NCBI GenBank assembly: GCA_963732385.1
Contig: CAVSZB010000008.1
Location: 64,001 to 128,000, forward strand
Source of the DNA: an uncultured bacterium
GTDB lineage: Bacteria > Krumholzibacteriota > Krumholzibacteriia > LZORAL124-64-63
Direction of reading: 5' to 3'
DNA length: 64,000 nucleotides
The notes below the pieces were generated by a model. The model had not been told where the DNA came from. It made no database searches and saw only the letters and a list, made by a program, of their open reading frames with translations. Each line of letters opens with the position of its first letter. The first letter of the stretch is position 1. Shown in pieces: positions 1 to 64,000 of the stretch. Both the position numbers and the translations under genes were made by a program.

Positions 1-1
1 C

Positions 2-520
2 GGCCGCGGGACGGTGGCGACCGGTCGTATCGAGCGCGGGATCACGCACACGGGCGACGCGGTGGAACTGGTGGGCATCCGGGCCGTGCAGAAGACAGTG
101 GTCACGGGCGTGGAGATGTTCCGGAAGATCCTGGACGAAGGGCGCGCGGGCGACAACGTCGGCCTTCTGCTGCGCGGGATGAAGAAGGAAGACATCGAGC
201 GCGGGATGGTGGTTTGCAAGCCTGGCTCGGTGACGCCGCACACGAAGTTCGAGGGCGAGGTCTATATCCTGACGAAGGAGGAGGGCGGTCGTCACACGCC
301 GTTCTTCACCGGATATCGTCCGCAGTTCTACTTCCGGACGACCGATGTGACCGGCTCGGCGCATCTGCCCGAAGGGGTGGAGATGGTGATGCCGGGCGAC
401 AATATCAAGGTGACGGTGGAACTGATCACGCCGATCGCGATGGAAGAGGGGCTCCGGTTCGCGATCCGCGAGGGCGGACGCACGGTCGGGGCAGGCGTCG
501 TCGCCAAGATCCTCGCGTAG
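2..520 (+). CDS. tuf: Elongation factor Tu (3' part; truncated by window start)
   Basis: [45 protein letters not shown] motifs. Confidence 0.99.
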
Positions 521-646
521 CGGAAGGAATCGGGGCCGGTGCGCCGGCCCCGCGGCACTGCCGCCCGAAGCGGCGGAGCGCGCGACAGGTGAGCAGGCGC
601 CGGCCGCAGGTCGGCGAAGCTGGGGTAGCCTCGCGAAGGAGATGAA

Positions 647-955
647 GTGGCAAGACAGAACATCAAGATCCGCCTTAAGGCCTACGAGGCCGCGGTGCTG
701 GATCGATCGGCGCAGATCATCGTGCAGACGGCGCTGCGGACCGGAGCCCTCGTGAAGGGTCCGGTGCCGCTGCCGACCAAGCGCTCGTTCTACACCGTGT
801 TGCGCTCGCCGCACGTGGACAAGAAGTCGCGTGAGCAGTTCGAAATGCGGATCCACAAGCGGCTGATCGAGATCGAGAACTCGACCCCGCAGACCACCGA
901 ATTTCTGCGCAAGCTGACGCTGCCGGCCAGCGTCGACGTAGAAATCAAGGTCTGA
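647..955 (+). CDS. rpsJ: 30S ribosomal protein S10
   Basis: [24 protein letters not shown] start after AAGGAG. Confidence 0.99.
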
Positions 956-1002
956 CGGCCAGACTGTCCGCGCGGGGCCAGGGAGCCATAAGGGAGCCAG
1001 TG

Positions 1003-1626
1003 ATGAAGGGACTGATCGGCAAGAAGATTGGCATGACGCGCCAGTTCGACGAGAACGGGCGCGCGGTGCCGGTCACCGTGATACAGGCCGGTCCCTGCGT
1101 CGTGACGCAGGTCAAGACCGTCGCCCGCGATGGCTATGACGCTGTTCAGGTCGGCTTCGGCAATACCAAGCCGAAGAACACTCCGTTGCCGTTGCAAGGG
1201 CATTTTCGCCGCGCGGGTGTCACAGACATGCCGCGCGTAATGCGGGAATTCGCCAGCGAAGGGACGCCTGCCTGCAAGCCTGGCGATCGTCTCGATGTGT
1301 CGCTGCTCGAAGGGGTCCTGCAGGTGGATGTGACCGGGGTGACGAAGGGGCGGGGTTTCGCGGGCACCATCAAGCGGTGGAACTATCACCGCGGCCCCGC
1401 GGCCCACGGCAGCAAGAACGTCCGCGAGCCCGGCTCGATCGGTATGCATACCAAGCCTGGCCGCGTGATCAAGGGCAAGCATCTGCCCGGGCACTATGGC
1501 GCCAAGCGGGAAACGAAGAAGAACCTGACCGTTTTCAAGATCGACCCCGAGCGGAACCTCCTGCTGGTGAAGGGGAGCGTTCCGGGCTGCCGAAACGGGA
1601 TCGTGTACATCCGGCCGAGCCGCTAG
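1003..1626 (+). CDS. rplC: 50S ribosomal protein L3
   Basis: [28 protein letters not shown]; operon position. Confidence 0.98.
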
Positions 1627-1671
1627 CGCGGCCGGCGGACCCGAACGGGTCCGTCGCGATGAGGGAGACCC

Positions 1672-2301
1672 ATGGCTACGGCGAATCTCTTCAGCAGGAC
1701 CGGCGAGTCGCAGGGCACGGTGCCGCTGCCGGACGCCCTGTTCGAGCAGCCGGTGCACCGGCAGGCCCTCTGGGAGGCTGTCAAGTGCTACCTGGCCAAT
1801 CAGCGCCACGGCACGCATGACACCCAGACCCGCGGCGAGGTCGCCTATTCGGGGCGCAAGCTGTATCGCCAGAAGGGCACGGGGCGCGCCCGCGCGGGCG
1901 ATGCGCGTTCGCCGGTGCGCGTGGGTGGCGGCACGATCTTCGGTCCGCATCCGCGTGACTACGGCTACAAGCTGCCGAAGCAGGTCAAGCGGATTGCGCT
2001 GACTTCGGCGTTGAGCGACCGGGCCACGCATGGGCGGGTGCTCGTGGTGGAGGATTTTTCGCTCGAGAAGCCGCGGACCAGTGAGATGGCGAAGCTTCTG
2101 GCGGCCCTGCCGCTCCAGGAAGCACATACGTTGTTCGTTCTGCCGCGCGAGGCGAATAACCTGTGGAAGTCGTTGCGCAACGTGCGCAACGTGCGCGTTC
2201 TGCGCAGCCACGAATTGAACACGTATACTGTTCTCTGGGCGGACAACTTGGTATTCACAAGGACCGCCCTCGGCGGCGCCGAGGAGGTGTTCGGGTCGTG
2301 A
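1672..2301 (+). CDS. rplD: 50S ribosomal protein L4
   Basis: [19 protein letters not shown]. Confidence 0.98.
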
Positions 2302-2588
2302 AGGAACTCAGTCAGGTTATCCGGCGCCCGTTGATCACCGAACGCGGCGCGGCCATGCGCGAGGCGCACAACCAGTACTATTTCGCGGTGTTGCCCGCAG
2401 CGAACAAGCACGAGATCAAGCAGGCCGTAGAGCACTTCTTCGGCGTCAAGGTCGTCGATGTGCGCACCCAGAACCGGCCCGGCAAGCCGAAGCGTCTGGG
2501 CCGGTTCGCGGGCGAGCGCTCGGCCTGGAAAAAGGCAATTGTCACGCTGGCCGCCGATGAAAGCATCGACCTGTTCGACCTGACCTGA
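2298..2588 (+). CDS. rplW: 50S ribosomal protein L23
   Basis: [28 protein letters not shown] start overlapping rplD stop. Confidence 0.97.
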
Positions 2589-2646
2589 TCCGGGCCGGCC
2601 GCGGCGGCCGTGGGGCCGCGCGGACCCGAAGGGGAGTTGGAGCAAG

Positions 2647-3474
2647 ATGGCGATCAAAAAGCTGAAGCCCGTCACGCCCGGCCAGCGCTTCCGCACGGTT
2701 TCCGACTTCGCGGAACTGACTACGTCGACTCCGGAGAAATCGCTGATCAGGCCGTTGAAGAAGAGCGGTGGGCGCAACAACCGTGGTCGGGTCACCGCTT
2801 TCCAGCGTGGCGGCGGACACAAGCGGCGCTATCGCCTGATCGACTTCAAGCGCGACAAGCTGAACATCCCGGCCCGCGTATCGACGATCGAGTACGATCC
2901 CAACCGCAGCGGGCGCATCGTGTTGCTGGTCTACGCCGATGGCGAGAAGCGCTACATCCTCTGGCCGAACGGGCTGAAGGTGGGCGACACGGTGATAGCG
3001 GGCGACGACGTTGCGTTCAACGTCGGCAATGCGCTGCCGCTCGGCAAGATCCCGCTCGGTACGTTGGTGCACAACGTGGAGCTGCAGCTGGGCCGCGGCG
3101 GGCAGATGGCCCGCAGTGCCGGTTCCTACGCCCAGGTCATGGCCAAGGAAGGCGACTACGTCACTCTGCGCCTGCCCAGCGGGGAAGTGCGCATGGTGCA
3201 CCGCCGCTGTTGCGCCACGATCGGCGAGATGGGCAATGCCACGCATGAGAACGTCATCATCGGCAAGGCCGGCAAGTCGCGCTGGCTCGGCCGGCGCCCG
3301 CATGTGCGCGGCGTGGCGATGAATCCCTTCGACCACCCGCACGGCGGTGGCGAGGGTCGCACCTCGGGCGGGCGGCATCCCTGCACTCCGTGGGGCAAGC
3401 CGACCAAGGGTTACAAGACGCGCAAGAAGCAGCCGTCCGACGCTTTCATCGTGCGGCGGCGGAACGCGAAGTAG
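2647..3474 (+). CDS. rplB: 50S ribosomal protein L2
   Basis: [34 protein letters not shown]. Confidence 0.99.
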
Positions 3475-3525
3475 CGGCGGACTGTCGGGTCCGTACACGG
3501 CCCTGACGCGGAGGATGCAGACGGC

Positions 3526-3801
3526 ATGAGTCGATCCATAAAGAAGGGTCCCTTCATCAGCGATCACCTCCTGCACAAGGTGGAGGAGCTGAACGGCAAG
3601 GGCGAGAAGCGGGTCGTCAAGACCTGGGCGCGTCGTTGCACCATCGTTCCCGAGTTTCTCGGGCACACGCTGGCCGTGCACAACGGGAAGCAGTTCGTCC
3701 CGGTGTACGTGCAGGAGAACATGGTGGGGCACAAGCTCGGTGAATTCGCGCCCTCGCGGACCTACCGCGGGCACACGAGCAAAGAAAAGTCAAAGAAGTA
3801 G
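3526..3801 (+). CDS. rpsS: 30S ribosomal protein S19
   Basis: [20 protein letters not shown]. Confidence 0.99.
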
Positions 3802-3830
3802 GGCCACGGCCCGTCGGAGGTTGAGAGCGT

Positions 3831-4175
3831 ATGGAGTCCCGAGCGACGGCGCGCCACATTCGCATCGCCCCCCGCAAGGCGCGGGTGGTGGCGGACCTCG
3901 TGCGCGGCAAGAGCGTGGAGCAGGCGCTGATCATCCTCTCGCTGACGCCTAAGAAGGCGTCGCCGATCCTGAGGAAGGCGATCCTCTCGGCGGCGGCCGG
4001 CCTTCGCGAGCGCGAGGATGGGGCCAAGTTCGACCACGCGCATCTCGTGGTGAGCGATGTCCGCGTGGACCAGGGACCGATGCAGAAGCGCATCCGGCCG
4101 CGCGCACAGGGGCGAGCGTACCGCATCCTGAAGCGATCGAGCCATTTCAAGGTAACGGTTTCGTCCGTCGGCTAG
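3831..4175 (+). CDS. rplV: 50S ribosomal protein L22
   Basis: PRKARVVADLVRG, RPRAQGRA. Confidence 0.98.
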   Translation: MESRATARHIRIAPRKARVVADLVRGKSVEQALIILSLTPKKASPILRKAILSAAAGLREREDGAKFDHAHLVVSDVRVDQGPMQKRIRPRAQGRAYRILKRSSHFKVTVSSVG

Positions 4176-4265
4176 GCCGGCGAACGGTCGGGGCCGCCAC
4201 GGCGACCCCGACGGCGCCGCGATCGCCCGGGCGGGCGCGGCGGGGCAGTCAGGAAAGGAAGGCAC

Positions 4266-4940
4266 ATGGGGCAGAAGACACATCCGGTGGGTTTCCGGCT
4301 TGGCATCGTGAAGGACTGGAACTCGACCTGGTTCAGCGACAAGGGCTACGCTGACTGGCTCAACGAGGACCTGCTGCTGCGCCGCTATATCCTGGCGCGC
4401 GTGGGCAACGCGGGCGTTGCCTGGGTCAAGATCCGGCGCCACCGGGAGAAGGTCACGATCATCGTAGGCACCAGCCGCCCCGGGGTGGTCATCGGGCGCA
4501 AGGGCGCGAAGGCCGATCAGCTCCGCGCGGAGCTGCAGAAGATGATCAAGAAGGACGTCAAGCTGGACGTCGAGGAGATCAAGAAGCCGGAGTTGTCGGC
4601 GCCCCTGGTGGCGGAGCATGTGGGTCTGCAGTTGACGGGTCGTGTTTCGTTCCGCCGCGCCATGAAGAAGTCGATTGCCACGGCCATGCGCATGGGTGCG
4701 AAGGGCATCAAGATCCGCTGCGCCGGTCGGCTGGGCGGCGCCGAGATGGCCCGCGTCGAGAACTACAAGGACGGCAGCGTGCCTCTGCATACGCTCCGGG
4801 CGGACATCGATTACGGCCAGTACACGGCGCGCACGACGTACGGGGCCATTGGCGTGAAGGTATGGATCTGCAGGGGTGAGGTGTTCCCGGCGGATTTCAA
4901 GAATCAGCTGCGCGGCACCATCCACGAGGAACGCTCCTGA
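4266..4940 (+). CDS. rpsC: 30S ribosomal protein S3
   Basis: MGQKTHPVGFRLG, GRLGGAEMAR, PLHTLRADIDY. Confidence 0.99.
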   Translation: MGQKTHPVGFRLGIVKDWNSTWFSDKGYADWLNEDLLLRRYILARVGNAGVAWVKIRRHREKVTIIVGTSRPGVVIGRKGAKADQLRAELQKMIKKDVKLDVEEIKKPELSAPLVAEHVGLQLTGRVSFRRAMKKSIATAMRMGAKGIKIRCAGRLGGAEMARVENYKDGSVPLHTLRADIDYGQYTARTTYGAIGVKVWICRGEVFPADFKNQLRGTIHEERS

Positions 4941-4999
4941 CGGAAGCGGCCCGGCGTCGCTGATGCGACCGGGGCCAGGCTGGGAGAGGACGACGAGCC

Positions 5000-5413
5000 A
5001 TGTTGATGCCCAAGAGGACGAAGTTCCGCAAGATGATGAAGGGCCGGCGTCGGGGCCTGGCCTTCCGCGGGTCGACGATCGCCTTCGGCGATTTCGGCCT
5101 GCAGGTCCTGGAGCCCGGCTGGCTGAAGAGCCGGCAGATCGAGGCCGCCCGTATCGCGATCACGCGCCAGATGAAGCGCGCGGGCAATGTCTGGATCCGG
5201 GTCTTTCCGGACAAGCCGATCACGCTCAAGCCGGCGGAGACGCGCATGGGCAAGGGCAAGGGCAGTCCGGAGTACTGGGTCGCCGTGGTGAAGCCGGGTC
5301 GGATCCTGTTCGAGATCAACGGCGTCAACGGCGACACCGCCAAGACCGCGCTGAACCTGGGCGCCTCGAAGCTGCCCTTCAAGACGCGCATCGTTCGTCG
5401 GGAAGGGGAGTGA
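5000..5413 (+). CDS. rplP: 50S ribosomal protein L16
   Basis: [18 protein letters not shown]. Confidence 0.99.
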
Positions 5414-5414
5414 G

Positions 5415-5618
5415 ATGGCAGGCAGGAAGGCGCACGATCTTCGTGAGATGACGCTCGTGGAACTGGAAAACCTGGGCCGCGAGCAGGCGGAAACCCTGTT
5501 GCAGCAGCGGATGAAGCTCCGCCTGCGTCAGGTGGACAACCCGTTGACGGTCCGCGTGATGCGGAGGGAACTCGCGATCATCAAGACCGTGATCACCGAG
5601 AAGCGGTCGGGCCGCTGA
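5415..5618 (+). CDS. rpmC: 50S ribosomal protein L29
   Basis: DLREMT...[13 protein letters not shown]; between rplP and rpsQ. Confidence 0.93.
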
Positions 5619-5674
5619 TGCGGGCCGGCAAACCGTCCCGGGAGCAGGCTGCCGGCGGGACAGGGAGAGCTGAG

Positions 5675-5950
5675 ATGGAGAAGCAGGAGCAGGGGCAGGA
5701 CAGGAACCTGAGGATGGTGCGCATAGGGAGCGTTGTGTCCAGCGACATGGACAAGACGATCGTCGTGCGCGTCGACCGCCGGATCCAGCATCCCCTCTAC
5801 AAGCGGATCGTCAGTCGCTCCTCCAAGCTCTACGCCCATGATGAGGCGAACGAGTGCAAGGTCGGCGACGTTGTCAAAGTCATGTCCACGCGGCCGCTTT
5901 CGAAGACGAAGCGCTGGCGTGTCGCCGAGATCATCGAGCGGGCAAAGTAA
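5675..5950 (+). CDS. rpsQ: 30S ribosomal protein S17
   Basis: [22 protein letters not shown]. Confidence 0.97.
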
Positions 5951-5970
5951 GAGAGCCCGGAGGACGGATC

Positions 5971-6339
5971 ATGATCCAGGAATATTCGATGCTCACAATC
6001 GCCGACAACTCCGGCGCCAAGACGGCCCGCTGCATCCGTGTTCTGGGCGGATCGGGGCGCCGCTATGCGCACGTCGGTGACGTTATTGTCGTGACCATCA
6101 AGAGCGCCATCCCCAACAGCAACTTCAAGAAGGGGCAGGTGGCGAAAGCGGTGGTGGTCAGGACCAAAAAGGAGATCGGCCGCAAGGACGGCTCCTACAT
6201 CCGTTTCGGCGAGAACGCTGCGGTCATCATCAACGATGACAAGGAGCCGGTGGGGACGCGCATTTTCGGTCCCGTCGCCCGGGAACTCCGCGACCATCGT
6301 TTCATGAAGATCGTATCTCTCGCCCCGGAGGTGCTGTGA
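5971..6339 (+). CDS. rplN: 50S ribosomal protein L14
   Basis: [29 protein letters not shown]. Confidence 0.99.
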
Positions 6340-6653
6340 TGCACGTCCGCAAGAATGACAAGGTCAAGGTGATCTCCGGCAATGATCGCGGAAAGATCGG
6401 GCAGGTGCTCAAGGTCTTCCCGGAAACGAACAAGGTCATCGTTGAAAAGGTCAACCTGATCAAGCGCCACACCAAACGCAGCCAGGCCATGCCGCAGGGC
6501 GGCATCATCGAGAAGGAGGGGCCGATCACGGTCTCGACGGTGATGTTGATCTGTCCGAAGTGTGGCGAAGCGGCACGCACCGGGCGGGTGGTCCTCGCGG
6601 ACGGCTCGCGCGCGCGGTCGTGCAAGAGTTGCGGGGAGATGTTGGGCGAGTAG
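6339..6653 (+). CDS. rplX: 50S ribosomal protein L24
   Basis: KOW motif [24 protein letters not shown]. Confidence 0.98.
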
Positions 6654-6681
6654 ACGGGACCTCGGGGAGGAACGAGCAGAG

Positions 6682-7275
6682 ATGGCGAAGAAGAAGGAAG
6701 TGGCGGCGCCCGCCCAGCCGACCGGCCCCCGGCCGAAACCGCGGCTGCGCGAGTACTACGAGCAGTCGGTCATGACCGCGCTGCAGGAGAAGTTCGGCTA
6801 TACGAACCGGATGATGATCCCGAAACCGGTGAAGGTTGTGCTGAACATGGGCATGGGCAAGGCCGTGCAGAACCCCAAGCTCCTGGACGGAGCGCTGGCG
6901 GATCTGGGGACGGTGAGCGGGCAACTGCCTGTGACGACCTACGCCAAGAAGTCGATCTCGAACTTCAAGATCCGGCAGGGCATGCCGATCGGTGCGCGGG
7001 TCACGCTGCGCGGCGAACGGATGTGGGAGTTCCTGGATCGTTTCATCAATTTCGCCCTGCCCCGTCTGCGCGACTTCCGCGGTGTGCCTACCAAGTTGAG
7101 CGGCAGCGGCGACTTCACTCTGGGCCTGAAGGACCAGGTGGTGTTCCCCGAAATCGATTACGACAAGGTGGACGCGCCGCGTGGAATGAACCTGACGATC
7201 GTGACCACCGCCCGCAACGATGAAGAGGGCAGAGAGCTTCTCAAGCTCATGGGGATGCCGTTCCGGCGTTCGTAG
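6682..7275 (+). CDS. rplE: 50S ribosomal protein L5
   Basis: [28 protein letters not shown]. Confidence 0.98.
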
Positions 7276-7286
7276 GAGGACCTGAC

Positions 7287-7472
7287 TTGGCCAAGAAGTC
7301 CCTGATCGCCAAAGCCAACCGGCCGCCGAAGTTCAAAGTGAGAGGCTACAACCGCTGCCGCCGCTGCGGGCGGCCGCGAGGGTACCTGCGGCAGTTCGGC
7401 ATGTGCAGGATCTGCTTCCGGGAGCTGGCGCTGCGGGGCGACCTCCCGGGCATAGTCAAGGCGAGCTGGTAA
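7287..7472 (+). CDS. rpsN: 30S ribosomal protein S14, zinc-binding type Z
   Basis: 61 aa, RCRRCGR...CRICFRE, KASW; TTG start after AGGAGG. Confidence 0.98.
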
Positions 7473-7495
7473 AGCGCAGCGAGGAGTTGGGTAGC

Positions 7496-7903
7496 ATGAG
7501 CATGACCGATCCCATTGCGGACATGTTGACGCGGATCCGTAATGCCACGCAGGCGGGTCACCGTCGCGTGGAAATGCCTGCCTCGAACGCCAAGCGGGCT
7601 ATTGCCCGGGTGCTCAAGGAACAGGGCTACATCGCGGATGCGGCGGATGTTCCGCAGGGGCCCCAGGGGCTCCTGAGACTGACGCTCAAGTATTACGAGC
7701 GGGACGGCAAGCGCACGGGCGTGATCGAAGGCATCCGCCGGATCAGCGCGCCCGGTCGTCGCATCTACGCCGACAGGGAGACCATCCCCAAGGTGTGCGG
7801 CGGCTTCGGCATTGCCATCCTGTCCACGAACCGGGGCATCATGACCGGCCACCAGTGCCGCATCCAGGGCATCGGCGGCGAGGTGCTGGCCGAGGTCTGG
7901 TAA
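7496..7903 (+). CDS. rpsH: 30S ribosomal protein S8
   Basis: MTDPIADMLTRIRN, GGEVLAEVW. Confidence 0.99.
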   Translation: MSMTDPIADMLTRIRNATQAGHRRVEMPASNAKRAIARVLKEQGYIADAADVPQGPQGLLRLTLKYYERDGKRTGVIEGIRRISAPGRRIYADRETIPKVCGGFGIAILSTNRGIMTGHQCRIQGIGGEVLAEVW

Positions 7904-7931
7904 CCTCGGCAGTCTGCGGAGGAAGGGAACC

Positions 7932-8471
7932 ATGTCGCGCATTGGCAAGAAGCCGATTCCGATTCCTGCCGGAGTGACCGTCGCGGTCGAGGGCGAGACT
8001 TCGATCGTGAAGGGTCCGAAGGGGGAGTTGCGCCAGCATGTGCCGACCGGTCTCGGGTACGAGATGGTCGAGGGCCAGCTGTGCATCATTCGCCCCGACG
8101 ATAGCCGGAGGATGAGAGCGTGTCACGGACTCGTGCGTGCACTCATCGCCAACCAGGTTACGGGCGTCACCGTGGGATTCAAACGGACGCTGGACATCAT
8201 TGGCGTCGGCTACCGCGCCGCAGTCAAGGGCGACGTCCTCGACCTGCAGTTGCAGTTCAGCCACCCGGTGAGCTATGCGATCCCCGCGGGGATCACCATC
8301 AACTGCCCGGACCCGACGAAAATCGAGGTTTCCGGCCTGGATAAGCAGCGGGTGGGGCAGGTGGCGTCCGAGATACGAGCCTATCGGCCGCCCGAGCCTT
8401 ACAAGGGCAAGGGAATCAAGTACTCAGATGAGATCATCATCCGGAAGGCCGGTAAGACTGCCGGCAAGTAG
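7932..8471 (+). CDS. rplF: 50S ribosomal protein L6
   Basis: MSRIGKKPI, PEPYKGKGI. Confidence 0.99.
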   Translation: MSRIGKKPIPIPAGVTVAVEGETSIVKGPKGELRQHVPTGLGYEMVEGQLCIIRPDDSRRMRACHGLVRALIANQVTGVTVGFKRTLDIIGVGYRAAVKGDVLDLQLQFSHPVSYAIPAGITINCPDPTKIEVSGLDKQRVGQVASEIRAYRPPEPYKGKGIKYSDEIIIRKAGKTAGK

Positions 8472-8498
8472 CCCGGCGGGGTCGGGAGGTTGGCGCTC

Positions 8499-8876
8499 AT
8501 GGACCAGTCGAGCAAGCAGAGGAAGGAAGGGCGTCAGCGCCGGAAGGTGCGCGTCCGTCGCAAGGTCAGCGGCACACCGGAGCGCCCGCGGCTGTCGGTG
8601 TTCCGCAGCCACCGGGGCATCTACGCCCAGGTCGTGGACGACTCGCTGGGGCGGACTCTGCTGGCGGCCGCAAGCGGCAGGCTTGCAGACGAAGCGCCCG
8701 TACCCGAAGGGCTCGGCGGCAAGTGCGCCGCGGCGTACCGGGTGGGTCGCCAGGTCGCTGCACTGGCGAAGGAGAAGGGGATCAGCATGATCGTCTTCGA
8801 CCGCAGCGGCTACCTCTATCACGGACGCATCGCTGCTCTGGCCCGAGGGGTCAGAGACGGCGGGATTCAGTTCTAG
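8499..8876 (+). CDS. rplR: 50S ribosomal protein L18
   Basis: [21 protein letters not shown]. Confidence 0.98.
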
Positions 8877-8907
8877 GCCGGGAAGGCAAGAGGGGAGCGG
8901 GACACCG

Positions 8908-9639
8908 ATGAGCGAGATGGCAAGACCTCCGCGCAACGATGCCGGCACGGCCCCGCGCCGCGGTGGTGGCGGCGGCGGGTTCGGCGGCGGCGGGTTCGGT
9001 GGCGGTGGGTTCGGTGGGTCGCATGGCGGACCACGGGGGGGCGGTGGCCCGGGGGGCGGCGGCCCCGGTCGCGGAGGGCCCGGTTTCGGCGGTCCCCGTC
9101 GTGATGACCGCGGTCCGGCGCGCGACGGCGCGGGCGATATGCAGGAGAACGTGATCCACATCAATCGCGTGGCGAAGGTCGTCAAGGGTGGACGCCGGTT
9201 CAGCTTCAACGCGATCGTGGCGATCGGCGACGGCAAGGGATCCGTCGGAGTGGCGCTGGGCAAGGCCAACGAGATCGCGGACGCGATCCGCAAGGCGTCC
9301 GAAGGGGCCCGGGCTACGCAGATCACGGTGCCGATCAAGAACAGCACGATCCCGTACGCGGTGGTCGGCCGCTTCGGAGCGAGCACGGTGCTGCTCAAAC
9401 CGGCTACTCCCGGTACCGGCGTCATTGCCGGCGGCGGGGTGCGCGCGATCCTCGAGGCCGTGGGAATCCGCAACATCCTGACGAAGCAGCTCGGCTCGCG
9501 CAATCCTCACAACGTGGTCAAGGCGACGCTCGACGGCCTGCGGCAGTTGCGCTCGCCCGAGGAGATCGCCCGCAAGCGCGGCCTGACGGTGCCCGAACTG
9601 TTCGGGCTGCCGCGGAAGGAGGCGCCGGCGCATGAGTAG
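8908..9639 (+). CDS. rpsE: 30S ribosomal protein S5 with Gly-rich N-terminal extension
   Basis: [23 protein letters not shown]. Confidence 0.98.
8968..9012 (+). repeat. 3 x 15-bp tandem repeat encoding GGGGF in the S5 N-terminal tail
   Basis: ggcggcggcgggttc x2 plus ggtggcggtgggttc. Confidence 0.85.
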
Positions 9640-9820
9640 CGGCAAAATTCTCATCACGCAGTACCGCGGTCTCATCGGTCGCCCGGAGAAACAGCGCCGC
9701 ATCGTGCGGGCGCTCGGGCTGCGCCACAACCAGACCTCGGTCGTTCACAACGACACGCCGGCTATTCGCGGCATGGCTAACAAGGTCTGCCATCTGGTGC
9801 GCGTGGAAGAGGTGGAGTGA
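9632..9820 (+). CDS. rpmD: 50S ribosomal protein L30
   Basis: [21 protein letters not shown]. Confidence 0.97.
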
Positions 9821-9822
9821 CG

Positions 9823-10272
9823 ATGCTGAAGCTGAACAACCTGTCGGCCCCCAAGGGCGCGAACCGCAAAATCAAGCGGATTGGTCGCGGGCCCGGGTCC
9901 GGACATGGCAAGACGTCGGGCAAAGGCCACAAGGGCCAGCGCGCGCGTTCGGGCCCCGGCATCGCGCCGTGGTTCGAGGGCGGGCAGATGCCATTGCAGC
10001 GCCGGGTGCCCAAGCGTGGGTTCACCAACATCTTCAAGAAGGAATTCCAGATCATCAACCTGGAAGACCTCGAGGAGCGTTTCGAGGCGGGCGCCCACGT
10101 GGACGCCCTGGCCCTGGCCATGGTCGGCCTGATCCGCTATCCCGACCGCCCCGTCAAGCTGCTCGCCCGCGGCGCCGTGACGAAAGTGCTGCAGGTGCAT
10201 GTGACGCGGGCCAGCCAGGCGGCGCAGGGCGCCGTGTCGGCGGCTGGCGGTTCCGTGACCGTCGAGGACTGA
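9823..10272 (+). CDS. rplO: 50S ribosomal protein L15
   Basis: GRGPGSGHGKTSGKGHKGQ, FEGGQMPL. Confidence 0.98.
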   Translation: MLKLNNLSAPKGANRKIKRIGRGPGSGHGKTSGKGHKGQRARSGPGIAPWFEGGQMPLQRRVPKRGFTNIFKKEFQIINLEDLEERFEAGAHVDALALAMVGLIRYPDRPVKLLARGAVTKVLQVHVTRASQAAQGAVSAAGGSVTVED

Positions 10273-10315
10273 GCGGGCGAGGGTCCCGGGACCCCCAACA
10301 GAAGGAAACTCGGCA

Positions 10316-11617
10316 GTGAATATCACCGGCAGCTATCAGAGCATGTTCAAGATCCCCGAACTGAAGCGGCGGATCCTGTTCACGGCGCTGATCCTCGTGG
10401 TCTACCGGCTCGGGAGCTATGTCCCATCACCGGGGATCAACATCGAGGCCTTGAAGGGTTTCTTCGCCGACCAGGAGAAGACGCTGCTCGGGCTATACGA
10501 CATGTTCTCCGGAGGCAATCTGCACCAGGCGACGATCTTCGCGCTGGGCATCATGCCCTATATCAGCGCTTCGATCATTTTCCAGCTGCTCCAGGCCGTG
10601 GTGCCGTACTTCGAGAAACTGGCGAAGGAGGGCGAGGAGGGCCGTCGGAAGATCAACCAGTACACCCGCTACGGCACGGTGGCGCTGGCGCTTGTCCAGT
10701 CGTTCGGTATCAGCTTCGCGCTCGAGGGGATGGGCAACATCGTCCTGCACCCCGGGATTGGCTTCAAGCTGTTGACCATGCTCACCCTGACCACGGGAAC
10801 GATTTTCGTCATGTGGCTCGGCGAGCAGATTACGGAACGGGGCATCGGCAACGGCATTTCGCTGATCATCTTCGTCGGGATCATCGCGCGCTATCCGAAC
10901 GACGCGCTTAACACGATGCAGCAGCTGCGATCCGGCGAGATGCACTTCCTCAAGCTGGCCCTCATCCTGGCCTTCATGGCGGTGGTGGTCGGCGGGATCA
11001 TCGCCATTACGCAGGGGCAGCGTCGGATCCCTGTGCAGTACGCCAAGAAGATCGTCGGCCGGCGTATCTACGGTGGCGCGAATACCCACATCCCGCTGCG
11101 AGTCAACACCGCCGGCGTGATCCCGATCATTTTCGCGCAGTCGATCATCATGTTCCCCGGCACGCTCGGCGCGATGTTCCAGAACAACGCCTTCTTCGAG
11201 GGGCTTGCGAGCCTTTTCCGGAACACGCATCCGGTCTACATCATCAGCTATACGACGCTGATCATCCTGTTCACCTACTTCTACACCGCCGTCGTCCTGA
11301 ACCCAGTAGACCTGGCGGACAACATGAAGAAGAACAGCGGTTTCATCCCCGGCGTGCGGCCAGGGAAGAAGACCGCCGAGTATATCGACAAGGTCCTTAC
11401 GCGCGTCACGCTGCCGGGGGCGATGTTCCTGGCGCTGATCGCGGTGCTTCCCGACCTGATGATCAACTGGTTGAACGTGCCGTTCTATTTCGGCGGCACC
11501 GGGCTGCTGATCGTGATCGGTGTGGGGCTGGACACCCTGCAGCAGATCGAATCGCATCTGGTCATGCGTCACTACGATGGCTTCATGTCGCGGGGACGCT
11601 TGCGGGCACGGAGGTAG
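10316..11617 (+). CDS. secY: Preprotein translocase subunit SecY
   Basis: FALGIMPYISASII, GIGNGISL, FIPGVRPG; multiple TM segments. Confidence 0.99.
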   Translation: MNITGSYQSMFKIPELKRRILFTALILVVYRLGSYVPSPGINIEALKGFFADQEKTLLGLYDMFSGGNLHQATIFALGIMPYISASIIFQLLQAVVPYFEKLAKEGEEGRRKINQYTRYGTVALALVQSFGISFALEGMGNIVLHPGIGFKLLTMLTLTTGTIFVMWLGEQITERGIGNGISLIIFVGIIARYPNDALNTMQQLRSGEMHFLKLALILAFMAVVVGGIIAITQGQRRIPVQYAKKIVGRRIYGGANTHIPLRVNTAGVIPIIFAQSIIMFPGTLGAMFQNNAFFEGLASLFRNTHPVYIISYTTLIILFTYFYTAVVLNPVDLADNMKKNSGFIPGVRPGKKTAEYIDKVLTRVTLPGAMFLALIAVLPDLMINWLNVPFYFGGTGLLIVIGVGLDTLQQIESHLVMRHYDGFMSRGRLRARR

Positions 11618-11626
11618 GAGCGATCC

Positions 11627-12262
11627 TTGAACCTGGTCCTGGCCGGACCGCCGGGGAGCGGCAAGGGGACGCATGCGGCGCTGCTGGCGCAGGGCCGTTC
11701 GCTGCGACACATCTCCACCGGCGAACTGCTGCGCGGGGCCGTGGCGGGTGGGACGGACCTGGGATGGCAGGTAGAGGGGATCCTGGAGCGGGGCGAACTG
11801 GTGCCGGACAACCTGATGATGACCATCATCAGGGACTGTCTGGCCGGCAGCGGCGGCGGCTGGCTGCTGGACGGTTTTCCGCGGACGGTGGCGCAGGCCG
11901 AGGCGCTGGTGCCCCTGCTGGCGGAACTGGACCAGCCGGTTGACATGGTGCTCGCGCTGCAGGTGCCGGACGACGAGATCGTGCGGCGGCTCGCGAGACG
12001 CCTCAACTGTGGCGGCTGCGGGCTGGTGACGGCGCAGGAACGCCTGAGCGCGGACGGGGGATGCCCCCGGTGCGGTGGCAAAGACCTGCGGGTGCGCGCG
12101 GATGACCGCGAGGAGACCGTGCGTAACCGTCTGACCGTCTACCGCGCGCAGACACAGCCGGCCCTGGAGATCCTGGGTCGATGTTATCCGCTGCGGTGGG
12201 TGGACGGACGCGGTGATGCCGCCGCGGTAGCTCAGAGGATTGCGGGTGTCCTGGAAGCATAG
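11627..12262 (+). CDS. adk: Adenylate kinase (Zn-binding LID)
   Basis: GPPGSGKGT, LDGFPRT, CGGC...CPRC LID, RADD. Confidence 0.97.
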   Translation: MNLVLAGPPGSGKGTHAALLAQGRSLRHISTGELLRGAVAGGTDLGWQVEGILERGELVPDNLMMTIIRDCLAGSGGGWLLDGFPRTVAQAEALVPLLAELDQPVDMVLALQVPDDEIVRRLARRLNCGGCGLVTAQERLSADGGCPRCGGKDLRVRADDREETVRNRLTVYRAQTQPALEILGRCYPLRWVDGRGDAAAVAQRIAGVLEA

Positions 12263-13010
12263 GATCCGGCTGAAGTCGCCCGCCGAACTGGAGATGATGG
12301 CCGCGAGCGCGCGGGTGTTGGCGGATGTGTTCCGCGCTCTGCCGCCGCTGGTGGTGCCGGGCGCCACGACCGGCGAGATTGACGCGGCGATCGAACGCAT
12401 GATCAGGGACGCCGGTTGTATCCCCTCGTTCAAGGGGTACAACGGCTTCCCGGCCGCGAGTTGCATCTCGGTCAACGACGTGGTGGTGCACGGCATACCC
12501 ACGGAGCTGGCCCTGGTCGAGGGTGATATCGTCGGGATCGACATCGGCCTGATCCGCGACGGGTATCATTCCGACTCGGCGGAGACGTTGCCGGTCGGTC
12601 GGATCGGCGATGACGCGGCCCGGTTGCTGCAGGTGACGCGCCAGTGTCTTGAGTTGGCGATTGGTGCGGTGCGGCCTGGCGCCAGGATTTCGGCGATCGG
12701 CGTGGTGGTCGAGGGGCACGCGCGGGCGAACGGGTTTTCGGTGGTGGAAACGCTCGTGGGACACGGTATCGGGCGGGAGATGCACGAGGATCCGCAGGTG
12801 CCGAATTACCGCAGTTTCGCCACTCCCGATCCGGTGATGGAGACCGGCCTGGTGATCGCGATCGAGCCGATGATCAACGCCGGCACCAAGCGCGTGGTGA
12901 CCGACGAGGACCAGTGGACGGTCCGGACGGCAGACGGGAAGTTGTCGGCGCACTTCGAGCACACGGTGGCTGTTGTTGCAGACGGCTCCTGGGTCCTGAC
13001 GCGGCGCTGA
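12246..13010 (+). CDS. map: Methionine aminopeptidase type I
   Basis: SVNDVVVHGIP, GHGIG, IEPMIN, SAHFEHT; GTG start after AGAGGA overlaps adk end. Confidence 0.97.
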   Translation: MSWKHRIRLKSPAELEMMAASARVLADVFRALPPLVVPGATTGEIDAAIERMIRDAGCIPSFKGYNGFPAASCISVNDVVVHGIPTELALVEGDIVGIDIGLIRDGYHSDSAETLPVGRIGDDAARLLQVTRQCLELAIGAVRPGARISAIGVVVEGHARANGFSVVETLVGHGIGREMHEDPQVPNYRSFATPDPVMETGLVIAIEPMINAGTKRVVTDEDQWTVRTADGKLSAHFEHTVAVVADGSWVLTRR

Positions 13011-13043
13011 CCCGGTCCGGCGCGGATTGCCAGAAGGGAACGC

Positions 13044-13265
13044 ATGGCCAAGGAAGAGGGCATCAGCGTCGAGGGAACGGTTGTCGAGGCCCTGCCGAAT
13101 GCGATGTTCAGGGTCGAGCTCGACAACAACAAGCACGTGGTCCTGGCGCACGTCTCGGGCAAGATGCGCATGCATTTCATCCGCATCCTGCCGGGCGACA
13201 AGGTGACGGTGGAGCTTTCCCCGTACGACCTGACGCGGGGCCGGATCACGTATCGCTACAAGTGA
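13044..13265 (+). CDS. infA: Translation initiation factor IF-1
   Basis: [20 protein letters not shown]. Confidence 0.99.
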
Positions 13266-13299
13266 CGCTCGCCCCAGCGGGCGGCGCCAAGGAGACGTC

Positions 13300-13413
13300 A
13301 TGAAGGTTCGCGCATCGGTACGCAAGATCTGTCCGAAGTGCAAGGTTCTCCGGCGCAAGGGCGTCGTGCGGGTCATCTGCCTGAATCGGCGGCACAACCA
13401 GCGCCAGGGCTAG
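13300..13413 (+). CDS. rpmJ: 50S ribosomal protein L36 (not in ORF track)
   Basis: Manual translation [46 protein letters not shown]. Confidence 0.98.
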
Positions 13414-13467
13414 GCTGACGGCCACGCCGGGAGCGACCGGCTGGCGGCGGGTACGAAAGGAGCCGAA

Positions 13468-13839
13468 GTGGCCAGAATCGCGGGTGTAGACATTCCGAAC
13501 GAGAAGCGCGTAGCAACCTCGCTGACCTATATTTTCGGGGTGGGTCAGCACCGTGCCCTGCAGATCTGCGAGAAGGCCGGGATCAGTCCCGACACGCGGA
13601 CGCGCGACCTTACCGAGGAGGAGTCCCGCAAGATCATCGGGATTCTCGACAAGGACTATCAGGTCGAGGGGACGCTGCGAACCGAAGTGGCCATGAACGT
13701 TCAGCGTCTCATGGACATTGGTTGCTACCGCGGCTTGCGGCATCGGCGCAAGCTTCCCTGTCGCGGGCAGAACACCAAGAACAACGCCCGCACTCGCAAG
13801 GGACCGCGAGCCCGGCCCGGCAGCAAGAAGAAGGCTTAA
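13468..13839 (+). CDS. rpsM: 30S ribosomal protein S13
   Basis: [24 protein letters not shown]. Confidence 0.99.
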
Positions 13840-13851
13840 GGAGGATCCGGC

Positions 13852-14253
13852 GTGGCGAATCCCAAGGAAAAGAAGGCCAAGGGCCGCAAGACGCGCAAGA
13901 AGCTCGACGCCATCGGCGTGGCGCATGTGAAGTCGAGCTTCAACAATACCCTCGTGACGATCACCGACCTCAACGGGAACGTGATTACGTGGTCGTCCGG
14001 CGGGCACCAGGGGCGTTACAAGGGCAGTCGCAAGTCGACCGCCTTTGCCGCTCAGCTGGCTGCGCGGTTCTGCGCCCAGGAGGTTCTGAACCAGGGCATG
14101 AAGAAGGTCGAGGTGTGGGTGAAGGGTCCCGGCTCCGGCCGCGAAGCCGCCATCCGCAGCCTCAAGGCGGAGGGCCTGGAGGTCAGCCGCGTGAAGGACG
14201 TGACGGCGGTGCCGCACAACGGCTGCCGGCCGAAGAAGCGTCGTCGACTGTAG
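13852..14253 (+). CDS. rpsK: 30S ribosomal protein S11
   Basis: [21 protein letters not shown]. Confidence 0.99.
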
Positions 14254-14319
14254 TACCATCTACCGGGAGAAGCGTCGGGATATGAGGAGCCCGGCGCCCT
14301 CACCAGGAGGTTCCAGCGA

Positions 14320-14952
14320 ATGGCCAGGTACACTGAGGCCAAGTGCAAACTTTGCCGCCGCGAGGGGATGAAGCTGTTCCTCAAGGGCGAGCGCTGCTAC
14401 ACGGACCGCTGCGCTATCGAGCGCAGACCTTACGGCCCGGGTCAGCATGGACGCCGCCGTGGGCGTAAACCCTCGGACTACAAACTGCAACTCAGAGAGA
14501 AGCAGAAAGTCCGGTCGATTTACGGCCTTCTGGAACGGCAGTTCCGCAACTACTTTACCGAGGCTGAGCGCCGCACGGGCGTCACGGGTTCCAACCTGTT
14601 CACCCTGCTCGAGAAGCGGCTGGACAACATCGTCTACCGCATGGGCTTCGCGCCGTCGCGGTCGGCTGCCCGGCAGCTCGTGCGTCACAAGCATGTGACG
14701 GTGAACGGCGAGGCATGCGACATACCGAGCTACTCGGTTCGCGTCGGACAGGTTGTTTCCGTGCGCGAGAAGAGCCGCAACATCCCGATGGTGGTCGCTG
14801 CGCTTAAGGACAGGGCAAAGCGCGATCGACTTTCCTTCGTGGACGTCGACGACAAGAAGATGGAGGGTCGATTGGTGCAGGAGCCGCAGATGAGCGACCT
14901 GCCCATCCCGATCCAGGAGAATCTGATCGTCGAGCTGTACTCGAAGGTCTGA
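14320..14952 (+). CDS. rpsD: 30S ribosomal protein S4
   Basis: [26 protein letters not shown]. Confidence 0.99.
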
Positions 14953-14986
14953 GTCGGCGCTCGCCAGGGAAGGGGATGTCGGTACC

Positions 14987-15985
14987 ATGAAGTGGATCAA
15001 TATGATGATGCCGGATGGCGTCAAGGTAGCTCGCGAGACGCAGACCGATTCGTTCGCGGAGCTCACGCTCGCCCCTCTGGAGCGGGGATTCGGGCACACG
15101 CTGGGCAGTGCCCTGCGGCGCACGCTGCTCTCCTCGATCCACGGGCACGCCGTTACGGCCGTGCAGCTGGATGGCGTCAAGCACGAGTTGAGCACGCTGC
15201 CGAACGTCCTCGAGGACGTCACGGATATCGTGCTGAACTGCAAGCAGATCGTGTTCGCGCTTTCCGATCTGCCGTCGCACTGGGCGGTGATCGAGGCCGC
15301 GAAGCCGGGGCCGGTCACGGCAGGCCGGATCAACGGCCATCCGGAGTTGAAGATCTGCAATCCCGATCATGTGATCTGCACGATCACGGAGCCCGGATCG
15401 TTCCGGCTGCGGCTGTATGTGGATACGGGTCGCGGGTATGTCGAGCGCGAGTCGCACGCCATTCCGGACGAAGTCATCGGTGTCATCCGCCTGGACGCGA
15501 ACTTTTCGCCCATTCGGAAGGTCAGCTACAGGGTTGAGGACACGCGTGTCGGTCAGCGCACGGATTACGACAAGCTGGTCATGAGCATCACGACCGACGG
15601 CAGCGTGCGTCCGGAGGACGCCGTCGGCTTCGCGTCGAAGCTGCTGAAGGACCAGTTGCAGATGTTCATCAATTTCGACGAAGCGCCCATCGATGCCCAG
15701 GAGACGATCGTCGATGAGGAGCAGCAGCGCCTGGTGGAGCTGCTGTGCCGCAACGTCGAGGAACTGGAGCTGTCCGTCCGCTCAGCGAACTGCCTCAAGG
15801 CGGGCAAGATCCTCACCCTGTACGACCTCGTAACGAGGACCGAGCAGGAGATGCTCAAGTTCCGCAACTTCGGCCGCAAGAGCCTGAATGAAATTCAGGA
15901 GATCATAACGGGCATGGACCTGGGCTTCGGCATGGTCTTCCCGTCCGAGATCGCGGACCGGGTGGCGGGCAGGGCCGGCAACTGA
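14987..15985 (+). CDS. rpoA: RNA polymerase alpha subunit
   Basis: PLERGFGHTLG, RVGQRTDYDKL, LSVRSANCL, RNFGRKSL. Confidence 0.99.
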   Translation: MKWINMMMPDGVKVARETQTDSFAELTLAPLERGFGHTLGSALRRTLLSSIHGHAVTAVQLDGVKHELSTLPNVLEDVTDIVLNCKQIVFALSDLPSHWAVIEAAKPGPVTAGRINGHPELKICNPDHVICTITEPGSFRLRLYVDTGRGYVERESHAIPDEVIGVIRLDANFSPIRKVSYRVEDTRVGQRTDYDKLVMSITTDGSVRPEDAVGFASKLLKDQLQMFINFDEAPIDAQETIVDEEQQRLVELLCRNVEELELSVRSANCLKAGKILTLYDLVTRTEQEMLKFRNFGRKSLNEIQEIITGMDLGFGMVFPSEIADRVAGRAGN

Positions 15986-16049
15986 ACCGGCGGTAGCGCC
16001 GCCACAGGCAGGCGCCGGGGTACGATGCCCGGCGCGGAGGAAGCGAAAC

Positions 16050-16556
16050 ATGCGCCATCAAGTCAGAGGACGGAAATTCAGCCGGACCAAGGCCCATCGC
16101 GGCATGATGTTCCGCAACATGGTGACCGCCCTGTTCCGGCACGAACGTATCCAGACCACGACGCCCAAGGCCAAGGAGGCCCGGGCGCTGGCGGAACGTC
16201 TGATCACGTATGCCAAGGCCGGCGACCTTAACTCGCGCCGGCTGGCGGCCCGCAAGCTCACCGATCCCGAGGTGCTGCAGAAGCTGTTTGCCGAGATCGG
16301 GCCGCGCTACGCGGATCGTCCGGGCGGTTACACTCGCGTTCTGCGCCTGGACGGACTGCGCAAGGGGGACGCCGCCGAAGTGGCGATCCTCGAGCTGGTC
16401 GGCAACAAGATGAAGCCGAAGGTGCGCGACACCGCCCAACGCAAACAGCGTCGCCGCATCCTGAAGGCCGAAGAGGCCGCCGCGGCGCTCGCGCCGCCGG
16501 CCGAGGCCAGAGCGAAGGACAAGCCCGACGTGGAGGGCGCCGAAGACGGCAAGTAA
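16050..16556 (+). CDS. rplQ: 50S ribosomal protein L17
   Basis: MRH..., ERIQTT, RPGGYTRV. Confidence 0.98.
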   Translation: MRHQVRGRKFSRTKAHRGMMFRNMVTALFRHERIQTTTPKAKEARALAERLITYAKAGDLNSRRLAARKLTDPEVLQKLFAEIGPRYADRPGGYTRVLRLDGLRKGDAAEVAILELVGNKMKPKVRDTAQRKQRRRILKAEEAAAALAPPAEARAKDKPDVEGAEDGK

Positions 16557-16588
16557 CCGGGCGGCTGTGCAACGCCGCCGCGGGAAGG

Positions 16589-16626
16589 ACGGGTCTCCGG
16601 GTCGCACCGGAGACCCGTTGTCATTT
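16589..16626 (+). terminator. Probable intrinsic terminator after the ribosomal superoperon
   Basis: 12-bp perfect stem ACGGGTCTCCGG / CCGGAGACCCGT, followed by a weakly T-rich tail. Confidence 0.6.
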
Positions 16627-16747
16627 GCGCGCCCTGCCCGCCACCGCGAACGGCCGCAGCCCGGGGTTGATCGCGGGCCTCCCGTCCCCTACCTTTCGAA
16701 TCATCCGTACTGGTTCCGGGCCTCCGCTTTGACGCAAAGGATTGCGC

Positions 16748-17755
16748 ATGTCTTCTCGCACGCTGCTTACCGCCGGGATCACCGGCGTCGGCATGGACTT
16801 CCCCGCGCGTCGGCTCACCAACGCCGATCTGGAAAGAATGGTGGAGACGAGCGAGTCCTGGATCACGGAGCGCACCGGCATCAAGGAGCGGCGTATCGTG
16901 GAGCCGGGCGTGGGGGCGTCGCACCACGGCGCGGAGGCGGCCCGCAAGGCGCTCGCGCATGCCGGGCTGACCCCCGCGGACGTCGATCTGATCATCGTGC
17001 CCACGGTCACGCCTGACATGATGTTTCCCGCCACCGCGTGCCTCATCCAGGAAAAGCTGGGCGCCACGCAGGCCTGGGGTTTCGACGTGAGCGCCGCCTG
17101 CAGCGGCTTCGTTTTCGCGCTGCAGGCCGCGCGCGCGCAGGTGGAGGCGGGCGCCAGCCGTTGCGCGCTGGTCATCGGCACCGAAGTCATGTCCTCCATC
17201 GTCGACTATCGGGACCGCAATGTCTGCGTGCTGTTCGGTGACGGCGCGGGCGCCGTAGTGGTGCAGCCGGTGCCGGCCGAGGCCGGCGGTCTCATCGACG
17301 GCATCAACTTCATCGACGGCAGCGGTGGGCGATATCTGAACATGCCGGGCGGTGGCAGCCTGAATCCGCCGACGCACGAGACCGTGGACGCCAACATGCA
17401 CTTCATCCACCAGGAAGGGCGTGAGGTCTTCAAGTACGCGGTGAAGGGAATGGCCTCTGTCACCACCTCCCTGCTCGATCGCAACGGCGTTTCGGCCGAC
17501 AAGGTCGCGCTGTTCGTGCCGCATCAGGCGAACATGCGTATCATCGAATCGGTGAGGGAGCGACTCGGCCTGACCCCCGAGCAGGTCATGATCACCATCG
17601 ATCGCTTCGGGAACACGACGTCGGCCAGCATCCCCTCGGCGCTGCGCGTGGCCTGCGACGAAGGGCGCCTGAAGCGGGGAGACACGGTCCTGCTCTGCAG
17701 CTTCGGCGCCGGCTGGACTTGGGGAGCGACGCTGTTGCGCTGGACGGCTGACTGA
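16748..17755 (+). CDS. fabH: Beta-ketoacyl-ACP synthase III
   Basis: AACSGF catalytic Cys, PHQAN, GNTTSAS, FGAGWTWG. Confidence 0.95.
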   Translation: MSSRTLLTAGITGVGMDFPARRLTNADLERMVETSESWITERTGIKERRIVEPGVGASHHGAEAARKALAHAGLTPADVDLIIVPTVTPDMMFPATACLIQEKLGATQAWGFDVSAACSGFVFALQAARAQVEAGASRCALVIGTEVMSSIVDYRDRNVCVLFGDGAGAVVVQPVPAEAGGLIDGINFIDGSGGRYLNMPGGGSLNPPTHETVDANMHFIHQEGREVFKYAVKGMASVTTSLLDRNGVSADKVALFVPHQANMRIIESVRERLGLTPEQVMITIDRFGNTTSASIPSALRVACDEGRLKRGDTVLLCSFGAGWTWGATLLRWTAD

Positions 17756-17775
17756 AACACCGCCCCGGAGGGAAC

Positions 17776-18759
17776 ATGATCGAAGTCACGGGCCTCGGGC
17801 GGCGCTTCGGAGTTGTGGAGGCCCTCCGGAATCTCTCCTTCGCGGTCGCGCCGGGCGAGATCGTCGGCTTTCTCGGCCCCAACGGCGCCGGTAAGACCAC
17901 CGTCATGCGCATTTTGACCTGCACCCTGCCGCCCACGGTGGGGCGGGCGACGGTGGCCGGCCACGATATCGTGACCGAGGCGCTTGCTGTGCGGCGGCGG
18001 ATCGGCTTCATGCCGGAAAATGTCCCACTCTACACCGATTGCACGGTCGATGAACTGCTGCGCCTCGTGGCGCGCCTCAAGGAGGTGCCGGCACGGACGA
18101 TGGCTGCGGCGGTCGATGGCGTGGTGCGGCGCGCCGGCCTGAGCGAGGTGCGCAGCCGTCTGGTGGGCCACCTGTCCAAGGGTTTCCGCCAGCGGGTGGG
18201 GGTCGCGCAGGCGTTGCTCGGGGATCCGCCGGTTCTGATCCTCGACGAGCCGTCGAGCGGGCTCGATCCGCAGCAGATCGTGGAGATCCGCGAGTTGATC
18301 CGGGGCTTCGCCGGGGAAAAGACGGTGTTGCTCTCCAGCCACATCCTCAACGAGGTGAGCCTGATCTGCGGTCGGGTGCTGATCCTGGACAGGGGTCGAC
18401 TGGTCGGCGAGGCGGATCCGCGCAGTCTGGCCCCGCGGCTCGACGGCCGACCCCGCGTCGCGGTGGACTGGGACGGACCGCGGGAGGTCGTCAGGGCCGC
18501 TCTGGCCGTGGTGCGCGGCGTGATCTCGGTCGTGCCGGTGGACAGCGGCGCCGAGGTGACGCTCGACCGTGACCCTGAAACGGTTCGTCCCGATCTTGCG
18601 GCGGCCGTGATCGGCGCCGGGGGCCGTCTCCAGCGCATGGAGGATCGAGGGGCCACGTTGGAGGAGCTGTTCCTGAGCCTGACCGCGGGGCGGGGCGTGC
18701 CGGGGGCGGCGCCTTCGACTCCCCCGCTCGCAGGCAACGGCAGGGAGGCCGCACCGTGA
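17776..18759 (+). CDS. ABC transporter ATP-binding protein (GldA-like)
   Basis: GPNGAGKTT, LSKGFRQR, ILDEP, SSHIL. Confidence 0.92.
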   Translation: MIEVTGLGRRFGVVEALRNLSFAVAPGEIVGFLGPNGAGKTTVMRILTCTLPPTVGRATVAGHDIVTEALAVRRRIGFMPENVPLYTDCTVDELLRLVARLKEVPARTMAAAVDGVVRRAGLSEVRSRLVGHLSKGFRQRVGVAQALLGDPPVLILDEPSSGLDPQQIVEIRELIRGFAGEKTVLLSSHILNEVSLICGRVLILDRGRLVGEADPRSLAPRLDGRPRVAVDWDGPREVVRAALAVVRGVISVVPVDSGAEVTLDRDPETVRPDLAAAVIGAGGRLQRMEDRGATLEELFLSLTAGRGVPGAAPSTPPLAGNGREAAP

Positions 18760-20987
18760 GGCAACTGCTTGCCATCGCCCGGCGCGAAATCGGCGCCTTT
18801 TTCCGCAGCGCCATGGCGCCGGTCGTCGTGACGTGCTTCCTGCTGCTTACCGGACTCTTCTTCACGCTGATCGTTTTCGGCTACAGCCAGCTCTCGGCGG
18901 AGGCCCAGCGTTCCGGGCGGCTGGGGGAAGTGGTCCTCAATCTCGCCGACGGCGTCTTCCAGCCGCTCTCGGTGAACATCTCCGTCTTCCTGATCTTTCT
19001 GCTGCCGGCCGTGACGATGCGCCTGTTCGCCGAAGAGTATCGCTCGGGTCGCTATGACCTGATCATGTCGTGGCCGGTGGCGGACCATGTCTGGGTGCTG
19101 GGCAAGTTCGCCGCCGCCGTGACGGTGATGCTCACGCTCGTGGCTGGTGCCTCCGCGCACATCGCGGCCGCCGCCGCGCTCGGCCGGATCGAGAGCGGCC
19201 CGCTGCTGGCGGCCGGCCTTGGGCTGCTGCTCGCGGCCACGCTCAATGCCGCGTGGGGGGTCTTCTTCTCGACCCTGCTGCCGTACCAGGTGGTAGCCTA
19301 CATCCTGACCTTTGGTTTCCTGCTCCTGCTCTACGCGATCGGAGGCCTCGAACCGCACCTGCCGGGCGCGCTGGGGCGGCTGGCCTCCAACCTGTCCCTT
19401 CCCGGGCACTTCCACCGGTTCTCGCGCGGCATCATCGACAGCCGGGACCTCTACTACTTCCTGGCCTGGACCGGTCTCGGTCTGGCGGCCGCCTCCGCGT
19501 CGCTCGGAGGGCGGCGGCTGGCCGGCGCGGGCCGGCTGGCGCGCTGGTTGCCGGTGGTCGTGTCGGCCGCGCTGCTGCTGGTCGTGGGCGCCCTCGTCGA
19601 GCGTCACGCCTGGAGCGCGGACCTGACCAGCAATCACCGGTTCAGTCCGGCGCCCCAGACCGTCCGCATCATGCAGGACCTGCCCGCCGAAGTGCGCGTG
19701 TACGCCTTCTATCAGCGGCTCGATCCCCGTCGCAAGGCGGCTGAAGTGCTGCTCAGCGCTTTTGGCGATCGCAGCGGTCGCTTCCGCTTCGAATTCGTCG
19801 ATCCGGACCGCGATCTCGCGCTTGTCGAGCGCTACCGCATCACCTCCGGGGGCACCATGGTCGTCGAGGTGGAGGGGCGGCAGCGGACGCTCTTCAACCC
19901 CGACGAAGCGTCCCTCGTCAACACGATCTACCGCCTGGTCACCGCCACGCAGCCGGTCATCTACTACGTGGTCGGACACGGCGAGCATCGGCTCGACAGC
20001 GACGATCGCGGCGGCTACAGCGCCCTGGTGCGGGCGCTGCAGTCCCAGGGCTACGAACTGCGCCAGTTGTTGCTGGTCGACGGCCCGCTGGTGCCTCCCG
20101 ACGCTGCGGCGGTCGTGCTGGCGGCCCCCAAGGTCGAGCTGTCGCCGTCCGAACTGGAGGCTTTGCGCCGCTACCTCCGCGACGGCGGATCGTGCCTGGC
20201 GCTGCTGGACCCCGGCACGCCGCGCGGCGTGGCCGACTGGCTGGTCGGATACAACGTGAGCCTGGGCAACGACTACCTGGTCACGGCGAGCGGCGTGGGC
20301 GAGGGACTCGGTTTCGACGCCCGCGTGGTCGTGGTCCAGGAGAATTACGGCAATCATGAGATCACGCGTGGCCTCGAAGGTATCGCCACCTTCTTCCCCT
20401 TCGCCCAGTCGATCCGCCCGGCGTATCCCGGCGTCCGTGGGCTCGGCGCCCGCACGATTCTGAGCACCGGTCCGCGCAGCTGGGCCGACCACGATTCCAG
20501 CACCATCGCCGCCGGCCGCCCACGCTACGACGAAGGGGTGGATCGCCCCGGCCCGCTCGATCTCGGCGTGGCGATCGAACTGGAGCGATCTGTCTTCTTC
20601 GGTGACGGTGGCATCCTGCCGGTGGCACGGCCGTCCGCGCCGGGGTCGGCCGCGCCGGCCCAGGCCGAGAATGGGGCGGCACGCAGCCCCGGCTCGGTTT
20701 TCAGCCGAGCCGCCACCGCTCGGCTCGTGGTTGTCGGCGACTCCGATTTCGCCGCGAACGCGAATATCGATCTCTACGGCAACCGCGATCTGCTGCTGAA
20801 CATGCTGAGCTGGCTGGCGCGCGAGCAGACCCTGATCGCCCTGCGGGCCCGGACCGAAATCAGCCAGCCGCGTGTCCTTTCGGTACGTGAACACCATCTG
20901 ATCGCCTGGGGCGGCATCATAGTCTGGCCGCTGCTGGTGGGCTTGGCGAGCGCGATCATGGTCGTGCGGCGCCGGCGCGCCGGCTAG
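18756..20987 (+). CDS. Fused ABC-2 permease / GldG-like auxiliary protein (GldF-GldG type)
   Basis: N-terminal TM permease (TMRLFAEE), then DLT..FS, GHGE, VVGDSDF motifs and C-terminal TM. Confidence 0.85.
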   Translation: MRQLLAIARREIGAFFRSAMAPVVVTCFLLLTGLFFTLIVFGYSQLSAEAQRSGRLGEVVLNLADGVFQPLSVNISVFLIFLLPAVTMRLFAEEYRSGRYDLIMSWPVADHVWVLGKFAAAVTVMLTLVAGASAHIAAAAALGRIESGPLLAAGLGLLLAATLNAAWGVFFSTLLPYQVVAYILTFGFLLLLYAIGGLEPHLPGALGRLASNLSLPGHFHRFSRGIIDSRDLYYFLAWTGLGLAAASASLGGRRLAGAGRLARWLPVVVSAALLLVVGALVERHAWSADLTSNHRFSPAPQTVRIMQDLPAEVRVYAFYQRLDPRRKAAEVLLSAFGDRSGRFRFEFVDPDRDLALVERYRITSGGTMVVEVEGRQRTLFNPDEASLVNTIYRLVTATQPVIYYVVGHGEHRLDSDDRGGYSALVRALQSQGYELRQLLLVDGPLVPPDAAAVVLAAPKVELSPSELEALRRYLRDGGSCLALLDPGTPRGVADWLVGYNVSLGNDYLVTASGVGEGLGFDARVVVVQENYGNHEITRGLEGIATFFPFAQSIRPAYPGVRGLGARTILSTGPRSWADHDSSTIAAGRPRYDEGVDRPGPLDLGVAIELERSVFFGDGGILPVARPSAPGSAAPAQAENGAARSPGSVFSRAATARLVVVGDSDFAANANIDLYGNRDLLLNMLSWLAREQTLIALRARTEISQPRVLSVREHHLIAWGGIIVWPLLVGLASAIMVVRRRRAG

Positions 20988-20997
20988 GCGGCGCGCC

Positions 20998-22518
20998 ATG
21001 CCTCGCCGGAGCGTCGACCTGCCGCGCAGTCTCCTGCCCTTGGCGGTGCTGTTGGCGGTGGCCGGGGGGTGGCTGCTGCTGGATGGGCGGGGGCGCCCGA
21101 CCGACGGCGATGCGGAAGCATCGCGGGGCCCCGACGGTGCGGAGATCAGGCTCGTCCCCTTCACGCCGGCCGACATCGCCCTGATCGAGGTCGATCGTAC
21201 CGCTGGCGTTCTTGCGCTCGCTCGCGGTGACGCCGGAGTCTGGCGCTTCACCCGTGGTTGCGACGATCGCGCCGACGATGCCGCCGTTATGGAACTCGCG
21301 GGGAACATCGTCGAGAGCAGCGCCTCATCTTTGCTGGCGGAGACGGCGGCCGGGGAGGAGGCGGCGCGGTTCGGCCTGAGCGGCGACGATGCCGTGACTC
21401 TCCGCGTGACCGCGCGCGACGGCCGCATGGCTGCCTGCACCGTGGGGCTGCGCAACCCCGTGCGGGCTGCCTGCTACGCCCTGATCGACGGTCGCCGCGG
21501 CACCTGGACCGTGCCATACACCCTGCGCGTGCGGCTGCTTTCCCTGCCTGACCTCGTGCGGTTGCGGCGGCTGTGGCCCGGCTTCGTTCCGGCGACGGTG
21601 GAGACGCTGGCGTTGCGGCCGGCCGGCGCCGTCGCCCCGGATCTTTTCGCCCGGGATGCCGCCGGAGACTGGTGGCTGCGAGTCCCGGCGGACGGAAGCG
21701 CGCGCGCCGGCGCGGTTTTCGCCGCCTATGCCCGCTTCTACGCCGACCGGGTGACGCGGCGTGATGGCGCCGACTGGTGGCGCGCGCAGGATCGCATCAT
21801 CGACAACCTGACGTTCCAGCTTGGCCAGGCCGACGTGAAACTGTTCGGTGCGCGTGAGGCGCCGGCGGAGACGTTGCGGGCCGCGGGACTGCTGCCGGCT
21901 CCGCTCTCGGTGCGGGTCGCCCTGCGGGACGGGCAGACGCTGCGCGTCGCGTTCGGCGTCGCGGACGGAGAAGGGAACCTGTACGCCCTCCGCGACGGAC
22001 GGCCGCATCTGCTGCGGGTCGGCGCGGCCATCGCCGGCGTTGTGGCGGCACCGCTGGCCGATTTCCTGCGCACCGATGCGCTGCCCTTCGCCCTGAGCGG
22101 GGCCGATTCGTTCACGTTGAATGACACGGTGCGGGCGACGGTGCGCGCCTGGCGACGCGACAAGGTCTGGTCGACCTCTCTGGTCCCGTTGCCAGGGGCC
22201 GGGCCGAGCGCGACCGATCTGGTGAAGGATCTCCTGATCGCCTTTGATCGGCTGCCGATCGTGCGCCCGCTTCCCCCGATGATGGCCGGAAGGGATCCGC
22301 TGGCGAGCGAGAGCCGTTTCGTCCTGACCGCCTGGCGCGCCGGCCGTCCGGTTCCGGACCTCGAGGCCCATTTCGGTCGGATGGGGGTCAGCGGTGACGC
22401 GGTTTCGGCGCCGGCGGCGCTCTGGATGCCGGCGACCGGCCAGCTGCTCATCGTGCCCGAGGAGATCGTCTTGAGCCTGCGCGCCCTGTTCCTGACTGCG
22501 GGCGGCGGCGCGAACTGA
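20998..22518 (+). CDS. DUF4340-like membrane-anchored periplasmic protein
   Basis: N-terminal TM, 'ARFGL' segment, typical position after a GldG-like gene. Confidence 0.6.
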   Translation: MPRRSVDLPRSLLPLAVLLAVAGGWLLLDGRGRPTDGDAEASRGPDGAEIRLVPFTPADIALIEVDRTAGVLALARGDAGVWRFTRGCDDRADDAAVMELAGNIVESSASSLLAETAAGEEAARFGLSGDDAVTLRVTARDGRMAACTVGLRNPVRAACYALIDGRRGTWTVPYTLRVRLLSLPDLVRLRRLWPGFVPATVETLALRPAGAVAPDLFARDAAGDWWLRVPADGSARAGAVFAAYARFYADRVTRRDGADWWRAQDRIIDNLTFQLGQADVKLFGAREAPAETLRAAGLLPAPLSVRVALRDGQTLRVAFGVADGEGNLYALRDGRPHLLRVGAAIAGVVAAPLADFLRTDALPFALSGADSFTLNDTVRATVRAWRRDKVWSTSLVPLPGAGPSATDLVKDLLIAFDRLPIVRPLPPMMAGRDPLASESRFVLTAWRAGRPVPDLEAHFGRMGVSGDAVSAPAALWMPATGQLLIVPEEIVLSLRALFLTAGGGAN

Positions 22519-22550
22519 CCCGGCCCGGCCACAAGACCTGTCCGAAACGC

Positions 22551-22580
22551 CACAGCCCGGCTCAACGGAGCCGGGCTGTG
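22551..22580. terminator. Inverted repeat between convergent genes (possible bidirectional terminator)
   Basis: CACAGCCCGGCTC-AACG-GAGCCGGGCTGTG, 13-bp perfect stem; no clear U-tract. Confidence 0.55.
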
Positions 22581-22604
22581 CGATTGAACGGCCTCGGGGC
22601 GGTG

Positions 22605-24011
22605 TCAGGAGCCGACGGGCGGTGCGCGCGACACCAACACGGTGACTCCGGGCTGGGGGACCGATTGCGGCGGTCGCACCAGGACCACGCTGCCGATGCG
22701 TGGCGTGTCGGGTCGCGGCGGCAGCTCTTCAAGCGCCTGGGCGTACAGCGACACGGTGGACAGGAACGGATCGCGCTGATCTGCGGGAATCGGCGGCGCG
22801 TCGGGCAGGCGCAGCTTGCGCGGGTCGATGTAGCGGCCGTTCTGCTTCACCCGGTAATCGAGGTGGGGGCCGGTGGCCCAGCCGGAGGCGCCGACGTAGC
22901 CGATCACATCGCCCTGTTTGACACGCAACCCGGCGCGGACCCCCGCGGCGAAGCGCGACAGGTGCAGGTAGCTGCTCTCGAGTCCGCGGCTCTCGTGGCG
23001 AATCGTGACGAAACGCCCGGCGCCGGTCTGGACGCCGGCCGCAGCAACGGTTCCGGACGCCGAGGCATGCACCGGAGTGCCGACCGGGGCGGCATAGTCG
23101 ATCCCCTGATGCGGCATCACCTTGTTGAAGATCGGGTGCCGCCGGTTCATGGAGAAGCCGCTGCTGATGCGGGAGTACTCGACCGGCGTGCGCAGCATCT
23201 GCTTGACGAGATTGCCCCCGACGGCGTCGTAGAATCCAGGTTCGCCCGCCCTGCTCTCGAAGCGGAACGCGCGATGCGGCTTGCCGCCCACGACGCATTC
23301 CAGCGCCAGCACGGCGCCGACCCGCACGAACCTGCCGTCGCGCAGCACCTCTTCGTACAGGATCCGGAAGCTGTCGCCCCGCTGCAGGTCCCGGTTGAAA
23401 TCGACATCCCAGCCGAGCACGTCGTTCATCTTGACGGCCAGGATGAGTGGAGCGGCCGCCTGGCGCAGGCTCTCGTACAGCGAAGCGTTGATCGTGCCGC
23501 TGACGCCGACAACGCGGCGCTCCACGGGGTGGGTCTTCTCCTGCGCGACGAAGGTATCAGCCGAGCGGACGAGCTCGATATACGATTCCTCATCCAGATC
23601 GAAACTGATCCGTTCGAGGGAGCGGTCCGGTCGCTGCACGATCCGGAAGGTCTCCTGGTTGCGGACGCGGTTCAGGTTCCGGTACGGACGGCACGCGTCG
23701 ACCAGCGTCCGGATCTGGTCAAAGGAGACGTCGTGCGCGCGCATGGCGTCCTGAAAGGTCTGGTTGCGGGCGATGACGACCGCCTGTTCGCTGCCGGCGG
23801 CAGTGGAATCGGCAGCCACGGCGGACGATGGCGAGGGCGCGGCCCACCCGAGGCTGTCGAGGCGCGCCAGCAACTCATGGCCGGTGCGGGCAGCGTCGGC
23901 GGCGGTAGGCGCATCGCGGCGCGCGGGCGGGAAAAATAGCCCGTGCAGAATTGTCACAAAAGCGGCAGCGGCCAGCAGGCCGGCGGTGGATTGCGTGATG
24001 CGACGGAACAT
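22605..24011 (-). CDS. M23 family peptidoglycan DD-endopeptidase (MepM-like)
   Basis: HQGIDY, YLHLS, ATGPHLDY zinc motifs; ATG with GGAGGT RBS. Confidence 0.92.
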   Translation of the reverse strand: MFRRITQSTAGLLAAAAFVTILHGLFFPPARRDAPTAADAARTGHELLARLDSLGWAAPSPSSAVAADSTAAGSEQAVVIARNQTFQDAMRAHDVSFDQIRTLVDACRPYRNLNRVRNQETFRIVQRPDRSLERISFDLDEESYIELVRSADTFVAQEKTHPVERRVVGVSGTINASLYESLRQAAAPLILAVKMNDVLGWDVDFNRDLQRGDSFRILYEEVLRDGRFVRVGAVLALECVVGGKPHRAFRFESRAGEPGFYDAVGGNLVKQMLRTPVEYSRISSGFSMNRRHPIFNKVMPHQGIDYAAPVGTPVHASASGTVAAAGVQTGAGRFVTIRHESRGLESSYLHLSRFAAGVRAGLRVKQGDVIGYVGASGWATGPHLDYRVKQNGRYIDPRKLRLPDAPPIPADQRDPFLSTVSLYAQALEELPPRPDTPRIGSVVLVRPPQSVPQPGVTVLVSRAPPVGS

Positions 24012-24158
24012 GGCGTCACCTCCTTGTTTTCGATTCCTTGCGCATAAAGTGGTCCAGATTCCGGCATGGCGGCAAGGGGAATTTCCTGCCAAGCCTTTAC
24101 GGTATGAATCTGGCTACGCAGACTCCACCGGGCGGTTGCCCCGGTGGAGGTTACGGCC

Positions 24159-26174
24159 ATGATGAGGGCGTTTTGCAAAATCCTGACGGCCACGACCCTG
24201 TTGCTGGCGGCTTTCCCGGCGGGGGCGGTGGTCCTGCAGGGGGATCCGCTGCAGGCCCTGGGACACTTCGGTGACGCGGCCAGCGAACTGGAGGACTTGA
24301 ACGGTGACGGACGCTGGGAGTTCCTGGTCGGCGCTCCGCTGGCCGATCTGACCGGCACCAACGACGGGCGTGCCTACCTGTGGTACGGCGGCACCGCCAT
24401 GACCGCGGCGGCGAACCTGGTCCTGTCGGGTAACCTCAACGAACAGTTCGGATTTGCGGTGGCCCGGGTGGGGGATGTCAACGACGACGGGCGGCCCGAT
24501 TTTGCCGTCGGGGCTCCCCGCAACAACCAGGACGGTACCGACCGCGGCCGGGTCTACCTCTTCTTCGGGGGGCCGGCTCTCGACGCCGCTGCTGACGTTA
24601 TTCTCACGTGCCCGGATGCCACCAACGGCCCCCAATTCGGCTTCTCCATCTCTGCCGCGGGCGATCTCAACGGTGACGGTCGCGACGATCTCATCGTCGG
24701 CGCCCCCTATGAAGACACTGCGGGGCTGGACGCCGGCTCGGCCTACGTCTTCTTCGGCAGCAGCAATCTGACCCAACTCGCAGCGGCCGATCTTACCCTC
24801 CGGGGCGTGGCTGCCTACGGTCACTTCGGCTGGTCGGTAACCGATGGCGGCAATTTTTTCCGGGACGGGCGCGCCTGCGTCGCAGTTGGCGCACCGGCCA
24901 ACTACGGCTCCACGCTGCACGGGACGGTCATGGTCTTTCGCGGCTCGGCCACGGCCGTGCCGGGTCCCGATGCGGTGGCCGACCTGACGCTGACCTCTTC
25001 CGGCGCTTCCCCGGCCGGCAGCTGGTTCGGCTACGCGGTCCGTGGCCTGGGGGATTGGGACGATGACGGCGACGACGACCTGGCGGTCGGCGCGCCGCGC
25101 GACGACACGCGCGGTCTCGATGCCGGCCGGGTGGAGATTTTCCTGGGTGCCGCCACCCCCGCCACGGTCGCCGCCCGCTACGCGAACGGACAGGACGGCG
25201 CCGATCTGTTCGGCTGGGCCCTGGCCGACCTCGGCGAGGCGACCGGCGACAGCCGGACCGACCTGCTCATCGGCGCCCCCGGCGTCGCCTCGCCGGCCAC
25301 CGGCGCCGGGCGGGCCTACCTCTTCGCGGGGGGCGGGGCCAGCGCGGATTCGCCGGCCGGGCTGTTCCTCACGCTGACCGCCGCGGGGGTCAATGCCGGC
25401 ACCGAGGCGAACGACGCTTTCGGTTCCTGCGTTTCGGCGGCCGGAGAGCTCGACGGCGATGGTCGCCGCGATTACGCGGTCTGCGCGCCGACCGGCAACG
25501 TGGTCACGAACGCCGAGTCCGGCTACGTTCGCCTCTACGACAGCAGCGGCGATGTCGTGCCGGTGCTGCTGCAGTCCTGGCGCGCGGTCTGGACCGCCGA
25601 CGGAGAGGCGCGGCTGAGCTTCAAGCTGGCGGAGCCGCCCGCGGCCTTCAGCGCGCTCACGCTCTGGCGCGACGTGAGCCTGCGCGCCGGCGAGCCGGTC
25701 GTGCGCTCGCTCGCCTGCGCCGGTCCGCTCGAAGGGGGCGCGCTGCCGCTGACCATCGCCGGCGACGAGTGGACGCTGGCCGACCGCCCGACCGCGCTCG
25801 TCACCGGATCGACGCTGAGCTACGCGCTGGTCCTCGAGCGCGCGGCCGGGGACGCCGTGGCGCTGGACGGGCTGGCGGGGCCGCCGACGGCGGAGATCGG
25901 TCTGTTCGCGTTGCGTCCGCCCTGCCCGAACCCGTTCAACCCGCGCACGGCGATCGTCTTCCAGGCGCCGGCCGGAGCGCCGGTCGCCTGCCGGGTCTAT
26001 GACCCGCGCGGCCGTCTCGTGGTCACTCTGTTCGAAGGAACGGCCACCGGACTGTGGCAGACGGCCGCCTGGGACGGACGTCGCGGCGGACGGCCCGTGT
26101 CTGCCGGCGTCTACGCCGTGCGGCTGGTGATGGGCGGGCGCGTCCTGACCAGACTCGCGGTGCTGGCGAAGTAG
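24159..26174 (+). CDS. Secreted FG-GAP (integrin-alpha beta-propeller) repeat protein with C-terminal FlgD-Ig/T9SS-like domain
   Basis: Signal peptide; repeated FG..GD.NGDG..D..VGAP; C-terminal PNPFNPRT..YDPRGRLV..WDGR. Confidence 0.88.
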   Translation: MMRAFCKILTATTLLLAAFPAGAVVLQGDPLQALGHFGDAASELEDLNGDGRWEFLVGAPLADLTGTNDGRAYLWYGGTAMTAAANLVLSGNLNEQFGFAVARVGDVNDDGRPDFAVGAPRNNQDGTDRGRVYLFFGGPALDAAADVILTCPDATNGPQFGFSISAAGDLNGDGRDDLIVGAPYEDTAGLDAGSAYVFFGSSNLTQLAAADLTLRGVAAYGHFGWSVTDGGNFFRDGRACVAVGAPANYGSTLHGTVMVFRGSATAVPGPDAVADLTLTSSGASPAGSWFGYAVRGLGDWDDDGDDDLAVGAPRDDTRGLDAGRVEIFLGAATPATVAARYANGQDGADLFGWALADLGEATGDSRTDLLIGAPGVASPATGAGRAYLFAGGGASADSPAGLFLTLTAAGVNAGTEANDAFGSCVSAAGELDGDGRRDYAVCAPTGNVVTNAESGYVRLYDSSGDVVPVLLQSWRAVWTADGEARLSFKLAEPPAAFSALTLWRDVSLRAGEPVVRSLACAGPLEGGALPLTIAGDEWTLADRPTALVTGSTLSYALVLERAAGDAVALDGLAGPPTAEIGLFALRPPCPNPFNPRTAIVFQAPAGAPVACRVYDPRGRLVVTLFEGTATGLWQTAAWDGRRGGRPVSAGVYAVRLVMGGRVLTRLAVLAK

Positions 26175-26239
26175 TGGCTCGCCACGGTTCCTGACGCCGG
26201 GAGACGCCCCGTCGCGCCGCGCCGCGGTCCCGGGTTTGC

Positions 26240-27895
26240 ATGTCCCTGGCGCGGGCGTCTTCCGGCCGGCGTATTGGTGTCATTTCGCCATGCGAGGCTT
26301 TGCCCGGCCTTGCTTCTTGCAACGGGAAGTGCGACGTGGCGATCGTGAGCGACAGGAACGGCGGCGTGAGTCTCGTTAACCCCGCCCCGACCGCCGAAGT
26401 GGTCAGCCTGACCGTCTTCGTGGCGGTGCTGTGCGCGGTGTTGCGGCAGTCCCTGCAGGCGGGCTGGCTGGCGCGCGAGGTGGTCGACGGGACACGTTCC
26501 GTGGCTCGTCTGGCGGCGCAGCTGCATGTCGCCGCGGGCGGATTCACGCTGCGGGCCGGCGGCGACCATTTCCTGCACGAGGAGTCGGGTCAGCGTTGCG
26601 ACCTGTCGGGCAAGGCGGTGCCCCAGCTGCACCGCTTCTTCCTGCGGCGCGGCCTGACCGGCGCGCGCTTCGCGGCGGATGTGTCCCCCCTGGCGATCAA
26701 GAACCTGGCGCGCGCCCTCCTGGAGCCGGGCAGTGACCTGGCGCTGCTGTTCCCCGCCGGCTGCGGCCTCGAGCCGCTTGGCGCCCGCGAGGACGCGCCG
26801 GAGGTGCTGATACTGCAGGACGGAGCGCACGCCGAGGCCCACCATCCCAGAGAAAGCGACGGACGGCCAGGTCGCGTGCGCGATCCGCTGACGACAGGGG
26901 GTGTCCGGGGGAATGCCACTGTGCGATCCGCGGCGGGTTTCGCGACGGCGGTTCCGGCGGCGCCGCGCGTCGCAGGGGATCTGGACCGCGATCTGCAGCT
27001 GCTGCGCCAGGAGAACGCCGCCATCCGCGAGGCGGTCGCCGCCACGGTTAACTCCGGCGGCCGCGCCCCTCATCCCGCCATCCTGACCTGCATCGAGGCG
27101 ATGGAACAGGACGAGCACCTGATGTACATGCTCGTCTCCCTGCGCCAGCACGACCGCTACACGTTCGACCACTCCTGCAACGTGGCCCTGCTGGCGGTGG
27201 CGATCGCCCGGCAGATCGGCGTGGCGGGGGAGGAGCTGCGGCGCTTCGCCGGCGCGGTCCTGCTGCACGACATCGGCAAGCTCTACACGCCGTTGTCGGT
27301 GCTCAACAAGCCGGGCCGCTTCTCGCCCGACGAGTGGCAGGTCATGAAGCGTCACCCGGTCGATGGCATGGAGATCCTCGACGGCGCCGGCTTCGAGAAC
27401 CTGTATTCCGAGCGGGTCACCCTGCTGCACCATGTCAACTACGAAGGGCAGGGGTACCCGGCCACGACGGCGCAGCGCCCCGATCTGCTCGCGCACATCG
27501 TCCAGGTCGCTGACATCTACGACGCCTTCACCTCGATTCGTCCCTATCGTCAGCAGGCTCGCCCCCTCGAGGTGCTCGAAACCCTGCGCGGCGGCGCCGG
27601 GAAGGACTTCGATCCGGCGGTCGTTTCCGCGGTGCTGAAGCTCATGGGCGAAACTCCGATGGGCGCCGTGCTGAAGCTGGACAACGGCCAGCTCGGTCTC
27701 GTGGTGGACATGGGCAGCTCGCCCGACGGCCGCCCGGTCGTGCGGGTGATCCAGGACGAACTCGGCAACCGGACGGCGCGCACCACGCTGGTCGACCTGT
27801 CGGCGCGCCTCCCGGCCACCGGAGAGTACATGGTCGACGTGGTCGAGGCGGTCGATCCGGTCATCCGCAACATTCCAATCGGGCGCTACATCTGA
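26240..27895 (+). CDS. HD-GYP domain cyclic-dinucleotide phosphodiesterase (true start possibly the GTG at ~26345-26366)
   Basis: YTFDHS, LLHDIGK, HHVNYEGQGYP, ADIYDAFTSIRPYR. Confidence 0.88.
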   Translation: MSLARASSGRRIGVISPCEALPGLASCNGKCDVAIVSDRNGGVSLVNPAPTAEVVSLTVFVAVLCAVLRQSLQAGWLAREVVDGTRSVARLAAQLHVAAGGFTLRAGGDHFLHEESGQRCDLSGKAVPQLHRFFLRRGLTGARFAADVSPLAIKNLARALLEPGSDLALLFPAGCGLEPLGAREDAPEVLILQDGAHAEAHHPRESDGRPGRVRDPLTTGGVRGNATVRSAAGFATAVPAAPRVAGDLDRDLQLLRQENAAIREAVAATVNSGGRAPHPAILTCIEAMEQDEHLMYMLVSLRQHDRYTFDHSCNVALLAVAIARQIGVAGEELRRFAGAVLLHDIGKLYTPLSVLNKPGRFSPDEWQVMKRHPVDGMEILDGAGFENLYSERVTLLHHVNYEGQGYPATTAQRPDLLAHIVQVADIYDAFTSIRPYRQQARPLEVLETLRGGAGKDFDPAVVSAVLKLMGETPMGAVLKLDNGQLGLVVDMGSSPDGRPVVRVIQDELGNRTARTTLVDLSARLPATGEYMVDVVEAVDPVIRNIPIGRYI

Positions 27896-27915
27896 CGACC
27901 TGCTACCATGGCGGC

Positions 27916-28968
27916 ATGCGCGGCCCACCACTGATCGAACTGCATACCCACCTCGAGGGTTCGCTGACGCCTGCCCGCCTGGTCGCGCTGGCGGAGCGGC
28001 ACGGCGTGGCGGCGGCGCCGGCCGCCTGCCTCGCTCCGGACGGCGCGAAATACCGGCCCACGGCCGGCTTCGCCGACTTCCTGGAGCTCTACAAGGCGGT
28101 CACCGCCGTCATCCGGACTCCGGCCGATCACCATGTCGTGGCGCTCGACCTGGCGGCGGCGCTGGCGCGCGACGGAGTGGCGTATTCCGAGGTGTCGGTG
28201 TCGTACGGCGTGCTGCTGCGGCGCGAGATCGATCCGCGGCCGATCCAGACCGCGCTGCACGAGGCGGCCGAAGAGGCGCGGGAGAGGTTCGATGTGACGA
28301 TGCGCTGGATCCCCGACGCGGTGCGGCAGTTCGGCCCCGGGGCCGCGCAGCGAGCGCTCGAAGCCGCGCTCGCGGGCGGGCGTCCGCGCGGCGTGGTCGG
28401 CTTTGGCATCGGCGGTGACGAGGACGCCGTGGCGGCGGCGGAGTTCGCCGGCGTCTGCGCCGACGCCCGCGCCGCCGGCCTCGGCGTGACGATCCACGCC
28501 GGGGAGACCGGCGGACCCGCCGCCGTGCGCGACGCGGTGCTCGCCTGCGGCGCGACGCGCGTCGGGCACGGCATCGGCGCCGTGCTCGGGCCGCTGCGCG
28601 ACGGCGCGCGAGTGGCGCCCGCGTTGGCCGAGATCGACGACACGCTCGCCCTGCTCGCCGAGCGCAGCGTATTCGTCGAACTGTGCCCTGGCGGCAACCT
28701 CGCCACCGGCGTTCTCGAGAGCGCCGCCGCGCACCCCCTGCGCGCGTTCCTCGACCGTGGCGTGCCGTGCGGTCTCGGTACGGACGATCGCGCGCTGTTC
28801 GGTCTCGACCTGCGGGGAGAGTACGCGCGCGCCGCCGCTGATCACGGTCTCACCGTGGCCGAGGCCGCCGGCATGCAGTCGGCCGCGCTGGCGGCTTTGT
28901 TCGGCGGGGAGACGCTGCGGACGAACCTGCGCGAGCGGCTGGCCGGACCGGTTGGCGGGGCGGACTAG
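27916..28968 (+). CDS. add: Adenosine/adenine deaminase family protein
   Basis: ELHTHLEGS, HAGE, RVGHG, TDD. Confidence 0.85.
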   Translation: MRGPPLIELHTHLEGSLTPARLVALAERHGVAAAPAACLAPDGAKYRPTAGFADFLELYKAVTAVIRTPADHHVVALDLAAALARDGVAYSEVSVSYGVLLRREIDPRPIQTALHEAAEEARERFDVTMRWIPDAVRQFGPGAAQRALEAALAGGRPRGVVGFGIGGDEDAVAAAEFAGVCADARAAGLGVTIHAGETGGPAAVRDAVLACGATRVGHGIGAVLGPLRDGARVAPALAEIDDTLALLAERSVFVELCPGGNLATGVLESAAAHPLRAFLDRGVPCGLGTDDRALFGLDLRGEYARAAADHGLTVAEAAGMQSAALAALFGGETLRTNLRERLAGPVGGAD

Positions 28969-30662
28969 CCGGCCGTAAGTCCACGCAGCCGCTCGATCTC
29001 CGGCGCGATCTGCTCGTCTTCGATCCGCGGGAACAGGATCTCCGGCCGGCCGATCGCCCGGCCCGGCGGAAGCGGGAGCGTGCCTTCGGTCCAGCCGCCG
29101 TGGTGCAGGTCGCCGGTCATGCCGAGCCAGCCCCACACCTTCTCGGCCGCGAACGGCGTGATCGGGGCGAGCATGAGGGTGAGCATGCGGATGATCTGGA
29201 AAGCCACGCCCATCGACTGGGCGCAGCGCGGCAGGTCGTCCTTGCGGGTGCGGAAAGGTGCCGCCTCGTCGAAGTAGCGGTTGCCCGCCTTCCCGGCCGC
29301 GAAGAGCGCCTCCACCGCGTTGCGGATCTCGAACGCCTCCACCGCCGCCACGTAACGGTCGAGGCACTCGCCGACCTCGTCAAGAGCCGCGCGGTCCACG
29401 GCCGTCATGGCGGTCTCCGACCACTCCGGCACGCGGCCTTCGAAGTACTTGTGCGTGAAGGCGAGCACGCGGTTGACGAGATTCCCGAAATTGTTGCCCA
29501 GCTCGTTGTTGTGCCGCGCCTGGAAACCGTCCCAGGTGAAGTCGGTGTCACGTGTCTCGGGCAGGTTGCGCGCCAGCGCATAGCGCAGGCTGTCGGCGGG
29601 GAATTTCGCCAGATAGTCGGGCAGCCAGACGGCGAAGCCGCGGCTGGTGGAGAGTTTGTTGCCCTCCAGGTTCAGAAACTCGTTTGCCGGCACGTTGTCC
29701 GGCAGGATGTAAGGCTCGCTGTGCGCCATCAGCATCGCCGGGAACATGATGGCGTGGAAGACGATATTATCCTTGCCGATGAAGTGGAGCAGCCGCGTGC
29801 CGGGGTCCTGCCACCAGATGCGCCACGCGTCGGGCTCGCCGCGCGTGGCCGCCCATTCGCGCGTGGCGGAGATGTAGCCGATCGGCGCGTCGAACCAGAC
29901 GTAGATGACCTTGCCCTCGTGCTCCGGCAGCGGCACCGGCACGCCCCACGACAGGTCGCGCGTGATGGCGCGGTCGTCAAGCCCCTGGGCGAACCAGCCG
30001 CGGCAGTAGTTGAGGACGTTTTCCCGCCAGGTCGGCTGGCCGGCCAGCCAGGCCTCGAGGCGCGGCTGCCAGTCGCCCAGTGGCAGGAACCAGTGCCGCG
30101 TGGCGCGGGTCTCGGGAGCGGCGCCGCAGGTGGCGCAGTGCGGCTCGACCAGTTCGAGCTGGTTGAGCGCCGTGCCGCACTTCTCGCACTGGTCGCCGCG
30201 CGCGCCGGCGCTGCCGCACTTCGGACAGGTGCCCTCGACGTAGCGGTCGGCCAGGAAACGGGCGCAGGCGGGGCAGAAGAACTGGTCGGTGGTCTTCTGC
30301 TTCAGCTTCCCCTGCCGGTGCAGATCGAGGAAGAACGCCTGGCTCGTCTCGGTGTGGATGGGCCGGCTCGTCTGGGAGAAATTGTCGAAAGAGATGCCCA
30401 GGGCGGCGAACGAGTCGCGGATCGAGGCGTGATTGCGGTCGACCAGCTCCTGCGGCGTGATCCCCAGCGACTCGGCCGTCTTGGTGATCGGCACGCCGTA
30501 CTCGTCGGTACCGCAGATGAACAGCACCTCGCGACCGAGCAGCCGGAGCGTTCGTGCATAGATGTCGGCCGGCAGGTAGGCGCCGGCCAGGTGCCCGAGG
30601 TGCAGGTCGCCGTTGGCGTAGGGCAGCGCCGCGGTGATGAGGGTTCGTTGCCAGCAGCTCAA
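28965..30662 (-). CDS. metG: Methionine--tRNA ligase (short form without C-terminal OB domain)
   Basis: ALPYANG, HLGH, zinc knuckles, YVWFDA, KLSTS; TTG start 8 nt after GGAGG. Confidence 0.97.
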   Translation of the reverse strand: MSCWQRTLITAALPYANGDLHLGHLAGAYLPADIYARTLRLLGREVLFICGTDEYGVPITKTAESLGITPQELVDRNHASIRDSFAALGISFDNFSQTSRPIHTETSQAFFLDLHRQGKLKQKTTDQFFCPACARFLADRYVEGTCPKCGSAGARGDQCEKCGTALNQLELVEPHCATCGAAPETRATRHWFLPLGDWQPRLEAWLAGQPTWRENVLNYCRGWFAQGLDDRAITRDLSWGVPVPLPEHEGKVIYVWFDAPIGYISATREWAATRGEPDAWRIWWQDPGTRLLHFIGKDNIVFHAIMFPAMLMAHSEPYILPDNVPANEFLNLEGNKLSTSRGFAVWLPDYLAKFPADSLRYALARNLPETRDTDFTWDGFQARHNNELGNNFGNLVNRVLAFTHKYFEGRVPEWSETAMTAVDRAALDEVGECLDRYVAAVEAFEIRNAVEALFAAGKAGNRYFDEAAPFRTRKDDLPRCAQSMGVAFQIIRMLTLMLAPITPFAAEKVWGWLGMTGDLHHGGWTEGTLPLPPGRAIGRPEILFPRIEDEQIAPEIERLRGLTAG

Positions 30663-30715
30663 CGGCGCGGCCTCCGGTTCGGGGGTACGGGCGCGGGTGC
30701 ATCCAGGGGGCCAAA

Positions 30716-32155
30716 CTAGAACAACGCGGCGGGTGGCGGCAAGGGCTCGTTGCCGTAGACGTGGGTATCGAGCCAGGCGCGGCAGTCCAGGTGGCAAAGC
30801 CGGCGCACCGATGCCACGAGCGATGCGCGCGTGAGCGGCCCGTTCGCGCGCCGGGTGTGGAGGTCGCGCAGGATCGCATCGAGCGGGTGGTCGCGGCCGG
30901 TGCGCTCGGCGAGCCAGGCGTCGAACTGCTGCGCGGCGAGGGTGCTTCCGGCATAGGCGTAACGGGTCGTTTCCCCGTCGCGCAGCAGGCCGCGCGCCGC
31001 GGCGGCGATGGTCTCGCGCCCACGCAGCGGACTGCTCACGTAGTGGGCCTCCACCCTCCCTCCCACCACATCCCGTGCGCGCGTCTCCGTCCAGATGCCG
31101 GCCTCGACCAGCAGGCGCGCCGCGTACCACGACGTGGCGCCTTCGACGAACCAGTTCATCTCCGTTCCTTGCTGGCGGATCTCCTCGCCCAGCCAGCCGT
31201 GGAACATTTCGTGCGCGATCAGGCTGGCGGCCTTGTCCTCCAGGTCGCTCCAGGTCGCAGACGGGTCGAGGAGCAGCAGCAGTGAGTGTCCCACGTGCAG
31301 CCCGTAGTAGGGAAAACCGGCGGTGGCAGGCAGCGGATTCGCATCGACGAGCACCAGCATGGAGGGGTGCGGCGGGGCGCCGAAGAAGGCGATCTCCGCC
31401 TCGCCGATCCGCGTCACCAGATGCGCGAGTTCGGCGTCCGAGAAGGCCCAGTCCCCGCGCACGGCCAGACGCACGGCGCAACCGGCGACCTTCTGCTCGC
31501 GCAGCCGCGGATCGCCCCAGGCGAGGAGGGCATCGGTCAGGTCGCGCAGGTCGGTCGGGGTGTACACGATGCCGGCGGGCGTCCCCGCGGCGGGCCAGGG
31601 AGTGGCCAGCAGGCCGGGCGCGGCCGCCGGGCCGCCAGTGAAGCGCACCGTGAGCCCGCCGATGCGCACGTCGTCGGGCACCAGGAACAGATGGAAGCCC
31701 GCTATCCGCAGCCCCCCGTCGCTGCGCGCCGAGAGGTGGGCGCGGATGTCGGGACTGGCGGCGCCGGGCGGCGGCAGCGTCACGCGATACTGCAGCGCGC
31801 CGCCCCGACCCATGCCGTCGACGGTCCAGCTGCGTCCCTGCGGGCGCACCGGCAGGGGGGCGCCGCGCCCCCCCTCCAGGGTGAAGTTCCAGGCCGCCAG
31901 CGGCGTGACGACGACGCCGCCCGCCGCGTCGTCGAACAGGCCTCCAGGCCGGATCAGACGGAGCGTACCAGGCGGCTGCCCGGTGGCGCGCAGGGTGACG
32001 TCGAGCCTCCCCTGATCCACCCCGCTCAAATCGACCTCGTAGACCAGATCGAACGGGCGCTGCACGCGGGACCAGCCCCACCAGACGCACAAGGCCACGA
32101 TCGCCAAAGCTGGCAGGACAAACATCAGGATGGGTCGCCTGGGCCTCAATAGCAC
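30716..32155 (-). CDS. Gluzincin metallopeptidase (M61/M1-like), membrane anchored
   Basis: HEMFH...WFVEG motif; N-terminal hydrophobic segment; start uncertain. Confidence 0.75.
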   Translation of the reverse strand: MLLRPRRPILMFVLPALAIVALCVWWGWSRVQRPFDLVYEVDLSGVDQGRLDVTLRATGQPPGTLRLIRPGGLFDDAAGGVVVTPLAAWNFTLEGGRGAPLPVRPQGRSWTVDGMGRGGALQYRVTLPPPGAASPDIRAHLSARSDGGLRIAGFHLFLVPDDVRIGGLTVRFTGGPAAAPGLLATPWPAAGTPAGIVYTPTDLRDLTDALLAWGDPRLREQKVAGCAVRLAVRGDWAFSDAELAHLVTRIGEAEIAFFGAPPHPSMLVLVDANPLPATAGFPYYGLHVGHSLLLLLDPSATWSDLEDKAASLIAHEMFHGWLGEEIRQQGTEMNWFVEGATSWYAARLLVEAGIWTETRARDVVGGRVEAHYVSSPLRGRETIAAAARGLLRDGETTRYAYAGSTLAAQQFDAWLAERTGRDHPLDAILRDLHTRRANGPLTRASLVASVRRLCHLDCRAWLDTHVYGNEPLPPPAALF

Positions 32156-32383
32156 GGCCTCGCCTTTGGGGGAGGGGACCCGGCGAGGGCAGCAACCGGC
32201 GTGCCGGGTGGGTGGGGTTCGTTCGTCCGGCGGTGCGCTGGCTGTTACCGCCGCGGGCTCCGACTCAAGCATCCGCGCAAAACATCAAATCACGGCACGA
32301 TCGGGCACGATACGCCATTCCTTGGCCATACCGCGGCGTGCTACGATGCGTTGCCGATGATGTCATCACACGGGAGGTCGGGG

Positions 32384-33184
32384 ATGAAACTGGGCCTGGA
32401 GGGCCGGGTAGCCCTAGTCACCGCCGCTTCGCGCGGTTTCGGTCGTTCGGTTGCCCTGGAATTGGCCGGAGAGGGGGCCCACGTGGCGCTGTGCGCCCGT
32501 GGGGCCGAGGATCTGGAGCGGACCCGGGCCGAAGTTCAGGCCGTGGCCAGGGACGGCGTCCGCCTGCTGGCTCGGCCGTGCGACATGACCGATGGTCCGG
32601 CCGTGGAGCGCTTCGTGGCCGAGGTCACGCGTGAACTCGGCCCGATCGACGCGCTGCTCGTGAACGCTGGCGGGCCGCCGGCCGGTGGATTTTTCACGAC
32701 CGGCCTCGATCAGTGGGAGGCGGCCTACCGGCTGAACCTCGAGAGCGCGGTGCGTCTCTGTAGTCTGGTGCTGCCCGGCATGATGGAGCGCGGTTGGGGC
32801 CGGATCGTGCAGATCACCTCCGTGGCGCAGAAACAGCCGGTAGACAACCTGGTGCTGTCCAACGTGATCCGGCCCGCGGTGCACGCCCTGACCCGCTGCC
32901 TGGCGGTGGAGGCGGCCCCGCGCGGCGTTACGGTCAACAGTGTCGCGCCAGGATTCCATCTCACGAGCGCCGTGGAGCGCCTGGTCAGGCATAAACTCGC
33001 TCAGGGAGCCGCCTCCTCCCGCGAGGAGGTTCTGGCCGCCTGGGAGCAGGAAATCCCGGCGGGCCGACTCGGTCGTGCGGAGGAACTGGCGGCCCTGATC
33101 GTCTTCCTGATGTCGGAGCGGGCCGGCTATGTGACCGGACAGTGTCTGGTGGCGGACGGGGGCTGGGTCCGATCGACGTTCTGA
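32384..33184 (+). CDS. SDR family oxidoreductase (3-oxoacyl-ACP reductase-like subgroup)
   Basis: TAASRGFG, NAGGPP, VNSVAPG, YVTGQ..DGG; lacks canonical YxxxK. Confidence 0.9.
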   Translation: MKLGLEGRVALVTAASRGFGRSVALELAGEGAHVALCARGAEDLERTRAEVQAVARDGVRLLARPCDMTDGPAVERFVAEVTRELGPIDALLVNAGGPPAGGFFTTGLDQWEAAYRLNLESAVRLCSLVLPGMMERGWGRIVQITSVAQKQPVDNLVLSNVIRPAVHALTRCLAVEAAPRGVTVNSVAPGFHLTSAVERLVRHKLAQGAASSREEVLAAWEQEIPAGRLGRAEELAALIVFLMSERAGYVTGQCLVADGGWVRSTF

Positions 33185-33198
33185 TCGATCCCGCGGAC

Positions 33199-33227
33199 TT
33201 GACGTCGGGACGAATCGAGTATATATT
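33199..33227 (+). promoter_or_regulatory. Sigma70-type promoter
   Basis: TTGACG - 17 nt - TATATT within an AT-rich patch in otherwise GC-rich DNA. Confidence 0.75.
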
Positions 33228-33277
33228 CATAGTCAAACAGTATTTAATATTTAAAACGATGCGACGGTGGTGCGCCC

Positions 33278-33481
33278 ATGCTCGACATCCTGAAACTGCT
33301 GGCCTTCGTGGCGGCCTACTTCGTGGTGATGCGCTGGCTGCTGCCGCGGCTGGGCGTGCCCACCTGAATGTCCGACAGTTGCTCGGTCGGGGACCGGGCG
33401 CAGCCGAAGAACCGGAAAGGTGACGACGATTCCGCGGCGGAGGCTGACCAGGCGAAGCCGCGATTGCCGGGAGCGAGGTGA
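33278..33481 (+). CDS. Candidate small membrane selenoprotein (67 aa; in-frame TGA at 33365-33367)
   Basis: MLDILKLLAFVAAYFVVMRWLLPRLGVPT-(TGA)-MSDSCSVG...PGAR-stop; SECIS-like hairpin downstream; stop overlaps the RBS of the next gene. Confidence 0.65.
33381..33399 (+). promoter_or_regulatory. Putative bacterial SECIS element 1
   Basis: GCTCGGTC-GGG-GACCGGGC hairpin; G-rich loop begins 21 nt after the TGA. Confidence 0.6.
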
Positions 33482-33488
33482 CCCGAAG

Positions 33489-33698
33489 ATGCCGTTGTTC
33501 GAGTTCAACTGCCGTCGCTGCGGCAGGAAGTTCGAGGAGATCCTGAGTCTGGCCGAACTTGCGGCCGGACCGCCAGCCTGTCCCGCGTGTGGTGCGGACA
33601 AGGCGGTACGGGAGTTATCGCGGTTCGCCACGGGCGGGGGCGGGGCCCCGGCCGGGGGGAGCGGCGGCTGCGGGCCGAGCGGATTTTCGTGAGGTTGA
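33489..33698 (+). CDS. FmdB family zinc-ribbon protein, probably ending in Sec-Gly (TGA 33690-33692 recoded; otherwise ends at 33692)
   Basis: MPLFEFNCRRCG..FE...CPACG; tail GGCGPSGFS-TGA-GGT-TGA; GAGGTG RBS. Confidence 0.85.
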
Positions 33699-33700
33699 GC

Positions 33701-33719
33701 GCACGGCCGGAGGCCGTGC
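33701..33719 (+). promoter_or_regulatory. Putative bacterial SECIS element 2
   Basis: GCACGGCC-GGA-GGCCGTGC perfect 8-bp hairpin; loop begins 16 nt after the TGA; separate from the downstream terminator. Confidence 0.6.
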
Positions 33720-33739
33720 CCACAGGGATCATTTTCGAA

Positions 33740-33772
33740 GACGACCCCGCGCAGGCGGGGTCGTCCTTTTTT
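33740..33772 (+). terminator. Rho-independent terminator
   Basis: GACGACCCCGC-GCAG-GCGGGGTCGTC followed by CTTTTTT. Confidence 0.88.
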
Positions 33773-34691
33773 ATCCCCCCGCGCGAAGCCGCGGCAGCCG
33801 CGGCTCGCGTTCGCCGTAGTGCTTGCCGAGCCAGAGGATGAGCGCACCGAGCAGCAGCCCGGCGATGACGTCCACCACATAGTGGTAGCGGCAGTAGACC
33901 GTGGCCGCGGCCAGCAGGACGAAAAGCGTGGTCAGCCAGGGACGGCTGCGTGGGGCGATCTTCCAGCCGTACCACCACGGGATGAGCGTGGCGGCCACGT
34001 GGCTCGACGGGAAAGCGGCCCCCAGGATGGCGCCGTGCGCGTGGATGTGGCGCATGACGCGGGTGAAGATCCAGCCGTCCACCGTCACCGGTCCGGCGCG
34101 GAAGTACTTCGGGCCCCAGACCGGAAAGAAGGTGTAGAGGGTGTAGCAGACGAGCATCGTCGCGCTTAGATCCCGCATGAAGGCGCGCAGAGCGGCCCAG
34201 CGCTCAGGCGGCGCGAGACGCCGCGAGGTCATGATCAAAACGAGCACGAGCGCGCTGAAGAGGTAGTAGGAGAAGTAGGCGAACTCGAACAGTTCGTGAA
34301 GCCAGGGCCACGGCCAGCGTTGCGACCAGACCAGGCTCAACTGCACGCCGAACAGCTTCTCCTCGAGTGCGATGAACCCCGGATCGAGGGAGTGCGCGAA
34401 GTCGTGGAAGACCAGCCCGAGCTGCGCCATCTCGCTGTAGAACAACGGGAACACGCACGGCAGGTAGATCTCGCCCATCAGGCGGACCGCGCCCAGGCGG
34501 CTTCCCCTGGCCAGCGGCGGCAGGAACCAGATGGCCAGCGCCAGGCCGGCGTGCAGCGCGAGGCGCAGCCAGGGGCCGGTCGGGGGCTGCCGGGAAATGA
34601 AGGGGTAGAGTCCGCTCGCGATCAGGTAGATGACCGCCCACCGGTCGAGGTCGCGCCGCTGCAGCGTCAGCCGGGCCAGTGGCAGGCGCAT
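33771..34691 (-). CDS. PAP2-superfamily membrane protein (AUR1/IPC-synthase-like phosphotransferase or phosphatase)
   Basis: AFPSSH and HYVVD catalytic motifs, FPVWGP, multiple TMs; start overlaps upstream stop (TGATG). Confidence 0.85.
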   Translation of the reverse strand: MRLPLARLTLQRRDLDRWAVIYLIASGLYPFISRQPPTGPWLRLALHAGLALAIWFLPPLARGSRLGAVRLMGEIYLPCVFPLFYSEMAQLGLVFHDFAHSLDPGFIALEEKLFGVQLSLVWSQRWPWPWLHELFEFAYFSYYLFSALVLVLIMTSRRLAPPERWAALRAFMRDLSATMLVCYTLYTFFPVWGPKYFRAGPVTVDGWIFTRVMRHIHAHGAILGAAFPSSHVAATLIPWWYGWKIAPRSRPWLTTLFVLLAAATVYCRYHYVVDVIAGLLLGALILWLGKHYGEREPRLPRLRAGG

Positions 34692-35677
34692 CAGAGCCAC
34701 CCGTTCTCGCGGTAGAAGGCCCAGGTTTCGCGGAAGCCGCGCGTGAGATCGCGTTCGGCGCCAAAGCCGGTCGTGATGCGCAGCCGGTTCCCGTCGCAGG
34801 TCCAGGCCGGCACGGTCACGCTGGCCAGGCGCTCCGGGCGCAGGAGCGGCGCCCGGGCTGCCGCAGCCCCGGCCAGCTGTGCCGCCAGCCGCAGCGCTCC
34901 CAGCGGCACCGGCACGGCCCGCACGCGCCGTCCCACCGCTTCGCGCAGGGCGCAGGCGATGTCGTCCCAGCCGTAGGCGCAGCCGTCGTCCACCTGGAAC
35001 AGGCCGCGTGCGTGCTCGGTTTCGAGGAGCGCCACCGCCGCGGCGGCACAGTCGCGTGCATCCACCAGGGAGAGCGCGGTCAGCCCGCCACGCAGGTTCA
35101 CGGTCCAGCCGCGTCGGGCCCAGGCGAACAGCGGCAGGAAGGCGGTGTCGCGAGGGCCGTACAGGGCGGGGGGGCGCAGGATGGACCAGCGGAACGGCAG
35201 GTCGGGTGTGAGGAGCTGCTCCCCCGCCAGCTTCGATCGGCCGTAAGCGCTCACCGGCGTCGGTGCGTCATCCTCCCGGCGCGGGCGGTCAGGGCGGGAC
35301 GGTCCGCCGGCGGCCAGGCTCGAAACCAGGACGAACGCGCGCAACTGGGGGGCGGCCGCGGCGGCCGTTATCAGACGGCGAGTCGGCGTCACGTTGCCGT
35401 CGAAGTAGGCCGTCTCGTTCCGCGCGCTCACCACACCGGCGCAATGGATGACGGCGCGGGCGTCAGCGAGCAGCCGCGTGGTCCCCTCCGCGCTCTCGCC
35501 CGGCAGGACTGTGCGCACCGGTTTGCCCTGCAGCCAGCGCAGATCGCTGGTGGGGCGGACGGCCGCGTGTACCTGCCACCCGCGCGCCAGCAGCGTGTCG
35601 ACGATGTGGCTGCCGAGAAAGCCGGTGGCCCCCGTCACCACCGCGAGGGGGCGGCCGGCGTTGGGTGTCGATGTCAT
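34691..35677 (-). CDS. NAD-dependent epimerase/dehydratase (candidate ceramide reductase)
   Basis: TGATGFLG, YGRSK, RPPALYGP. Confidence 0.85.
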   Translation of the reverse strand: MTSTPNAGRPLAVVTGATGFLGSHIVDTLLARGWQVHAAVRPTSDLRWLQGKPVRTVLPGESAEGTTRLLADARAVIHCAGVVSARNETAYFDGNVTPTRRLITAAAAAPQLRAFVLVSSLAAGGPSRPDRPRREDDAPTPVSAYGRSKLAGEQLLTPDLPFRWSILRPPALYGPRDTAFLPLFAWARRGWTVNLRGGLTALSLVDARDCAAAAVALLETEHARGLFQVDDGCAYGWDDIACALREAVGRRVRAVPVPLGALRLAAQLAGAAAARAPLLRPERLASVTVPAWTCDGNRLRITTGFGAERDLTRGFRETWAFYRENGWL

Positions 35678-36801
35678 GTCAGGGGCTTGTCATAGATCCG
35701 ATAGGTGCGGTACACCCTCGCGCCCATCCCTTCGAGGATGCGGTTCATCGATCGGTTGTCCTCGAGGATCCAGGAGCACTCGCCAGCCCGGATACCCTGC
35801 CGGAAGCCGGCCTCGAAGGTGCGGAAGATCATCACCGCGTCCACGCCGCGGCCGCGGTACTCCGGCAGTACGCCCAGCAGCAGGGTGCGTGCGTAGTCGA
35901 TCCGGCGCTTCTTCAGCAGGAAGGTGAGCCAGCCCAGCGGCAGCAGATGGCCGCGCAACGGCTGTGTGGCCTGGTTGAAGTCGGGAATCGTCAGGCTGAA
36001 GCCGATCGGCTTGCCGTCCGCCTCGGCGATCAGCATGAAGTCGGGGGAGACCATCTTCTTCATGTCCTTCGCGGCGTAGGCGAACTCCGCGTCGTCCATC
36101 GGGATGAAGCCCCAGTTCTTCGACCAGGCGGCGTTGTACAGCGTCCGCACCGTGGCCGCCTCCTCGGCGAAACGGCTCATGTCCATGGGGCGGACCGTGA
36201 ACGTGGCGCCGGCCAGCAGCGGCTTCATGGCATCCTGCAGGCGGTCGGGGATGCGCCCGTCGGTCGCGTCCATCCGCCAGGCCCACAGGTCGCGTGACTT
36301 CGCCAGGCCGAACGCCGCGAACTGCCCCTCGTACCAGCGCGGGTTGTATGGCATGCCGATGACCGGTCGGCCGAAGTCGCCGTCGACGAGCAGGCCGAGG
36401 TAGTCGTGGTTGGTCGTGAAGGAGCAGGGGCCGCGCATGACGGCCATGCCGTGTTCCTTCAGCCAGGCCGCCGCGGTCTGCAGCAGTTCGCGCGCGAGCG
36501 CGGGGTCGTCGGGGCATTCGTAGAAGCCGAAGAAGCCGCTCTGCTCGCCGGTGTGCCGGTTGTGGTAGCTGTCCACGCAGGCGGCCACCCGCGCGACCGG
36601 CCGGCCGGCCTCGTCGCGGGCGACCCAGAGCGCGGTCTGGGCGTGCGTGAAGAACGGGTTGTGCCCCTGATCGAAGAAGCGGCGCAGGTCGCCGAGCAGC
36701 GGGAAGACGTGGTTGGGGTCCCCGGCGTAGATGCTGTATGGCACCTTCAGGAACGCTTCGAGGTCCCGCTTGTCCTGGACGGGGCGGATCTTGGCCGGCA
36801 T
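35674..36801 (-). CDS. GNAT-fold N-acyltransferase (candidate bacterial ceramide synthase)
   Basis: HNPFF, GFFGFYE, MPYNPRWY, AWSKNWGF, GVLPEYRGRG, SWILEDN. Confidence 0.8.
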   Translation of the reverse strand: MPAKIRPVQDKRDLEAFLKVPYSIYAGDPNHVFPLLGDLRRFFDQGHNPFFTHAQTALWVARDEAGRPVARVAACVDSYHNRHTGEQSGFFGFYECPDDPALARELLQTAAAWLKEHGMAVMRGPCSFTTNHDYLGLLVDGDFGRPVIGMPYNPRWYEGQFAAFGLAKSRDLWAWRMDATDGRIPDRLQDAMKPLLAGATFTVRPMDMSRFAEEAATVRTLYNAAWSKNWGFIPMDDAEFAYAAKDMKKMVSPDFMLIAEADGKPIGFSLTIPDFNQATQPLRGHLLPLGWLTFLLKKRRIDYARTLLLGVLPEYRGRGVDAVMIFRTFEAGFRQGIRAGECSWILEDNRSMNRILEGMGARVYRTYRIYDKPLT

Positions 36802-36875
36802 GAACGCTCCTTCGGTTGGCGGCGCGGCTCCGGTCGCGGCGTGGCGGCCCGCGGACCTCCCCGCCGACCGGGGCG

Positions 36876-38060
36876 TCAGGAGATCACGCCGAGTTCCCTG
36901 CCTACCTTGACCATCCGGTCCATGGCGAGATGGACCTGATCTTCGGTGTGGGTGGCCATGAGGCTGAGGCGGATCAGCGCGTTGCCCTTCTCGACCGCAG
37001 GAGAGATGACGGAGTTGACGAAAACCCCTTCCTCGAACAGCCGGCGGCACATCTGGAAGGCGACGACATCCTCGCCGACCACGGCCGGGATGATCGGGGT
37101 CTGCGAGGGGCCGGTGTCGAAGCCGGCCTCCTGCAGGCGTTCGAGCATGATGCGCGTGTTGCGCCACAGCGCCGCGCCGCGCCACTCCTCCTCGATCATC
37201 ACGTCGACGGCGGTCGACACCGCGGCCACCGAGGCGGGCGGCATGCTGGCCGAGAAAATCAGCGAGCGCGCCATGTGCTGGATGAAATGGACCGTTTCGG
37301 CGTCCGAGGCGATGAACCCGCCCACGGAGGCGAGCGACTTGCTGAAGGTGCCCATGATGAGGTGGACCTTGTCGGTCAGGCCGAAGTGGTTGGCGGTGCC
37401 GCGTCCCTGCGTGCCGAGCACGCCGATCCCGTGCGCGTCGTCGACCATGACGACCGCGGAGTGCTTTTCCGCCATGCGCACGATGCCGGGCAGGTCGGCG
37501 ATGTCGCCGTGCATCGAGAAGACGCCGTCCACCACGATCAGCTTGCCGTTGTCGTCGCAGGCGGCCAGGGTCTTGTCGAGGGCGACCATGTCGTTGTGCA
37601 GGTACTTGCGCGTCGTGCCGAAGGAGAGGCGGCAGCCGTCGATGATCGATGCGTGGTCCACGCGGTCGACGATCACGCTGTCGCTGCGCCCCACCAGGGA
37701 GTGGATCACGCCGAGGTTCACCATCATGCCGGTCGAGAAGACGACAGCCGCCTCCTTCCCGACGAGTCGGGCGAGTTTCTCTTCCAGTTCGACGTGGATA
37801 TCGAGGGTGCCGTTCAGGAAGCGCGAACCGGCGCAGCCGCTGCCGTACTTGTCGATGGCCCGTTTTGCGGCCTCCTTGACCCGCGGGTGGTTCGTCAGGC
37901 CGAGGTAGTTGTTGCTCCCCAGCATGATGACTTCGCGCCCGCCGATCCGGACCAGATTCTCCTGGGCGGACTCGATCACCCGGAAATAGGGGTACAGGCC
38001 GGACTTCTGCAGTTCCCTGGCCTGTTGGAAATTCCGGACTTTGTCGAGCAGGCCCATCAT
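36876..38060 (-). CDS. spt: Serine palmitoyltransferase-like alpha-oxoamine synthase (PLP)
   Basis: GLYPYFR, GSNNYLGL, GCAGSRFLNGTLDIH, DDAHG, GTFSKSLAS. Confidence 0.8.
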   Translation of the reverse strand: MMGLLDKVRNFQQARELQKSGLYPYFRVIESAQENLVRIGGREVIMLGSNNYLGLTNHPRVKEAAKRAIDKYGSGCAGSRFLNGTLDIHVELEEKLARLVGKEAAVVFSTGMMVNLGVIHSLVGRSDSVIVDRVDHASIIDGCRLSFGTTRKYLHNDMVALDKTLAACDDNGKLIVVDGVFSMHGDIADLPGIVRMAEKHSAVVMVDDAHGIGVLGTQGRGTANHFGLTDKVHLIMGTFSKSLASVGGFIASDAETVHFIQHMARSLIFSASMPPASVAAVSTAVDVMIEEEWRGAALWRNTRIMLERLQEAGFDTGPSQTPIIPAVVGEDVVAFQMCRRLFEEGVFVNSVISPAVEKGNALIRLSLMATHTEDQVHLAMDRMVKVGRELGVIS

Positions 38061-38154
38061 GTACCGCGATTCGTTGGAGTTGGCGGGGCCCAATGGTGTC
38101 AGGCACCGCCCCGGAGCGCACACAGTCCGCAAAGATAATCGCCCCGGGGCGACC

Positions 38155-39645
38155 TTACCAGCCCTTTTCCGGCTCCTCCAGCACCTCGGCCTCGAAGACC
38201 GCGAACCGGGTGTCGGCACGCCAGCTGTCGGGCGGCAGGCCGGCCTTGAGCGCCAGGTGACGCAGGGTTGTTTCGCGGTCCCACCCCTGCTCGGGCGCCA
38301 CCTGGGGCAGGAAGACTGCCCGCGCCCGCCCCTTCGACAGCACGATGCCGTGCCGACCGATCACGATCTCCCCGGGGCCGGCCACGTCGCGCAGCGGGGT
38401 CAGCGCCGACACCTCCACCTGCAGGCCGGCGGTCTCCTCCGGCCCGACCGGGGGGAACCGGGGGTCGCGGGAGGCGGCTGCCGCGGCATTTTCCGCCACC
38501 GCCTCGGCGAGGGGGGCGATGCCCTCGATATAGCCGATGCAGCCGCGCAGCTCCCCGCGACGGGTCAGGGTGACGAACGCGCCGCGGGGAACGGCCAGGC
38601 GCGGCGAGAGCGCCAACCCGAGCCGGTCGGCCACGACACGCGGCGTGGGCGGCGGGATCCCGGCGGCGGTCGCTTCCACCACTGCGCGGGCGAGCGCGAG
38701 CAGGAGACGGCGCTCGTCGGCGTCGAGCGGAGCGGCGGGATCGACCGCGGCGTCGGCGCGCGGGGTCGGGGTGGCGTCGATCGACGCGGGAAGACGCAGG
38801 ATCAGGCCGGCGTAGCTCACGGAAAGCGTGTAGTCGCGGTCGCGGTCGCCGCTGCGCGCGTAGGTCACGAACTCGCCGGTCAGGGCGGTCGGCAAAGGGG
38901 CGGTGAGGGCGAGTGCGGCGGCATCGAGCCCGCACATGGTGATGCCGGTCCGTTCCCGGTAGGCGAGCAGGCCGTCGGGATCTCGCGCGAGGATGAGTTC
39001 CCACGCCCCACGGTCGAGCGCCTCGACCTGCTCCGGCACGAGCTCGTGGAACGGCGCGTAACCGTAAGATTCACCGTAGTGAGTGAAGTCGGAACTGACG
39101 AGGAAGAGGCTGCGGCCGTCGCACCAGGGCGCCAGCGCCGCGGCGGTGCGTCGGCGGGAGTCGGGGTCGAGCGGCGGCACGAGCAGCGGGACGAGCCGCA
39201 ACAGCCCGCCGAAGATGGTCTGCAAAAACGGCAGCTGGATCTCCTCGGCGTGTTCCGCCGCGTGGGCCGTCTCGACGCTGGTGAACGCCTCGTCGGCCAG
39301 CAGACGCGCCGCCACCTCCCGGTCCACCGCAACCTCGCCCAAAGGGGTGGCGTAGGCAGCGAACCCCGAAACCGACACCTTCCGCAGGCGGGTCCGGTGG
39401 CTCGGCGCGAGTAGGAAAACGCGGTCGTAACGCCAGGGCGCCAGCCGCCGGTACACCTGCCCCGCCGCCGGACCGCTGTAGGTGTAGCCGGCGTGCGGGA
39501 CGATCGCCAGCACGGGGCGCTCGGTCGCGGCGTTTGCCGCGGGCGCCCCGGGCGTTGCGAGGAAGCCGCGCACCGCGGCGTCCAGTTCCGCGGGGGCGGC
39601 CGGATACCAGGTTCCTGCGAGCACGGGGGCACGAATCTTGAGCAT
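38155..39645 (-). CDS. AmmeMemoRadiSam protein B (MEMO1) fused to protein A (AMMECR1)
   Basis: AGTWYP, PHAGYTYSG, EH..E.QLPFLQ, SSDFTHYG, TMCG; then GAFVTL..LRGCIG, DPRF, FLPQVA. Confidence 0.92.
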   Translation of the reverse strand: MLKIRAPVLAGTWYPAAPAELDAAVRGFLATPGAPAANAATERPVLAIVPHAGYTYSGPAAGQVYRRLAPWRYDRVFLLAPSHRTRLRKVSVSGFAAYATPLGEVAVDREVAARLLADEAFTSVETAHAAEHAEEIQLPFLQTIFGGLLRLVPLLVPPLDPDSRRRTAAALAPWCDGRSLFLVSSDFTHYGESYGYAPFHELVPEQVEALDRGAWELILARDPDGLLAYRERTGITMCGLDAAALALTAPLPTALTGEFVTYARSGDRDRDYTLSVSYAGLILRLPASIDATPTPRADAAVDPAAPLDADERRLLLALARAVVEATAAGIPPPTPRVVADRLGLALSPRLAVPRGAFVTLTRRGELRGCIGYIEGIAPLAEAVAENAAAAASRDPRFPPVGPEETAGLQVEVSALTPLRDVAGPGEIVIGRHGIVLSKGRARAVFLPQVAPEQGWDRETTLRHLALKAGLPPDSWRADTRFAVFEAEVLEEPEKGW

Positions 39646-39818
39646 GCCGTGACCCTAGCAGAAAGGTCCCCATCCGGTCCAGCGGTGCCGGTCGGGACGA
39701 ATCGGAGCGAGTCAGGGCTTGCCTCCCAAAGCTTTTGGGCGCATTCTGAAATGCCATCCGCGGCCCCGCGTGCCGCGGTCACCCCGGCGGTCGTGCGCCG
39801 CTGTTACCGGGAGGCTGG

Positions 39819-40175
39819 GTGTTGAAGATCAAGCAGAAGGCAGCGGGCGATGTCATGGCCCTGCACTTGTCGGGCAAGATCATGGGCGGTGAGGACCATG
39901 AGCTGTTCACCACCGAGATCAAGTCGCTGATCAACGAGGGTTACGTGGACATCCTGCTCTGCATGTCCAAGGTGAACTGGATCAACTCGACCGGGCTCGG
40001 CGTGCTGGTGTCGGGATTCCACACGTTGAAGAAGAACGGCGGGCAGATGAAGATCTGCGAAGTCAGCGATCGCATCGACAACATCCTCAACGTGACCCAG
40101 TTGAAGCTCGTATTCGAAACCTACGATTCGGAAGAGAAGGCTCTGGCCTCGTTCACCCAGGTGCCGCCGCAGTAG
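39819..40175 (+). CDS. STAS domain anti-sigma factor antagonist
   Basis: V.WINSTGLGVLV, GGQMKIC. Confidence 0.88.
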   Translation: MLKIKQKAAGDVMALHLSGKIMGGEDHELFTTEIKSLINEGYVDILLCMSKVNWINSTGLGVLVSGFHTLKKNGGQMKICEVSDRIDNILNVTQLKLVFETYDSEEKALASFTQVPPQ

Positions 40176-40265
40176 GCTGCGATCCCGGAAGGCTGTCGTC
40201 GTGCAGTTCGGCAACGGGATGATCAACGGCGCGGAACCGGCGGCCGCCTGGCCGTTGGGCGGGGC

Positions 40266-40637
40266 GTGAAGATCGGGCGGCGCGATGCGGGCGCTGTTTC
40301 CGTGCTCAGCCTCACCGGACGCCTCGCCGGCGAGCCTGATCACCGCGAACTCGACGCGCACATCGCCGCGCTGCTCGTCGAGGGGCGCCTCGACGTCCTC
40401 ATCAATCTGGCTGGACTGGCCTGGGTCAATTCCACCGGTCTCGGCGCCCTGGTGGCTGCATTCGACGCGGTGCGGCGCCGCGGCGGTCGCCTGAAGCTGT
40501 GCGCCGTCAGCGATCGCGTCGATGACGTGCTGGGGGGGTGCGGTCTCTACAGCATGTTCGATGTGCACCGCACGGAAGAGGCCGCGCTGGCCTCCTTTCT
40601 GTCGCCCGGCGAGGTGTCGGGCGGCAACCGGCCCTGA
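40266..40637 (+). CDS. STAS domain anti-sigma factor antagonist (paralog)
   Basis: LAWVNSTGLGALV, GGRLKLC. Confidence 0.85.
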   Translation: MKIGRRDAGAVSVLSLTGRLAGEPDHRELDAHIAALLVEGRLDVLINLAGLAWVNSTGLGALVAAFDAVRRRGGRLKLCAVSDRVDDVLGGCGLYSMFDVHRTEEAALASFLSPGEVSGGNRP

Positions 40638-40753
40638 TCTCCAGCCGCCTCCGGTCCTGCCCCCCCCTGTCCGGGCTCAAGTTTTCGGCGTCCGGCGCCG
40701 ATTCTCTACTCAGACCTCCGCTGGTCGCGGGGTCGAGGCGAGGAGGCTCCGGC

Positions 40754-41233
40754 ATGTCGAGTCATTTCCCGGCCACGCAAGGCCACGCGGTCACCATGTG
40801 TCGTCATCCCGCGCTGACCGTCGACGCGGTTGTGCTGAGGCCGCGTCCGCCGGAGTCGGGTCGCGCGGAGTTCGAACTGCTGCTCGTGCGGCGGGGCCGC
40901 GACCCGTTCCGGGGCTGCTGGGCCTTTCCCGGCGGATTCGTCGACTATGGCGAGGATCCGGGCGCGGCGGTGCGGCGCGAGGTGGAGGAGGAGTCCGGTC
41001 TGACCGGCCTGCCGCTGCGCCAGTACCAGGTCTATGGCGATCCCCGGCGCGATCCGCGCGGCCACACCGTGACGCTGGTCTATGTGGCCGAACTCGGCGC
41101 GGATCAGGTCCACCAGACGCCGTGCGCCGGCGATGACGCCGACGAGGCCGCCTGGTTTCCGGTCGACGCGCTGCCCGAACTGGCGTTCGATCATCGCGCC
41201 ATCCTCGATGATGTGCTGGAGATGCGCGGCTAG
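40754..41233 (+). CDS. Nudix hydrolase
   Basis: Nudix box GGFVDYGE...REVEEESGL; RDPRGH, LAFDH. Confidence 0.92.
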   Translation: MSSHFPATQGHAVTMCRHPALTVDAVVLRPRPPESGRAEFELLLVRRGRDPFRGCWAFPGGFVDYGEDPGAAVRREVEEESGLTGLPLRQYQVYGDPRRDPRGHTVTLVYVAELGADQVHQTPCAGDDADEAAWFPVDALPELAFDHRAILDDVLEMRG

Positions 41234-41249
41234 CGTCGCCGGCGTCCCT

Positions 41250-41474
41250 TCAGAAAATACTGCGCAGCATGAGTGCCCCGCCCAGCATCGCCAGCGGGAT
41301 GCCCAGCGGCAGTCCCACCAGCGTGAAGCAAAGCACGGTTCCGGTGATCATCAGCGCGAAGCCGAGAATGGCGCCGGCCAGACGTCCGGTCAGTTTGAGC
41401 ACGAACGCCAGCAGGTCCCAGATCGCCACGAGCGGCCAGAGGATCCAGGGATAGTCGCGGGGTCTCGGGGTCAC
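41250..41474 (-). CDS. Small membrane protein, hypothetical
   Basis: 74 aa, highly hydrophobic; GTG start after GGAGG. Confidence 0.65.
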   Translation of the reverse strand: MTPRPRDYPWILWPLVAIWDLLAFVLKLTGRLAGAILGFALMITGTVLCFTLVGLPLGIPLAMLGGALMLRSIF

Positions 41475-41714
41475 GTCGGGCCTCCGGGGAATGAGCCTGT
41501 CCGCAGTCGTGGCGGGGTCGACAGGCGGCCGATTTCGCCGTTGCGCGGCCCGGGGAATGTCATTAGGTTCCCCCCTGCCGGGATGTGCGTCCGCGCGCGA
41601 TCGGCCGGCCAGCCCACATCAACCCTACACTAGCACGCGCGGCGCCGAGAGCGGGAGTCCGTTCCGACGTCCCGGCGGCGCGGCAACGCGTCCGCCCTGC
41701 CACGGGAGATCGCC

Positions 41715-42836
41715 TTGACCAAGCCTCCGGCCCTCACCTCCGAGGCGGTACTCGCCGCCCTGCGCGGCGTTGTCTGCCCTGGGATCACGAAGGATATCGT
41801 CACCATCCGGCTCATCGGCGACATCGCCGTCGAGAACGACCGCGTCTCGGTCGCCGTGGTGCACACGAGCGAGAAGCCTCAGCTCATCGCCGAAGTGCGG
41901 GCGCTCGTGGAACAGCAGGTGCGTTCGCTGCCGGGAGCGCGGGAAGTCATCGTCACCGTGACCGGCCCGGGCGCGGAGGCCGCGCACGGGCACGACCACG
42001 GCCATGAACATGACCATGCCCACGGACACAGCCACGGTGCGCGTCCCGCCGCGGCCGGACCCGATCCGTGGGCCGAGCGCGCGGCGCTGCCGGGGGTCAG
42101 GCACATCTGCATGGTGGCCAGCGCGAAGGGGGGCGTGGGCAAGTCGTCGGTGGCGGTGAATCTGGCGCTGGCCCTGCAGGAGCTGGGCCACCGCACCGGT
42201 CTGCTCGACGCCGACATCTACGGCCCGTCGATTCCCGCCATGCTCGGCACGCGCGAAGTTCCCATGGTCGAGGGGGAGGAGGAGACCATCATCCCGATCC
42301 GTGCCCACGGCCTGCAGGTGATGTCGATCGGCCTGCTGGTGCCGCCCGAGAAGGCGATGATCTGGCGCGGTCCGATGGTCTTCAGCGCGGTGCGCAAATT
42401 CCTCAAGGACGTGCGCTGGGACAACCTCGACTGGCTGGTCGTCGACATGCCGCCCGGCACCGGCGACGCGCAGCTGACCTTGGTTCAGCAGGTGCCGGTG
42501 GACGGTGTGGTGATCGTGACCACGCCGCAGGAGATCGCGCTGGCCGACGTGCGGCGCGGCATCCGGATGTTCCGCGAGGTGGACGTGCCGGTCTTCGGCG
42601 TGGTCGAGAACATGAGTCACTTCGCCTGTCCGCACTGCGGCGAGCGCAGCGACATCTTCGGACAGGGCGGCGGCGAGCGGACAGCCGCGGAGTTCGGCGT
42701 GCCGTTCCTGGGCGGGATCCCGATCGACCCGACGATCCGCGTCGGCGGTGACGAGGGGCGGCCCGCGATGACGGACCCGGCGAGTCCCTCGCGCGCGGCG
42801 TTCCTGGCTGTGGCGCGCCGGATCAGCGGGGACTAG
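41715..42836 (+). CDS. mrp: Mrp/NBP35 (ApbC) Fe-S cluster carrier ATPase with His-rich linker
   Basis: SAKGGVGKS, DADIYGPS, WRGPM, DMPPGTGD, VENMS..CPHC. Confidence 0.93.
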   Translation: MTKPPALTSEAVLAALRGVVCPGITKDIVTIRLIGDIAVENDRVSVAVVHTSEKPQLIAEVRALVEQQVRSLPGAREVIVTVTGPGAEAAHGHDHGHEHDHAHGHSHGARPAAAGPDPWAERAALPGVRHICMVASAKGGVGKSSVAVNLALALQELGHRTGLLDADIYGPSIPAMLGTREVPMVEGEEETIIPIRAHGLQVMSIGLLVPPEKAMIWRGPMVFSAVRKFLKDVRWDNLDWLVVDMPPGTGDAQLTLVQQVPVDGVVIVTTPQEIALADVRRGIRMFREVDVPVFGVVENMSHFACPHCGERSDIFGQGGGERTAAEFGVPFLGGIPIDPTIRVGGDEGRPAMTDPASPSRAAFLAVARRISGD

Positions 42837-42884
42837 AGACGACCTTTCCCGGCGGCGTCCGTCCGCGGAGCGGGGGAGAACCCG

Positions 42885-44090
42885 ATGGTGGACAGGGCCC
42901 TGTTCGCCTGCCTCGTGCTCACGGCGTTGACGGCGACCGTATCGGTGGCGGCCAGCCAGATCGCGCTCGGGCTCACGCTTCTGCTCGCGTTGTGGTTGCT
43001 CGCGCGGCGCCGCGGCGCGTCGGTCCGCACCGGCCTCGAACTGCCGGCCGCCCTCTTCGTCGGCTGGGCGCTCCTGATGATCCCCTGCTCCGGAGATCGG
43101 GCGCAGAGCCTCCTCTTCGCGCGTCGTTTCTGGCTCCTCGCGGCCGTGTGGCTCTTCGCCACGCACGGCCGCGCCGGTCGTCGCCGTGCCTGCCTGGCCG
43201 GGGCCTTCCTCGCCGGCGCGGTGCTCGCCGCGCTCTACGGCCTGCGCGGCGGCGGCGCCGCCGCCGCCGATCTCACGATCGGGCACCGTCTGACGCTGGC
43301 CCAGGGCTACATGACCGGTGGCGGTCTGATGATGATCGCGGCGCTGGTGGCGGTGGCGGTCGTGGTGGCCGGACCGCGTGGCCGCGCGCGCGTCCTGGGC
43401 GTCGCGGCGCTCGCGCCGCTGCTGCTCGCCCTCGTGCTGACCATGACCCGCGGCGCCTGGCTCGGCTGGCTCGCCGGCGCCGCCGTCGTTCTGGCCCTGC
43501 GCCGCGCCCGCTGGCTGATACCGCTCGTCGTCGTCGTCGCCGCACTGGTGGCGCTCGCGCCGGCGTCGGCGCGCGACCGGTTCCTCTCGTCGTTCGATCC
43601 GCGTCACGAACGCAATACCGAGCGCGAGACCATGTGGCGCACCGGCTGGCGCATGATGCTCGACCACCCTCTCACCGGGGTCGGCGATCGCGACCTGAAG
43701 CAGGTCTACGCGCAGTACCACCAGGGCGAAGCGGTGGAGATCCAGGGACACCTGCACAGCAACCTGGTCCAGTTCGGCGCCGTCTGGGGCGTGCCGGGCC
43801 TGCTGCTGGGCGTTGCGTTCCTCTTGTCGATACCGCTCCTGCTTTGGCGTCGGCGCCGCGCCTGGCGGGCTCTGGGCGCGGCTGCGCCGCCCGGCGCGGA
43901 GGCGTGGACCCTCGCCGCGATTGCGGTCTGGACCGGTTTCAACGTGATGGGGCTGTTCGAGTGGACCTTCGGCGATGCGGAAATGGCGCTCGCCTTCTTC
44001 ATCGTGGTGGGAATGGGTCTGCAGCCGGCGCGGATCCTGCCCTTCGCCGACGGCCCCGGGCGCGTCAGTCGGAATACCCCAATTCCCTGA
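42885..44090 (+). CDS. O-antigen ligase family membrane protein
   Basis: TRGAWLG, R..MW, HPLTGVG, HLHSN; many TMs. Confidence 0.85.
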   Translation: MVDRALFACLVLTALTATVSVAASQIALGLTLLLALWLLARRRGASVRTGLELPAALFVGWALLMIPCSGDRAQSLLFARRFWLLAAVWLFATHGRAGRRRACLAGAFLAGAVLAALYGLRGGGAAAADLTIGHRLTLAQGYMTGGGLMMIAALVAVAVVVAGPRGRARVLGVAALAPLLLALVLTMTRGAWLGWLAGAAVVLALRRARWLIPLVVVVAALVALAPASARDRFLSSFDPRHERNTERETMWRTGWRMMLDHPLTGVGDRDLKQVYAQYHQGEAVEIQGHLHSNLVQFGAVWGVPGLLLGVAFLLSIPLLLWRRRRAWRALGAAAPPGAEAWTLAAIAVWTGFNVMGLFEWTFGDAEMALAFFIVVGMGLQPARILPFADGPGRVSRNTPIP

Positions 44091-45585
44091 GCTGACGCCG
44101 CACCTTGTCCGCCACGTCCTCCCACTCCCCGGAACCCGGCGCTCCCCCCCGGTTCGCGGACCGGTTCAGCACCTCGGCGGCCGCCAGCAGTTCGCCCGCG
44201 ATTGTGGTGCGCTCGCTTTTCAGGTCGCGGGTCTCGCCCGGATCGGTCGCGAGGTCGAACAGCGCCAGAGGCTGGCCGTCGCGGGTGGCGATCAGCTTCC
44301 AGGGGCCGCGGCGGGCGGCGATCAGGTCGGGGCCGTAGGAGATTTCCTCGGCGAGAACGAGACGGCCCGGGTCGGGGGCGGCGCGGCCGGCGGCAAGCGG
44401 GGCGAGGGAGCGGCCGGCCAGCGCGGGTATGGCAGCCGGCAGGGGCAGCGGCGCGACGCCGAGCCAGTCGCATAACGTGGGGGCGACGTCGCATAGCGAC
44501 ACCGGTGTTTCCACGCGCGCGCCGGGAATGACGCCGGGGCCGGCGGCGAGCCACGGCACGTGCAGCACCTCCTGGAACTGCGTGTGGCCGTGGCCGATGC
44601 CGTGCAGGCCGCGGGGGTCGTGGTTCCAGCGGCGCGACGGTTCGAGGTGCTCGAGGAATTCCTCGCCGTGGTCTGAGTAGGCCGTGACCAGGGTGTTGCG
44701 GTCGAGGCCCCAGGCGGTGAGCTGGTCGATGGCGCCGCCAACCGCGTCGTCGGAGGCGACGACGCAGGCGTCGTAGAGGGCGAGTTTCAGGGCGAGGTCG
44801 GCGCGGACGGTTTCGTCAAGCGGAGTGGAGCAGAGGCCGAGGTGCGCAACGCCGCGAGCGGGGTCGCCCCAGCGGGCGAGGGCGCGCAGGCGGTCTCGCG
44901 TGGGGGTGGGCGGCCCTCCCGCCGCGCGGTAACCGGGGTCGGCCAGGCGTGGCGCGAGTCCGGCCCGCGACGGTGTGGTCGGTTCGTGGGGGTCGTTCAG
45001 CAGTACGAAACAGAAGAACGGCCGGTCGGCGTGGCGGCGGATCCACTCCAGGGCGAGGAATGTCACCTCGTGGGCCGGCAGATTGTGGTAGTGAGACTCC
45101 GCGAACGTCTCGGCCAAACCGAAACCGACGAACGGATTGGCGTAGAAGGCGGCCGTGCGGTAGCCCTGCCTCCCGAGGTGGGTGGCGAGGGTGACCGGGG
45201 CGCCGCCGTAGCGGCGGGGGGGCTCGCGGTCCAGGTTGCGCAGGGGACCGTCCAGACCGGCCCCGTGCAGCACCGGCATCACGCCGGTGAGCGAACTGGT
45301 GAACGATGGCAGGGTCCAGGGGGCCGGCGCGGTGACGTCGGCGAACTGCACGCCACGCGCGGCAAGGGCGTCGAGCGCGGGGGTGAGCCGGCGCGAACAG
45401 CCGGCGAGGCCGAGGCGGTCATTGCGCAGGGTGTCGATCGCCACCACGAGCAGGTTGGGAGGACCGGGACGGTCCTCACACACACGCGTCGGCAACAGCC
45501 ACCGACGGCCGTGGATGACGCGGCGTCGGGTCGCGGCCGCCAGTCGTTTCAGCCCGCCGCGCGCGGGAAACGGGTCGAACGGCAT
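44065..45585 (-). CDS. Sulfatase-like / alkaline phosphatase superfamily hydrolase or transferase
   Basis: IDTLRND, PWTLPSF, DPHEP, SDHGEE, HGH, LHVP. Confidence 0.85.
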   Translation of the reverse strand: MPFDPFPARGGLKRLAAATRRRVIHGRRWLLPTRVCEDRPGPPNLLVVAIDTLRNDRLGLAGCSRRLTPALDALAARGVQFADVTAPAPWTLPSFTSSLTGVMPVLHGAGLDGPLRNLDREPPRRYGGAPVTLATHLGRQGYRTAAFYANPFVGFGLAETFAESHYHNLPAHEVTFLALEWIRRHADRPFFCFVLLNDPHEPTTPSRAGLAPRLADPGYRAAGGPPTPTRDRLRALARWGDPARGVAHLGLCSTPLDETVRADLALKLALYDACVVASDDAVGGAIDQLTAWGLDRNTLVTAYSDHGEEFLEHLEPSRRWNHDPRGLHGIGHGHTQFQEVLHVPWLAAGPGVIPGARVETPVSLCDVAPTLCDWLGVAPLPLPAAIPALAGRSLAPLAAGRAAPDPGRLVLAEEISYGPDLIAARRGPWKLIATRDGQPLALFDLATDPGETRDLKSERTTIAGELLAAAEVLNRSANRGGAPGSGEWEDVADKVRRQLRELGYSD

Positions 45586-45598
45586 CCGGCCTCCGGAC

Positions 45599-46684
45599 TC
45601 AGGACGGGATGCGCAACTCCGCATCGATCCGCTTCGCCAGCGCGGTCACGTCCTCCGTCGACAAGGTCGTCTTTTTTCGGCGATCTACCAGCGATTGGAT
45701 GAGGCGCTTGGAGTCGACGCGGACAGCGGTGATGCCCGGCTTGAACTCCTTCCAGGCGCGCTCCTCGGCGTTCTTGAGCAGCGTGTCGGCGTCGCGAATG
45801 GAGGCCAGCGCGATGCCGCCCAGATCCCGCTCCAGGGAGTCATACGCCTTGGCCAGGTACCAGCTGCTCTCCGCCAGGTAGGTGCCGACGTTCAGGTGCG
45901 AAATATAGTTGGCGGCGTTCCGGAGCAGCCGGCGCGCCTCGCCGGAACGACCCTGCTCCAGGAGCACGAGCGCTTCCTGGTAGGCGCCGAAAGAGCGCTG
46001 GATGGGGCCGTCGACGTTCGGCAGGGCGACCGCGGCCCGCAGCTGGTCGCAGGCGGCGAGGCACTCGTCACGTTTGCCGTCGCGCTGCAGCCGCATGACG
46101 ACGTCGGTCATGGCGTTGAGGTCGTGCAGTGGATAGAGGAAACGATATTTCTCGAGGTCGAGCTGCAGACGCAAAAACGCCGTCACCGGATCCCCCCGGT
46201 CCCCCTGCTCCATCTGCTGGCGGAACTCGTATATGTCGTCCGTGAGGAGGGAGCTCGGGTTGTTCTGGCGGATCAACTCGTAGAGGATCTGGCAGTTCGT
46301 GCGATCCAGTTCGATGTCGGAGCGATCGTTCTCGGCGATCGAGATGCGCAGGTGGTCCACCCAGACATACAGGGTGTTGCCCACGCGGCGCGCGTAGCGC
46401 AGGGACATGACGCCGCTCGTCCGCGCCGCTTCCGTGACCTCGAGCAGCTGGCCGATCTCCCGGGGGACGCCGGGCGGACGCCCGCGTGAGGGGCCGGCCT
46501 GCGGTTCCGCGCGGGACGCCTCGGGGACCGGCTTGATCGGCCCGGGGGACTGGGCGACGGCAGGAATCGTCTGCCCGACGCCGGCCGCGATGACGACCGC
46601 CGCGGCGGCGGGGACGAACCTGCGGATCGGACGACCGGCCCGGATCTGGCGCCGGATCTTGCTCATGGCCGCTCGGATTCGCAT
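45599..46684 (-). CDS. Hypothetical exported alpha-helical protein
   Basis: Signal-like hydrophobic segment, Pro-rich linker, helical body; typical codon usage. Confidence 0.65.
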   Translation of the reverse strand: MRIRAAMSKIRRQIRAGRPIRRFVPAAAAVVIAAGVGQTIPAVAQSPGPIKPVPEASRAEPQAGPSRGRPPGVPREIGQLLEVTEAARTSGVMSLRYARRVGNTLYVWVDHLRISIAENDRSDIELDRTNCQILYELIRQNNPSSLLTDDIYEFRQQMEQGDRGDPVTAFLRLQLDLEKYRFLYPLHDLNAMTDVVMRLQRDGKRDECLAACDQLRAAVALPNVDGPIQRSFGAYQEALVLLEQGRSGEARRLLRNAANYISHLNVGTYLAESSWYLAKAYDSLERDLGGIALASIRDADTLLKNAEERAWKEFKPGITAVRVDSKRLIQSLVDRRKKTTLSTEDVTALAKRIDAELRIPS

Positions 46685-46710
46685 CGCTGACCTCCCGGAA
46701 CGGTATTCTC

Positions 46711-46739
46711 TTGATAACCGGGACATTCTGGTCTAATGT
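46711..46739 (+). promoter_or_regulatory. Possible sigma70 promoter for the 46.8-57.1 kb operon
   Basis: TTGATA - 17 nt - TAATGT in the divergent intergenic gap. Confidence 0.4.
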
Positions 46740-46800
46740 GGCCCGATTACACTGCATCCTCCCCCGCGCTCCCATTGTATTCTGAAGGGAGAGTCCGTAG

Positions 46801-49158
46801 ATGTCCACAGCTTCCCGCTGCATGCGCCCGGCGGAGGGTCTGCTTGCCGCTCTGGTCCTGTTCGCGCTCGGCGCGAACCCGGCCGTGGCGGCAGTCGCCG
46901 ACCATCTGCTGCTGTCTGAGTTGGTCGTCCAGACACGCGCCGAGATTCCCGCGACGAAGTACATCGAACTGGTCAACCCGACGGCGTCGGCCATCGACCT
47001 CTCGACTGTCTACGTCACGGACGCGACCATCAGCACCACTCCCGCCTACTACTACAACCTCGTCAAACTCGGGGGGCTCGGAGGTGGTGGCGCCAGCGGG
47101 GACTTCCTTGCCCGATTCCCGAACGGGGCTTCAATCGCCGCCGGCGATACGATCGCGGTGGCGATCACCGGCAGCGGGGACTTCCAGACGGCCTACGGCC
47201 ATCTCCCCGATTACGAATTGTACGAGGAGGGGCTCGCGCCGGACAGCGTGCCTGAAATGGTCGAGGCGTTTCCCGGCAGCATCGGACGCGGCCTCGGCAG
47301 CAGCGGTACGAACGTGCCCGATCTGGCGTCGGTCGGCGAGTCGGTCGTTCTGTTCAGCTGGAACGGCCTGACCGACCTGGTGCAGGACCTGGACTACGCC
47401 TTGTGGGGCACTTCGTCATTGTACCGCGTGAGCAAGACCGGGGTGAGGATCGACGGTCCCGACGCCGGCTCCGATTCGACGACCTATCTGGCCGACACCG
47501 AGGTCACGTTGCAGAAGGCCATCGCCACGACGGTGCATGCGTTCGGAAACTCGTTCCAGCGCCTGTCGACCGACGAAGGGACCGAGGCCGCCACCGGCGG
47601 CAACGGCCTGACGGGCCACAACGAGATGAACGAGCAGCTCAACCTGACCTGGCGCGCGAACGCGGAAGACACGCCCGCGGCGGCGCCGCTCGTGGTCACG
47701 CCGCCGGCGCCGATCATCAGCGCCGTCGCGATGCAGCCGTCCGCGCCCGTGGCGGATCAGGCGACCACCGTCACCGCGACCGTGCTCGCGTTCGACAGCG
47801 TGAGCGCCGTGTCCGTATTCTGGAGCGACAACGGCACCACCTGGACCGAGGCGTCGTGCACGAGCACCGGCCTCAACACCTGGGCCGGCCAGATCCCGGC
47901 GCGCCCGCTCGACACGGTCGTGCTCTGGTACGTGCGCGCCACCGCCACCGGCGGCGGCCTCGCCACGAAGCCGGTCGCGGCGCCGAACTATTTCCAGACA
48001 TACACGGTTGCCGCGGCCCCCGAGCCGACCGATTACCCGCCGTTGCTGTTGATCACCGAGGTGTGCGTGCTTGGCTCGGAGAACGAGTTCGTGGAGATCG
48101 CCAATCCCACCGGCGCGGCGGTCGATCTGAGCAACTACTACCTGACCGACGCCATCTACTCCGGCCAGTACTACTGGAACATCGTCCTGCCCAACCCGGA
48201 CCAGACCACGGTGGGCGGCGGGGCGTTCACCGACTTCCATGCCCGCTTCCCGGCCGGCGCGACCATTGCCGCCGGCGATACGATCACGGTCAGTGTGGCG
48301 GGCAGCGACGCCTTCCTCGGCGCCTGGGGCATCCCGCCCGACTACGAGTTGTTCGAGGACGGCTCCGGCCCGGACGACGTGCCTGACATGCGCGAGGTCT
48401 TCCCGGGCAGTATCAACGGCTCATCGCTCCCCTCGCTCACCAACACCGGCGAGACCATGGTGCTCTACTACTGGAATGGCGCTACCGACCTGGTGACCGA
48501 CATCGACCTCTTCACCTGGGGCGCCGGCGGCTCGTATCTCTTCAGCAAGACAGGCGTCAGCATGGACGGCCCGGACGCCGACACGGTGCCGACGGCGTAC
48601 CAGGCCGATACCCCCACGGGCTCGCAGCAGTTGTTCACCACGGCGCATGCCTTCGGCGAATCCTACCAGCGGGTCGACGGTAACGAGGGAACCGAGGTCA
48701 AGACCGGCGGCAACGGCACGCTGGGGCACAACGAGACGAGCGAGAACCTCATGACGACCTTCCATATGGCTGTGGCCACCCCATCGCCGCCGGGCAGCAG
48801 CGAACCGGGCGGCGTCACCGGGGAGATCGCCATCGAGGTGCCTGCGCGCACCTTCCTGCCGTTGCTGGGCGAATCGTTCCCGATCCGCTTCCGTTCGCTG
48901 CGTGGGGCGCACACCGAGTTGCGGATCTACGACCTGACCGGGCGGCTCGTGCTGACGCTGTTCGACAGCCGCTTTGACGGCGCGGCTGCCTCCTCGTCCG
49001 GCCAGTGGACCCGGCGCGACTGGAACGGTCGTGACCGCCAGTTCGAACTGCTGCCCGCCGGCCTCTACGTGGTCCACCTGTCCGCCGTCGATCCGAAGAC
49101 CGGCAACGAAGAGACCAAGACGGCGCCCGTGGTTATGGCCACGCGGCTGAGCAAGTGA
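46801..49158 (+). CDS. Secreted protein with two lamin-tail-like (LTD) domains and a C-terminal FlgD-Ig/T9SS-like domain
   Basis: Signal peptide; duplicated LL(L/I)(S/T)E..(Y/F)(I/V)E..NPT...DLS..Y.TD; C-terminal IYDLTGRLV..WNGRD..LPAGLY. Confidence 0.8.
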   Translation: MSTASRCMRPAEGLLAALVLFALGANPAVAAVADHLLLSELVVQTRAEIPATKYIELVNPTASAIDLSTVYVTDATISTTPAYYYNLVKLGGLGGGGASGDFLARFPNGASIAAGDTIAVAITGSGDFQTAYGHLPDYELYEEGLAPDSVPEMVEAFPGSIGRGLGSSGTNVPDLASVGESVVLFSWNGLTDLVQDLDYALWGTSSLYRVSKTGVRIDGPDAGSDSTTYLADTEVTLQKAIATTVHAFGNSFQRLSTDEGTEAATGGNGLTGHNEMNEQLNLTWRANAEDTPAAAPLVVTPPAPIISAVAMQPSAPVADQATTVTATVLAFDSVSAVSVFWSDNGTTWTEASCTSTGLNTWAGQIPARPLDTVVLWYVRATATGGGLATKPVAAPNYFQTYTVAAAPEPTDYPPLLLITEVCVLGSENEFVEIANPTGAAVDLSNYYLTDAIYSGQYYWNIVLPNPDQTTVGGGAFTDFHARFPAGATIAAGDTITVSVAGSDAFLGAWGIPPDYELFEDGSGPDDVPDMREVFPGSINGSSLPSLTNTGETMVLYYWNGATDLVTDIDLFTWGAGGSYLFSKTGVSMDGPDADTVPTAYQADTPTGSQQLFTTAHAFGESYQRVDGNEGTEVKTGGNGTLGHNETSENLMTTFHMAVATPSPPGSSEPGGVTGEIAIEVPARTFLPLLGESFPIRFRSLRGAHTELRIYDLTGRLVLTLFDSRFDGAAASSSGQWTRRDWNGRDRQFELLPAGLYVVHLSAVDPKTGNEETKTAPVVMATRLSK

Positions 49159-49169
49159 GAGGGGAAGCG

Positions 49170-50080
49170 ATGATCAGGAACTGGACGGGACCGCTGCTCG
49201 CCCTCGCGCTGTGTCTCTGCGCGCTGCCGGCCGCCGCGAGTTTCGACAATGTCTCCGTCAGCCCGCGCGCCCGTGCCATGGGCGAGGCCGGCGTTGCGCT
49301 GGCGGACGATGCCTTCGCGCCCTACTTCAACCCGGCCGGCCTGGCGATCCTCGCCGAACCGACCGCGGGAGCCAGCTATATCCGGCCGTTCGCCCTGTCG
49401 TTCGCCGACTTCGTCTACTTCGGCGGCGCCGTCCCCCTGGGGGGCGCGCCGGCGTGGTGGGCGTGGGGCTGCGGCGCTTCGGTGTGGAGTACGGCGGCGT
49501 GGACCTGCTCCGTGAGACCACGCTGACGCTGGCGCACGGCCTGCGCGTCTACGAGGACCTGCACTCGACCCTGCGCGCCGGCTATGCGCTCAACGTGTAC
49601 AACCTGAAGTTCGGCCCGACCGTCGGCGAGGACGGCGCGGGCACCAACGGGCTCGACCCCGGCAGCGACACCGTGGTCGGTCTCGACGCCGGCCTGCTGG
49701 TGACCGTGCACGAGCGCACGCGCCTGGGCGTCATGGTGAAGAACCTGAACAACCCGCAGATCGGCCTCGACAACGAGGAGATCGGCCGGCGCCTCCAGGG
49801 CGGCGTGGCCTATGCGCCGTACGCGGGGGTCTGGACGACCTTCGAGTTCGAGAACGTCCTGGGCCAGGACGTGATCTACCACGGTGGCGTCGAGGTGCTC
49901 ATGGACTACGGCCTGGCGCTGCGCATGGGCGTCCTCTCGAACCCCGACAAGCTGACCGCCGGCTTCGGCTACCGCTGGCGCAGCCTCGGCGTCGACTATG
50001 GCTATTCCACCGGGGGCGGCACCCTCGACGGCAGCCATCAGTTCGGGCTGACCTGGGCCCTGGGCGGTGAGGCCAAGTGA
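49170..50080 (+). CDS. PorV/PorQ-like outer-membrane beta-barrel, frameshifted at G6 tract 49439-49444
   Basis: Signal peptide and ARAMGEA..YFNPAGLA in one frame; barrel strands ending LDGSHQFGLTW in another; adding one G joins them (VPLGGRAGVVG). Confidence 0.75.
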
Positions 50081-52614
50081 CACGCCGACGCCCAGCGGGC
50101 CCGCGCGGCGGGCCGGCCCTGATCGTGGCGCTGGCGTTCCTGGTGCTTGGCGCCGTGGCCGTGGCGCAGGAGGCGCCGCGGCTCGATCTCAACCGCTCCA
50201 CGCTCGAGCAGATGCAGGCCCTGCCCATCGACGCCGGCCTGGCCCGGCGCGTCTGGGAGTACCGCACCTACGAGCGCTTCTTCGCCAGCGTGTATGATCT
50301 CATGGATGTGGAGGGGATGACGGCGGCCGACCTCGAGCGGCTCAAGCCGCTCGTTTCGACGATGCCGCCGGGCATCGAGGACGCCCAGATGGCGCGCCTG
50401 GAGGCGAGTTACCGGCAGGTGCGGCAATTCCTCGGCCAGGAGGGGACCAACGAGGGGCTCGTGGATGAGTACCTCGACCAGTTGCGGGATCCGGTCAACG
50501 TCAACCGGCTCGATCTTTTCGACCTGATGTCGTACCAGAACATCTCGCCGGTGGATGCCGCCAACCTCATCAAGGCGCGCCGCCGGATCGGCGGTTTCGC
50601 CGATGCGCGCCAGCTCCGCGGGACCGAGGGCCTGCGCTACTACAGCTTCCGCAACCTGCGCGATTTCGTCACCTACGCCGATGCCGATTCGGCCGACCGG
50701 TACGACAGTCGCGTGCGCGGCAGCTACGAGATCCGGTACTACGACACGCCGTACGGCACCAGCGACCTCGACGTGATCGCCACCAGCACCGGTCAGATCT
50801 TTTCCGACCGCCTGCCGTCCAACCCCTACGCCGAGGGCGATCAGCAGTCCGATCCGACCATGACCCAGAAGCTGCGCCTGAATTTCGGCAACGGTTTCCA
50901 GGGCGGGCTGCTCACACACCGCAACCTCGGCGAGCGCTCCTGGCACGAGACCGTCAAGGGGTACTACGGCGTCAACGACAAGACCATCGGGGGCTTCCAC
51001 CTGAAGCGTCTCGTGTTCGGCAACTACCGGGTGGCGTTCGGCCTCGGCCTGATCATGGACAACACCGACTTCACCCTGTTCCGCAAGACCGGGTACGGCT
51101 GGAACGTCCGCCCGATCGGCCTGCGGGGCGACCTGAGCCGCACGCGCGAGTTCGCGCTGACCGGCGCCGCCGCGGAGGGGGTGTACGGGGGCCTGCACGC
51201 CACGGCGTTCGTTTCCACCGGTCGCAAGGACGGCATCCTCAATCCCGACGGGACCATCAATCGCTACGTCGTGATGACCCCCCGTCCGTCGGAGGAATAC
51301 CTCGACGCCCACCTCACCAGCGGTGGCGCGCCGACCGGGCTGCGGCGCGAGGCGTTCCGTGAGGACATCTTCGGCGGCAACCTGCGCTACATGCTGGGCG
51401 ACGGCACCTATGTCGGCGTGACCGGCTACGAGACGCGCTACGACCGCGGTTTCGATCCCGATCCGACCACGCTCTTCGCCGCCGCGGACATGGCGCGGCT
51501 CGAGGAGCGCGACAGCGAGATCTGGTCCGGTTACAGCAGCGTGCGCATCGATCCCGACACCGGCGAGCGGGTGGAGCACAAGTTCCGCCGGATCTACGGC
51601 GCCGATTTCCAGGCGGTGGCCGGCAACGCGGCCATCCAGGGGGAGTACGGCGTGCTGCAGGATCCAGGCGCGTCGCTGTTCCACGGCGCCAACCGCGACG
51701 CATTCATCGTCAACGGCTATGCCCAGTGGGAGGACCTGCACCTGCTGGCGATCTACCGCGACTACGACCTGGGCTTCGACAACCCGTACGGACGCGCTTT
51801 CTCGAACGACTCGCGTTACGAGCAGACGCTGATCGATTCCCCCTTCCGGATGCAGGACGACCTCTACTCGTTCCTGTCGCTGCGCACCCCGCAGCCGAAG
51901 CCGGAGCAGGGATTGTTCCTGCAGTCGCGTTACCGCATCAGCCGCACGCTGACCATCACCGGGCTCGAGTACGATCAGTGGAAGCGCAAGGCCGACGGCA
52001 TGGACATGAGCCGCTACACGCTGCGCGCGGAGTACCAGCCGATCTTCAACCTGCGTTTCCGCCTGCGGCACCGCTACAGCAGCCGTGGCGAGCAGTTTCC
52101 CACCGACGTCCGCGAATACCGCAACTGGGAGACCCGCTGGGAACTGCTGACGCTGCTGTCGAACTACAACAGCCTGAAATTCATGTACATGACCAGCAAC
52201 GTCATGTTCCCGGTGCGCCCGCGGCTAAGCTACCCGGCCGACCCCGGCACGGGGGAAAGCGCGGTCGGCACCGCCGGCATCCCGGCCCATGCCTTCCAGG
52301 CGATCTACGAGCACAACCTGACGCCGCACATCCGTCTCCTGTTCAGCAGCGAGGTCTATGACGGATTCCTCTGGAATTTCGAGGGGAACGAATTCACCAC
52401 CGTCGATGGCCGGGGGTTCCGCAACTGGTTCCAGTTCGAAAGCCGGGTCTCCGACCGGCTGCTCTACCAGCTCAAGATCACCCGCGACCACAATCTGCCG
52501 CACACCTGGGTCGACATCCGGAGCTACGGCGGTCCCATCGGACTCGAGCCGGAGGGCGCCTACGCGTCCAGGGACATCACGTCTGTCCGCATGCAGCTCG
52601 ATTACACCTTCTGA
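50077..52614 (+). CDS. ComEA-type helix-hairpin-helix domains fused to an outer-membrane beta-barrel
   Basis: LDLNRSTLEQMQALP..RVWEYR..F.SVYDL.VEG and VNVNR..DL..RRRIGGF..QLR..EGL; C-terminal VRMQLDYTF. Confidence 0.8.
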   Translation: MTRRRPAGPRGGPALIVALAFLVLGAVAVAQEAPRLDLNRSTLEQMQALPIDAGLARRVWEYRTYERFFASVYDLMDVEGMTAADLERLKPLVSTMPPGIEDAQMARLEASYRQVRQFLGQEGTNEGLVDEYLDQLRDPVNVNRLDLFDLMSYQNISPVDAANLIKARRRIGGFADARQLRGTEGLRYYSFRNLRDFVTYADADSADRYDSRVRGSYEIRYYDTPYGTSDLDVIATSTGQIFSDRLPSNPYAEGDQQSDPTMTQKLRLNFGNGFQGGLLTHRNLGERSWHETVKGYYGVNDKTIGGFHLKRLVFGNYRVAFGLGLIMDNTDFTLFRKTGYGWNVRPIGLRGDLSRTREFALTGAAAEGVYGGLHATAFVSTGRKDGILNPDGTINRYVVMTPRPSEEYLDAHLTSGGAPTGLRREAFREDIFGGNLRYMLGDGTYVGVTGYETRYDRGFDPDPTTLFAAADMARLEERDSEIWSGYSSVRIDPDTGERVEHKFRRIYGADFQAVAGNAAIQGEYGVLQDPGASLFHGANRDAFIVNGYAQWEDLHLLAIYRDYDLGFDNPYGRAFSNDSRYEQTLIDSPFRMQDDLYSFLSLRTPQPKPEQGLFLQSRYRISRTLTITGLEYDQWKRKADGMDMSRYTLRAEYQPIFNLRFRLRHRYSSRGEQFPTDVREYRNWETRWELLTLLSNYNSLKFMYMTSNVMFPVRPRLSYPADPGTGESAVGTAGIPAHAFQAIYEHNLTPHIRLLFSSEVYDGFLWNFEGNEFTTVDGRGFRNWFQFESRVSDRLLYQLKITRDHNLPHTWVDIRSYGGPIGLEPEGAYASRDITSVRMQLDYTF

Positions 52615-52630
52615 CGAGGAGCCTGAAGCG

Positions 52631-53947
52631 ATGAAGCAGAGAATGCGCAATCGGGCGGGCCGGCCGGCGGCGGTCGTGACGGGCCTGGTCGCCCTGCTGG
52701 CCGCGACGGTGGCAGGACCGGCCGCGGCCGATCCCGCGCTGCATACGCGCTACGGCGACCCGGCCACCTCGCTCTCCGCGGAGATCGACGCCATGGCCGG
52801 CACCGGTACGGCGCTCTTCCGTGGCGGCTTCTCGAACGTGCTCAACCCGGCCATGCTGGCCGCGGGCCCGGACGGGACGACCCTGGACGGCTCGCTGTCG
52901 CTCGCCCAGGCGCACGAGGACCGCTATATCCCGCTTTTCGACACGTTCACGAGCTACGTGACCGACACGGCCATCGCCTCGAACCGGCACCACTACTTCG
53001 GCACCGGTTTCGCCGTGGCGCACCGCCTGCCGTTCGCCTGGCGTCCGATCACCGCGGCCGTCTCGCTGACCGACCGCTACAGCTTCGCCTACGATTTCAA
53101 CGAGCAGATCCGCGACCCCGATACCTTCAACAGCCCGCGCGACGCGGTGCTGCAGGAGCGCGCGGTGGAGATCGACGGCACGCTGCGCGCGCTGTCCGGC
53201 GGTGCCGCCATCGAGCTCGGTCCGCGTCTGTCCCTGGGCGTGGCGGCCCACTATGCCTTCGGCACCCGCGACCAGATGCGCCGCGTGCGTGACTACGCCA
53301 CGCCGTCGTCGAGCCTGCTGGAGGATGCCAGCTTCGACATGGAGGGGCTGAATTTCACGTTCGGCGCCCGATTGCATGTGGATGAGCGGCTGGAACTCGG
53401 GCTCACCTACGAATCGCCGCTGGCGGTGACCGGGAGGACGCTGACCGAGACCTATTTCGGCGCCTATCCCGATTCGGTGCTTTCGGTTACCGGCACCACC
53501 GGGGTGGACTATCCGCGCGCTTTCCGCGCCGGTCTGGCGTACCGCCCCCGCAGCGCGCCGCGCACCGTCTTCACGGTGGATGCGGCCTGGCGCGAATGGA
53601 GCGAACTTGATGACAGCCGGCTGGCGGGAGACAACCCGCTGCTGTTGCAGGACGCGATCGACGTGAGCATCGGGGTGGAGCACCGGTTCTACAACGGCCT
53701 GCCGGTCCGGTTCGGATTCCGGCGGCTTGACTCCTACGATGACCGTGAGGTCGGGGCCTCGTTCTTCACGGCAGGTGTCGGTCTGGACGCCGGCGGAGGC
53801 ACGGTTTCCGTCTCGACGGAACTGAGCAAGACCAACAGCATTCGCGACCACTGGTTCGCCTACCCGGCGACCTTCGTGGTCGAGCAGCAGGCGCGCGTGG
53901 AGGATACCCGGTTCCGCATCGGCGTCGGCTGGAGTCGCGCCTTTTGA
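52631..53947 (+). CDS. Outer-membrane beta-barrel protein (FadL/PorV-like)
   Basis: Signal peptide, AMAGTG..LNPAML hatch-like motif, amphipathic strands, terminal Phe (GVGWSRAF). Confidence 0.72.
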   Translation: MKQRMRNRAGRPAAVVTGLVALLAATVAGPAAADPALHTRYGDPATSLSAEIDAMAGTGTALFRGGFSNVLNPAMLAAGPDGTTLDGSLSLAQAHEDRYIPLFDTFTSYVTDTAIASNRHHYFGTGFAVAHRLPFAWRPITAAVSLTDRYSFAYDFNEQIRDPDTFNSPRDAVLQERAVEIDGTLRALSGGAAIELGPRLSLGVAAHYAFGTRDQMRRVRDYATPSSSLLEDASFDMEGLNFTFGARLHVDERLELGLTYESPLAVTGRTLTETYFGAYPDSVLSVTGTTGVDYPRAFRAGLAYRPRSAPRTVFTVDAAWREWSELDDSRLAGDNPLLLQDAIDVSIGVEHRFYNGLPVRFGFRRLDSYDDREVGASFFTAGVGLDAGGGTVSVSTELSKTNSIRDHWFAYPATFVVEQQARVEDTRFRIGVGWSRAF

Positions 53948-55314
53948 CCACGCTCCCGGGAGGAGCTGACACCTTGCCGCATACCGGCCGATCCTCGCCC
54001 GCGCGGCGTGCCGCCCTCGCGCGGTTCGCTGCGTTACCGCTGCTCGCCGTCCTGGGGCTGCTGGCGGGCGGCTGCGGCGATTCGGCCACCTCGCCCGAAC
54101 CGGTCACGGTGGTTGCCCGTTTCACCGGTCTGTCCGGGCGGCAGGTGGCCTGGTCCACGAACGTTCCCTCGCGCGGCGCCGTGCGCTACGGCTTCGTGAG
54201 CGGGCAGTATGACCATATAGCCTGGCCGGCGGCGGCGGGCGGGGCGGACAAGGCGTACACCCAGAGTCACGCCGTGCCGTTGCTCGACGATGTCACCGGA
54301 CGCACGGTCTTCATCCAGTGCATCGACGTCACCCAGGAGGGATTTTTCGCCGCCGCGCAAGAGACCGCCCTCACCTTCGCCGCCATGCCGGCGACGGCGC
54401 CCCTGCTCCGCTTCACCTCGGTCGACGTCCAGTTCGGCGATGCGCAAGTGCTGCGCCTGCCGACGGCCGGCAGCGTGGTCGCCATCGACGGCGGCAATCC
54501 CTATGTGACCGTCAGCGGCGAGACGGCGCCTCAGCACGTGATGCACTGGCTGGACGACCGGGGCATCACCCGGCTCGACGTCGCGCTCGCCACGCACATG
54601 CACGGCGACCACGTGGGCGGCCTGCTCCGGGACGGCGCCGGCGGCGTGGGCCTGCTGGAGCATTGCCAGATCGGTCTCTACCTCGACGTGCCGGCCGTGA
54701 CCGGCAATGCCTACAACCAGGTCGCGGTGAATACGATCCTGGCCGAACGCGAGATCACGAAGCGGATCATCGCGCCCGGCATGACCTCCGCCACCGAGCC
54801 CGACGCTCTCGACTGGGACTCCGCCGTGGAGGTCATGGTGCTCAACGCCGGCGCCCAGCCGGAGTGGGCCGGCGGCGACCTGAACAACGACTCGGTGGTG
54901 CTGAAGATCAGCTACGGCGCCGTCGACCTGATCACGGGGGGCGACTGCCTCGTGCTGGGCGAGACGCGCATCCTGACTTACTTCCCCGGCGCGCTGGCCG
55001 GCGTGGAGTACTTCAAGGCGAGCCACCACGGTCGCGCGAACGCCAACAGTCTGGCCTACCTGATGGCGATCGCGCCGCGGTTGTCGGTGATCCCGGTCGC
55101 CTTCATCGCCTACAACGAGGGCCCTGACCAGGGCGCGAAGGACACCGCGCAGACGCTGGAACGCCTGGCCAACCTGCGCACCGACGTTTTCCGCTTCGAC
55201 GCGGCCGCGCCCCTGGCCCGGCCGCAGGACAACCATACTTTCTGGCATACGACGTTCACCACCGACGGCGCCAGCTACGAAGTGCGCATCGAGCCGTCGG
55301 TCTGGGGGCTGTAG
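53944..55314 (+). CDS. Lipoprotein with ComEC/Rec2-type metallo-beta-lactamase fold
   Basis: Lipobox LAGGC; DVQFGDA, IDGG, THMHGDHVGG, NNDSVVL, TGGD, SHHG. Confidence 0.85.
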   Translation: MTTLPGGADTLPHTGRSSPARRAALARFAALPLLAVLGLLAGGCGDSATSPEPVTVVARFTGLSGRQVAWSTNVPSRGAVRYGFVSGQYDHIAWPAAAGGADKAYTQSHAVPLLDDVTGRTVFIQCIDVTQEGFFAAAQETALTFAAMPATAPLLRFTSVDVQFGDAQVLRLPTAGSVVAIDGGNPYVTVSGETAPQHVMHWLDDRGITRLDVALATHMHGDHVGGLLRDGAGGVGLLEHCQIGLYLDVPAVTGNAYNQVAVNTILAEREITKRIIAPGMTSATEPDALDWDSAVEVMVLNAGAQPEWAGGDLNNDSVVLKISYGAVDLITGGDCLVLGETRILTYFPGALAGVEYFKASHHGRANANSLAYLMAIAPRLSVIPVAFIAYNEGPDQGAKDTAQTLERLANLRTDVFRFDAAAPLARPQDNHTFWHTTFTTDGASYEVRIEPSVWGL

Positions 55315-55364
55315 CGCCCCTGGCCCGCGGCCGGTTTGCCGGCCGGCCGTCCCGAGGAGAGATC

Positions 55365-57119
55365 GTGATGCAAGTCGCCAATGCTTCCGTCGCCCGTCGT
55401 TCCCTCGTCCCCGCCGCCGTCCGCCGCGGCCTCCTGGCCGCCGCTGCGTTGGCGCTGGCGGTCGCTCTCGGCGGCGCCGCCGTCCCCGCGGGGGAGCCCG
55501 AGGATGGCGTGCTGCGGATCCATCTGCTCTGGACGAACGACCTGCACGGCCACATCGGCCCGGAGGGGGCCCGCTTCATGAACCCCAACTTCCCGCCCCC
55601 GCTCGGCGGCGCCGCCTCGGCGGCCGCCTACATCAGGCGGGTGCGGGAGACGGCGGCCGCGGCGGGCGAAGAGGTCCTGCTGGTCGATGTGGGCGACATG
55701 TTCCAGGGGACGCCGGTCGGCACGAAGACGCAGGGCACGTCGGTCATCGACTACTTCAACCACATCGGGTATGACCTGGCCGTGCCGGGCAACCACGACT
55801 TCGATCTCGGCCGCCAGAACGCCGAGCGCCTGGCCCGCCTCTCGCAGTTCCCCTGGCTGTGCGCCAATCTCGTCGAGAAGGACACCGGCAAGGTGGTCGA
55901 CTGGTGTCGGCCCACGCTGATGCTGGAGAGGGGCGGGTTGAAGATCGGCGTGATCGGCATCATCACCCCCGGCACGGCGAGCATGTCCTTTCCCGCCAAT
56001 ATCAAGGGCCTCGATTTCCGCCCGATGGCCGACACCGTGACGCAGTATCGTGACGAACTGCGGGCGCAGGGCGCCCAGCTCATCTTCCTGGCCATCCACG
56101 ACGGACTTCCGTTCAACGCCGAGCAGGCGTGGCGCAAGCGCGTGGAGTCGGCCGAGGAGGACGCGCTGCGGCCGCAGCGCAGCTTCGGCACCTATGGCGG
56201 CCTGGGGCTGGACGGACTGGTGGCGGAGGTGCCGGGGATCGATTTCGCCGTCGGCGGCCACACCCACCGCGGCTACACCGAGCCGTGGGTCGACCCGGTG
56301 CACCACACCCTCTGTTTCGAGTCGTACGGCAACGGCTCGAGCCTCGGCCACGCGATCCTCGAAATCGACCGGCGCACGGGCGGACTGATCGGCTGGAAGG
56401 GGCCGCACGACCAGGGGGTCCTGGTCAGCCTGTTCGAGGACGAGATCTGGCCCGACGAGGCGACGCGACAGGTCATCCAACCGTGGCTCGAAAAGACCGA
56501 CGCCGAGATGAACCGGGTCGTGGGGCATCTCGCGGTGAATCTGCCCCGCGGCGGCGCCGGCAACAACCTGGTGGGAAACCTGGTCACCGACGCGATGCGG
56601 GCGCAGTTCAACGCCGATCTCGCCATCCAGAATCTGGGCGGTCTGCGCGCCGACATGCAGGCCGGCGAGGTCACGGCGCGGGACATTTTCAGCGTGCTGC
56701 CGTTCGGCAATGAACTGGTGGTGGCGAAGATCCCCGGTGAGCTGCTGCTGCGACTCTTCGAGCGCAAGGTGGCCGGTTCTAGCGGCGGCATCTGCGTGTC
56801 CGGTGCGCAGGTCGAGTTCAACCCCGACCGCCCGGACGGCCAGCGGCTCTGCTCGCTGACGATCGGCGGCGCGCCGATCGACGCCGGCAAGGTCTACACC
56901 ATGGTTCTGACCAACTACCTGATGGAAGGCAACAGCGGCCTCGAAATGCTGACATCGGTGCCCGAGACGGATGTTGAGCCGACCCGGCTCACCGATGGCG
57001 AAGTACTCGAGGCGTATCTGCGGAAAGAGGGGACCGTCCGGCCGAAGCTGGACGATCGCTGGCTGGAGCAGAGAGGGTGCGCCCGGGCCGCCTACCTGCC
57101 CCCGCCGGGCGCCTCCTGA
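55365..57119 (+). CDS. Bifunctional metallophosphatase / 5'-nucleotidase (UshA/CpdB family), exported
   Basis: NDLHG, DVGD, GNHDFD, GGHTH, NLGGLRA, LPFGN. Confidence 0.92.
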   Translation: MMQVANASVARRSLVPAAVRRGLLAAAALALAVALGGAAVPAGEPEDGVLRIHLLWTNDLHGHIGPEGARFMNPNFPPPLGGAASAAAYIRRVRETAAAAGEEVLLVDVGDMFQGTPVGTKTQGTSVIDYFNHIGYDLAVPGNHDFDLGRQNAERLARLSQFPWLCANLVEKDTGKVVDWCRPTLMLERGGLKIGVIGIITPGTASMSFPANIKGLDFRPMADTVTQYRDELRAQGAQLIFLAIHDGLPFNAEQAWRKRVESAEEDALRPQRSFGTYGGLGLDGLVAEVPGIDFAVGGHTHRGYTEPWVDPVHHTLCFESYGNGSSLGHAILEIDRRTGGLIGWKGPHDQGVLVSLFEDEIWPDEATRQVIQPWLEKTDAEMNRVVGHLAVNLPRGGAGNNLVGNLVTDAMRAQFNADLAIQNLGGLRADMQAGEVTARDIFSVLPFGNELVVAKIPGELLLRLFERKVAGSSGGICVSGAQVEFNPDRPDGQRLCSLTIGGAPIDAGKVYTMVLTNYLMEGNSGLEMLTSVPETDVEPTRLTDGEVLEAYLRKEGTVRPKLDDRWLEQRGCARAAYLPPPGAS

Positions 57120-57142
57120 CCTGCCCGGACTTCTCGTCGGAG

Positions 57143-57172
57143 GCGGCCGGACCGGCGTCCGGCCGCTTTTTT
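57143..57172 (+). terminator. Rho-independent terminator
   Basis: GCGGCCGGAC-CGGC-GTCCGGCCGC-TTTTTT. Confidence 0.88.
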
Positions 57173-57326
57173 GCGCCCTCCTGGCCGACCCGTGCCGGTT
57201 CGCGGTGAGGCCTCAAGCCGGTCCATCCCCGGCCGAATCAAACCCGTACGTGGCAATCATCTCCGCGCCGGCGACCCGGATCGCCTCCCGGCGCCGGAGC
57301 GCAACCTTCGACCGGAGGTCGACGGA

Positions 57327-58571
57327 GTGGTTCAGCTCAGGCCCGAGCGGACGAACGAACAGCTCCAGCGTTTCGGCTCCCGCATGAACAAGATGATCGT
57401 CGGCCAGCCCCGGGCCATCGATCGGATCACGGACAGCTTCAGCCGACTCATCGCGGGGATCCAGGACCCCGAGCAGCCGCTGCTGACGATGTTGTTTCTG
57501 GGGCCCACCGGGGTCGGCAAGACCGAAACCGTGCGCGCGCTGGCCGAAACGATCTTCGGCAACCGGCGGGCCTTCACCCGGATCAGCTGCCAGGAGTATT
57601 CGGCGCACTACAACATCTCCAAGCTGCTCGGTTCGCCCCCCGGCTATGTCGGCGGGGAGATCCGCCCCCTGCTCGCACAGGAGAATCTCGACCGTCACCA
57701 CAAGAAATCGCTTGAGAACCAGTCGGGCATGATCTGCGAGGCGGGCGGCAAGCTGAGCCGGTTGTTCCCTCCCGACTCCGACCGCAACCTGGCGATCGTC
57801 CTGTTCGACGAGATCGAGAAGGCCCACCCCAAGATGTGGAATCTGCTGTTGGGGATTCTGGAGGACGGCCGCCTCGTCCTGGGCAACAACGAGGAGGTCG
57901 ACTTCACGCGGGCCATCGTCGTGCTGACCACCAATGTCGGCAGCGAGGCGATGGGCGCCCATCTGACCCAGAGCCAGATCGGATTTTCCGCGGGCAGCGA
58001 CGCCAACGAGCTCAATCGCAATCTAGATGAGGCGGCCCGGCGCGCCGCCCGCAAGGTCTTCCCGCACGAGTTCCTCAACCGCTTCGACGACCTGGTCACG
58101 TTCCAGTCGCTCCAGGAGGCGCATCTGTTCCAGATCCTGGACAACCAGATCGCGCAGATCCACCACCGCTCGTTGCGATGCGCGGAGCCGTTCCTGCTGG
58201 AGGTCACGCCGGCCGCGAAGCGACGGCTGGTGGAGGCGGGCACGGACGCCAAGTTCGGCGCGCGTCCGCTCAAGCGGGTGGTCGAGCAGCGTCTGGTCAC
58301 CCCCATCTCGCGCTACATCTGCAGCGATCAGATCCGCAAGGGCGACCTGATCACGGTCGACCTGATCGGCGAGGAGTTCGTATTCCTCAGGGAGACGGGC
58401 GTGACGAGCTGGGAGGAGCTGGAAGGACTCGGCCCCTTCCCGCCGGCCAAGTGGGCGCGGACAGACCTCGGCGTGAAGGATGATGGCGGCGAGAAGAAGG
58501 AGATCGTCGAGAACGCAGTGCGCGTGGACGCCCACGCCGGCGTGCTGGAGGGCGTCGGCGCGCCCGAGTGA
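57327..58571 (+). CDS. Stand-alone ClpA/B/C D2-type AAA+ ATPase
   Basis: GPTGVGKT, GSPPGYVG, LFDEIEKAH, QIGFS, EFLNR, GARPL; GTG after GGAGG. Confidence 0.85.
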   Translation: MVQLRPERTNEQLQRFGSRMNKMIVGQPRAIDRITDSFSRLIAGIQDPEQPLLTMLFLGPTGVGKTETVRALAETIFGNRRAFTRISCQEYSAHYNISKLLGSPPGYVGGEIRPLLAQENLDRHHKKSLENQSGMICEAGGKLSRLFPPDSDRNLAIVLFDEIEKAHPKMWNLLLGILEDGRLVLGNNEEVDFTRAIVVLTTNVGSEAMGAHLTQSQIGFSAGSDANELNRNLDEAARRAARKVFPHEFLNRFDDLVTFQSLQEAHLFQILDNQIAQIHHRSLRCAEPFLLEVTPAAKRRLVEAGTDAKFGARPLKRVVEQRLVTPISRYICSDQIRKGDLITVDLIGEEFVFLRETGVTSWEELEGLGPFPPAKWARTDLGVKDDGGEKKEIVENAVRVDAHAGVLEGVGAPE

Positions 58572-58610
58572 CAGTCCGCATCGGGCGCGCGATGGCCGGC
58601 GGCGTACGCG

Positions 58611-58964
58611 CTAGGGCCAGTAGAGGATCCGGCCGCAACTCTCGCAGGTCAGCACCCGGTTCTCGTGCGTAACCGACACGAACGAACTCGGAATGCTGGC
58701 GAAGCACCCCATGCACAGGTTTCCGATCACCGGCACCACGGCGTGGCCGAAGCGTCCCGTGAGCTTGCGGTAGTAGCTGCGGTGGCGCGGATCGAGTTGC
58801 GACTCCAGCTCGCCCAGGGAGCGCTTCAGATTGTCCAGGCCGTTGAGCGGGAAGCCCATCTCCTGGAACTCCTTCGCGCGCGTCTCGTTCTCGGCATCGC
58901 GGATCATCTGCTCGAGATCCTGGACCGCGACGAGCAGCTGCAGTTGCTGGTTCATCACGCTCAC
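58611..58964 (-). CDS. C4-type zinc ribbon protein (short zf-RING_7/DUF164-like)
   Basis: CMGC...CESCGRILY; short coiled-coil N-terminus. Confidence 0.8.
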   Translation of the reverse strand: MSVMNQQLQLLVAVQDLEQMIRDAENETRAKEFQEMGFPLNGLDNLKRSLGELESQLDPRHRSYYRKLTGRFGHAVVPVIGNLCMGCFASIPSSFVSVTHENRVLTCESCGRILYWP

Positions 58965-59431
58965 GCCTCCTCCAGAGCCTGGCAGAAGTCCTCGTAGCCT
59001 GCGGCGGCCATGAGCCGGTCCCGCAGTTCCGCCGACTGCAGATTCTCCGTCAGCACCGCCAGGGAGCGGATGTACTGGTTGCCGGAGTCATGCGGCGGCG
59101 CGATCAGCACGAAGAACAGATGGGTGGGATCGCCGTCGATCGAGTCGAACTGCACGCCGCTCGAAGAGCGCGCGATCAGGACCGTGAGCTGCTGCACCGC
59201 GAGCGTTCGCCCGTGGGGGAACGCCACGCCGGGACCGACCGCGGTGCTGCCGAGCTGTTCACGGCTCTGCAGCATCTTCAGGATCGTTTCCCGGTTGGTG
59301 ATGGGGGTGCCGGCGATCAGACCAGAGACCATTTCTTCGAGCGCGGAGAGCTTGTCGGTGGCCTGCAGGTCGGGAAGGAACAGGGCGGGGGAGGTGTGCT
59401 TGAGCATGTCCGTCAGAGTCATGAGGACCAC
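58961..59431 (-). CDS. PTS sugar transporter subunit IIA (EIIA-Ntr/Fru-like)
   Basis: RE..GSTAVG.GVAFPHGR with phospho-His; FDSIDG. Confidence 0.9.
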   Translation of the reverse strand: MVLMTLTDMLKHTSPALFLPDLQATDKLSALEEMVSGLIAGTPITNRETILKMLQSREQLGSTAVGPGVAFPHGRTLAVQQLTVLIARSSSGVQFDSIDGDPTHLFFVLIAPPHDSGNQYIRSLAVLTENLQSAELRDRLMAAAGYEDFCQALEEA

Positions 59432-59545
59432 CTTCAGCGCGGCGGAATAACGGGTGCTGCGGGTAAGGCAAAGCTATATCATGACAGCGGTTTCGACAAG
59501 CTGCAATCGACGGCGCGCGCGGGCGCGCGCCGGGTCGGAGGGCGT

Positions 59546-60508
59546 GTGGCGGACGGGCGCGAACTGGAGGGGGTCGTTCTGAGGTCCCACAGCGGTCACT
59601 GCGAGGTGGCCGCGGAGGGGGCGGTCTGGCGCTGCCGCACACGCGGTCGGTTGCAGCAGGGCCCGCGGGAGACCCAGGCGGTCGTCGTGGCGGGCGACCG
59701 GGTGCGTCTGCGCGAACGCCCGGCCGAGGGCGGGGGAACCGGACCGCTGGGAGTCATTGAGGCGGTGCTCCCGCGCCGCAACCGGATCGCGCGGTGGGCC
59801 TCCCGCCGCTCCGGCGGCCGGGTCGAGCAGATCGTGATGGCGAACCTCGACCAGGTCCTGGCCGTGCAGTCGCTGGCGCAGCCGGCGCCGACGCCCGGTT
59901 TTGTGGATCGCCTGCTCGCGGCCGCCGCGCGTTATGACGTGGGTGGCGTGCTCTGTCTTAACAAAATCGACCTCGATCCGGCCGGCGCGGCGGATCCGCG
60001 CTGGGGCTACTATGCCACGGCGGGCTATCGCGTGCTGCGCGTGTCGGCGGTGACCGGCGAGGGGACCGAAGATCTGCGCGAGGCGCTGCGGGACCGCGTT
60101 TCGCTGTTGCTTGGCGCTTCGGGAACCGGCAAAAGTTCGTTGCTCAACCGCCTGCAGCCGGGGCTGAAGCTGCGCACCGCCAGTGTCACCGAGCGCACCG
60201 GCCTGGGTAGGCACACCACGACCGGCACCGAACTTTATCCCCTCGCGGAGGGGGGGTATCTGGCGGATTCGCCCGGCATGCGCGGTTTCGATCCGCACGG
60301 TCTCGAGCCGGTCGACCTGCGCGGTCTGTTCCCGGACCTGGACGGGCCGGCGTGCGCGTGTCGATACCGCACCTGTCTGCATCGCGATGAACCGGAGTGC
60401 GGGGTCAAGGCCGCCGTGGCGCGCGGGACGATCCCGCGCTGGCGTCACGAGGCGTATCTCGCCCTACTCGCCGATGTCGAGGAGCGCCGTATCCGGCCTG
60501 GACAGTGA
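59546..60508 (+). CDS. rsgA: Ribosome small subunit-dependent GTPase A
   Basis: NKID, GASGTGKSS, GRHTT, DSPG, C..RTC.H..EPECGV. Confidence 0.95.
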   Translation: MADGRELEGVVLRSHSGHCEVAAEGAVWRCRTRGRLQQGPRETQAVVVAGDRVRLRERPAEGGGTGPLGVIEAVLPRRNRIARWASRRSGGRVEQIVMANLDQVLAVQSLAQPAPTPGFVDRLLAAAARYDVGGVLCLNKIDLDPAGAADPRWGYYATAGYRVLRVSAVTGEGTEDLREALRDRVSLLLGASGTGKSSLLNRLQPGLKLRTASVTERTGLGRHTTTGTELYPLAEGGYLADSPGMRGFDPHGLEPVDLRGLFPDLDGPACACRYRTCLHRDEPECGVKAAVARGTIPRWRHEAYLALLADVEERRIRPGQ

Positions 60509-60766
60509 GCCGCCCAGGAGCGCGCGGTAGTAGAGGCAGGCCTCCTGCCCCTCGTGCAGCAGGCGGTCGAGCGGGAGAATTTGCGTGCGCGGCCGCCACG
60601 GGGTGATGAAGTCCGCCCGCGCCGCCTCGCGCCAGCCGGGCCACGGCCCGCCCGGCAGATTCGCTGATTTTGCGGCAAGTTCGTACAGCCCGAGTCCGCT
60701 CGCCGCGGCGCTGGTGGCCGTTACGATGACAATCAGCAGGGATTCCCGGAGGATTGCGCGTCGCAT
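60464..60766 (-). CDS. Hypothetical protein with N-terminal hydrophobic segment
   Basis: ATG-initiated 100-aa ORF filling the rsgA-GT9 gap; 45-nt tail overlap with rsgA. Confidence 0.4.
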   Translation of the reverse strand: MRRAILRESLLIVIVTATSAAASGLGLYELAAKSANLPGGPWPGWREAARADFITPWRPRTQILPLDRLLHEGQEACLYYRALLGGSLSRPDTALLDIGE

Positions 60767-60796
60767 GAATGGGGTCTTGCAATCGATGTGCCAGCC

Positions 60797-61933
60797 ATGA
60801 CGAGGGTCATCACCCCCTCGGGACGTTGGTTGAAGCGCCTGTTCGTGGCCGGGGTGGCCCGTTTCTCCCGGCGGCCAAAACTGTCGCTGTCGGACATCCG
60901 GGCCCGCCGTCCGCAGCGAATCCTAATCGTGCGCCAGCACAACCAGATGGGGGACATGGTCTGCGCGACCCCCGCCCTGCGCGCCGTGCGTTGCGCCTTT
61001 CCCGAGGCGCTGATCGCCCTGGTCACCGCGCCGGTCAATCATGAGGTCGTGCGGCACAACCCCGACCTCGATCGTGTCCTGCTGTTCGACCGCACGATGT
61101 GGCGCAGTCCGCTGCGCCTGTTGAGATTCCGGTCCGAAGTGCGCAGGTTCAGCCCCGACCTCGCCGTGGTGCTCAACAGCGTCTCCTTCTCGGTGACGAG
61201 CGCCTGGATCGCCGCGGCTTCCGGCGCGCCGGTCATCATGGGGGGCGACAGCGGTCCTTTCGGCTGGGATCTGAGCCGCCATCTCTATTCGCTCGAACTG
61301 CCGTCGCTCCCGGAACTGGACCGCCACGCGGTCCTGCATAACCTGGCGCCGCTCGAGGCGGTGGGGATCGCGGCCGCGGGGCTCGACACGATCGTCGTGG
61401 CGGCGCCCGCGGAGCGGGAGACGGCCGTCGCGCTGCTGGCCGGGCTGCCGGACGACGGCCCGCTCCTCGTCATCCACCCCGGGGCCGGCAAGCGGGCGAA
61501 TCTCTGGCCTGCCGAGCGTTTCGCCGCGATCGCGCGGCGGGCCGCCGCCGCGGGAGAGCGGGTGGTCGTGCTGCAGGGCCCGGCCGACGGCGGAATCATC
61601 GCGAGCTTCGCCGCGGCGCTGGCGGAGGCGGGGGAGGGGATGGCGCACGGCCGGATCCTGACGGCGCCCCGCCAGCCGGTCGGCGTCTGCGCCGCGCTGC
61701 TGTCGTTCTGCGACCGGTTCCTCTGCAACGACACCGGCCTGATGCACGTGGGGGGCGCGGTCGGCGCGCCGACGCTGGCGCTGTTCGGACCGACCGATCC
61801 CGCCCTTTGGAAGCCGCTATCGCCGGTCGTGCGGGCGCTGCGGGGGGAAGACGACCGCCTCGACACCCTGGGCGTCGAGGCGGTGTGGAGCGCTCTGCGC
61901 GCGCTGCCGGCCCGTCAGGCCGGAGTTTCCTGA
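60797..61933 (+). CDS. Glycosyltransferase family 9 (LPS heptosyltransferase-like)
   Basis: MGDMV..TPAL, IHPGAG..W, NDTGLMH, LFGPT. Confidence 0.9.
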   Translation: MTRVITPSGRWLKRLFVAGVARFSRRPKLSLSDIRARRPQRILIVRQHNQMGDMVCATPALRAVRCAFPEALIALVTAPVNHEVVRHNPDLDRVLLFDRTMWRSPLRLLRFRSEVRRFSPDLAVVLNSVSFSVTSAWIAAASGAPVIMGGDSGPFGWDLSRHLYSLELPSLPELDRHAVLHNLAPLEAVGIAAAGLDTIVVAAPAERETAVALLAGLPDDGPLLVIHPGAGKRANLWPAERFAAIARRAAAAGERVVVLQGPADGGIIASFAAALAEAGEGMAHGRILTAPRQPVGVCAALLSFCDRFLCNDTGLMHVGGAVGAPTLALFGPTDPALWKPLSPVVRALRGEDDRLDTLGVEAVWSALRALPARQAGVS

Positions 61934-63105
61934 AGCAGCCGCGACAGGTTCTCGGCGGCCTTGCGATTGCCGGGATCCAGCTCGATCGCCGTCTCCCACG
62001 CCTCGCGCGCCTTCTCCTGGTTGCCCAGCTTGAAGTGCGCGTTGCCCAGGTTCGTCCAGGCCGCGCTGCCATTGGCGGCCCGCTCGATCGCCTCCTGGTA
62101 CATGGCGATCGCTTCCTCGTAATTTTCCTGCTGGAAGAAGACGTAGCCGAGATTGTTGTAGCTGGCCGAGAGCGTCGGATCGAGTTCGATGGCCTTCTGG
62201 AAGTGGTGAGTGGCCTCCTCGGCGTGTCCGCGCTCGGTTTCCACCAGACCGAGGTTGTTGTACGCCTCCACGAACTCGGGCGCGAGGGCGAGCGCCTTCT
62301 CGAAGCGCAGGGCGGCCCGCTCGAGATCCCCCTGGTGATAGAAGACCACGCCGGCGTTGTTCTCCCGCTTGGCCGTGGCGGTGAGAGCGGTCTGATTGTC
62401 GCGCTCCCGCTGTGCCTTCTCGAGCACGATGTGCTCCTGCACCACGCCCAGCGACGACTCGATCCGCTCCGACAGTTCGGTCAGCGAAAGCACCATGTTT
62501 TCCCAGCGCTCCTCGCCGTCCTCGAAACGCTGCTGGAGGGACTGCTGCCACTGCGCGGAGGCTGCCGCGGCCTCGTCGCGTGTCTCGCGGACGGAGGCCA
62601 CCGCCTCGGCCACCTCGCGTACCTGCAGGCCGACGCCGGTCGTGGCCGCGGCCAGTTCAGCCGTCTGCGCGGACGCATTGTCCCGCCACGAATCCAGGCG
62701 CTCGGACAACTCGGCCAGTCGCTTCTCGATCTGCTCCCGCCAGCCGCCATCGTCAGCGGGGGGCGCGTCGGCTGACGGCGTCGGCAGGTTTTCGAGCCGC
62801 TGTTCGATCGCTCGCAGCGGACCGGCTGTGCAGTCGAGCGCCGTCCGGATCTCGTCGGTCAGGGCCGCGGTGGCGAGGTGGAGCCCCTGAGCGATCTCCT
62901 CGCCGCTCATCAGTTTGCCGAGCCGCTCGACCTGGCACGCGCCGGCTTCGTGGAATCGACAGACAGCGCCGAGGCAATCCAGGTGCAGTCCGCCCGCGGC
63001 GGCCTTCCCGGCGGGCGGGCCGGCGCCGTCCAGATCGGCGCTTTTTTCCAGCATACCGCTGGCGGGAGCCTCGCTCTGGCGCCACAGGAACGGACAGGTC
63101 TTCAT
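61915..63105 (-). CDS. TPR protein with Cys-rich N-terminus and coiled coil
   Basis: AYNNLG / SYNNLG / AWTNLG TPR repeats; CPF..C...C.F...C N-terminus. Confidence 0.85.
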   Translation of the reverse strand: MKTCPFLWRQSEAPASGMLEKSADLDGAGPPAGKAAAGGLHLDCLGAVCRFHEAGACQVERLGKLMSGEEIAQGLHLATAALTDEIRTALDCTAGPLRAIEQRLENLPTPSADAPPADDGGWREQIEKRLAELSERLDSWRDNASAQTAELAAATTGVGLQVREVAEAVASVRETRDEAAAASAQWQQSLQQRFEDGEERWENMVLSLTELSERIESSLGVVQEHIVLEKAQRERDNQTALTATAKRENNAGVVFYHQGDLERAALRFEKALALAPEFVEAYNNLGLVETERGHAEEATHHFQKAIELDPTLSASYNNLGYVFFQQENYEEAIAMYQEAIERAANGSAAWTNLGNAHFKLGNQEKAREAWETAIELDPGNRKAAENLSRLLQETPA

Positions 63106-63157
63106 GTCGTCTTCTCCTTCTGCGCGCGGCCCCGCGGGCCGCAGTGGCGAAATCCGG

Positions 63158-64000
63158 TCACGTCAGGTTTGCGGTTTTCTCCAGCACCAGAGGCTCGTCG
63201 GCCACGGTCTGCTGCAGGAATCGTCCGTAGCAGCGATTCAGGGACCGCCGTGCGCGTTCGGCCTCGTCCGGCAGGCCGCCCAACTCGCGGTAGCAGGCGC
63301 AGGCGGCGGCCCAGCCGCCGCGTGACTCCTCATCGTGGGCCAGCAGCCAGAGCGCGCGTGCCCGCGTGGCCGGATCGAGGCGGCAGTCGGGGCCGCTCAG
63401 CGGTACGCGGCGCAGCTGTCGGATCGCCTCGAGCGGATGGTCCGCCACCGACTGCCGCTGCGCCTCCTCCACATGCTCCGCCTGTTCAAGCGCGACCGGG
63501 TCCACCGGCGTTTCCGGCGCCGGCTCCGCGTCGGCGGTCGCCAGGTCAGGTCCGGCGCCCTCCTGCGGCGTTGGCGTCGCCGCGGCCGGCGCCTCGGGCT
63601 GGACTGCGTCATCGGGCGACTCCGCCTCGGCTCTGAGGCGCGCGGAGAGGTAGGGCGCGAACTCCCGCGCCAGTTGGCGTTTCGCTCCGGGATCGCGCAG
63701 TCGGTGCAGTGCAGCTTCGAGCAGCCGTGGCACGTCGTCGGCACGGTGCTCGGCGAGAAGGATGTGCGCCCGCGCGCGCACGGGCGGCAGGGCCTCTGGG
63801 TGCGCAGCCTCGAGGAGGGACAGTTCGCGGAATATCCAGTCGGCCCGGCTCGTGTCGAAAGCGTACAAGGTGGTGCAGACCGTCGCCGCCGTCTCGGCCT
63901 GTCCCAGCAGACGCAGCGCGCGCGCCAGCGGCTGCAGGAGCGAAGGGAACGGTGCGTCGCCGTTGCCGGCTTCGCCCAGATCGGAGACGACCTGTGCGGC
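63158..64000 (-). CDS. Hypothetical alpha-helical (TPR-like) protein, 5' end beyond the window
   Basis: Frame stays open from 64000 to the stop at 63158. Confidence 0.6.
   Translation of the reverse strand, partial: AAQVVSDLGEAGNGDAPFPSLLQPLARALRLLGQAETAATVCTTLYAFDTSRADWIFRELSLLEAAHPEALPPVRARAHILLAEHRADDVPRLLEAALHRLRDPGAKRQLAREFAPYLSARLRAEAESPDDAVQPEAPAAATPTPQEGAGPDLATADAEPAPETPVDPVALEQAEHVEEAQRQSVADHPLEAIRQLRRVPLSGPDCRLDPATRARALWLLAHDEESRGGWAAACACYRELGGLPDEAERARRSLNRCYGRFLQQTVADEPLVLEKTANLT

Follow-up and report, generated by a model that had tools for sequence, protein, structure and literature searches.

Two adjacent predicted selenoprotein genes, for a single-helix membrane protein and an FmdB-family zinc ribbon, in an uncultured Krumholzibacteriota bacterium

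Gene arrangement and selenocysteine machinery

The locus studied here lies in a window of 64,000 nucleotides, the whole stretch of DNA that was analysed, from the genome of an uncultured bacterium of the phylum Krumholzibacteriota. It comprises a promoter-like site, a short gene with an in-frame TGA (ORF1), a gene for an FmdB-family zinc ribbon that ends in a double stop, a hairpin downstream of each TGA and an intrinsic-terminator-like element (Table 1). A first-pass annotation, made from the sequence alone, had placed the promoter, both genes, both TGA codons, the hairpins and the terminator, and all of its coordinates were correct on re-reading the sequence. The promoter-like site is the only one in 2 kb, where shuffled sequences would give 0.1. 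Hairpin 1 sits within the coding region of ORF1, where its DNA encodes CSVGDR; hairpin 2 lies wholly in the 3' UTR of FmdB and has no U tail, and the terminator is a hairpin separate from it. Folding of 33690-33775 gave z -4.35 relative to shuffles, and Rfam returned no gathering-level match within 33000-34000. Four tightly packed genes on the minus strand (33771-38219) converge on the terminator and encode a serine-palmitoyltransferase-type aminotransferase, a GNAT-like protein, an NAD-dependent epimerase/reductase and a PAP2 protein, the last with a weak match to phosphoinositol dihydroceramide synthase.

Table 1. Features of the locus, in window coordinates
Feature	Position	Strand	Details
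Sigma-70-type promoter-like site, TTGACG-17-TATATT	33199..33227	+	-35 at 33199-33204, -10 at 33222-33227
Operator-like element	33232..33250	+	Begins GTCAA (reverse complement of the -35 TTGAC), then AT-rich; conserved
ORF1	33278..33481	+	ATG 33278, stop 33479-33481; predicted 67-aa single-helix membrane selenoprotein
ORF1 in-frame TGA, predicted Sec30	33365..33367	+	TGA kept in relatives, aligned with Cys in homologues
SECIS-like hairpin 1	33381..33399	+	Stem 33381-33388/33392-33399, loop GGG, 21 nt past TGA
Overlap of ORF1 stop and FmdB Shine-Dalgarno-like GAGGTG	33475..33491	+	7-nt gap to FmdB ATG
ORF2, FmdB-family zinc ribbon	33489..33698	+	ATG 33489; predicted 69 aa; ends TGA-GGT-TGA (33690-33698)
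FmdB in-frame TGA, predicted penultimate Sec68	33690..33692	+	TGA kept in orthologues; second stop varies
SECIS-like hairpin 2	33701..33719	+	Stem 33701-33708/33712-33719, loop GGA, 16 nt past TGA
Intrinsic-terminator-like hairpin and T run	33740..33773	+	11 pairs, hairpin 33740-33765

The host genome encodes the machinery for selenocysteine insertion, the search for which had been proposed as a check: selA, selB and selD all exceeded curated cut-offs in a profile search, and the fourth component, tRNA-Sec (tRNA-SeC, anticodon TCA), is the only tRNA with a TCA anticodon in the genome. selA was found in 88/91 genomes of the family and 200/208 of the phylum. The selD gene of the host has an in-frame TGA of its own, followed at 20 nt by an 8-bp hairpin with a GGA loop, the same geometry as that of the two hairpins at the locus. 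TGA is nevertheless the commonest ordinary stop. It closes 968 of the 1392 long coding-like ORFs counted genome-wide and 22 of the 40 within the window, in agreement with the earlier statement that no genome-wide code change (tables 4 or 25) is involved.

A blind scan of the genome for TGA codons followed by hairpins retrieved ORF1 among six candidates. The other five (C7:1448240 (+), C8:313952 (-), C1:44511 (-), C1:44114 (-) and C7:169725 (+)) include one with a peroxiredoxin-like motif, one with a thioredoxin-like motif and three that are unidentified; the two on C1 lie 400 nt apart. The region C2:166900-174900 is strongly AT-rich within this 68% GC genome and is possibly an island or contamination.

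Conservation of the two UGA codons and their hairpins

The predicted ORF1 product consists of one membrane helix followed by GVPT-U30-MSDSC, in which U30 and C35 form a U-x4-C arrangement. AlphaFold modelled a helix over residues 2-24 (pLDDT >90 over residues 1-20) and nothing ordered after it. In 107 ORF1 sequences, 158 lysine and arginine residues follow the helix and 12 precede it, and U30 is therefore predicted to face the cytoplasm. The helix and a WxLPxxGxxT motif are conserved in all ORF1 forms; the Cys at the fifth position past U is retained in 80/107 TGA forms and in 10/10 Cys forms, and is missing in 25/107 TGA forms. ORF1 matched no Pfam or NCBIfam (20.0) model. NCBIfam likewise gave none over E 0.02 for 19 of its homologues, one further homologue matching via a fused thioredoxin alone, and a Pfam search with 89 family members yielded one weak, unrelated match. 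A Cys form fused to thioredoxin (P0165) was found on a single contig, and a search of the ESM Atlas with a Cys homologue returned one unnamed cluster at 0.87.

ORF1 homologues are present in 87/91 family genomes and at least 146/208 phylum genomes. The latter count is a lower bound because a divergent ORF1 in family f8 (L085 and L086), which has a shorter motif ending GT-U and precedes FmdB, escaped the phylum search. The site was TGA in all 72 phylum matches, which came from 71 loci of 41-74% GC (the 30 best family hits, 40 across families and one reached via FmdB), and the true stop of the same 72 genes varied (48 TGA, 15 TAG and 9 TAA). ORF1 had no match in a word-index search of proteins, but a HMMER search of representatives did find homologues, and the profile search retrieved 369 proteins. 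Among the 150 of these matches that were listed, 96 have Cys at the position of U, as the annotation's reading would lead one to look for, 24 stop at that position and 19 show Trp. Gene callers that applied table 4 are the probable source of the Trp entries.

We then turned to genomic DNA, with an ORF1 pattern that allowed both TGN and TAN at the site. By the strict pattern, ORF1 is estimated to occur in some 1300 GTDB stretches from Acidobacteriota, Planctomycetota, Desulfobacterota, Myxococcota, Verrucomicrobiota, Spirochaetota and others. Sampling 120 of the pattern loci gave 107 with TGA, 10 with a Cys codon, one with TAA and two chance matches (L105 and L145), which were dropped before counting. 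The TAA form, from Caldithrix (L106:2501), retains an intact downstream peptide in a genome with selA, has no passing hairpin and may be a pseudogene of recent origin or reflect an error in assembly. Fifty of the genomes were tested for Sec markers: among those with a TGA form, 33/39 have selA, and selB or a strong tRNA-Sec is present in a further four, making 37/39, compared with selA in 4/10 Cys-form genomes, 6/10 of which have neither selA nor selB. Because the Rfam model for tRNA-Sec cross-hits other tRNAs (5/14 controls passed its cut-off), only hits of at least 63 bits were counted. Two TGA-form genomes (G229 with L110 and G257 with L167), whose completeness is not given, had no detectable selA, selB or strong tRNA-Sec. 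One genome (G100) carries three ORF1 copies (L067 and L069), of which two are nearly identical and lie 2.7 kb from each other, and ORF1 occurs in the apparently cultured Tautonia sp. JC769 (L160), whose genome has selA.

The second protein belongs to the FmdB family by both models applied (TIGR02605, 54.3 bits against a cut-off of 31.3; PF09723, 46.1 against 34.4). It is laid out as a zinc ribbon (C8, C11, C31 and C34, invariant in 28/28 aligned sequences), a Gly-rich linker and the tail C61-GPSGFS-U68-G69. Its structural model is confident for residues 1-40 and of low confidence in the Gly-rich tail, and a Foldseek search with it found generic zinc ribbons only, with nothing at E 0.001 or better. 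Two paralogues occur in the host genome, one with a Cys/His-rich tail ending CGCH (L331; C7:1206880-1207074, -) and one with a long charged tail (L332).

From 77 FmdB matches in the phylum we dropped one whose frame is broken in the linker (L024) and two paralogues that lack the tail (L088 and L089). In the remaining 74 orthologues the first stop was always TGA, and a second stop followed 1-4 codons later in 73 (mostly 1-2), compared with 46/968 ordinary TGA stops of the genome. These second stops were 34 TGA, 28 TAG and 11 TAA, with one cut off. A metagenome pattern allowing any TRN codon at the site led to an estimate of about 2000 stretches; from 120 loci examined we removed 10 longer proteins and one duplicate, and the codon was TGA in all 109 that were left, at 31-78% GC, with TAA (41), TGA (36) and TAG (30) as second stops. 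Thus a TAA or TAG at the proposed Sec sites, which would have argued against recoding, was seen once among the 120 ORF1 loci and in none of the 109 FmdB loci. A Cys homologue of the tail is possibly represented by one protein (P0293) among 240 listed, and by none of the 109 metagenome loci. Some tails have a Cys added after the Sec position (U-AGC, U-APC or U-GTSSC in L036-L039, L228, L315 and L324), and in L037, where TGA-Gly-TGA precedes the Cys, the second TGA might be another Sec.

Taken singly, the two hairpins fold no better than chance in 69% GC DNA (z -0.07 and -1.43 relative to shuffles), and the case therefore rests on comparison. Each has a 3-nt loop and an 8-9 bp stem, with energies of -12.8 and -14.7 kcal/mol, and both satisfy the bSECIS constraints taken from the model as described in the sections consulted of PMC13188914. 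A fixed hairpin rule was passed by 62/72 ORF1 and 53/74 FmdB loci of the phylum, and by 80/107 TGA forms and 0/10 Cys forms of ORF1 in GTDB, compared with 59/968 ordinary TGA stops of the genome. In the ORF1 stem, 98.6% of cells are paired and 17 double changes were counted, a result reached in 0/500 shuffles and inflated by relatedness; its pairings include Val GTC with Asp GAC and Ile ATC with Asp GAT. When the best hairpin after the FmdB TGA was chosen without any rule on the loop, the loop began G[GT] in 64/65 phylum and 75/77 metagenome loci, against 73/237 controls, and a near second stop together with a passing hairpin was found at only 2/968 ordinary TGA stops. The strong hairpin lies 32-39 nt away in 14/74 phylum FmdB loci. 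A terminator-like T run follows 11/67 of the FmdB hairpins, and the hairpin may therefore double as a terminator in those relatives.

Together, these data indicate that ORF1 is almost certainly a selenoprotein gene with Sec at UGA30, and that the FmdB gene is very probably another, with Sec at UGA68. Machinery, conservation of the codons and of the sequence and hairpins beyond them, and the Cys homologues of ORF1 all agree with the recoding first proposed for both genes. The expectation that standard gene callers would truncate or miss them was also borne out: databases hold 29-aa fragments of ORF1 and FmdB proteins that are one or two residues short, a GF-x-like end at the TGA codon being found in 118/120 listed FmdB entries. 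One protein entry from the apparently cultured Deferribacter autotrophicus (P0289) ends at the same GFS.

Genomic context and likely function

A promoter site similar to that of the locus is found upstream of ORF1 in 44/70 relatives, compared with 0/30 control stretches inside the upstream gene, and GTYAA follows TTGAC by 26-30 nt in 29/35 family loci; no clear regulon emerged when the genome was scanned with a weight matrix of the operator. ORF1 and FmdB occur as a pair in 29 of the 30 top family loci, the remaining one being cut by a contig end, and an SDR gene lies upstream of the unit in 26 of these 30. The gap between the two genes is 20 nt or less in 40/64 loci that have both. These short gaps, and the overlap of the ORF1 stop with the ribosome-binding site of FmdB, lend support to ORF1 being translated through its TGA.

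The description of the unit as a self-contained operon is upheld by its conserved promoter, but not by its borders, as no terminator was found between the upstream SDR gene and the unit at this locus and an ArsR gene joins the unit in three sister families. The ArsR gene immediately precedes the pair in 13/21 loci of families f5-f7 (L036-L055) and stands between ORF1 and FmdB in 8/8 loci of f9 (L059-L066, L070). At L077 and L080 it precedes FmdB where there is no ORF1, and in family f4 (L057 and L058) an AhpD/CMD-like gene follows ORF1 in place of FmdB, with an in-frame TGA in C-x-x-U (L057). Relatives of the sister-family ArsR proteins in the PDB include NmtR, YgaV, BigR and HlyU. The f9 protein matches NmtR best and has one Cys aligned with a Cys of YgaV and a second just past the aligned stretch; that of f6 has HlyU, BigR and NolR as top matches, and its Cys residues are at positions other than those of the sulfur-sensing pair in helices 2 and 5. 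The host genome holds no clear orthologue of these regulators (best about 40 bits), and there is no ArsR gene at the locus.

ORF1 lies within 700 nt of 23/109 metagenome FmdB-tail genes, and outside the phylum the pair was seen only at L164 and L183. The pair is thus lineage-specific and not obligate. Since the genes are mostly separate outside the phylum, we infer, rather than demonstrate, the dedicated two-protein module of the first-pass annotation.

To characterize the surroundings of ORF1, we tallied by hand, for either side, the two closest genes on the same strand, with crude gene calling and related genomes included, and took arbitrary stretches of the same genomes as controls (three loci of this phylum out of 78 and three short controls out of 35 were dropped). 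Pfam families of thiol redox or sulfur detoxification were found near ORF1 in 30/75 loci outside the phylum and in 1-2/32 controls (Fisher p 0.0004 or lower), counts that overstate the significance because the relatives are not independent. Thiol-redox neighbours (13 loci) were thioredoxin, peroxiredoxin/redoxin, DsbD, MsrA, OsmC and rubrerythrin, and sulfur-handling neighbours (17 loci) were SQR-like flavoproteins, rhodanese, YgaP-like proteins, DUF302 and TauE; ECF sigma or zinc-finger anti-sigma genes lay near ORF1 in nine loci. The locus described here has no redox neighbour gene.

These neighbours, and the fusion to thioredoxin, make thiol and reactive-sulfur redox chemistry the most likely role, and of the redox- or metal-responsive function first suggested it is the redox half that is better supported. 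On the evidence of sequence and context, both genes very likely encode selenoproteins, and these probably work as small devices for the redox chemistry of thiols and reactive sulfur at the cytoplasmic face of the membrane. By analogy with established bacterial Sec biology, SelB with Sec-tRNA would bind the G-led loop and insert Sec at each UGA. ORF1, with one membrane helix and its C-terminus inside, would position U30 at the surface of the membrane, C35 being a resolving thiol that some forms do without, and FmdB would be a zinc ribbon with a flexible reactive arm ending C61-x6-U68-G. We lean, by a somewhat smaller measure, towards a cycle in which oxidative or sulfide stress would lead to oxidation or persulfidation of the selenols and thioredoxin-type systems would recycle them, with an ArsR-type regulator likely repressing the unit; this proposal claims no direct contact between ORF1 and FmdB. 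A more ambitious scheme, in which a selenium-wired relay runs from membrane to cytosol, seems to us improbable as a whole: the ORF1 selenol, oxidised or persulfidated at the membrane, would signal to the swinging Sec-Gly arm of FmdB, read-through of the first UGA would set the amount of FmdB, ORF1 would found one of the more widespread overlooked families of bacterial selenoproteins and the zinc ribbon would use a SECIS in its 3' UTR.

The main rival to a redox role is metal binding, in which both proteins would be selenoproteins whose selenols would serve to bind a soft metal or metalloid (Cu, Hg, As, Ni or Zn), or to pass it on, without redox chemistry. ArsR/SmtB regulators are often metal sensors, and the f9 protein has NmtR as its top match; NikR, ZnuA, cation-efflux and HypC/HypD genes appear in a few ORF1 neighbourhoods, the host has the FmdB paralogue ending CGCH, and metal binding is a common predicted role of small selenoproteins according to the parts consulted of a 2026 review (PMC13188914). 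Thiol and sulfur genes far outnumber the metal ones around ORF1, however, the best matches of the f6 regulator are HlyU, BigR and NolR, and the 25/107 ORF1 forms without the second Cys suffice with one chalcogen, so that we regard metal binding as unlikely.

It is less likely again that ORF1 alone is a selenoprotein gene and that FmdB ends at its first TGA, in which case the second stop would be a back-up and the hairpin would serve in termination or in stability. Such a reading would fit the lack of a solid Cys homologue for the tail, the database entries that end at the TGA codon and the T runs in some relatives. It sits poorly with a first stop that is invariably TGA down to 31% GC while the second varies freely, with the rarity of a near stop plus hairpin at ordinary TGA codons and with the strong preference for a G[GT] loop, and at this locus termination has a hairpin of its own.

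We give slightly less credence still to ORF1 as a selenium-sensing leader, with read-through ribosomes ending on the FmdB ribosome-binding site, so coupling FmdB to selenium, and the peptide being of minor importance. The overlap and short gaps between the genes are as such a leader would require, and the peptide past U is poorly conserved beyond what the hairpin dictates. In the Cys-form genomes without selA or selB, however, selenium sensing is impossible; moreover, the helix and the WxLPxxGxxT motif persist in all forms, and the genes downstream of ORF1 differ widely outside the phylum. That the UGAs are read as Trp, Cys or Gly, or are not read through at all, is very improbable: the Trp and truncated entries among the listed homologues would suit it, but TGA is the main stop, the sole tRNA with a TCA anticodon is tRNA-Sec, the hairpin accompanies TGA and is lost with Cys codons, and the Trp entries have the probable gene-calling origin given above.

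Comparison with known selenoproteins and related systems

SELENOK and SELENOS are eukaryotic single-helix membrane selenoproteins with a C-terminal Sec. ORF1 resembles them, by analogy only, in its one membrane helix, predicted cytoplasmic Sec and disordered tail. It differs in having no sequence link to them (no Pfam match) and in the place of its Sec, six residues after the helix and not C-terminal.

For the FmdB tail, the nearest parallels are proteins with a penultimate Sec. Mammalian thioredoxin reductase has the tail Gly-Cys-Sec-Gly. Like FmdB here, KCU-star and SaoC (Table 1 of PMC13188914, the part compared) are small proteins, invisible to gene callers, with a penultimate Sec in the C-terminal tail; the proteins of the locus gave no NCBIfam match to the KCU-star or SaoC models. 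In contrast to these three, FmdB has its tail Cys seven residues before Sec and not adjacent to it, and the carrier is a zinc ribbon. Selenoproteins of the FmdB family itself were described from GOS reads (PMC2398784), the part consulted giving two sequences with Sec in CxxU or UxxU, and they are listed also in the portions seen of PMC9312934 and PMC13188914. They share the domain family (TIGR02605) with the gene described here. Their Sec lies in that motif, however, whereas the ribbon described here has Cys at all four positions and its Sec is the last residue but one of a Gly-rich tail; the FmdB selenoproteins that the first-pass annotation had invoked do exist but, as far as these sources describe them, provide no precedent for the site at this locus.

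The surroundings of ORF1 homologues recall the ArsR-regulated sulfur-detoxification loci of the SqrR, BigR and YgaV types, insofar as these were surveyed, with SQR-like flavoproteins, rhodanese, YgaP-like, DUF302 and TauE genes often nearby and an ArsR gene adjoining the pair in sister families. This locus differs from them in having none of those genes, and one aligned Cys and the PDB ranks point to an ArsR subtype of this sort without establishing it.

Neither Sec site is in the catalogue of 119 families in Table 1 of PMC13188914, through which the Haft families were also compared, and neither family is among the new families in the passages on deep-Sep. A literature search by title and abstract found nothing on either family; the BSepDB family table and Deng et al. 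2026 may each bear on novelty. Both sites occur in many phyla and yet are missing from the catalogues compared, and if the assignment is correct, ORF1 would belong to a widespread uncatalogued family of membrane-anchored selenoproteins. The membrane protein, with its one helix and a clean switch between Sec and Cys forms, and the zinc ribbon that carries Sec as its last residue but one would also offer testable handles on the function of FmdB.

In its decoding, the locus conforms to SelB-decoded genes of the E. coli formate dehydrogenase type and to the bSECIS consensus in the model sections consulted of PMC13188914: it shares with them an in-frame UGA, a 3-nt loop led by G[G/U], a stem of 8-9 bp and spacings of 16 and 21 nt. 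In those genes the hairpin lies in the coding region, whereas that of FmdB lies entirely past the stop codon, which provides a handle on the question of whether SelB in bacteria can use a SECIS located past the stop. Decoding here follows the usual bacterial mechanism, and the two Sec sites are absent from the catalogues compared.

What the first reader, a model, noticed from the sequence alone, without database searches (positions are those of the whole stretch)
33278..33481. Unannotated small membrane protein with ...LPRLGVPT-U-MSDSC (UxxxxC) motif
Not in the ORF track. It has a 29-residue N-terminus with one TM helix, then TGA, then an open frame with a Cys five residues later and a charged tail. 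Its final stop lies inside the GAGGTGA ribosome-binding site of the next gene, 7 nt before that ATG. The read-through version packs tightly into the operon, whereas stopping at the first TGA leaves about 120 nt unexplained. The hairpin GCTCGGTC-GGG-GACCGGGC can extend with GTTGC/GCAGC. Inference: a possibly uncharacterised selenoprotein family with a membrane-proximal Sec/Cys redox pair.
Basis: partly seen in the sequence, partly recalled or inferred. Interest (0 to 1): 0.85.

Follow-up and report, generated by a model that had tools for sequence, protein, structure and literature searches.

The report
Forgotten tiny membrane selenoprotein family
A small unannotated gene carries an internal TGA that lines up with cysteine in relatives, so it very likely makes a membrane-anchored selenoprotein; the family was already predicted in 2008, I found no study of its function, and its neighbours suggest it likely helps cells handle reactive sulfur.

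Summary
Window 33278-33481 is a 67-codon frame with one membrane helix, TGA at codon 30 and Cys35, in a genome with selA, selB, selD and tRNA-Sec. Sec read-through is about 93% likely. All 73 TGA loci read at codon level keep the open tail and a Cys. 102 of the 150 best protein hits have Cys in place of the TGA. 55 of 56 TGA-form genomes from two other phyla have selA; 0 of 4 Cys-form genomes do. A covarying SECIS-like hairpin follows the TGA.

The family is not new. [quoted passage not shown] It is missing from the 2026 catalogue of 119 families and matched no Pfam or NCBIfam model.

Added here: Cys orthologues, the breadth (about 190 genomes in three phyla), the SECIS covariation and the gene context (FmdB zinc ribbon, ArsR, YgaP/DUF2892, rhodanese, DUF302, thioredoxin). 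Best guess at function, about 0.4: a cytoplasm-facing, membrane-tethered Sec/Cys redox pair in sulfane-sulfur stress handling. That function is untested.

The parts
33199..33227 (+). sigma-70-like promoter TTGACG-17-TATATT, followed by an AT-rich stretch (possible repressor site, untested)
   Evidence: 1 site found against 0.1 expected in shuffles; similar hexamers seen by eye upstream of several same-family loci
33278..33481 (+). 67-codon selenoprotein ORF (U at codon 30)
33281..33349 (+). predicted single membrane helix, residues 2-24, predicted N-out/C-in
   Evidence: helix 2-24; C-side more positive than N-side in 68 of 77 homologues, less in 1
33365..33367 (+). in-frame TGA, predicted Sec30
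   Evidence: aligned to TGC in 4 genome loci and to Cys in 102 of 150 protein hits
33380..33382 (+). Cys35, second residue of the U-x4-C pair
   Evidence: invariant in alignments A1 and A3; at +5 in 69 of 73 TGA loci and 99 of 102 Cys forms
33381..33399 (+). bacterial SECIS-like hairpin; loop starts 21-23 nt after the TGA and begins with G
33475..33481 (+). final stop inside the ribosome-binding site (GAGGTGA) of the next gene
   Evidence: stop within -11..+15 nt of the FmdB start in 35 of 45 loci with FmdB nearby
33489..33692 (+). FmdB-family zinc-ribbon protein (CxxC-CxxC), likely second gene of a two-gene unit
   Evidence: TIGR02605 54.4 bits, cut-off 31.3; PF09723; directly downstream in 40 of 77 loci
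33740..33765 (+). intrinsic-terminator-like hairpin with T run
   Evidence: 1 found, 0.5 expected: weak on its own

Best explanation
The gene very likely encodes a 67-residue selenoprotein, predicted to have one membrane helix with a Sec-x4-Cys pair just inside the membrane, that likely serves as a membrane-tethered redox or sulfane-sulfur carrier in a reactive-sulfur stress unit. Shown: the reading frame, the TGA/Cys alignment, the Sec machinery, the conserved hairpin, the neighbouring genes. Inferred: SelB binds the hairpin and Sec is inserted (about 0.93); the tail faces the cytoplasm (positive-inside rule); Sec30 attacks polysulfide or persulfide sulfur at the membrane, Cys35 resolves it to a selenenyl-sulfide ring, and thioredoxin or a rhodanese/YgaP-type partner resets it. 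The confidence given (0.4) is for this function, not for the read-through.
For: Read-through: 30 of 30 best loci of the own phylum read G[VI][PA]T-TGA-x4-C. All 73 TGA loci keep an open tail of 15-48 codons with exactly one Cys. 102 of 150 best profile hits have Cys at the site, 99 of them with Cys at +5. selA, selB, selD (itself with an in-frame TGA) and tRNA-Sec are in G000. selA is in 55 of 56 TGA-form genomes, 30 of 40 genomes without a hit and 0 of 4 Cys-form genomes. Hairpin: a structure taken from the own phylum holds in 33 distinct sequences of two other phyla, with 8 of 8 pairs changing on both sides and covariation 0.41 against at most 0.22 for slid controls; it beats the mean of synonymous recodings in 67 of 73 loci. 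Function: within 1.5 kb, ArsR, YgaP, DUF302 or rhodanese lies in 17 of 30, 18 of 30 and 4 of 17 loci of the three phyla, against 7 of 1189 windows of G000. DsrE, TauE, an MBL-rhodanese fusion, cysteine desulfurase/Suf genes, thioredoxin, OsmC, Usp and RND pumps also occur. ArsR-family sensors of reactive sulfur (SqrR, BigR, PigS) are described in PMC9774590 (passages).
Against: There is no experimental evidence for Sec insertion or for any activity. The neighbouring ArsR proteins score far below the BigR cut-off (44 and 53 against 155 bits) and carry a C-terminal C-x3-C rather than the SqrR/BigR cysteine pair, so sulfur sensing is not shown. In this window the only partner is FmdB; no ArsR, rhodanese or YgaP gene is adjacent. 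Many loci, especially in Planctomycetota (11 of 17), have none of the six counted families. The neighbour profiles were seeded from these same loci, the rhodanese seed included a YgaP-fused protein, and kin are not independent. 2 of 4 Cys forms keep a hairpin at the same place, so the hairpin does not strictly track the TGA.
Confidence: 0.4

Rival explanations
1. The same selenoprotein binds soft metals or metalloids (Cu(I), Hg, As(III)) through Sec30, Met31 and Cys35 at the membrane and hands them to an ArsR-controlled efflux system.
For: Met follows the site in 56 of 73 TGA loci and 81 of 102 Cys forms. 51 of 102 Cys forms carry extra tail cysteines. ArsR/SmtB regulators and RND pumps are neighbours.
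Against: No metal ATPase, ArsC, ArsB/Acr3 or Mer protein appeared among the neighbours scanned (a selection of flanking ORFs, not every gene). Sulfur-handling genes recur instead.
Confidence: 0.22
2. It is a general thiol-redox switch of the membrane, reduced by thioredoxin and acting on the FmdB zinc ribbon, with no special link to sulfane sulfur.
For: FmdB is the most constant partner (46 of 77 loci within 1.5 kb) and is tightly coupled. Thioredoxin lies next to the gene in 8 of 77 loci.
Against: FmdB lies near only 1 of 17 Planctomycetota loci and follows none of the 4 Cys-form loci. No binding was tested.
Confidence: 0.25
3. The gene mainly acts as a selenium-sensing leader: only Sec read-through brings ribosomes to the FmdB ribosome-binding site.
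For: The read-through stop lies within -11..+15 nt of the FmdB start in 35 of 45 loci although the tail length varies.
Against: Such spacing is ordinary in operons. Cys orthologues keep helix, motif and second Cys, which points to a function of the protein. The downstream gene differs among loci.
Confidence: 0.06
4. The TGA is a true stop: a 29-residue membrane peptide followed by a separately started short ORF, or TGA read as Trp or Gly.
For: Databases hold the 29-residue form (13 of 19 fetched hits end at the Thr). An ATG follows directly in 56 of 73 loci. 20 of 150 hits show Trp at the site (probably TGA read under another code by gene callers, DNA not checked).
Against: The stop at this site is TGA in all 73 loci, never TAA or TAG, while the final stops are mixed. 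Cys forms are continuous. 17 of 73 loci have no Met. The neighbouring genes at 33184 and 33692 end in TGA, so TGA is a normal stop in this genome.
Confidence: 0.07

Closest known systems
[quoted passage not shown]
   Same: Same architecture and motif: hydrophobic N-terminus, LP(R/K)(L/M)G(V/I)xT-U-M-x3-C, charged tail. One deep-Sep entry shares LPRLGVPTUM with the query and has Cys at the same place (by eye). The profile built here retrieves P0164 (E 1.3e-7), which matches, by eye, a 2008 entry over its whole length except at the Sec position.
   Different: The 2008 table lists 15 sequences and 0 Cys homologues in its samples; the 2016 row lists 5 organisms. Here there are about 190 genomes with TGA forms, 102 Cys forms, a covarying SECIS and a gene context. 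I saw no function or context in the passages read.
Eukaryotic SELENOK/SELENOS (recalled, no call)
   Same: One membrane helix with a disordered cytosolic tail bearing Sec.
   Different: No sequence similarity was tested or is implied. Their Sec lies near the C-terminus; here it sits about 6 residues from the helix and has a Cys at +5.
Catalogued bacterial selenoprotein families with NCBIfam models (TsoA LULAxC, TsoY, UXX-star, DG/DW/DF, dual-CXXC small protein, Sao proteins; Table 1 of PMC13188914)
   Same: Small predicted redox or metal-binding selenoproteins, some in ArsR-led neighbourhoods.
   Different: No family-level NCBIfam match for the query, for 24 aligned members or for 9 short Cys forms; no U-x4-C entry in Table 1.
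BigR/SqrR/PigS reactive-sulfur regulons (PMC9774590, passages; operon contents recalled)
   Same: ArsR-family repressor with rhodanese, YgaP-like, TauE and dioxygenase-like genes nearby.
   Different: The adjacent ArsR does not reach the BigR model and has another cysteine pattern. No selenoprotein is known to me in these regulons.

Membership tests
Bacterial selenoprotein | In-frame TGA with conserved coding sequence on both sides | tested here: met
   73 of 73 loci read at codon level
Bacterial selenoprotein | Cys at the aligned site in homologues | tested here: met
   4 genome loci with TGC; 102 of 150 protein hits
Bacterial selenoprotein | selA, selB, selD and tRNA-Sec in the genome | tested here: met
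   (G000); selA in 55 of 56 TGA-form genomes of two other phyla
Bacterial selenoprotein | bSECIS: loop of 3-9 nt with G in its first two places, 16-37 nt from the UGA, stem 4-16 bp, -7.5 kcal/mol or lower (PMC13188914 section 5) | tested here: met
   window: 9 bp, loop GGG at 21 nt, -12.8 kcal/mol; covariation; not significant for the single sequence
Bacterial selenoprotein | Sec actually incorporated | not testable with these tools
   needs 75Se labelling or mass spectrometry
'Unknown' / Geobacter lovleyi hypothetical selenoprotein family | Hydrophobic N-terminus + LPxxGxxT-U-M-x3-C + charged tail | tested here: met
   (by eye); profile hit P0164; P0001 against P0164 36% over 56 aa, pairwise E 4e-10
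Families with Pfam or NCBIfam models | Score at or near a curated cut-off | tested here: not met
BigR/SqrR-type regulon | Adjacent repressor of BigR type with its cysteine pair | tested here: not met
   44 and 53 bits against a cut-off of 155; C-terminal C-x3-C
BigR/SqrR-type regulon | Induction by sulfide or persulfide | not testable with these tools
   needs expression data
Lipoprotein (Cys forms) | Positively charged n-region and lipobox before the Cys | tested here: not met
   N-side net charge averages -0.4; a polar LPxxG segment and Thr precede the site; lipobox rule recalled

The most novel reading that the evidence does not exclude
A near-core, single-helix bacterial selenoprotein that uses a membrane-surface Sec-x4-Cys ring to capture and pass on sulfane sulfur in an ArsR/YgaP/rhodanese/FmdB stress system: a minimal bacterial counterpart of the SELENOK/SELENOS design and, to my knowledge, a first selenoprotein of reactive-sulfur homeostasis at the membrane.
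Probability: 0.3. Interest if true: 0.68.

Novelty: new member of a known kind. Interest (0 to 1): 0.4.

Why it matters
The family has fallen out of view. It was predicted in 2008, is missing from the 2026 catalogue, matched no library model, and databases hold it cut at 29 residues or not at all. Yet it is found in about two thirds of the genomes sampled from this phylum, 28% from Acidobacteriota and 9% from Planctomycetota. A model built from these alignments would repair many annotations. At about 50-70 residues, with natural Sec and Cys versions and 'fossil' hairpins in two Cys forms, it is a simple system for testing what selenium adds at a membrane surface and how Sec-to-Cys changes happen.

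Tried and rejected
A single-sequence protein search found nothing; only alignments worked. The genome-contig scan used a Cys pattern and could find Cys forms only; its fifth locus (L047, Sphaerisporangium) lacks the helix and the Cys at +5 and was dropped as spurious. L051 and L080 duplicate L043 and L046 and were dropped from counts. My first pair count used a wrong register and was redone. A genome-wide scan for TGA plus a similar hairpin gave 66 places, nearly all noise by eye, so a hairpin alone proves little here. No plasmid match. ESM Atlas: one unnamed cluster at 0.88, a lead only. The idea that Cys forms always lose the hairpin was rejected: 2 of 4 keep it. RNA: contigs of a relative about 91% alike in two metatranscriptome runs of one study cover 33249-33647 and 33287-33659 with no change listed at the TGA (13 differences not shown). 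This is weak, since contigs show neither strand, ends nor a single transcript. No fold search or complex prediction was run: the model is one helix plus coil. Cluster-member names could not be looked up, so it stays open whether some NCBI records already name this protein. Haft & Tolstoy 2025 (PMC12013261) is not held and was not seen.

Full report
Observation. The window holds ATG 33278, an in-frame TGA at 33365-67, TGC at 33380-82 and a final TGA at 33479-81 inside GAGGTGA, 7 nt before the ATG of an FmdB-family zinc-ribbon gene. A promoter-like site lies at 33199-33227 and a terminator-like site at 33740-65, which suggests a two-gene unit. The AlphaFold model gives one helix (2-24) and a low-confidence tail. 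The hairpin is real but, alone, no better than shuffles (z 0.16).

Sec machinery. G000 has selB, selA, selD with its own in-frame TGA and tRNA-Sec. It has one copy of the gene.

Conservation. In the own phylum 153 of 201 genomes match at E <= 0.1; the weakest of these include spurious hits. All 133 listed matches at E <= 0.001 contain a TGA. The 30 best were read at codon level and all give G[VI][PA]T-TGA-x4-C-x2-GDR. An alignment finds 44 of 151 genomes in the phylum of a Bryobacteraceae record (42 with TGA, 1 Cys, 1 weak partial) and 15 of 151 in the phylum of a Planctomycetales record (14 TGA, 1 Cys). Over the 73 TGA loci fetched, the stop at this site is always TGA, the tail is 15-48 codons, Cys is at +5 in 69, and Met follows in 56.

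Cys orthologues. Four genome loci have TGC. The profile search gives 646 clusters at E <= 0.001. Of the best 150, 102 have Cys at the site, 21 end there, 20 have Trp, 6 have other residues and 1 was not parsed. The profile carries C at that place, so the ranking favours Cys forms. The Trp and Gly cases are probably TGA read under other codes; I did not check their DNA. selA is present in 55 of 56 TGA-form genomes, in 30 of 40 listed genomes without a hit (one of them, G228, is unpublished) and in 0 of 4 Cys-form genomes, which also lack selB. These are assemblies of unknown completeness. In the own phylum 193 of 201 genomes have selA.

SECIS. In 30 own-phylum sequences a stem at columns 19-26/30-37 with loop NGA is 78% paired, against at most 40% for slid controls. 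The same structure was applied to 34 of the 43 TGA loci from the two other phyla. I left out 9 by eye, mostly for shifted spacing, which may favour the result. It is 70% paired, and 8 of 8 pairs show changes on both sides. There the amino acids differ (GSR, EDR, ESR, EFR), so the RNA stem rather than 'GDR' is what is kept. With no loci dropped, 64 of 73 have their best hairpin loop 19-27 nt after the TGA, and 67 of 73 beat the mean of synonymous recodings (-9.1 against -2.4 kcal/mol). Two of four Cys loci keep such a hairpin, which would fit recent Sec-to-Cys change (inference). The features fit the bSECIS model in PMC13188914 section 5.

What is known. Pfam has no model for the query and NCBIfam none for the query or its relatives. 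Table 1 of the 2026 review, 119 families, has no such entry. Searches for selenoprotein + UxxxxC, + Geobacter lovleyi + hypothetical protein, and selenoproteome + lovleyi found no paper by main text. The supplements tell otherwise. Dataset S1 of Zhang & Gladyshev 2008 lists the family under '#Unknown' among previously described families; its Table 2 gives 15 sequences, 9 samples and 0 Cys homologues. Peng 2016 has a row 'Unknown (Geobacter lovleyi)' with 5 organisms (name only). [quoted passage not shown] It was not found in that paper's Table S1 by my terms and is not in Table S2. So the family is predicted but orphaned.

Papers seen. PMC13188914: abstract, section 5, two of three parts of section 7, passages. 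PMC12013277: passages, supplement searches, Table S2 whole. PMC2398784: passages and Dataset S1 passages. PMC5029168: a main-text search without hits and supplement rows. PMC13326102: abstract, one section, a search of a supplement cut when stored. bioRxiv 2022.07.06.499078: abstract and outline. PMC9774590: passages. PMC12013261: not held. Unseen supplements, BSepDB and RefSeq may hold a further name.

Context and mechanism. The charge bias (C-side more positive in 68 of 77) predicts that U30 and C35 face the cytoplasm next to the membrane. FmdB follows directly in 40 of 77 loci. In 35 of 45 loci with FmdB nearby, the read-through stop lies within -11..+15 nt of its start. Within 1.5 kb, ArsR, YgaP, DUF302 or rhodanese occurs in 39 of 77 loci against 7 of 1189 windows of G000 (seeds came from these loci, and kin are not independent). 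Other neighbours include DsrE, TauE, an MBL-rhodanese fusion, Suf and cysteine desulfurase genes, thioredoxin, OsmC, Usp and RND pumps, along with many unrelated genes. This resembles reactive-sulfur regulons (and recall), but the ArsR fails the BigR model and this window has FmdB only. I therefore commit to a membrane-tethered Sec/Cys sulfane-sulfur or redox carrier at about 0.4, ahead of a general thiol switch (0.25), soft-metal binding (0.22), a true stop (0.07) and a selenium-sensing leader (0.06).

Verdict. A real and very probably recoded gene, well spotted. It is a new member of a family predicted in 2008 for which I found no functional study. The additions are its breadth, the Cys orthologues, the SECIS covariation and a testable context. 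Interest 0.4.

Noticed in passing
window 33771-38066, minus strand: Possible sphingolipid (ceramide) operon: a serine palmitoyltransferase-like gene (NF047600, 581 bits against a cut-off of 640), then an unassigned protein, an epimerase-like protein (by eye) and a PAP2_3 protein with a weak match to phosphoinositol dihydroceramide synthase. The likeness to the spt/bcerS/cerR arrangement is recalled, not tested.
   Followed up: partly
G000 C3, selD (L012): selD has a TGA in GUxxK followed by a hairpin-like stretch with GG-GGA-CC, close to the family's loop motif.
   Followed up: partly
L043:4088 and L046:1523: Cys-form genes in genomes without selA or selB still carry a strong hairpin at the SECIS position, possibly fossil SECIS elements.
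   Followed up: partly
L018, L023, L024, L026, L027, L031, L044, L046 (next to the gene): An ArsR subtype with a S/G-QA-N/C-VSKHL recognition helix and a C-terminal C-x3-C that matches no specific NCBIfam sensor model; its inducer is unknown.
   Followed up: partly
window 33228-33258: AT-rich stretch between the -10 box and the start, similar in the two same-genus loci; possible repressor site.
   Followed up: no
protein P0156: A Cys-form member fused to thioredoxin in one record; may be a frameshift artefact, since thioredoxin genes overlap the stop in several loci.
   Followed up: no

Follow-up and report, generated by a model that had tools for sequence, protein, structure and literature searches.

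A conserved outer-membrane operon with an HhH-barrel protein as a candidate nucleic-acid foraging locus of mostly uncultured phyla

Analysis of a 64,000-nucleotide stretch of DNA from an uncultured member of the Krumholzibacteriota (hereafter the window) revealed six genes, g1 to g6, all on the + strand at 46801-57119 (Table 1), five of which (g1 with its lamin-tail and C-terminal domains, g2, g3, g4 and g6) form a core whose order is kept across several mostly uncultured phyla. In our judgement the locus probably serves nucleic-acid or nucleotide foraging, working much as ddbABCDEF does but with unrelated parts. Feeding on environmental DNA or RNA is likely because the core is conserved with a nucleotidase-family gene always and a nuclease gene often. 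The original prediction had the locus bind, cut, import and dephosphorylate nucleic acid; synteny, the nucleotidase, the ComEC-type metallo-beta-lactamase (MBL) and the nuclease neighbours speak for a nucleic-acid utilisation locus, whereas the transfer of DNA binding to the HhH modules and the constancy of the MBL did not stand.

Table 1. Positions in the window of the six genes, their domains and the terminator-like hairpin
Feature	Position	Strand	Description
g1	46801-49158	+	785 aa; T9SS-tailed lamin-tail surface protein
g1 lamin-tail repeat 1	about 46900-47671	+	LTD Pfam
g1 lamin-tail repeat 2	about 48037-48796	+	LTD Pfam
g1 T9SS-type CTD	about 48811-49155	+	structure model match
g2	49170-50080	+	PorV/PorP-like small outer-membrane barrel; ~300 aa in relatives
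g3	50077-52614	+	845 aa; two ComEA-fold HhH modules and predicted 24-strand barrel
g3 HhH module 1	about 50176-50361	+	Pfam HHH_3
g3 HhH module 2	about 50488-50670	+	Pfam HHH_3
g3 barrel	about 50713-52611	+	AlphaFold2; C-terminal Phe
g4	52631-53947	+	FadL/TodX/BamG-family outer-membrane barrel
g5	53944-55314	+	predicted lipoprotein, ComEC-type MBL domain; optional operon member
g6	55365-57119	+	exported UshA-like 5'-nucleotidase (calcineurin-like phosphoesterase and 5_nucleotid_C)
Intrinsic-terminator-like hairpin	57139-57172	+	T6 run at end

The intergenic distances from g1 to g6 are, in order, 11, -4, 16, -4 and 50 nt, and the genes are followed by a hairpin (57139-57170) with a T6 run (fold of 57120-57185: -35 kcal/mol, z -2.7, 2 of 200 shuffles equally stable). 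These ORF coordinates and the hairpin fold bear out the gene number, order, overlaps and terminator claimed earlier; the consensus scan listed no terminator at the operon end and no sigma-70 site on the + strand upstream of g1. Export signals of the operon proteins were assigned by eye. The earlier domain calls also hold (two LTDs, a PorV/PorP-like barrel, two HHH_3 modules, a FadL/BamG-like barrel, a ComEC-type MBL and a 5'-nucleotidase), those of g2 and g4 with matches below the cut-offs. A Clp-type AAA+ gene, unrelated to the operon, follows downstream in 51 of 52 Krumholzibacteriota loci, and synteny inside this phylum is therefore partly inheritance. As an operon member this gene was rejected: it lies past the terminator and was not found in the metagenome or Eisenbacteria-set loci.

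Among the best 80 of 280 g3 matches in GTDB, which gave 79 loci, all loci with enough flank carried the CTD and g2 (71/71), g4 (66/66) and g6 (54/54). The best 80 of 372 matches in distant loci from metagenomes (27-35% identity, with Marinimicrobia as the source of the nearest named homologues) gave the same picture for g2 (68/68), the CTD (57/57), g4 (72/72) and g6 (37/37), counts that overstate independent events because these loci are mutually related. A nucleotidase-family gene was present in every long-type locus of sufficient length among these best-ranked matches (56/56 in GTDB and 37/37 in the metagenomes, 93/93 together). The core was also found in a set of relatives including Ca. Eisenbacteria, and flanking genes differ between the Krumholzibacteriota, Eisenbacteria and distant metagenome loci. 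The strong synteny thus extends beyond the organism's own phylum (GTDB, metagenome and Eisenbacteria-set loci).

A g5-type MBL occurs in 11 of the 56 GTDB loci with enough flank and in three of seven Eisenbacteria-set loci, and since the MBL is optional the six-gene form is a minority; what is conserved of the arrangement first described is the five-gene core. Other lineages put EEP or endonuclease I genes where the MBL sits, and three unrelated nuclease folds join the locus. Of 37 metagenome loci, 32 encode the EEP domain, which in 29 is part of the same protein as the g6 phosphoesterase domain; endonuclease I was detected in 8 of 80 (best 80 of 372 matches). Nuclease neighbours were seen in four of six g3 clusters at 50% identity, independent gains being judged from such identity clusters. 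Loci of distant lineages also contain OB-fold domains, and in one distant locus (L158) an upstream gene carries DUF5689, the DdbD family. Against foraging counts that in 45 of the 56 GTDB loci the stretch covered shows no nuclease of these three types.

The g3 protein joins two HhH modules (HHH_3, E 6e-16, 58.8 bits against a cut-off of 27) to a barrel. Its AlphaFold2 model (pLDDT 89.9, pTM 0.88) has a helical N-terminus and 24 long strands as counted, and the N-terminal module resembles ComEA 8dss (Z 11.9, rmsd 1.3, 65 aa, 31% identity). The modules are predicted from the model to lie on the periplasmic side, and they share the HhH-pair fold of ComEA (8dss, 2duy; V. cholerae, PMC3879209). Fold searches with the barrel gave no close solved match, only distant barrels, for example FimD (Z 13.2, rmsd 4.5, 9% identity). 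The ushers PapC and FimD are alike to g3 in strand number, but identity is 9-10%, rmsd 4.5-4.9, there is no usher Pfam match and the model lacks a plug sandwich.

The binding of dsDNA by HhH modules had earlier been carried over to g3, and this part of the prediction was not supported. Of the g3 N-termini, none of the 68 close ones and one of the 61 distant ones carry the G[IVL]Gx(x)[KR] signature of ComEA (missing in 128 of 129), and the score against TIGR01259 was 29.6 bits (cut-off 152). Module 1 is net acidic (median -4 among close homologues). In module 2 the residue equivalent to K63 is Asp in all close rows (100%) and in 92% of the distant ones, and conserved Arg/Tyr are retained in its second hairpin. 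In V. cholerae, K63E kills ComEA function (PMC3879209). Because the GIG hairpin and the K62/K63 pair are lost and Asp stands at the K63 position of module 2, the dsDNA binding of ComEA is not transferable to g3; judged by sequence, its two fused modules are a ComEA fold without the DNA-binding signature. Most likely they are a gate or scaffold beneath the pore, or a non-canonical binder of short fragments, and not a ratchet like that of ComEA.

The first gene encodes a signal peptide, two extended lamin-tail repeats (LTD, Pfam E 1e-15, two stretches), an Ig-like linker and a T9SS-type C-terminal domain (CTD), with no recognisable catalytic domain and no match in a PDB sequence search. A model of repeat 2 with the CTD (pLDDT 92.7) matched DUF4876 BT_1938 best overall (4q1z; Z 14.2, rmsd 3.1, 197 aa), and the best matches of the CTD were those of PorU (6za2; Z 10.6, rmsd 2.8, 99 aa) and PorZ (5m11; Z 9.4); by sequence it gave weak matches to CHU_C and FlgD_ig, under the cut-offs. 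Some homologues of g1 carry OB folds that resemble the OB region of ExeM/NucH (E 2e-6). LTDs are not known to have a nucleic-acid function, and the LTD is dispensable for the activity of Xds (PMC6746945), which counts against foraging.

The second gene had been proposed as a PorV-like barrel, and it is one ORF in relatives, although its frame is split in the window by a 1-nt deletion in a G6 run (49439-49444). The pieces match PorV_fam (E 5e-10 and 6e-5) and PorP_SprF (E 6e-4), and an intact homologue reaches 64.7 bits (cut-off 90) and 19.3 bits (cut-off 22.3), respectively. All 136 related loci with both CTD and g2 matches, a few of them duplicates, have a single ORF, and contigs of three of four sequencing runs carry an extra base at the G6 run, the closest-matching run being without a contig across the spot. 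The frameshift is thus probably an assembly error, and a true pseudogene was rejected as the first choice. A CTD gene followed by a small PorV/PorP-family barrel gene is also the arrangement of type-B CTD cargo (PG1035-PorP, SprB-SprF; PMC9143113), and SprA-like and PorU-like genes are present in the genome. In contrast to that cargo, g1 is from outside Bacteroidota and is tied to a large HhH barrel and nucleotide enzymes, and its CTD falls below all family cut-offs and may be of type A or B. Modelled as a complex, g2 and the barrel of g3 (L011 sequences, with alignments) scored 0.00, which is informative for neither side.

The fourth gene matches Toluene_X under the cut-off (E 4e-5), which homologues exceed, and BamG (NF053685) with E 9e-18 (64.6 bits, cut-off 250), and a PDB sequence search returned TodX alone (E 0.13); no BamA gene is found at the locus. 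This BamG likeness bears on the alternative that survives best, which we nevertheless hold unlikely: that g1, g2 and g3 form an ancient envelope module that displays proteins, senses the surface or assembles the outer membrane, pairing a large barrel with small FadL-type ones as in SprA-PorV and BamA-BamG; the HhH modules would then have a structural role, and in some lineages the nucleotide enzymes would be passengers sharing the transcript. The short g3 relatives agree with such a module and count against foraging, as four Eisenbacteria-set loci (L218-L221) have a triad of LTDx2-CTD, PorV-like protein and single-HhH barrel with neither g4 nor g6, and Bacteroidota relatives adjoin nadA/radical-SAM genes. 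Parabacteroides has a g2-like/g3-like pair (hhalign 97.2% and 99.7%) with no adjacent nucleotide enzyme. Orthology of g2 to its 269-aa protein is only modestly supported by sequence, since the g2 profile gives this protein 52.8 bits versus 62.8, 53.6 and 50.7 for PorV paralogues, while the reverse profile ranks g2 first. A scan of viral contigs with the Bacteroidota g3-like protein gave no match. The lost HhH signature and the near-universal presence of g3 in one family of the phylum (65 of 70 genomes) also fit an envelope role. Against it, g6 accompanies the long type in every locus with enough flank, nucleases of three folds join the locus, and searches of six other families of the phylum left most genomes without a g3 match, a distribution that does not suit an essential assembly machine.

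The g5 product is predicted from its sequence to be a ComEC-type nuclease with the metal ligands intact. Among solved structures it is nearest to the ComEC domains 30bt (E 2e-19) and 9ic4 (E 6e-17), with which it shares the sequence family and the equivalents of the ligands H598, D602, H603, D700 and H725 (PMC12455585); all 13 aligned sequences keep HxHxDH, the motif-4 Asp and HHG unchanged, and the lipobox Cys is present in all 12 full-length homologues aligned. Unlike ComEC, it is a separate protein, predicted to be a lipoprotein and extended by a further domain at the N-terminus; His replaces D600 and Arg replaces S728, and no Competence (PF03772) channel domain was matched by Pfam, as anticipated. 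The phosphorylcholine esterases Pce/CbpE match with E 0.03-0.56, about 17 orders of magnitude farther than ComEC by E-value, and that enzyme was rejected as the first choice for g5, in keeping with the earlier call.

The product of g6 matches Metallophos and 5_nucleotid_C (E 2e-34 and 7e-10), has 3ivd (E 4e-54) and UshA as nearest solved relatives and keeps the metal-site motifs NDLHG, DVGD, GNHDF and GGHTH. Its score against the UshA equivalog is 172 bits (cut-off 600), below the cut-off, and UshA likeness therefore does not set its substrate range. 5'-nucleotidases accept NAD and UDP-sugars too, which counts against foraging on nucleic acid. In a more doubtful alternative, the locus would scavenge dissolved small molecules, either nucleotides or phosphoesters related to them (NAD, UDP-sugars, cyclic nucleotides), rather than polymers, with g5 as a general phosphodiesterase. 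It gains from g6 being the sole constant enzyme, from the GTDB loci being mostly without a nuclease, from the two replaced residues of g5 and from Pce being the nearest structural homologue of the ComEC domain (PMC12455585), but the endonuclease I, EEP, OB-fold and DUF5689 neighbours indicate polymers, g5 is much closer to ComEC than to Pce, and a 24-strand barrel would be unneeded for small solutes.

The rest of the genome was consistent with a T9SS link and with a role other than classical competence, both part of the original prediction. A SprA-like frame of 2254 codons (SprA_N over the cut-off), C25 peptidases, one of them adjoining a PorV-family gene, and 82 FlgD_ig matches over the cut-off were found, and by these sequence matches a T9SS translocon is present. 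PilM, two secretins, one of them near PilM, a ComEA-like gene and a ComEC gene lie away from the operon, the one Competence (PF03772) match of the genome being at G000:C7:433463-434257; a CNT nucleoside transporter and DeoC are also encoded. In the most doubtful alternative, g3 would admit DNA through the outer membrane for natural transformation, independently of a pilus, and pass long DNA to ComEC while the nucleases and nucleotidase recycle the discarded strand. This reading has on its side a wide barrel with a ComEA fold predicted to face the periplasm, the ComEC gene, the retained Arg/Tyr of module 2, Thermus ComEA, which likewise lacks the lysine pair in the alignment, and an outer-membrane step given as unknown for P. 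gingivalis (PMC11532111). Against it, extracellular nucleases next to an uptake gate would counter transformation; PilM, a secretin nearby and a separate ComEA-like gene whose Gly hairpins are intact are encoded in the genome; and a Riemerella screen assigned outer-membrane transport to RA0C_RS04915/04920, homologues of DdbC/D (PMC8459023, PMC12478041).

Under the foraging reading, the PorV-like g2 would keep the T9SS-tailed g1 on the cell surface, nucleases would cut the polymer outside, the predicted 24-strand barrel of g3 would let fragments into the periplasm, and the 5'-nucleotidase g6 would release nucleosides and phosphate. Import through g3 is inferred only. g1 may catch substrate or cap the pore, its repeat resembling DUF4876, a proposed transporter lid, and relatives swapping in OB folds, and g4 may act as an anchor or as another small channel. 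Such a locus would serve nutrition and salvage rather than transformation. Like ddbABCDEF and the Riemerella RA0C_RS04915/04920 system, this six-gene locus follows a PUL-like logic and brings a surface protein and predicted secreted nucleases together with a large barrel of the outer membrane (PMC12478041, PMC8459023), and DUF5689 and OB folds in relatives of the locus add to the likeness. DdbC, however, is a TonB-dependent transporter with 22 strands and a plug, whereas the modelled g3 has 24 strands and HhH modules; no TonB-receptor match was found by Pfam in the six operon proteins and no DUF5689 in the genes of the window. Here g1 is T9SS-tailed with its own PorV-like barrel in place of a lipid anchor, and the 5'-nucleotidase and FadL-like barrel belong to the core. 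The LTD, OB, EEP and 5'-nucleotidase domains of the ExeM/Xds nucleases (PMC6746945) and UshA all recur among the loci, where they are distributed over several genes alongside outer-membrane barrels.

The g3 barrel family is without a close solved homologue. A literature search of limited reach (titles and abstract openings, with subscription papers mostly outside it) found no study of such a barrel or account of the operon, in line with the earlier remark that no description of this arrangement was known. Bacteroidota have a homologous large HhH barrel (e.g. WP_121956131.1 with WP_121956132.1; hhalign 99.7%, 450 columns; Atlas models TM 0.84-0.85 by the shorter protein), in Parabacteroides with a small PorV-like barrel just upstream, but it is of about 680 aa with one HhH module, four records have no FadL-like, nucleotidase or nuclease neighbour, and the small barrel is adjacent in one of the four.

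Extracellular DNA is a major source of C, N and P in sediments (PMC8289736). The crossing of the outer membrane by DNA is known for few Gram-negative foragers, and the operon is a conserved candidate for it in abundant uncultured phyla, testable in the cultured species Caldithrix abyssi, which carries the g3 homologue Calab_1208, and in shorter relatives from tractable Bacteroidota. Should foraging prove wrong, the barrel with its partner proteins would still be an unstudied FCB-wide envelope module. We suggest, tentatively, that g3 may found a so far undescribed channel family across the FCB group that would pass nucleic acids through wide outer-membrane pores, with a repurposed ComEA fold as the gate inside and a lamin-tail lid delivered by T9SS. 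Its long form would feed marine and sediment 'dark matter' phyla (Marinisomatota, Krumholzibacteriota, Eisenbacteria and Calditrichota) on dissolved DNA, while the short form of Bacteroidota would be an unnoticed route of nucleic-acid entry in the gut.

The six co-oriented genes of the operon (g1 to g6: LTD/CTD protein, PorV-like barrel, HhH barrel, FadL-like barrel, MBL protein and 5'-nucleotidase) lie where the original prediction placed them, with intergenic gaps of 11, -4, 16, -4 and 50 nt, and the proposed closing terminator was recovered by folding as a hairpin with T6 at its end (z -2.7). A consensus terminator scan gave no entry for this hairpin, probably because the T run is absorbed by G-T pairing. 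Family scans agreed with the earlier assignment of two LTDs in g1, two HHH_3 domains in g3, a FadL/BamG-like g4 and a 5'-nucleotidase in g6; for PorV/PorP in g2 and MBL/ComEC in g5 matches were present but weak, and solved ComEC domains were nearest to g5. Signal peptides of the operon proteins were judged by eye. In the window g2 is interrupted by the loss of a single nucleotide at a G6 run. The deletion is absent from the loci of the two closest relatives (88% and 94% DNA identity), g2 is a single ORF in 136/136 related loci, and contigs from three of four runs carry the extra base, the closest run being without a bridging contig. The frameshift is most likely an assembly error; alternatively it may be a strain-specific loss. 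The assembly of the nearest relative (loci L032 / L061) has many single-base frameshifts across the operon, and g2 is nevertheless in frame there. Upstream stand a divergent weak-TPR gene, found only in the closest relatives, and beyond it a sulfatase-family gene that is upstream of the operon in most own-family loci.

Of the own-family genomes, 65/70 gave strong g3 matches, as did 8/10 from family f6 and one of five from f2; matches in the genomes searched from six other families were weak or absent. Among 79 GTDB loci, taken from the best 80 of 280 g3 matches and counted where the flank was long enough, both the CTD gene and g2 lie upstream of g3 in 71/71, g4 follows it in 66/66, g6 is kept in 54/54 and g5 is present in 11/54 (11/56 when the flank limit is set slightly lower). 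In 51/52 Krumholzibacteriota loci the operon has on its 3' side a stand-alone gene for a ClpB-C-terminal-like AAA+ protein (56-97% identity), which did not turn up next to the operon in the other lineages examined; because this unrelated gene is also kept, the synteny within the phylum is partly inheritance. The distant subfamily, 80 metagenome loci (best 80 of 372; GC 26-58%) with flanking genes different from those in Krumholzibacteriota, has g2 in 68/68, the CTD gene in 57/57, g4 in 72/72 and g6 in 37/37, and its 64 full-length g3 proteins share 27-35% identity with the one from the own genus. Close homologues of the metagenome query are named Marinimicrobia/Fidelibacterota. In the relatives of genome G158 the long form (g3 with two HhH modules) occurs in 9/41 genomes, with the same gene order in seven loci and MBL in three; no g4 was detected in locus L211, and L212 begins within g2. 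The source names one of these loci Ca. Eisenbacteria, and the six-gene form is thus present in at least two phyla. Conservation of the neighbourhood, suggested originally as a check, held for the core order in all three sets. Further g3 homologues carry names from Calditrichota (Caldithrix abyssi Calab_1208), WOR-3 and Cloacimonadota. One genome (G014) has three copies of the locus (L018, L019, L021), and in some members of the Eisenbacteria set the operon leads into a bacterial alpha-2-macroglobulin gene.

The expectation that the HhH modules of g3 bind dsDNA as in ComEA fared worse. The signature G[IVL]Gx(x)[KR] was found in 0/68 close and 1/61 distant g3 N-termini (1/129 altogether). Module 1 reads LP-IDAGLA, with the Gly deleted and a net acidic character. 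In module 2 the stretch is QNISPVDA, and the place of K63, assigned manually from the motif, is taken by Asp in 100% of close and 92% of distant rows. According to the report on V. cholerae ComEA (PMC3879209), transformation is abolished by K63E as well as by K62/63A, and the double mutant no longer binds DNA. The ComEA-like protein of the own genome retains GLG and GIG. Because the signature is gone and Asp occupies K63, canonical ComEA-mode binding by g3 seems unlikely from sequence, although Thermus ComEA is likewise without the lysines in the alignment examined and module 2 retains invariant Arg and Tyr residues in its second hairpin; g3 falls outside ComEA.

The g3 model (132 sequences; pLDDT 89.9, pTM 0.88) has a helical N-terminus, then 24 long strands and a Phe at the end, and the even strand number would place the N-terminus in the periplasm. 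In the fold search module 1 matched ComEA 8dss (Z 11.9, rmsd 1.3), and the barrel matched distant barrels only, by size ushers (Z 13.2, rmsd 4.5, 9% identity). Alignments with three TonB-dependent transporters start at model residues 83-90, a hint that module 2 may sit in or under the lumen. Weak matches to the g3 barrel profile (E 1e-5 to 1e-3) inside SprA-sized frames of 1900-2000 codons could reflect remote relationship or coincidence. In the g1 model (pLDDT 92.7) the CTD resembles those of PorU (Z 10.6) and PorZ (Z 9.4), and the best overall match is DUF4876 BT_1938 (Z 14.2; aligned range 4-331), for which a preprint proposes a role as TonB-dependent transporter lid (10.1101/2023.03.17.533168). 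The arrangement of a CTD gene with a PorP-like gene after it is reminiscent of the type-B anchoring described in PMC9143113.

A phosphorylcholine esterase had been named as the alternative for g5, and it is the weaker match (Pce, E 0.03-0.56), as ComEC beta-lactamase-like domains are the nearest solved relatives (E 2e-19 and 6e-17); g5 is thus probably ComEC-type. Its HxHxDH, motif-4 Asp and HHG show no variation in 13/13 sequences, and equivalents of H598, D602, H603, D700 and H725 are present, while the window's g5 differs from ComEC in having His for D600 and Arg for S728. The ComEC domain is reported as an endo- and 5'-3' exonuclease (PMC12455585). Both nucleotidase domains of g6 are present with intact metal motifs.

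Metagenome loci without MBL have a separate EEP gene after g6 in 31/37, and in 29/37 the nucleotidase C-terminal domain is substituted by an EEP domain. Natural fusions of calcineurin-like phosphoesterase and EEP (L135 and many of L130-L196) are possibly nuclease-nucleotidases in a single chain. T9SS-tailed endonuclease I genes occur in 8/80 metagenome loci (best 80 of 372), and 4/6 g3 clusters at 50% identity, whose members are not independent, show a nuclease neighbour. In g1 homologues the CTD is constant and the body is exchanged, being at least two LTD repeats (five, with CBM56-like linkers, in a g1 of 1978 aa), Ig repeats accompanied by OB folds, or a combination of LTD and OB; the OB folds are similar to the OB region of ExeM/NucH (best E 2e-6). 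One upstream gene in a distant metagenome locus carries DUF5689, the family of DdbD according to PMC12478041. Immediately upstream of g1 the distant subfamily has a second T9SS cargo with a type A tail and LTD and PKD domains, sometimes with a cytochrome c-like or DUF5689/OB domain.

Locations of the features (coordinates without prefix are in the window; G000, the window's own genome; other G, genomes; C, contigs; L, compared loci)
Feature	Location	Strand	Remark
Sulfatase-family gene	44065-45624	-	
Weak-TPR gene	45599-46726	-	
G6 run in g2	49439-49444		
Terminator hairpin	57139-57170		
ClpB-C-terminal-like AAA+ gene	57171-58571	+	past terminator; likely start near 57327
Other nuclease-like or LTD genes	G000:C5:288909-290756, C6:123666-125591, C7:1223394-1224683, C7:1590656-1593484		
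Weak g3-profile matches	G138:C64:13279-13479, G144:C1:114973-115326, G152:C59:15304-15489		
Second T9SS cargo	L117:4424-7102, L136:1313-4180, L167:4047-6956 and others		upstream of g1
Phosphoesterase-EEP fusion	L135:7976-9925		
Long g1	L021:123-6059		
Operon with alpha-2-macroglobulin gene	L210:665-6232		

The own genome (3.8 Mb in 9 contigs, 96% complete), for which the names of homologues indicate Ca. Krumholzibacteriota, encodes T9SS parts. These are a SprA_N match within a frame of 2254 codons and three C25 peptidases, one of them adjoining a PorV-family gene, together with five PorV-family genes and 82 FlgD_ig matches, both above cut-off. Its competence set lies apart from the operon (PilM ~4 kb from a secretin, a ComEA-like gene standing alone and a complete ComEC), and a CNT nucleoside transporter and DeoC are also encoded. 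Further nuclease-like genes have T9SS tails; the four tabulated regions hold FlgD/T9SS-tailed endonuclease I-like and ComEC-type MBL genes, another MBL and a second extended-LTD protein.

It could also be that g1-g2-g3 is an old envelope module with the nucleotide enzymes as passengers. In four loci of the Eisenbacteria set, genes for an LTDx2-CTD protein, a PorV-like barrel and a short, single-HhH barrel occur with neither g4 nor g6, so this triad looks older than the link to nucleotide enzymes, which lends the passenger explanation some weight. Of the GTDB loci, 45/56 have none of the three nuclease types (MBL, EEP, endonuclease I), which counts against a locus collecting nucleic-acid parts. 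Of 7998 candidates scored, at least 2167 clusters belong to the short family. In the Atlas the Caldithrix protein is linked to Bacteroidota clusters of 664-705 aa (TM 0.84-0.85, shorter model), and in a Parabacteroides distasonis record a 269-aa gene is followed by an HhH gene of 686 aa. By sequence comparison the latter is linked to g3 uniquely both ways (alignment 99.7%, E 1e-25, 450 columns), and the link of the former to g2 is modest (97.2%, E 4e-11). Bacteroides, Phocaeicola and Prevotella records have the short barrel without the adjoining small barrel.

Among the papers listed in our literature searches, none dealt with the operon or its barrel; PMC8459023, PMC11532111, PMC6746945, PMC8289736 and PMC11495043 were also drawn on, and Marinisomatota lineage UBA2242 is reported from DNA-amended cultures (PMC8630151). 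The operon would work in a manner like ddbABCDEF, from which it differs in being without a TonB-dependent transporter and DdbD. With moderate confidence we regard the long-form operon as a nucleic-acid foraging system, as originally proposed. Parts, order, folds and catalytic motifs were observed, and from them we infer binding, transport and regulation: g1, held on g2, would capture the substrate or act as a cap, g5 or other secreted nucleases would cut, g3 would be the passage route, g6 would dephosphorylate, and the CNT transporter would complete the uptake.
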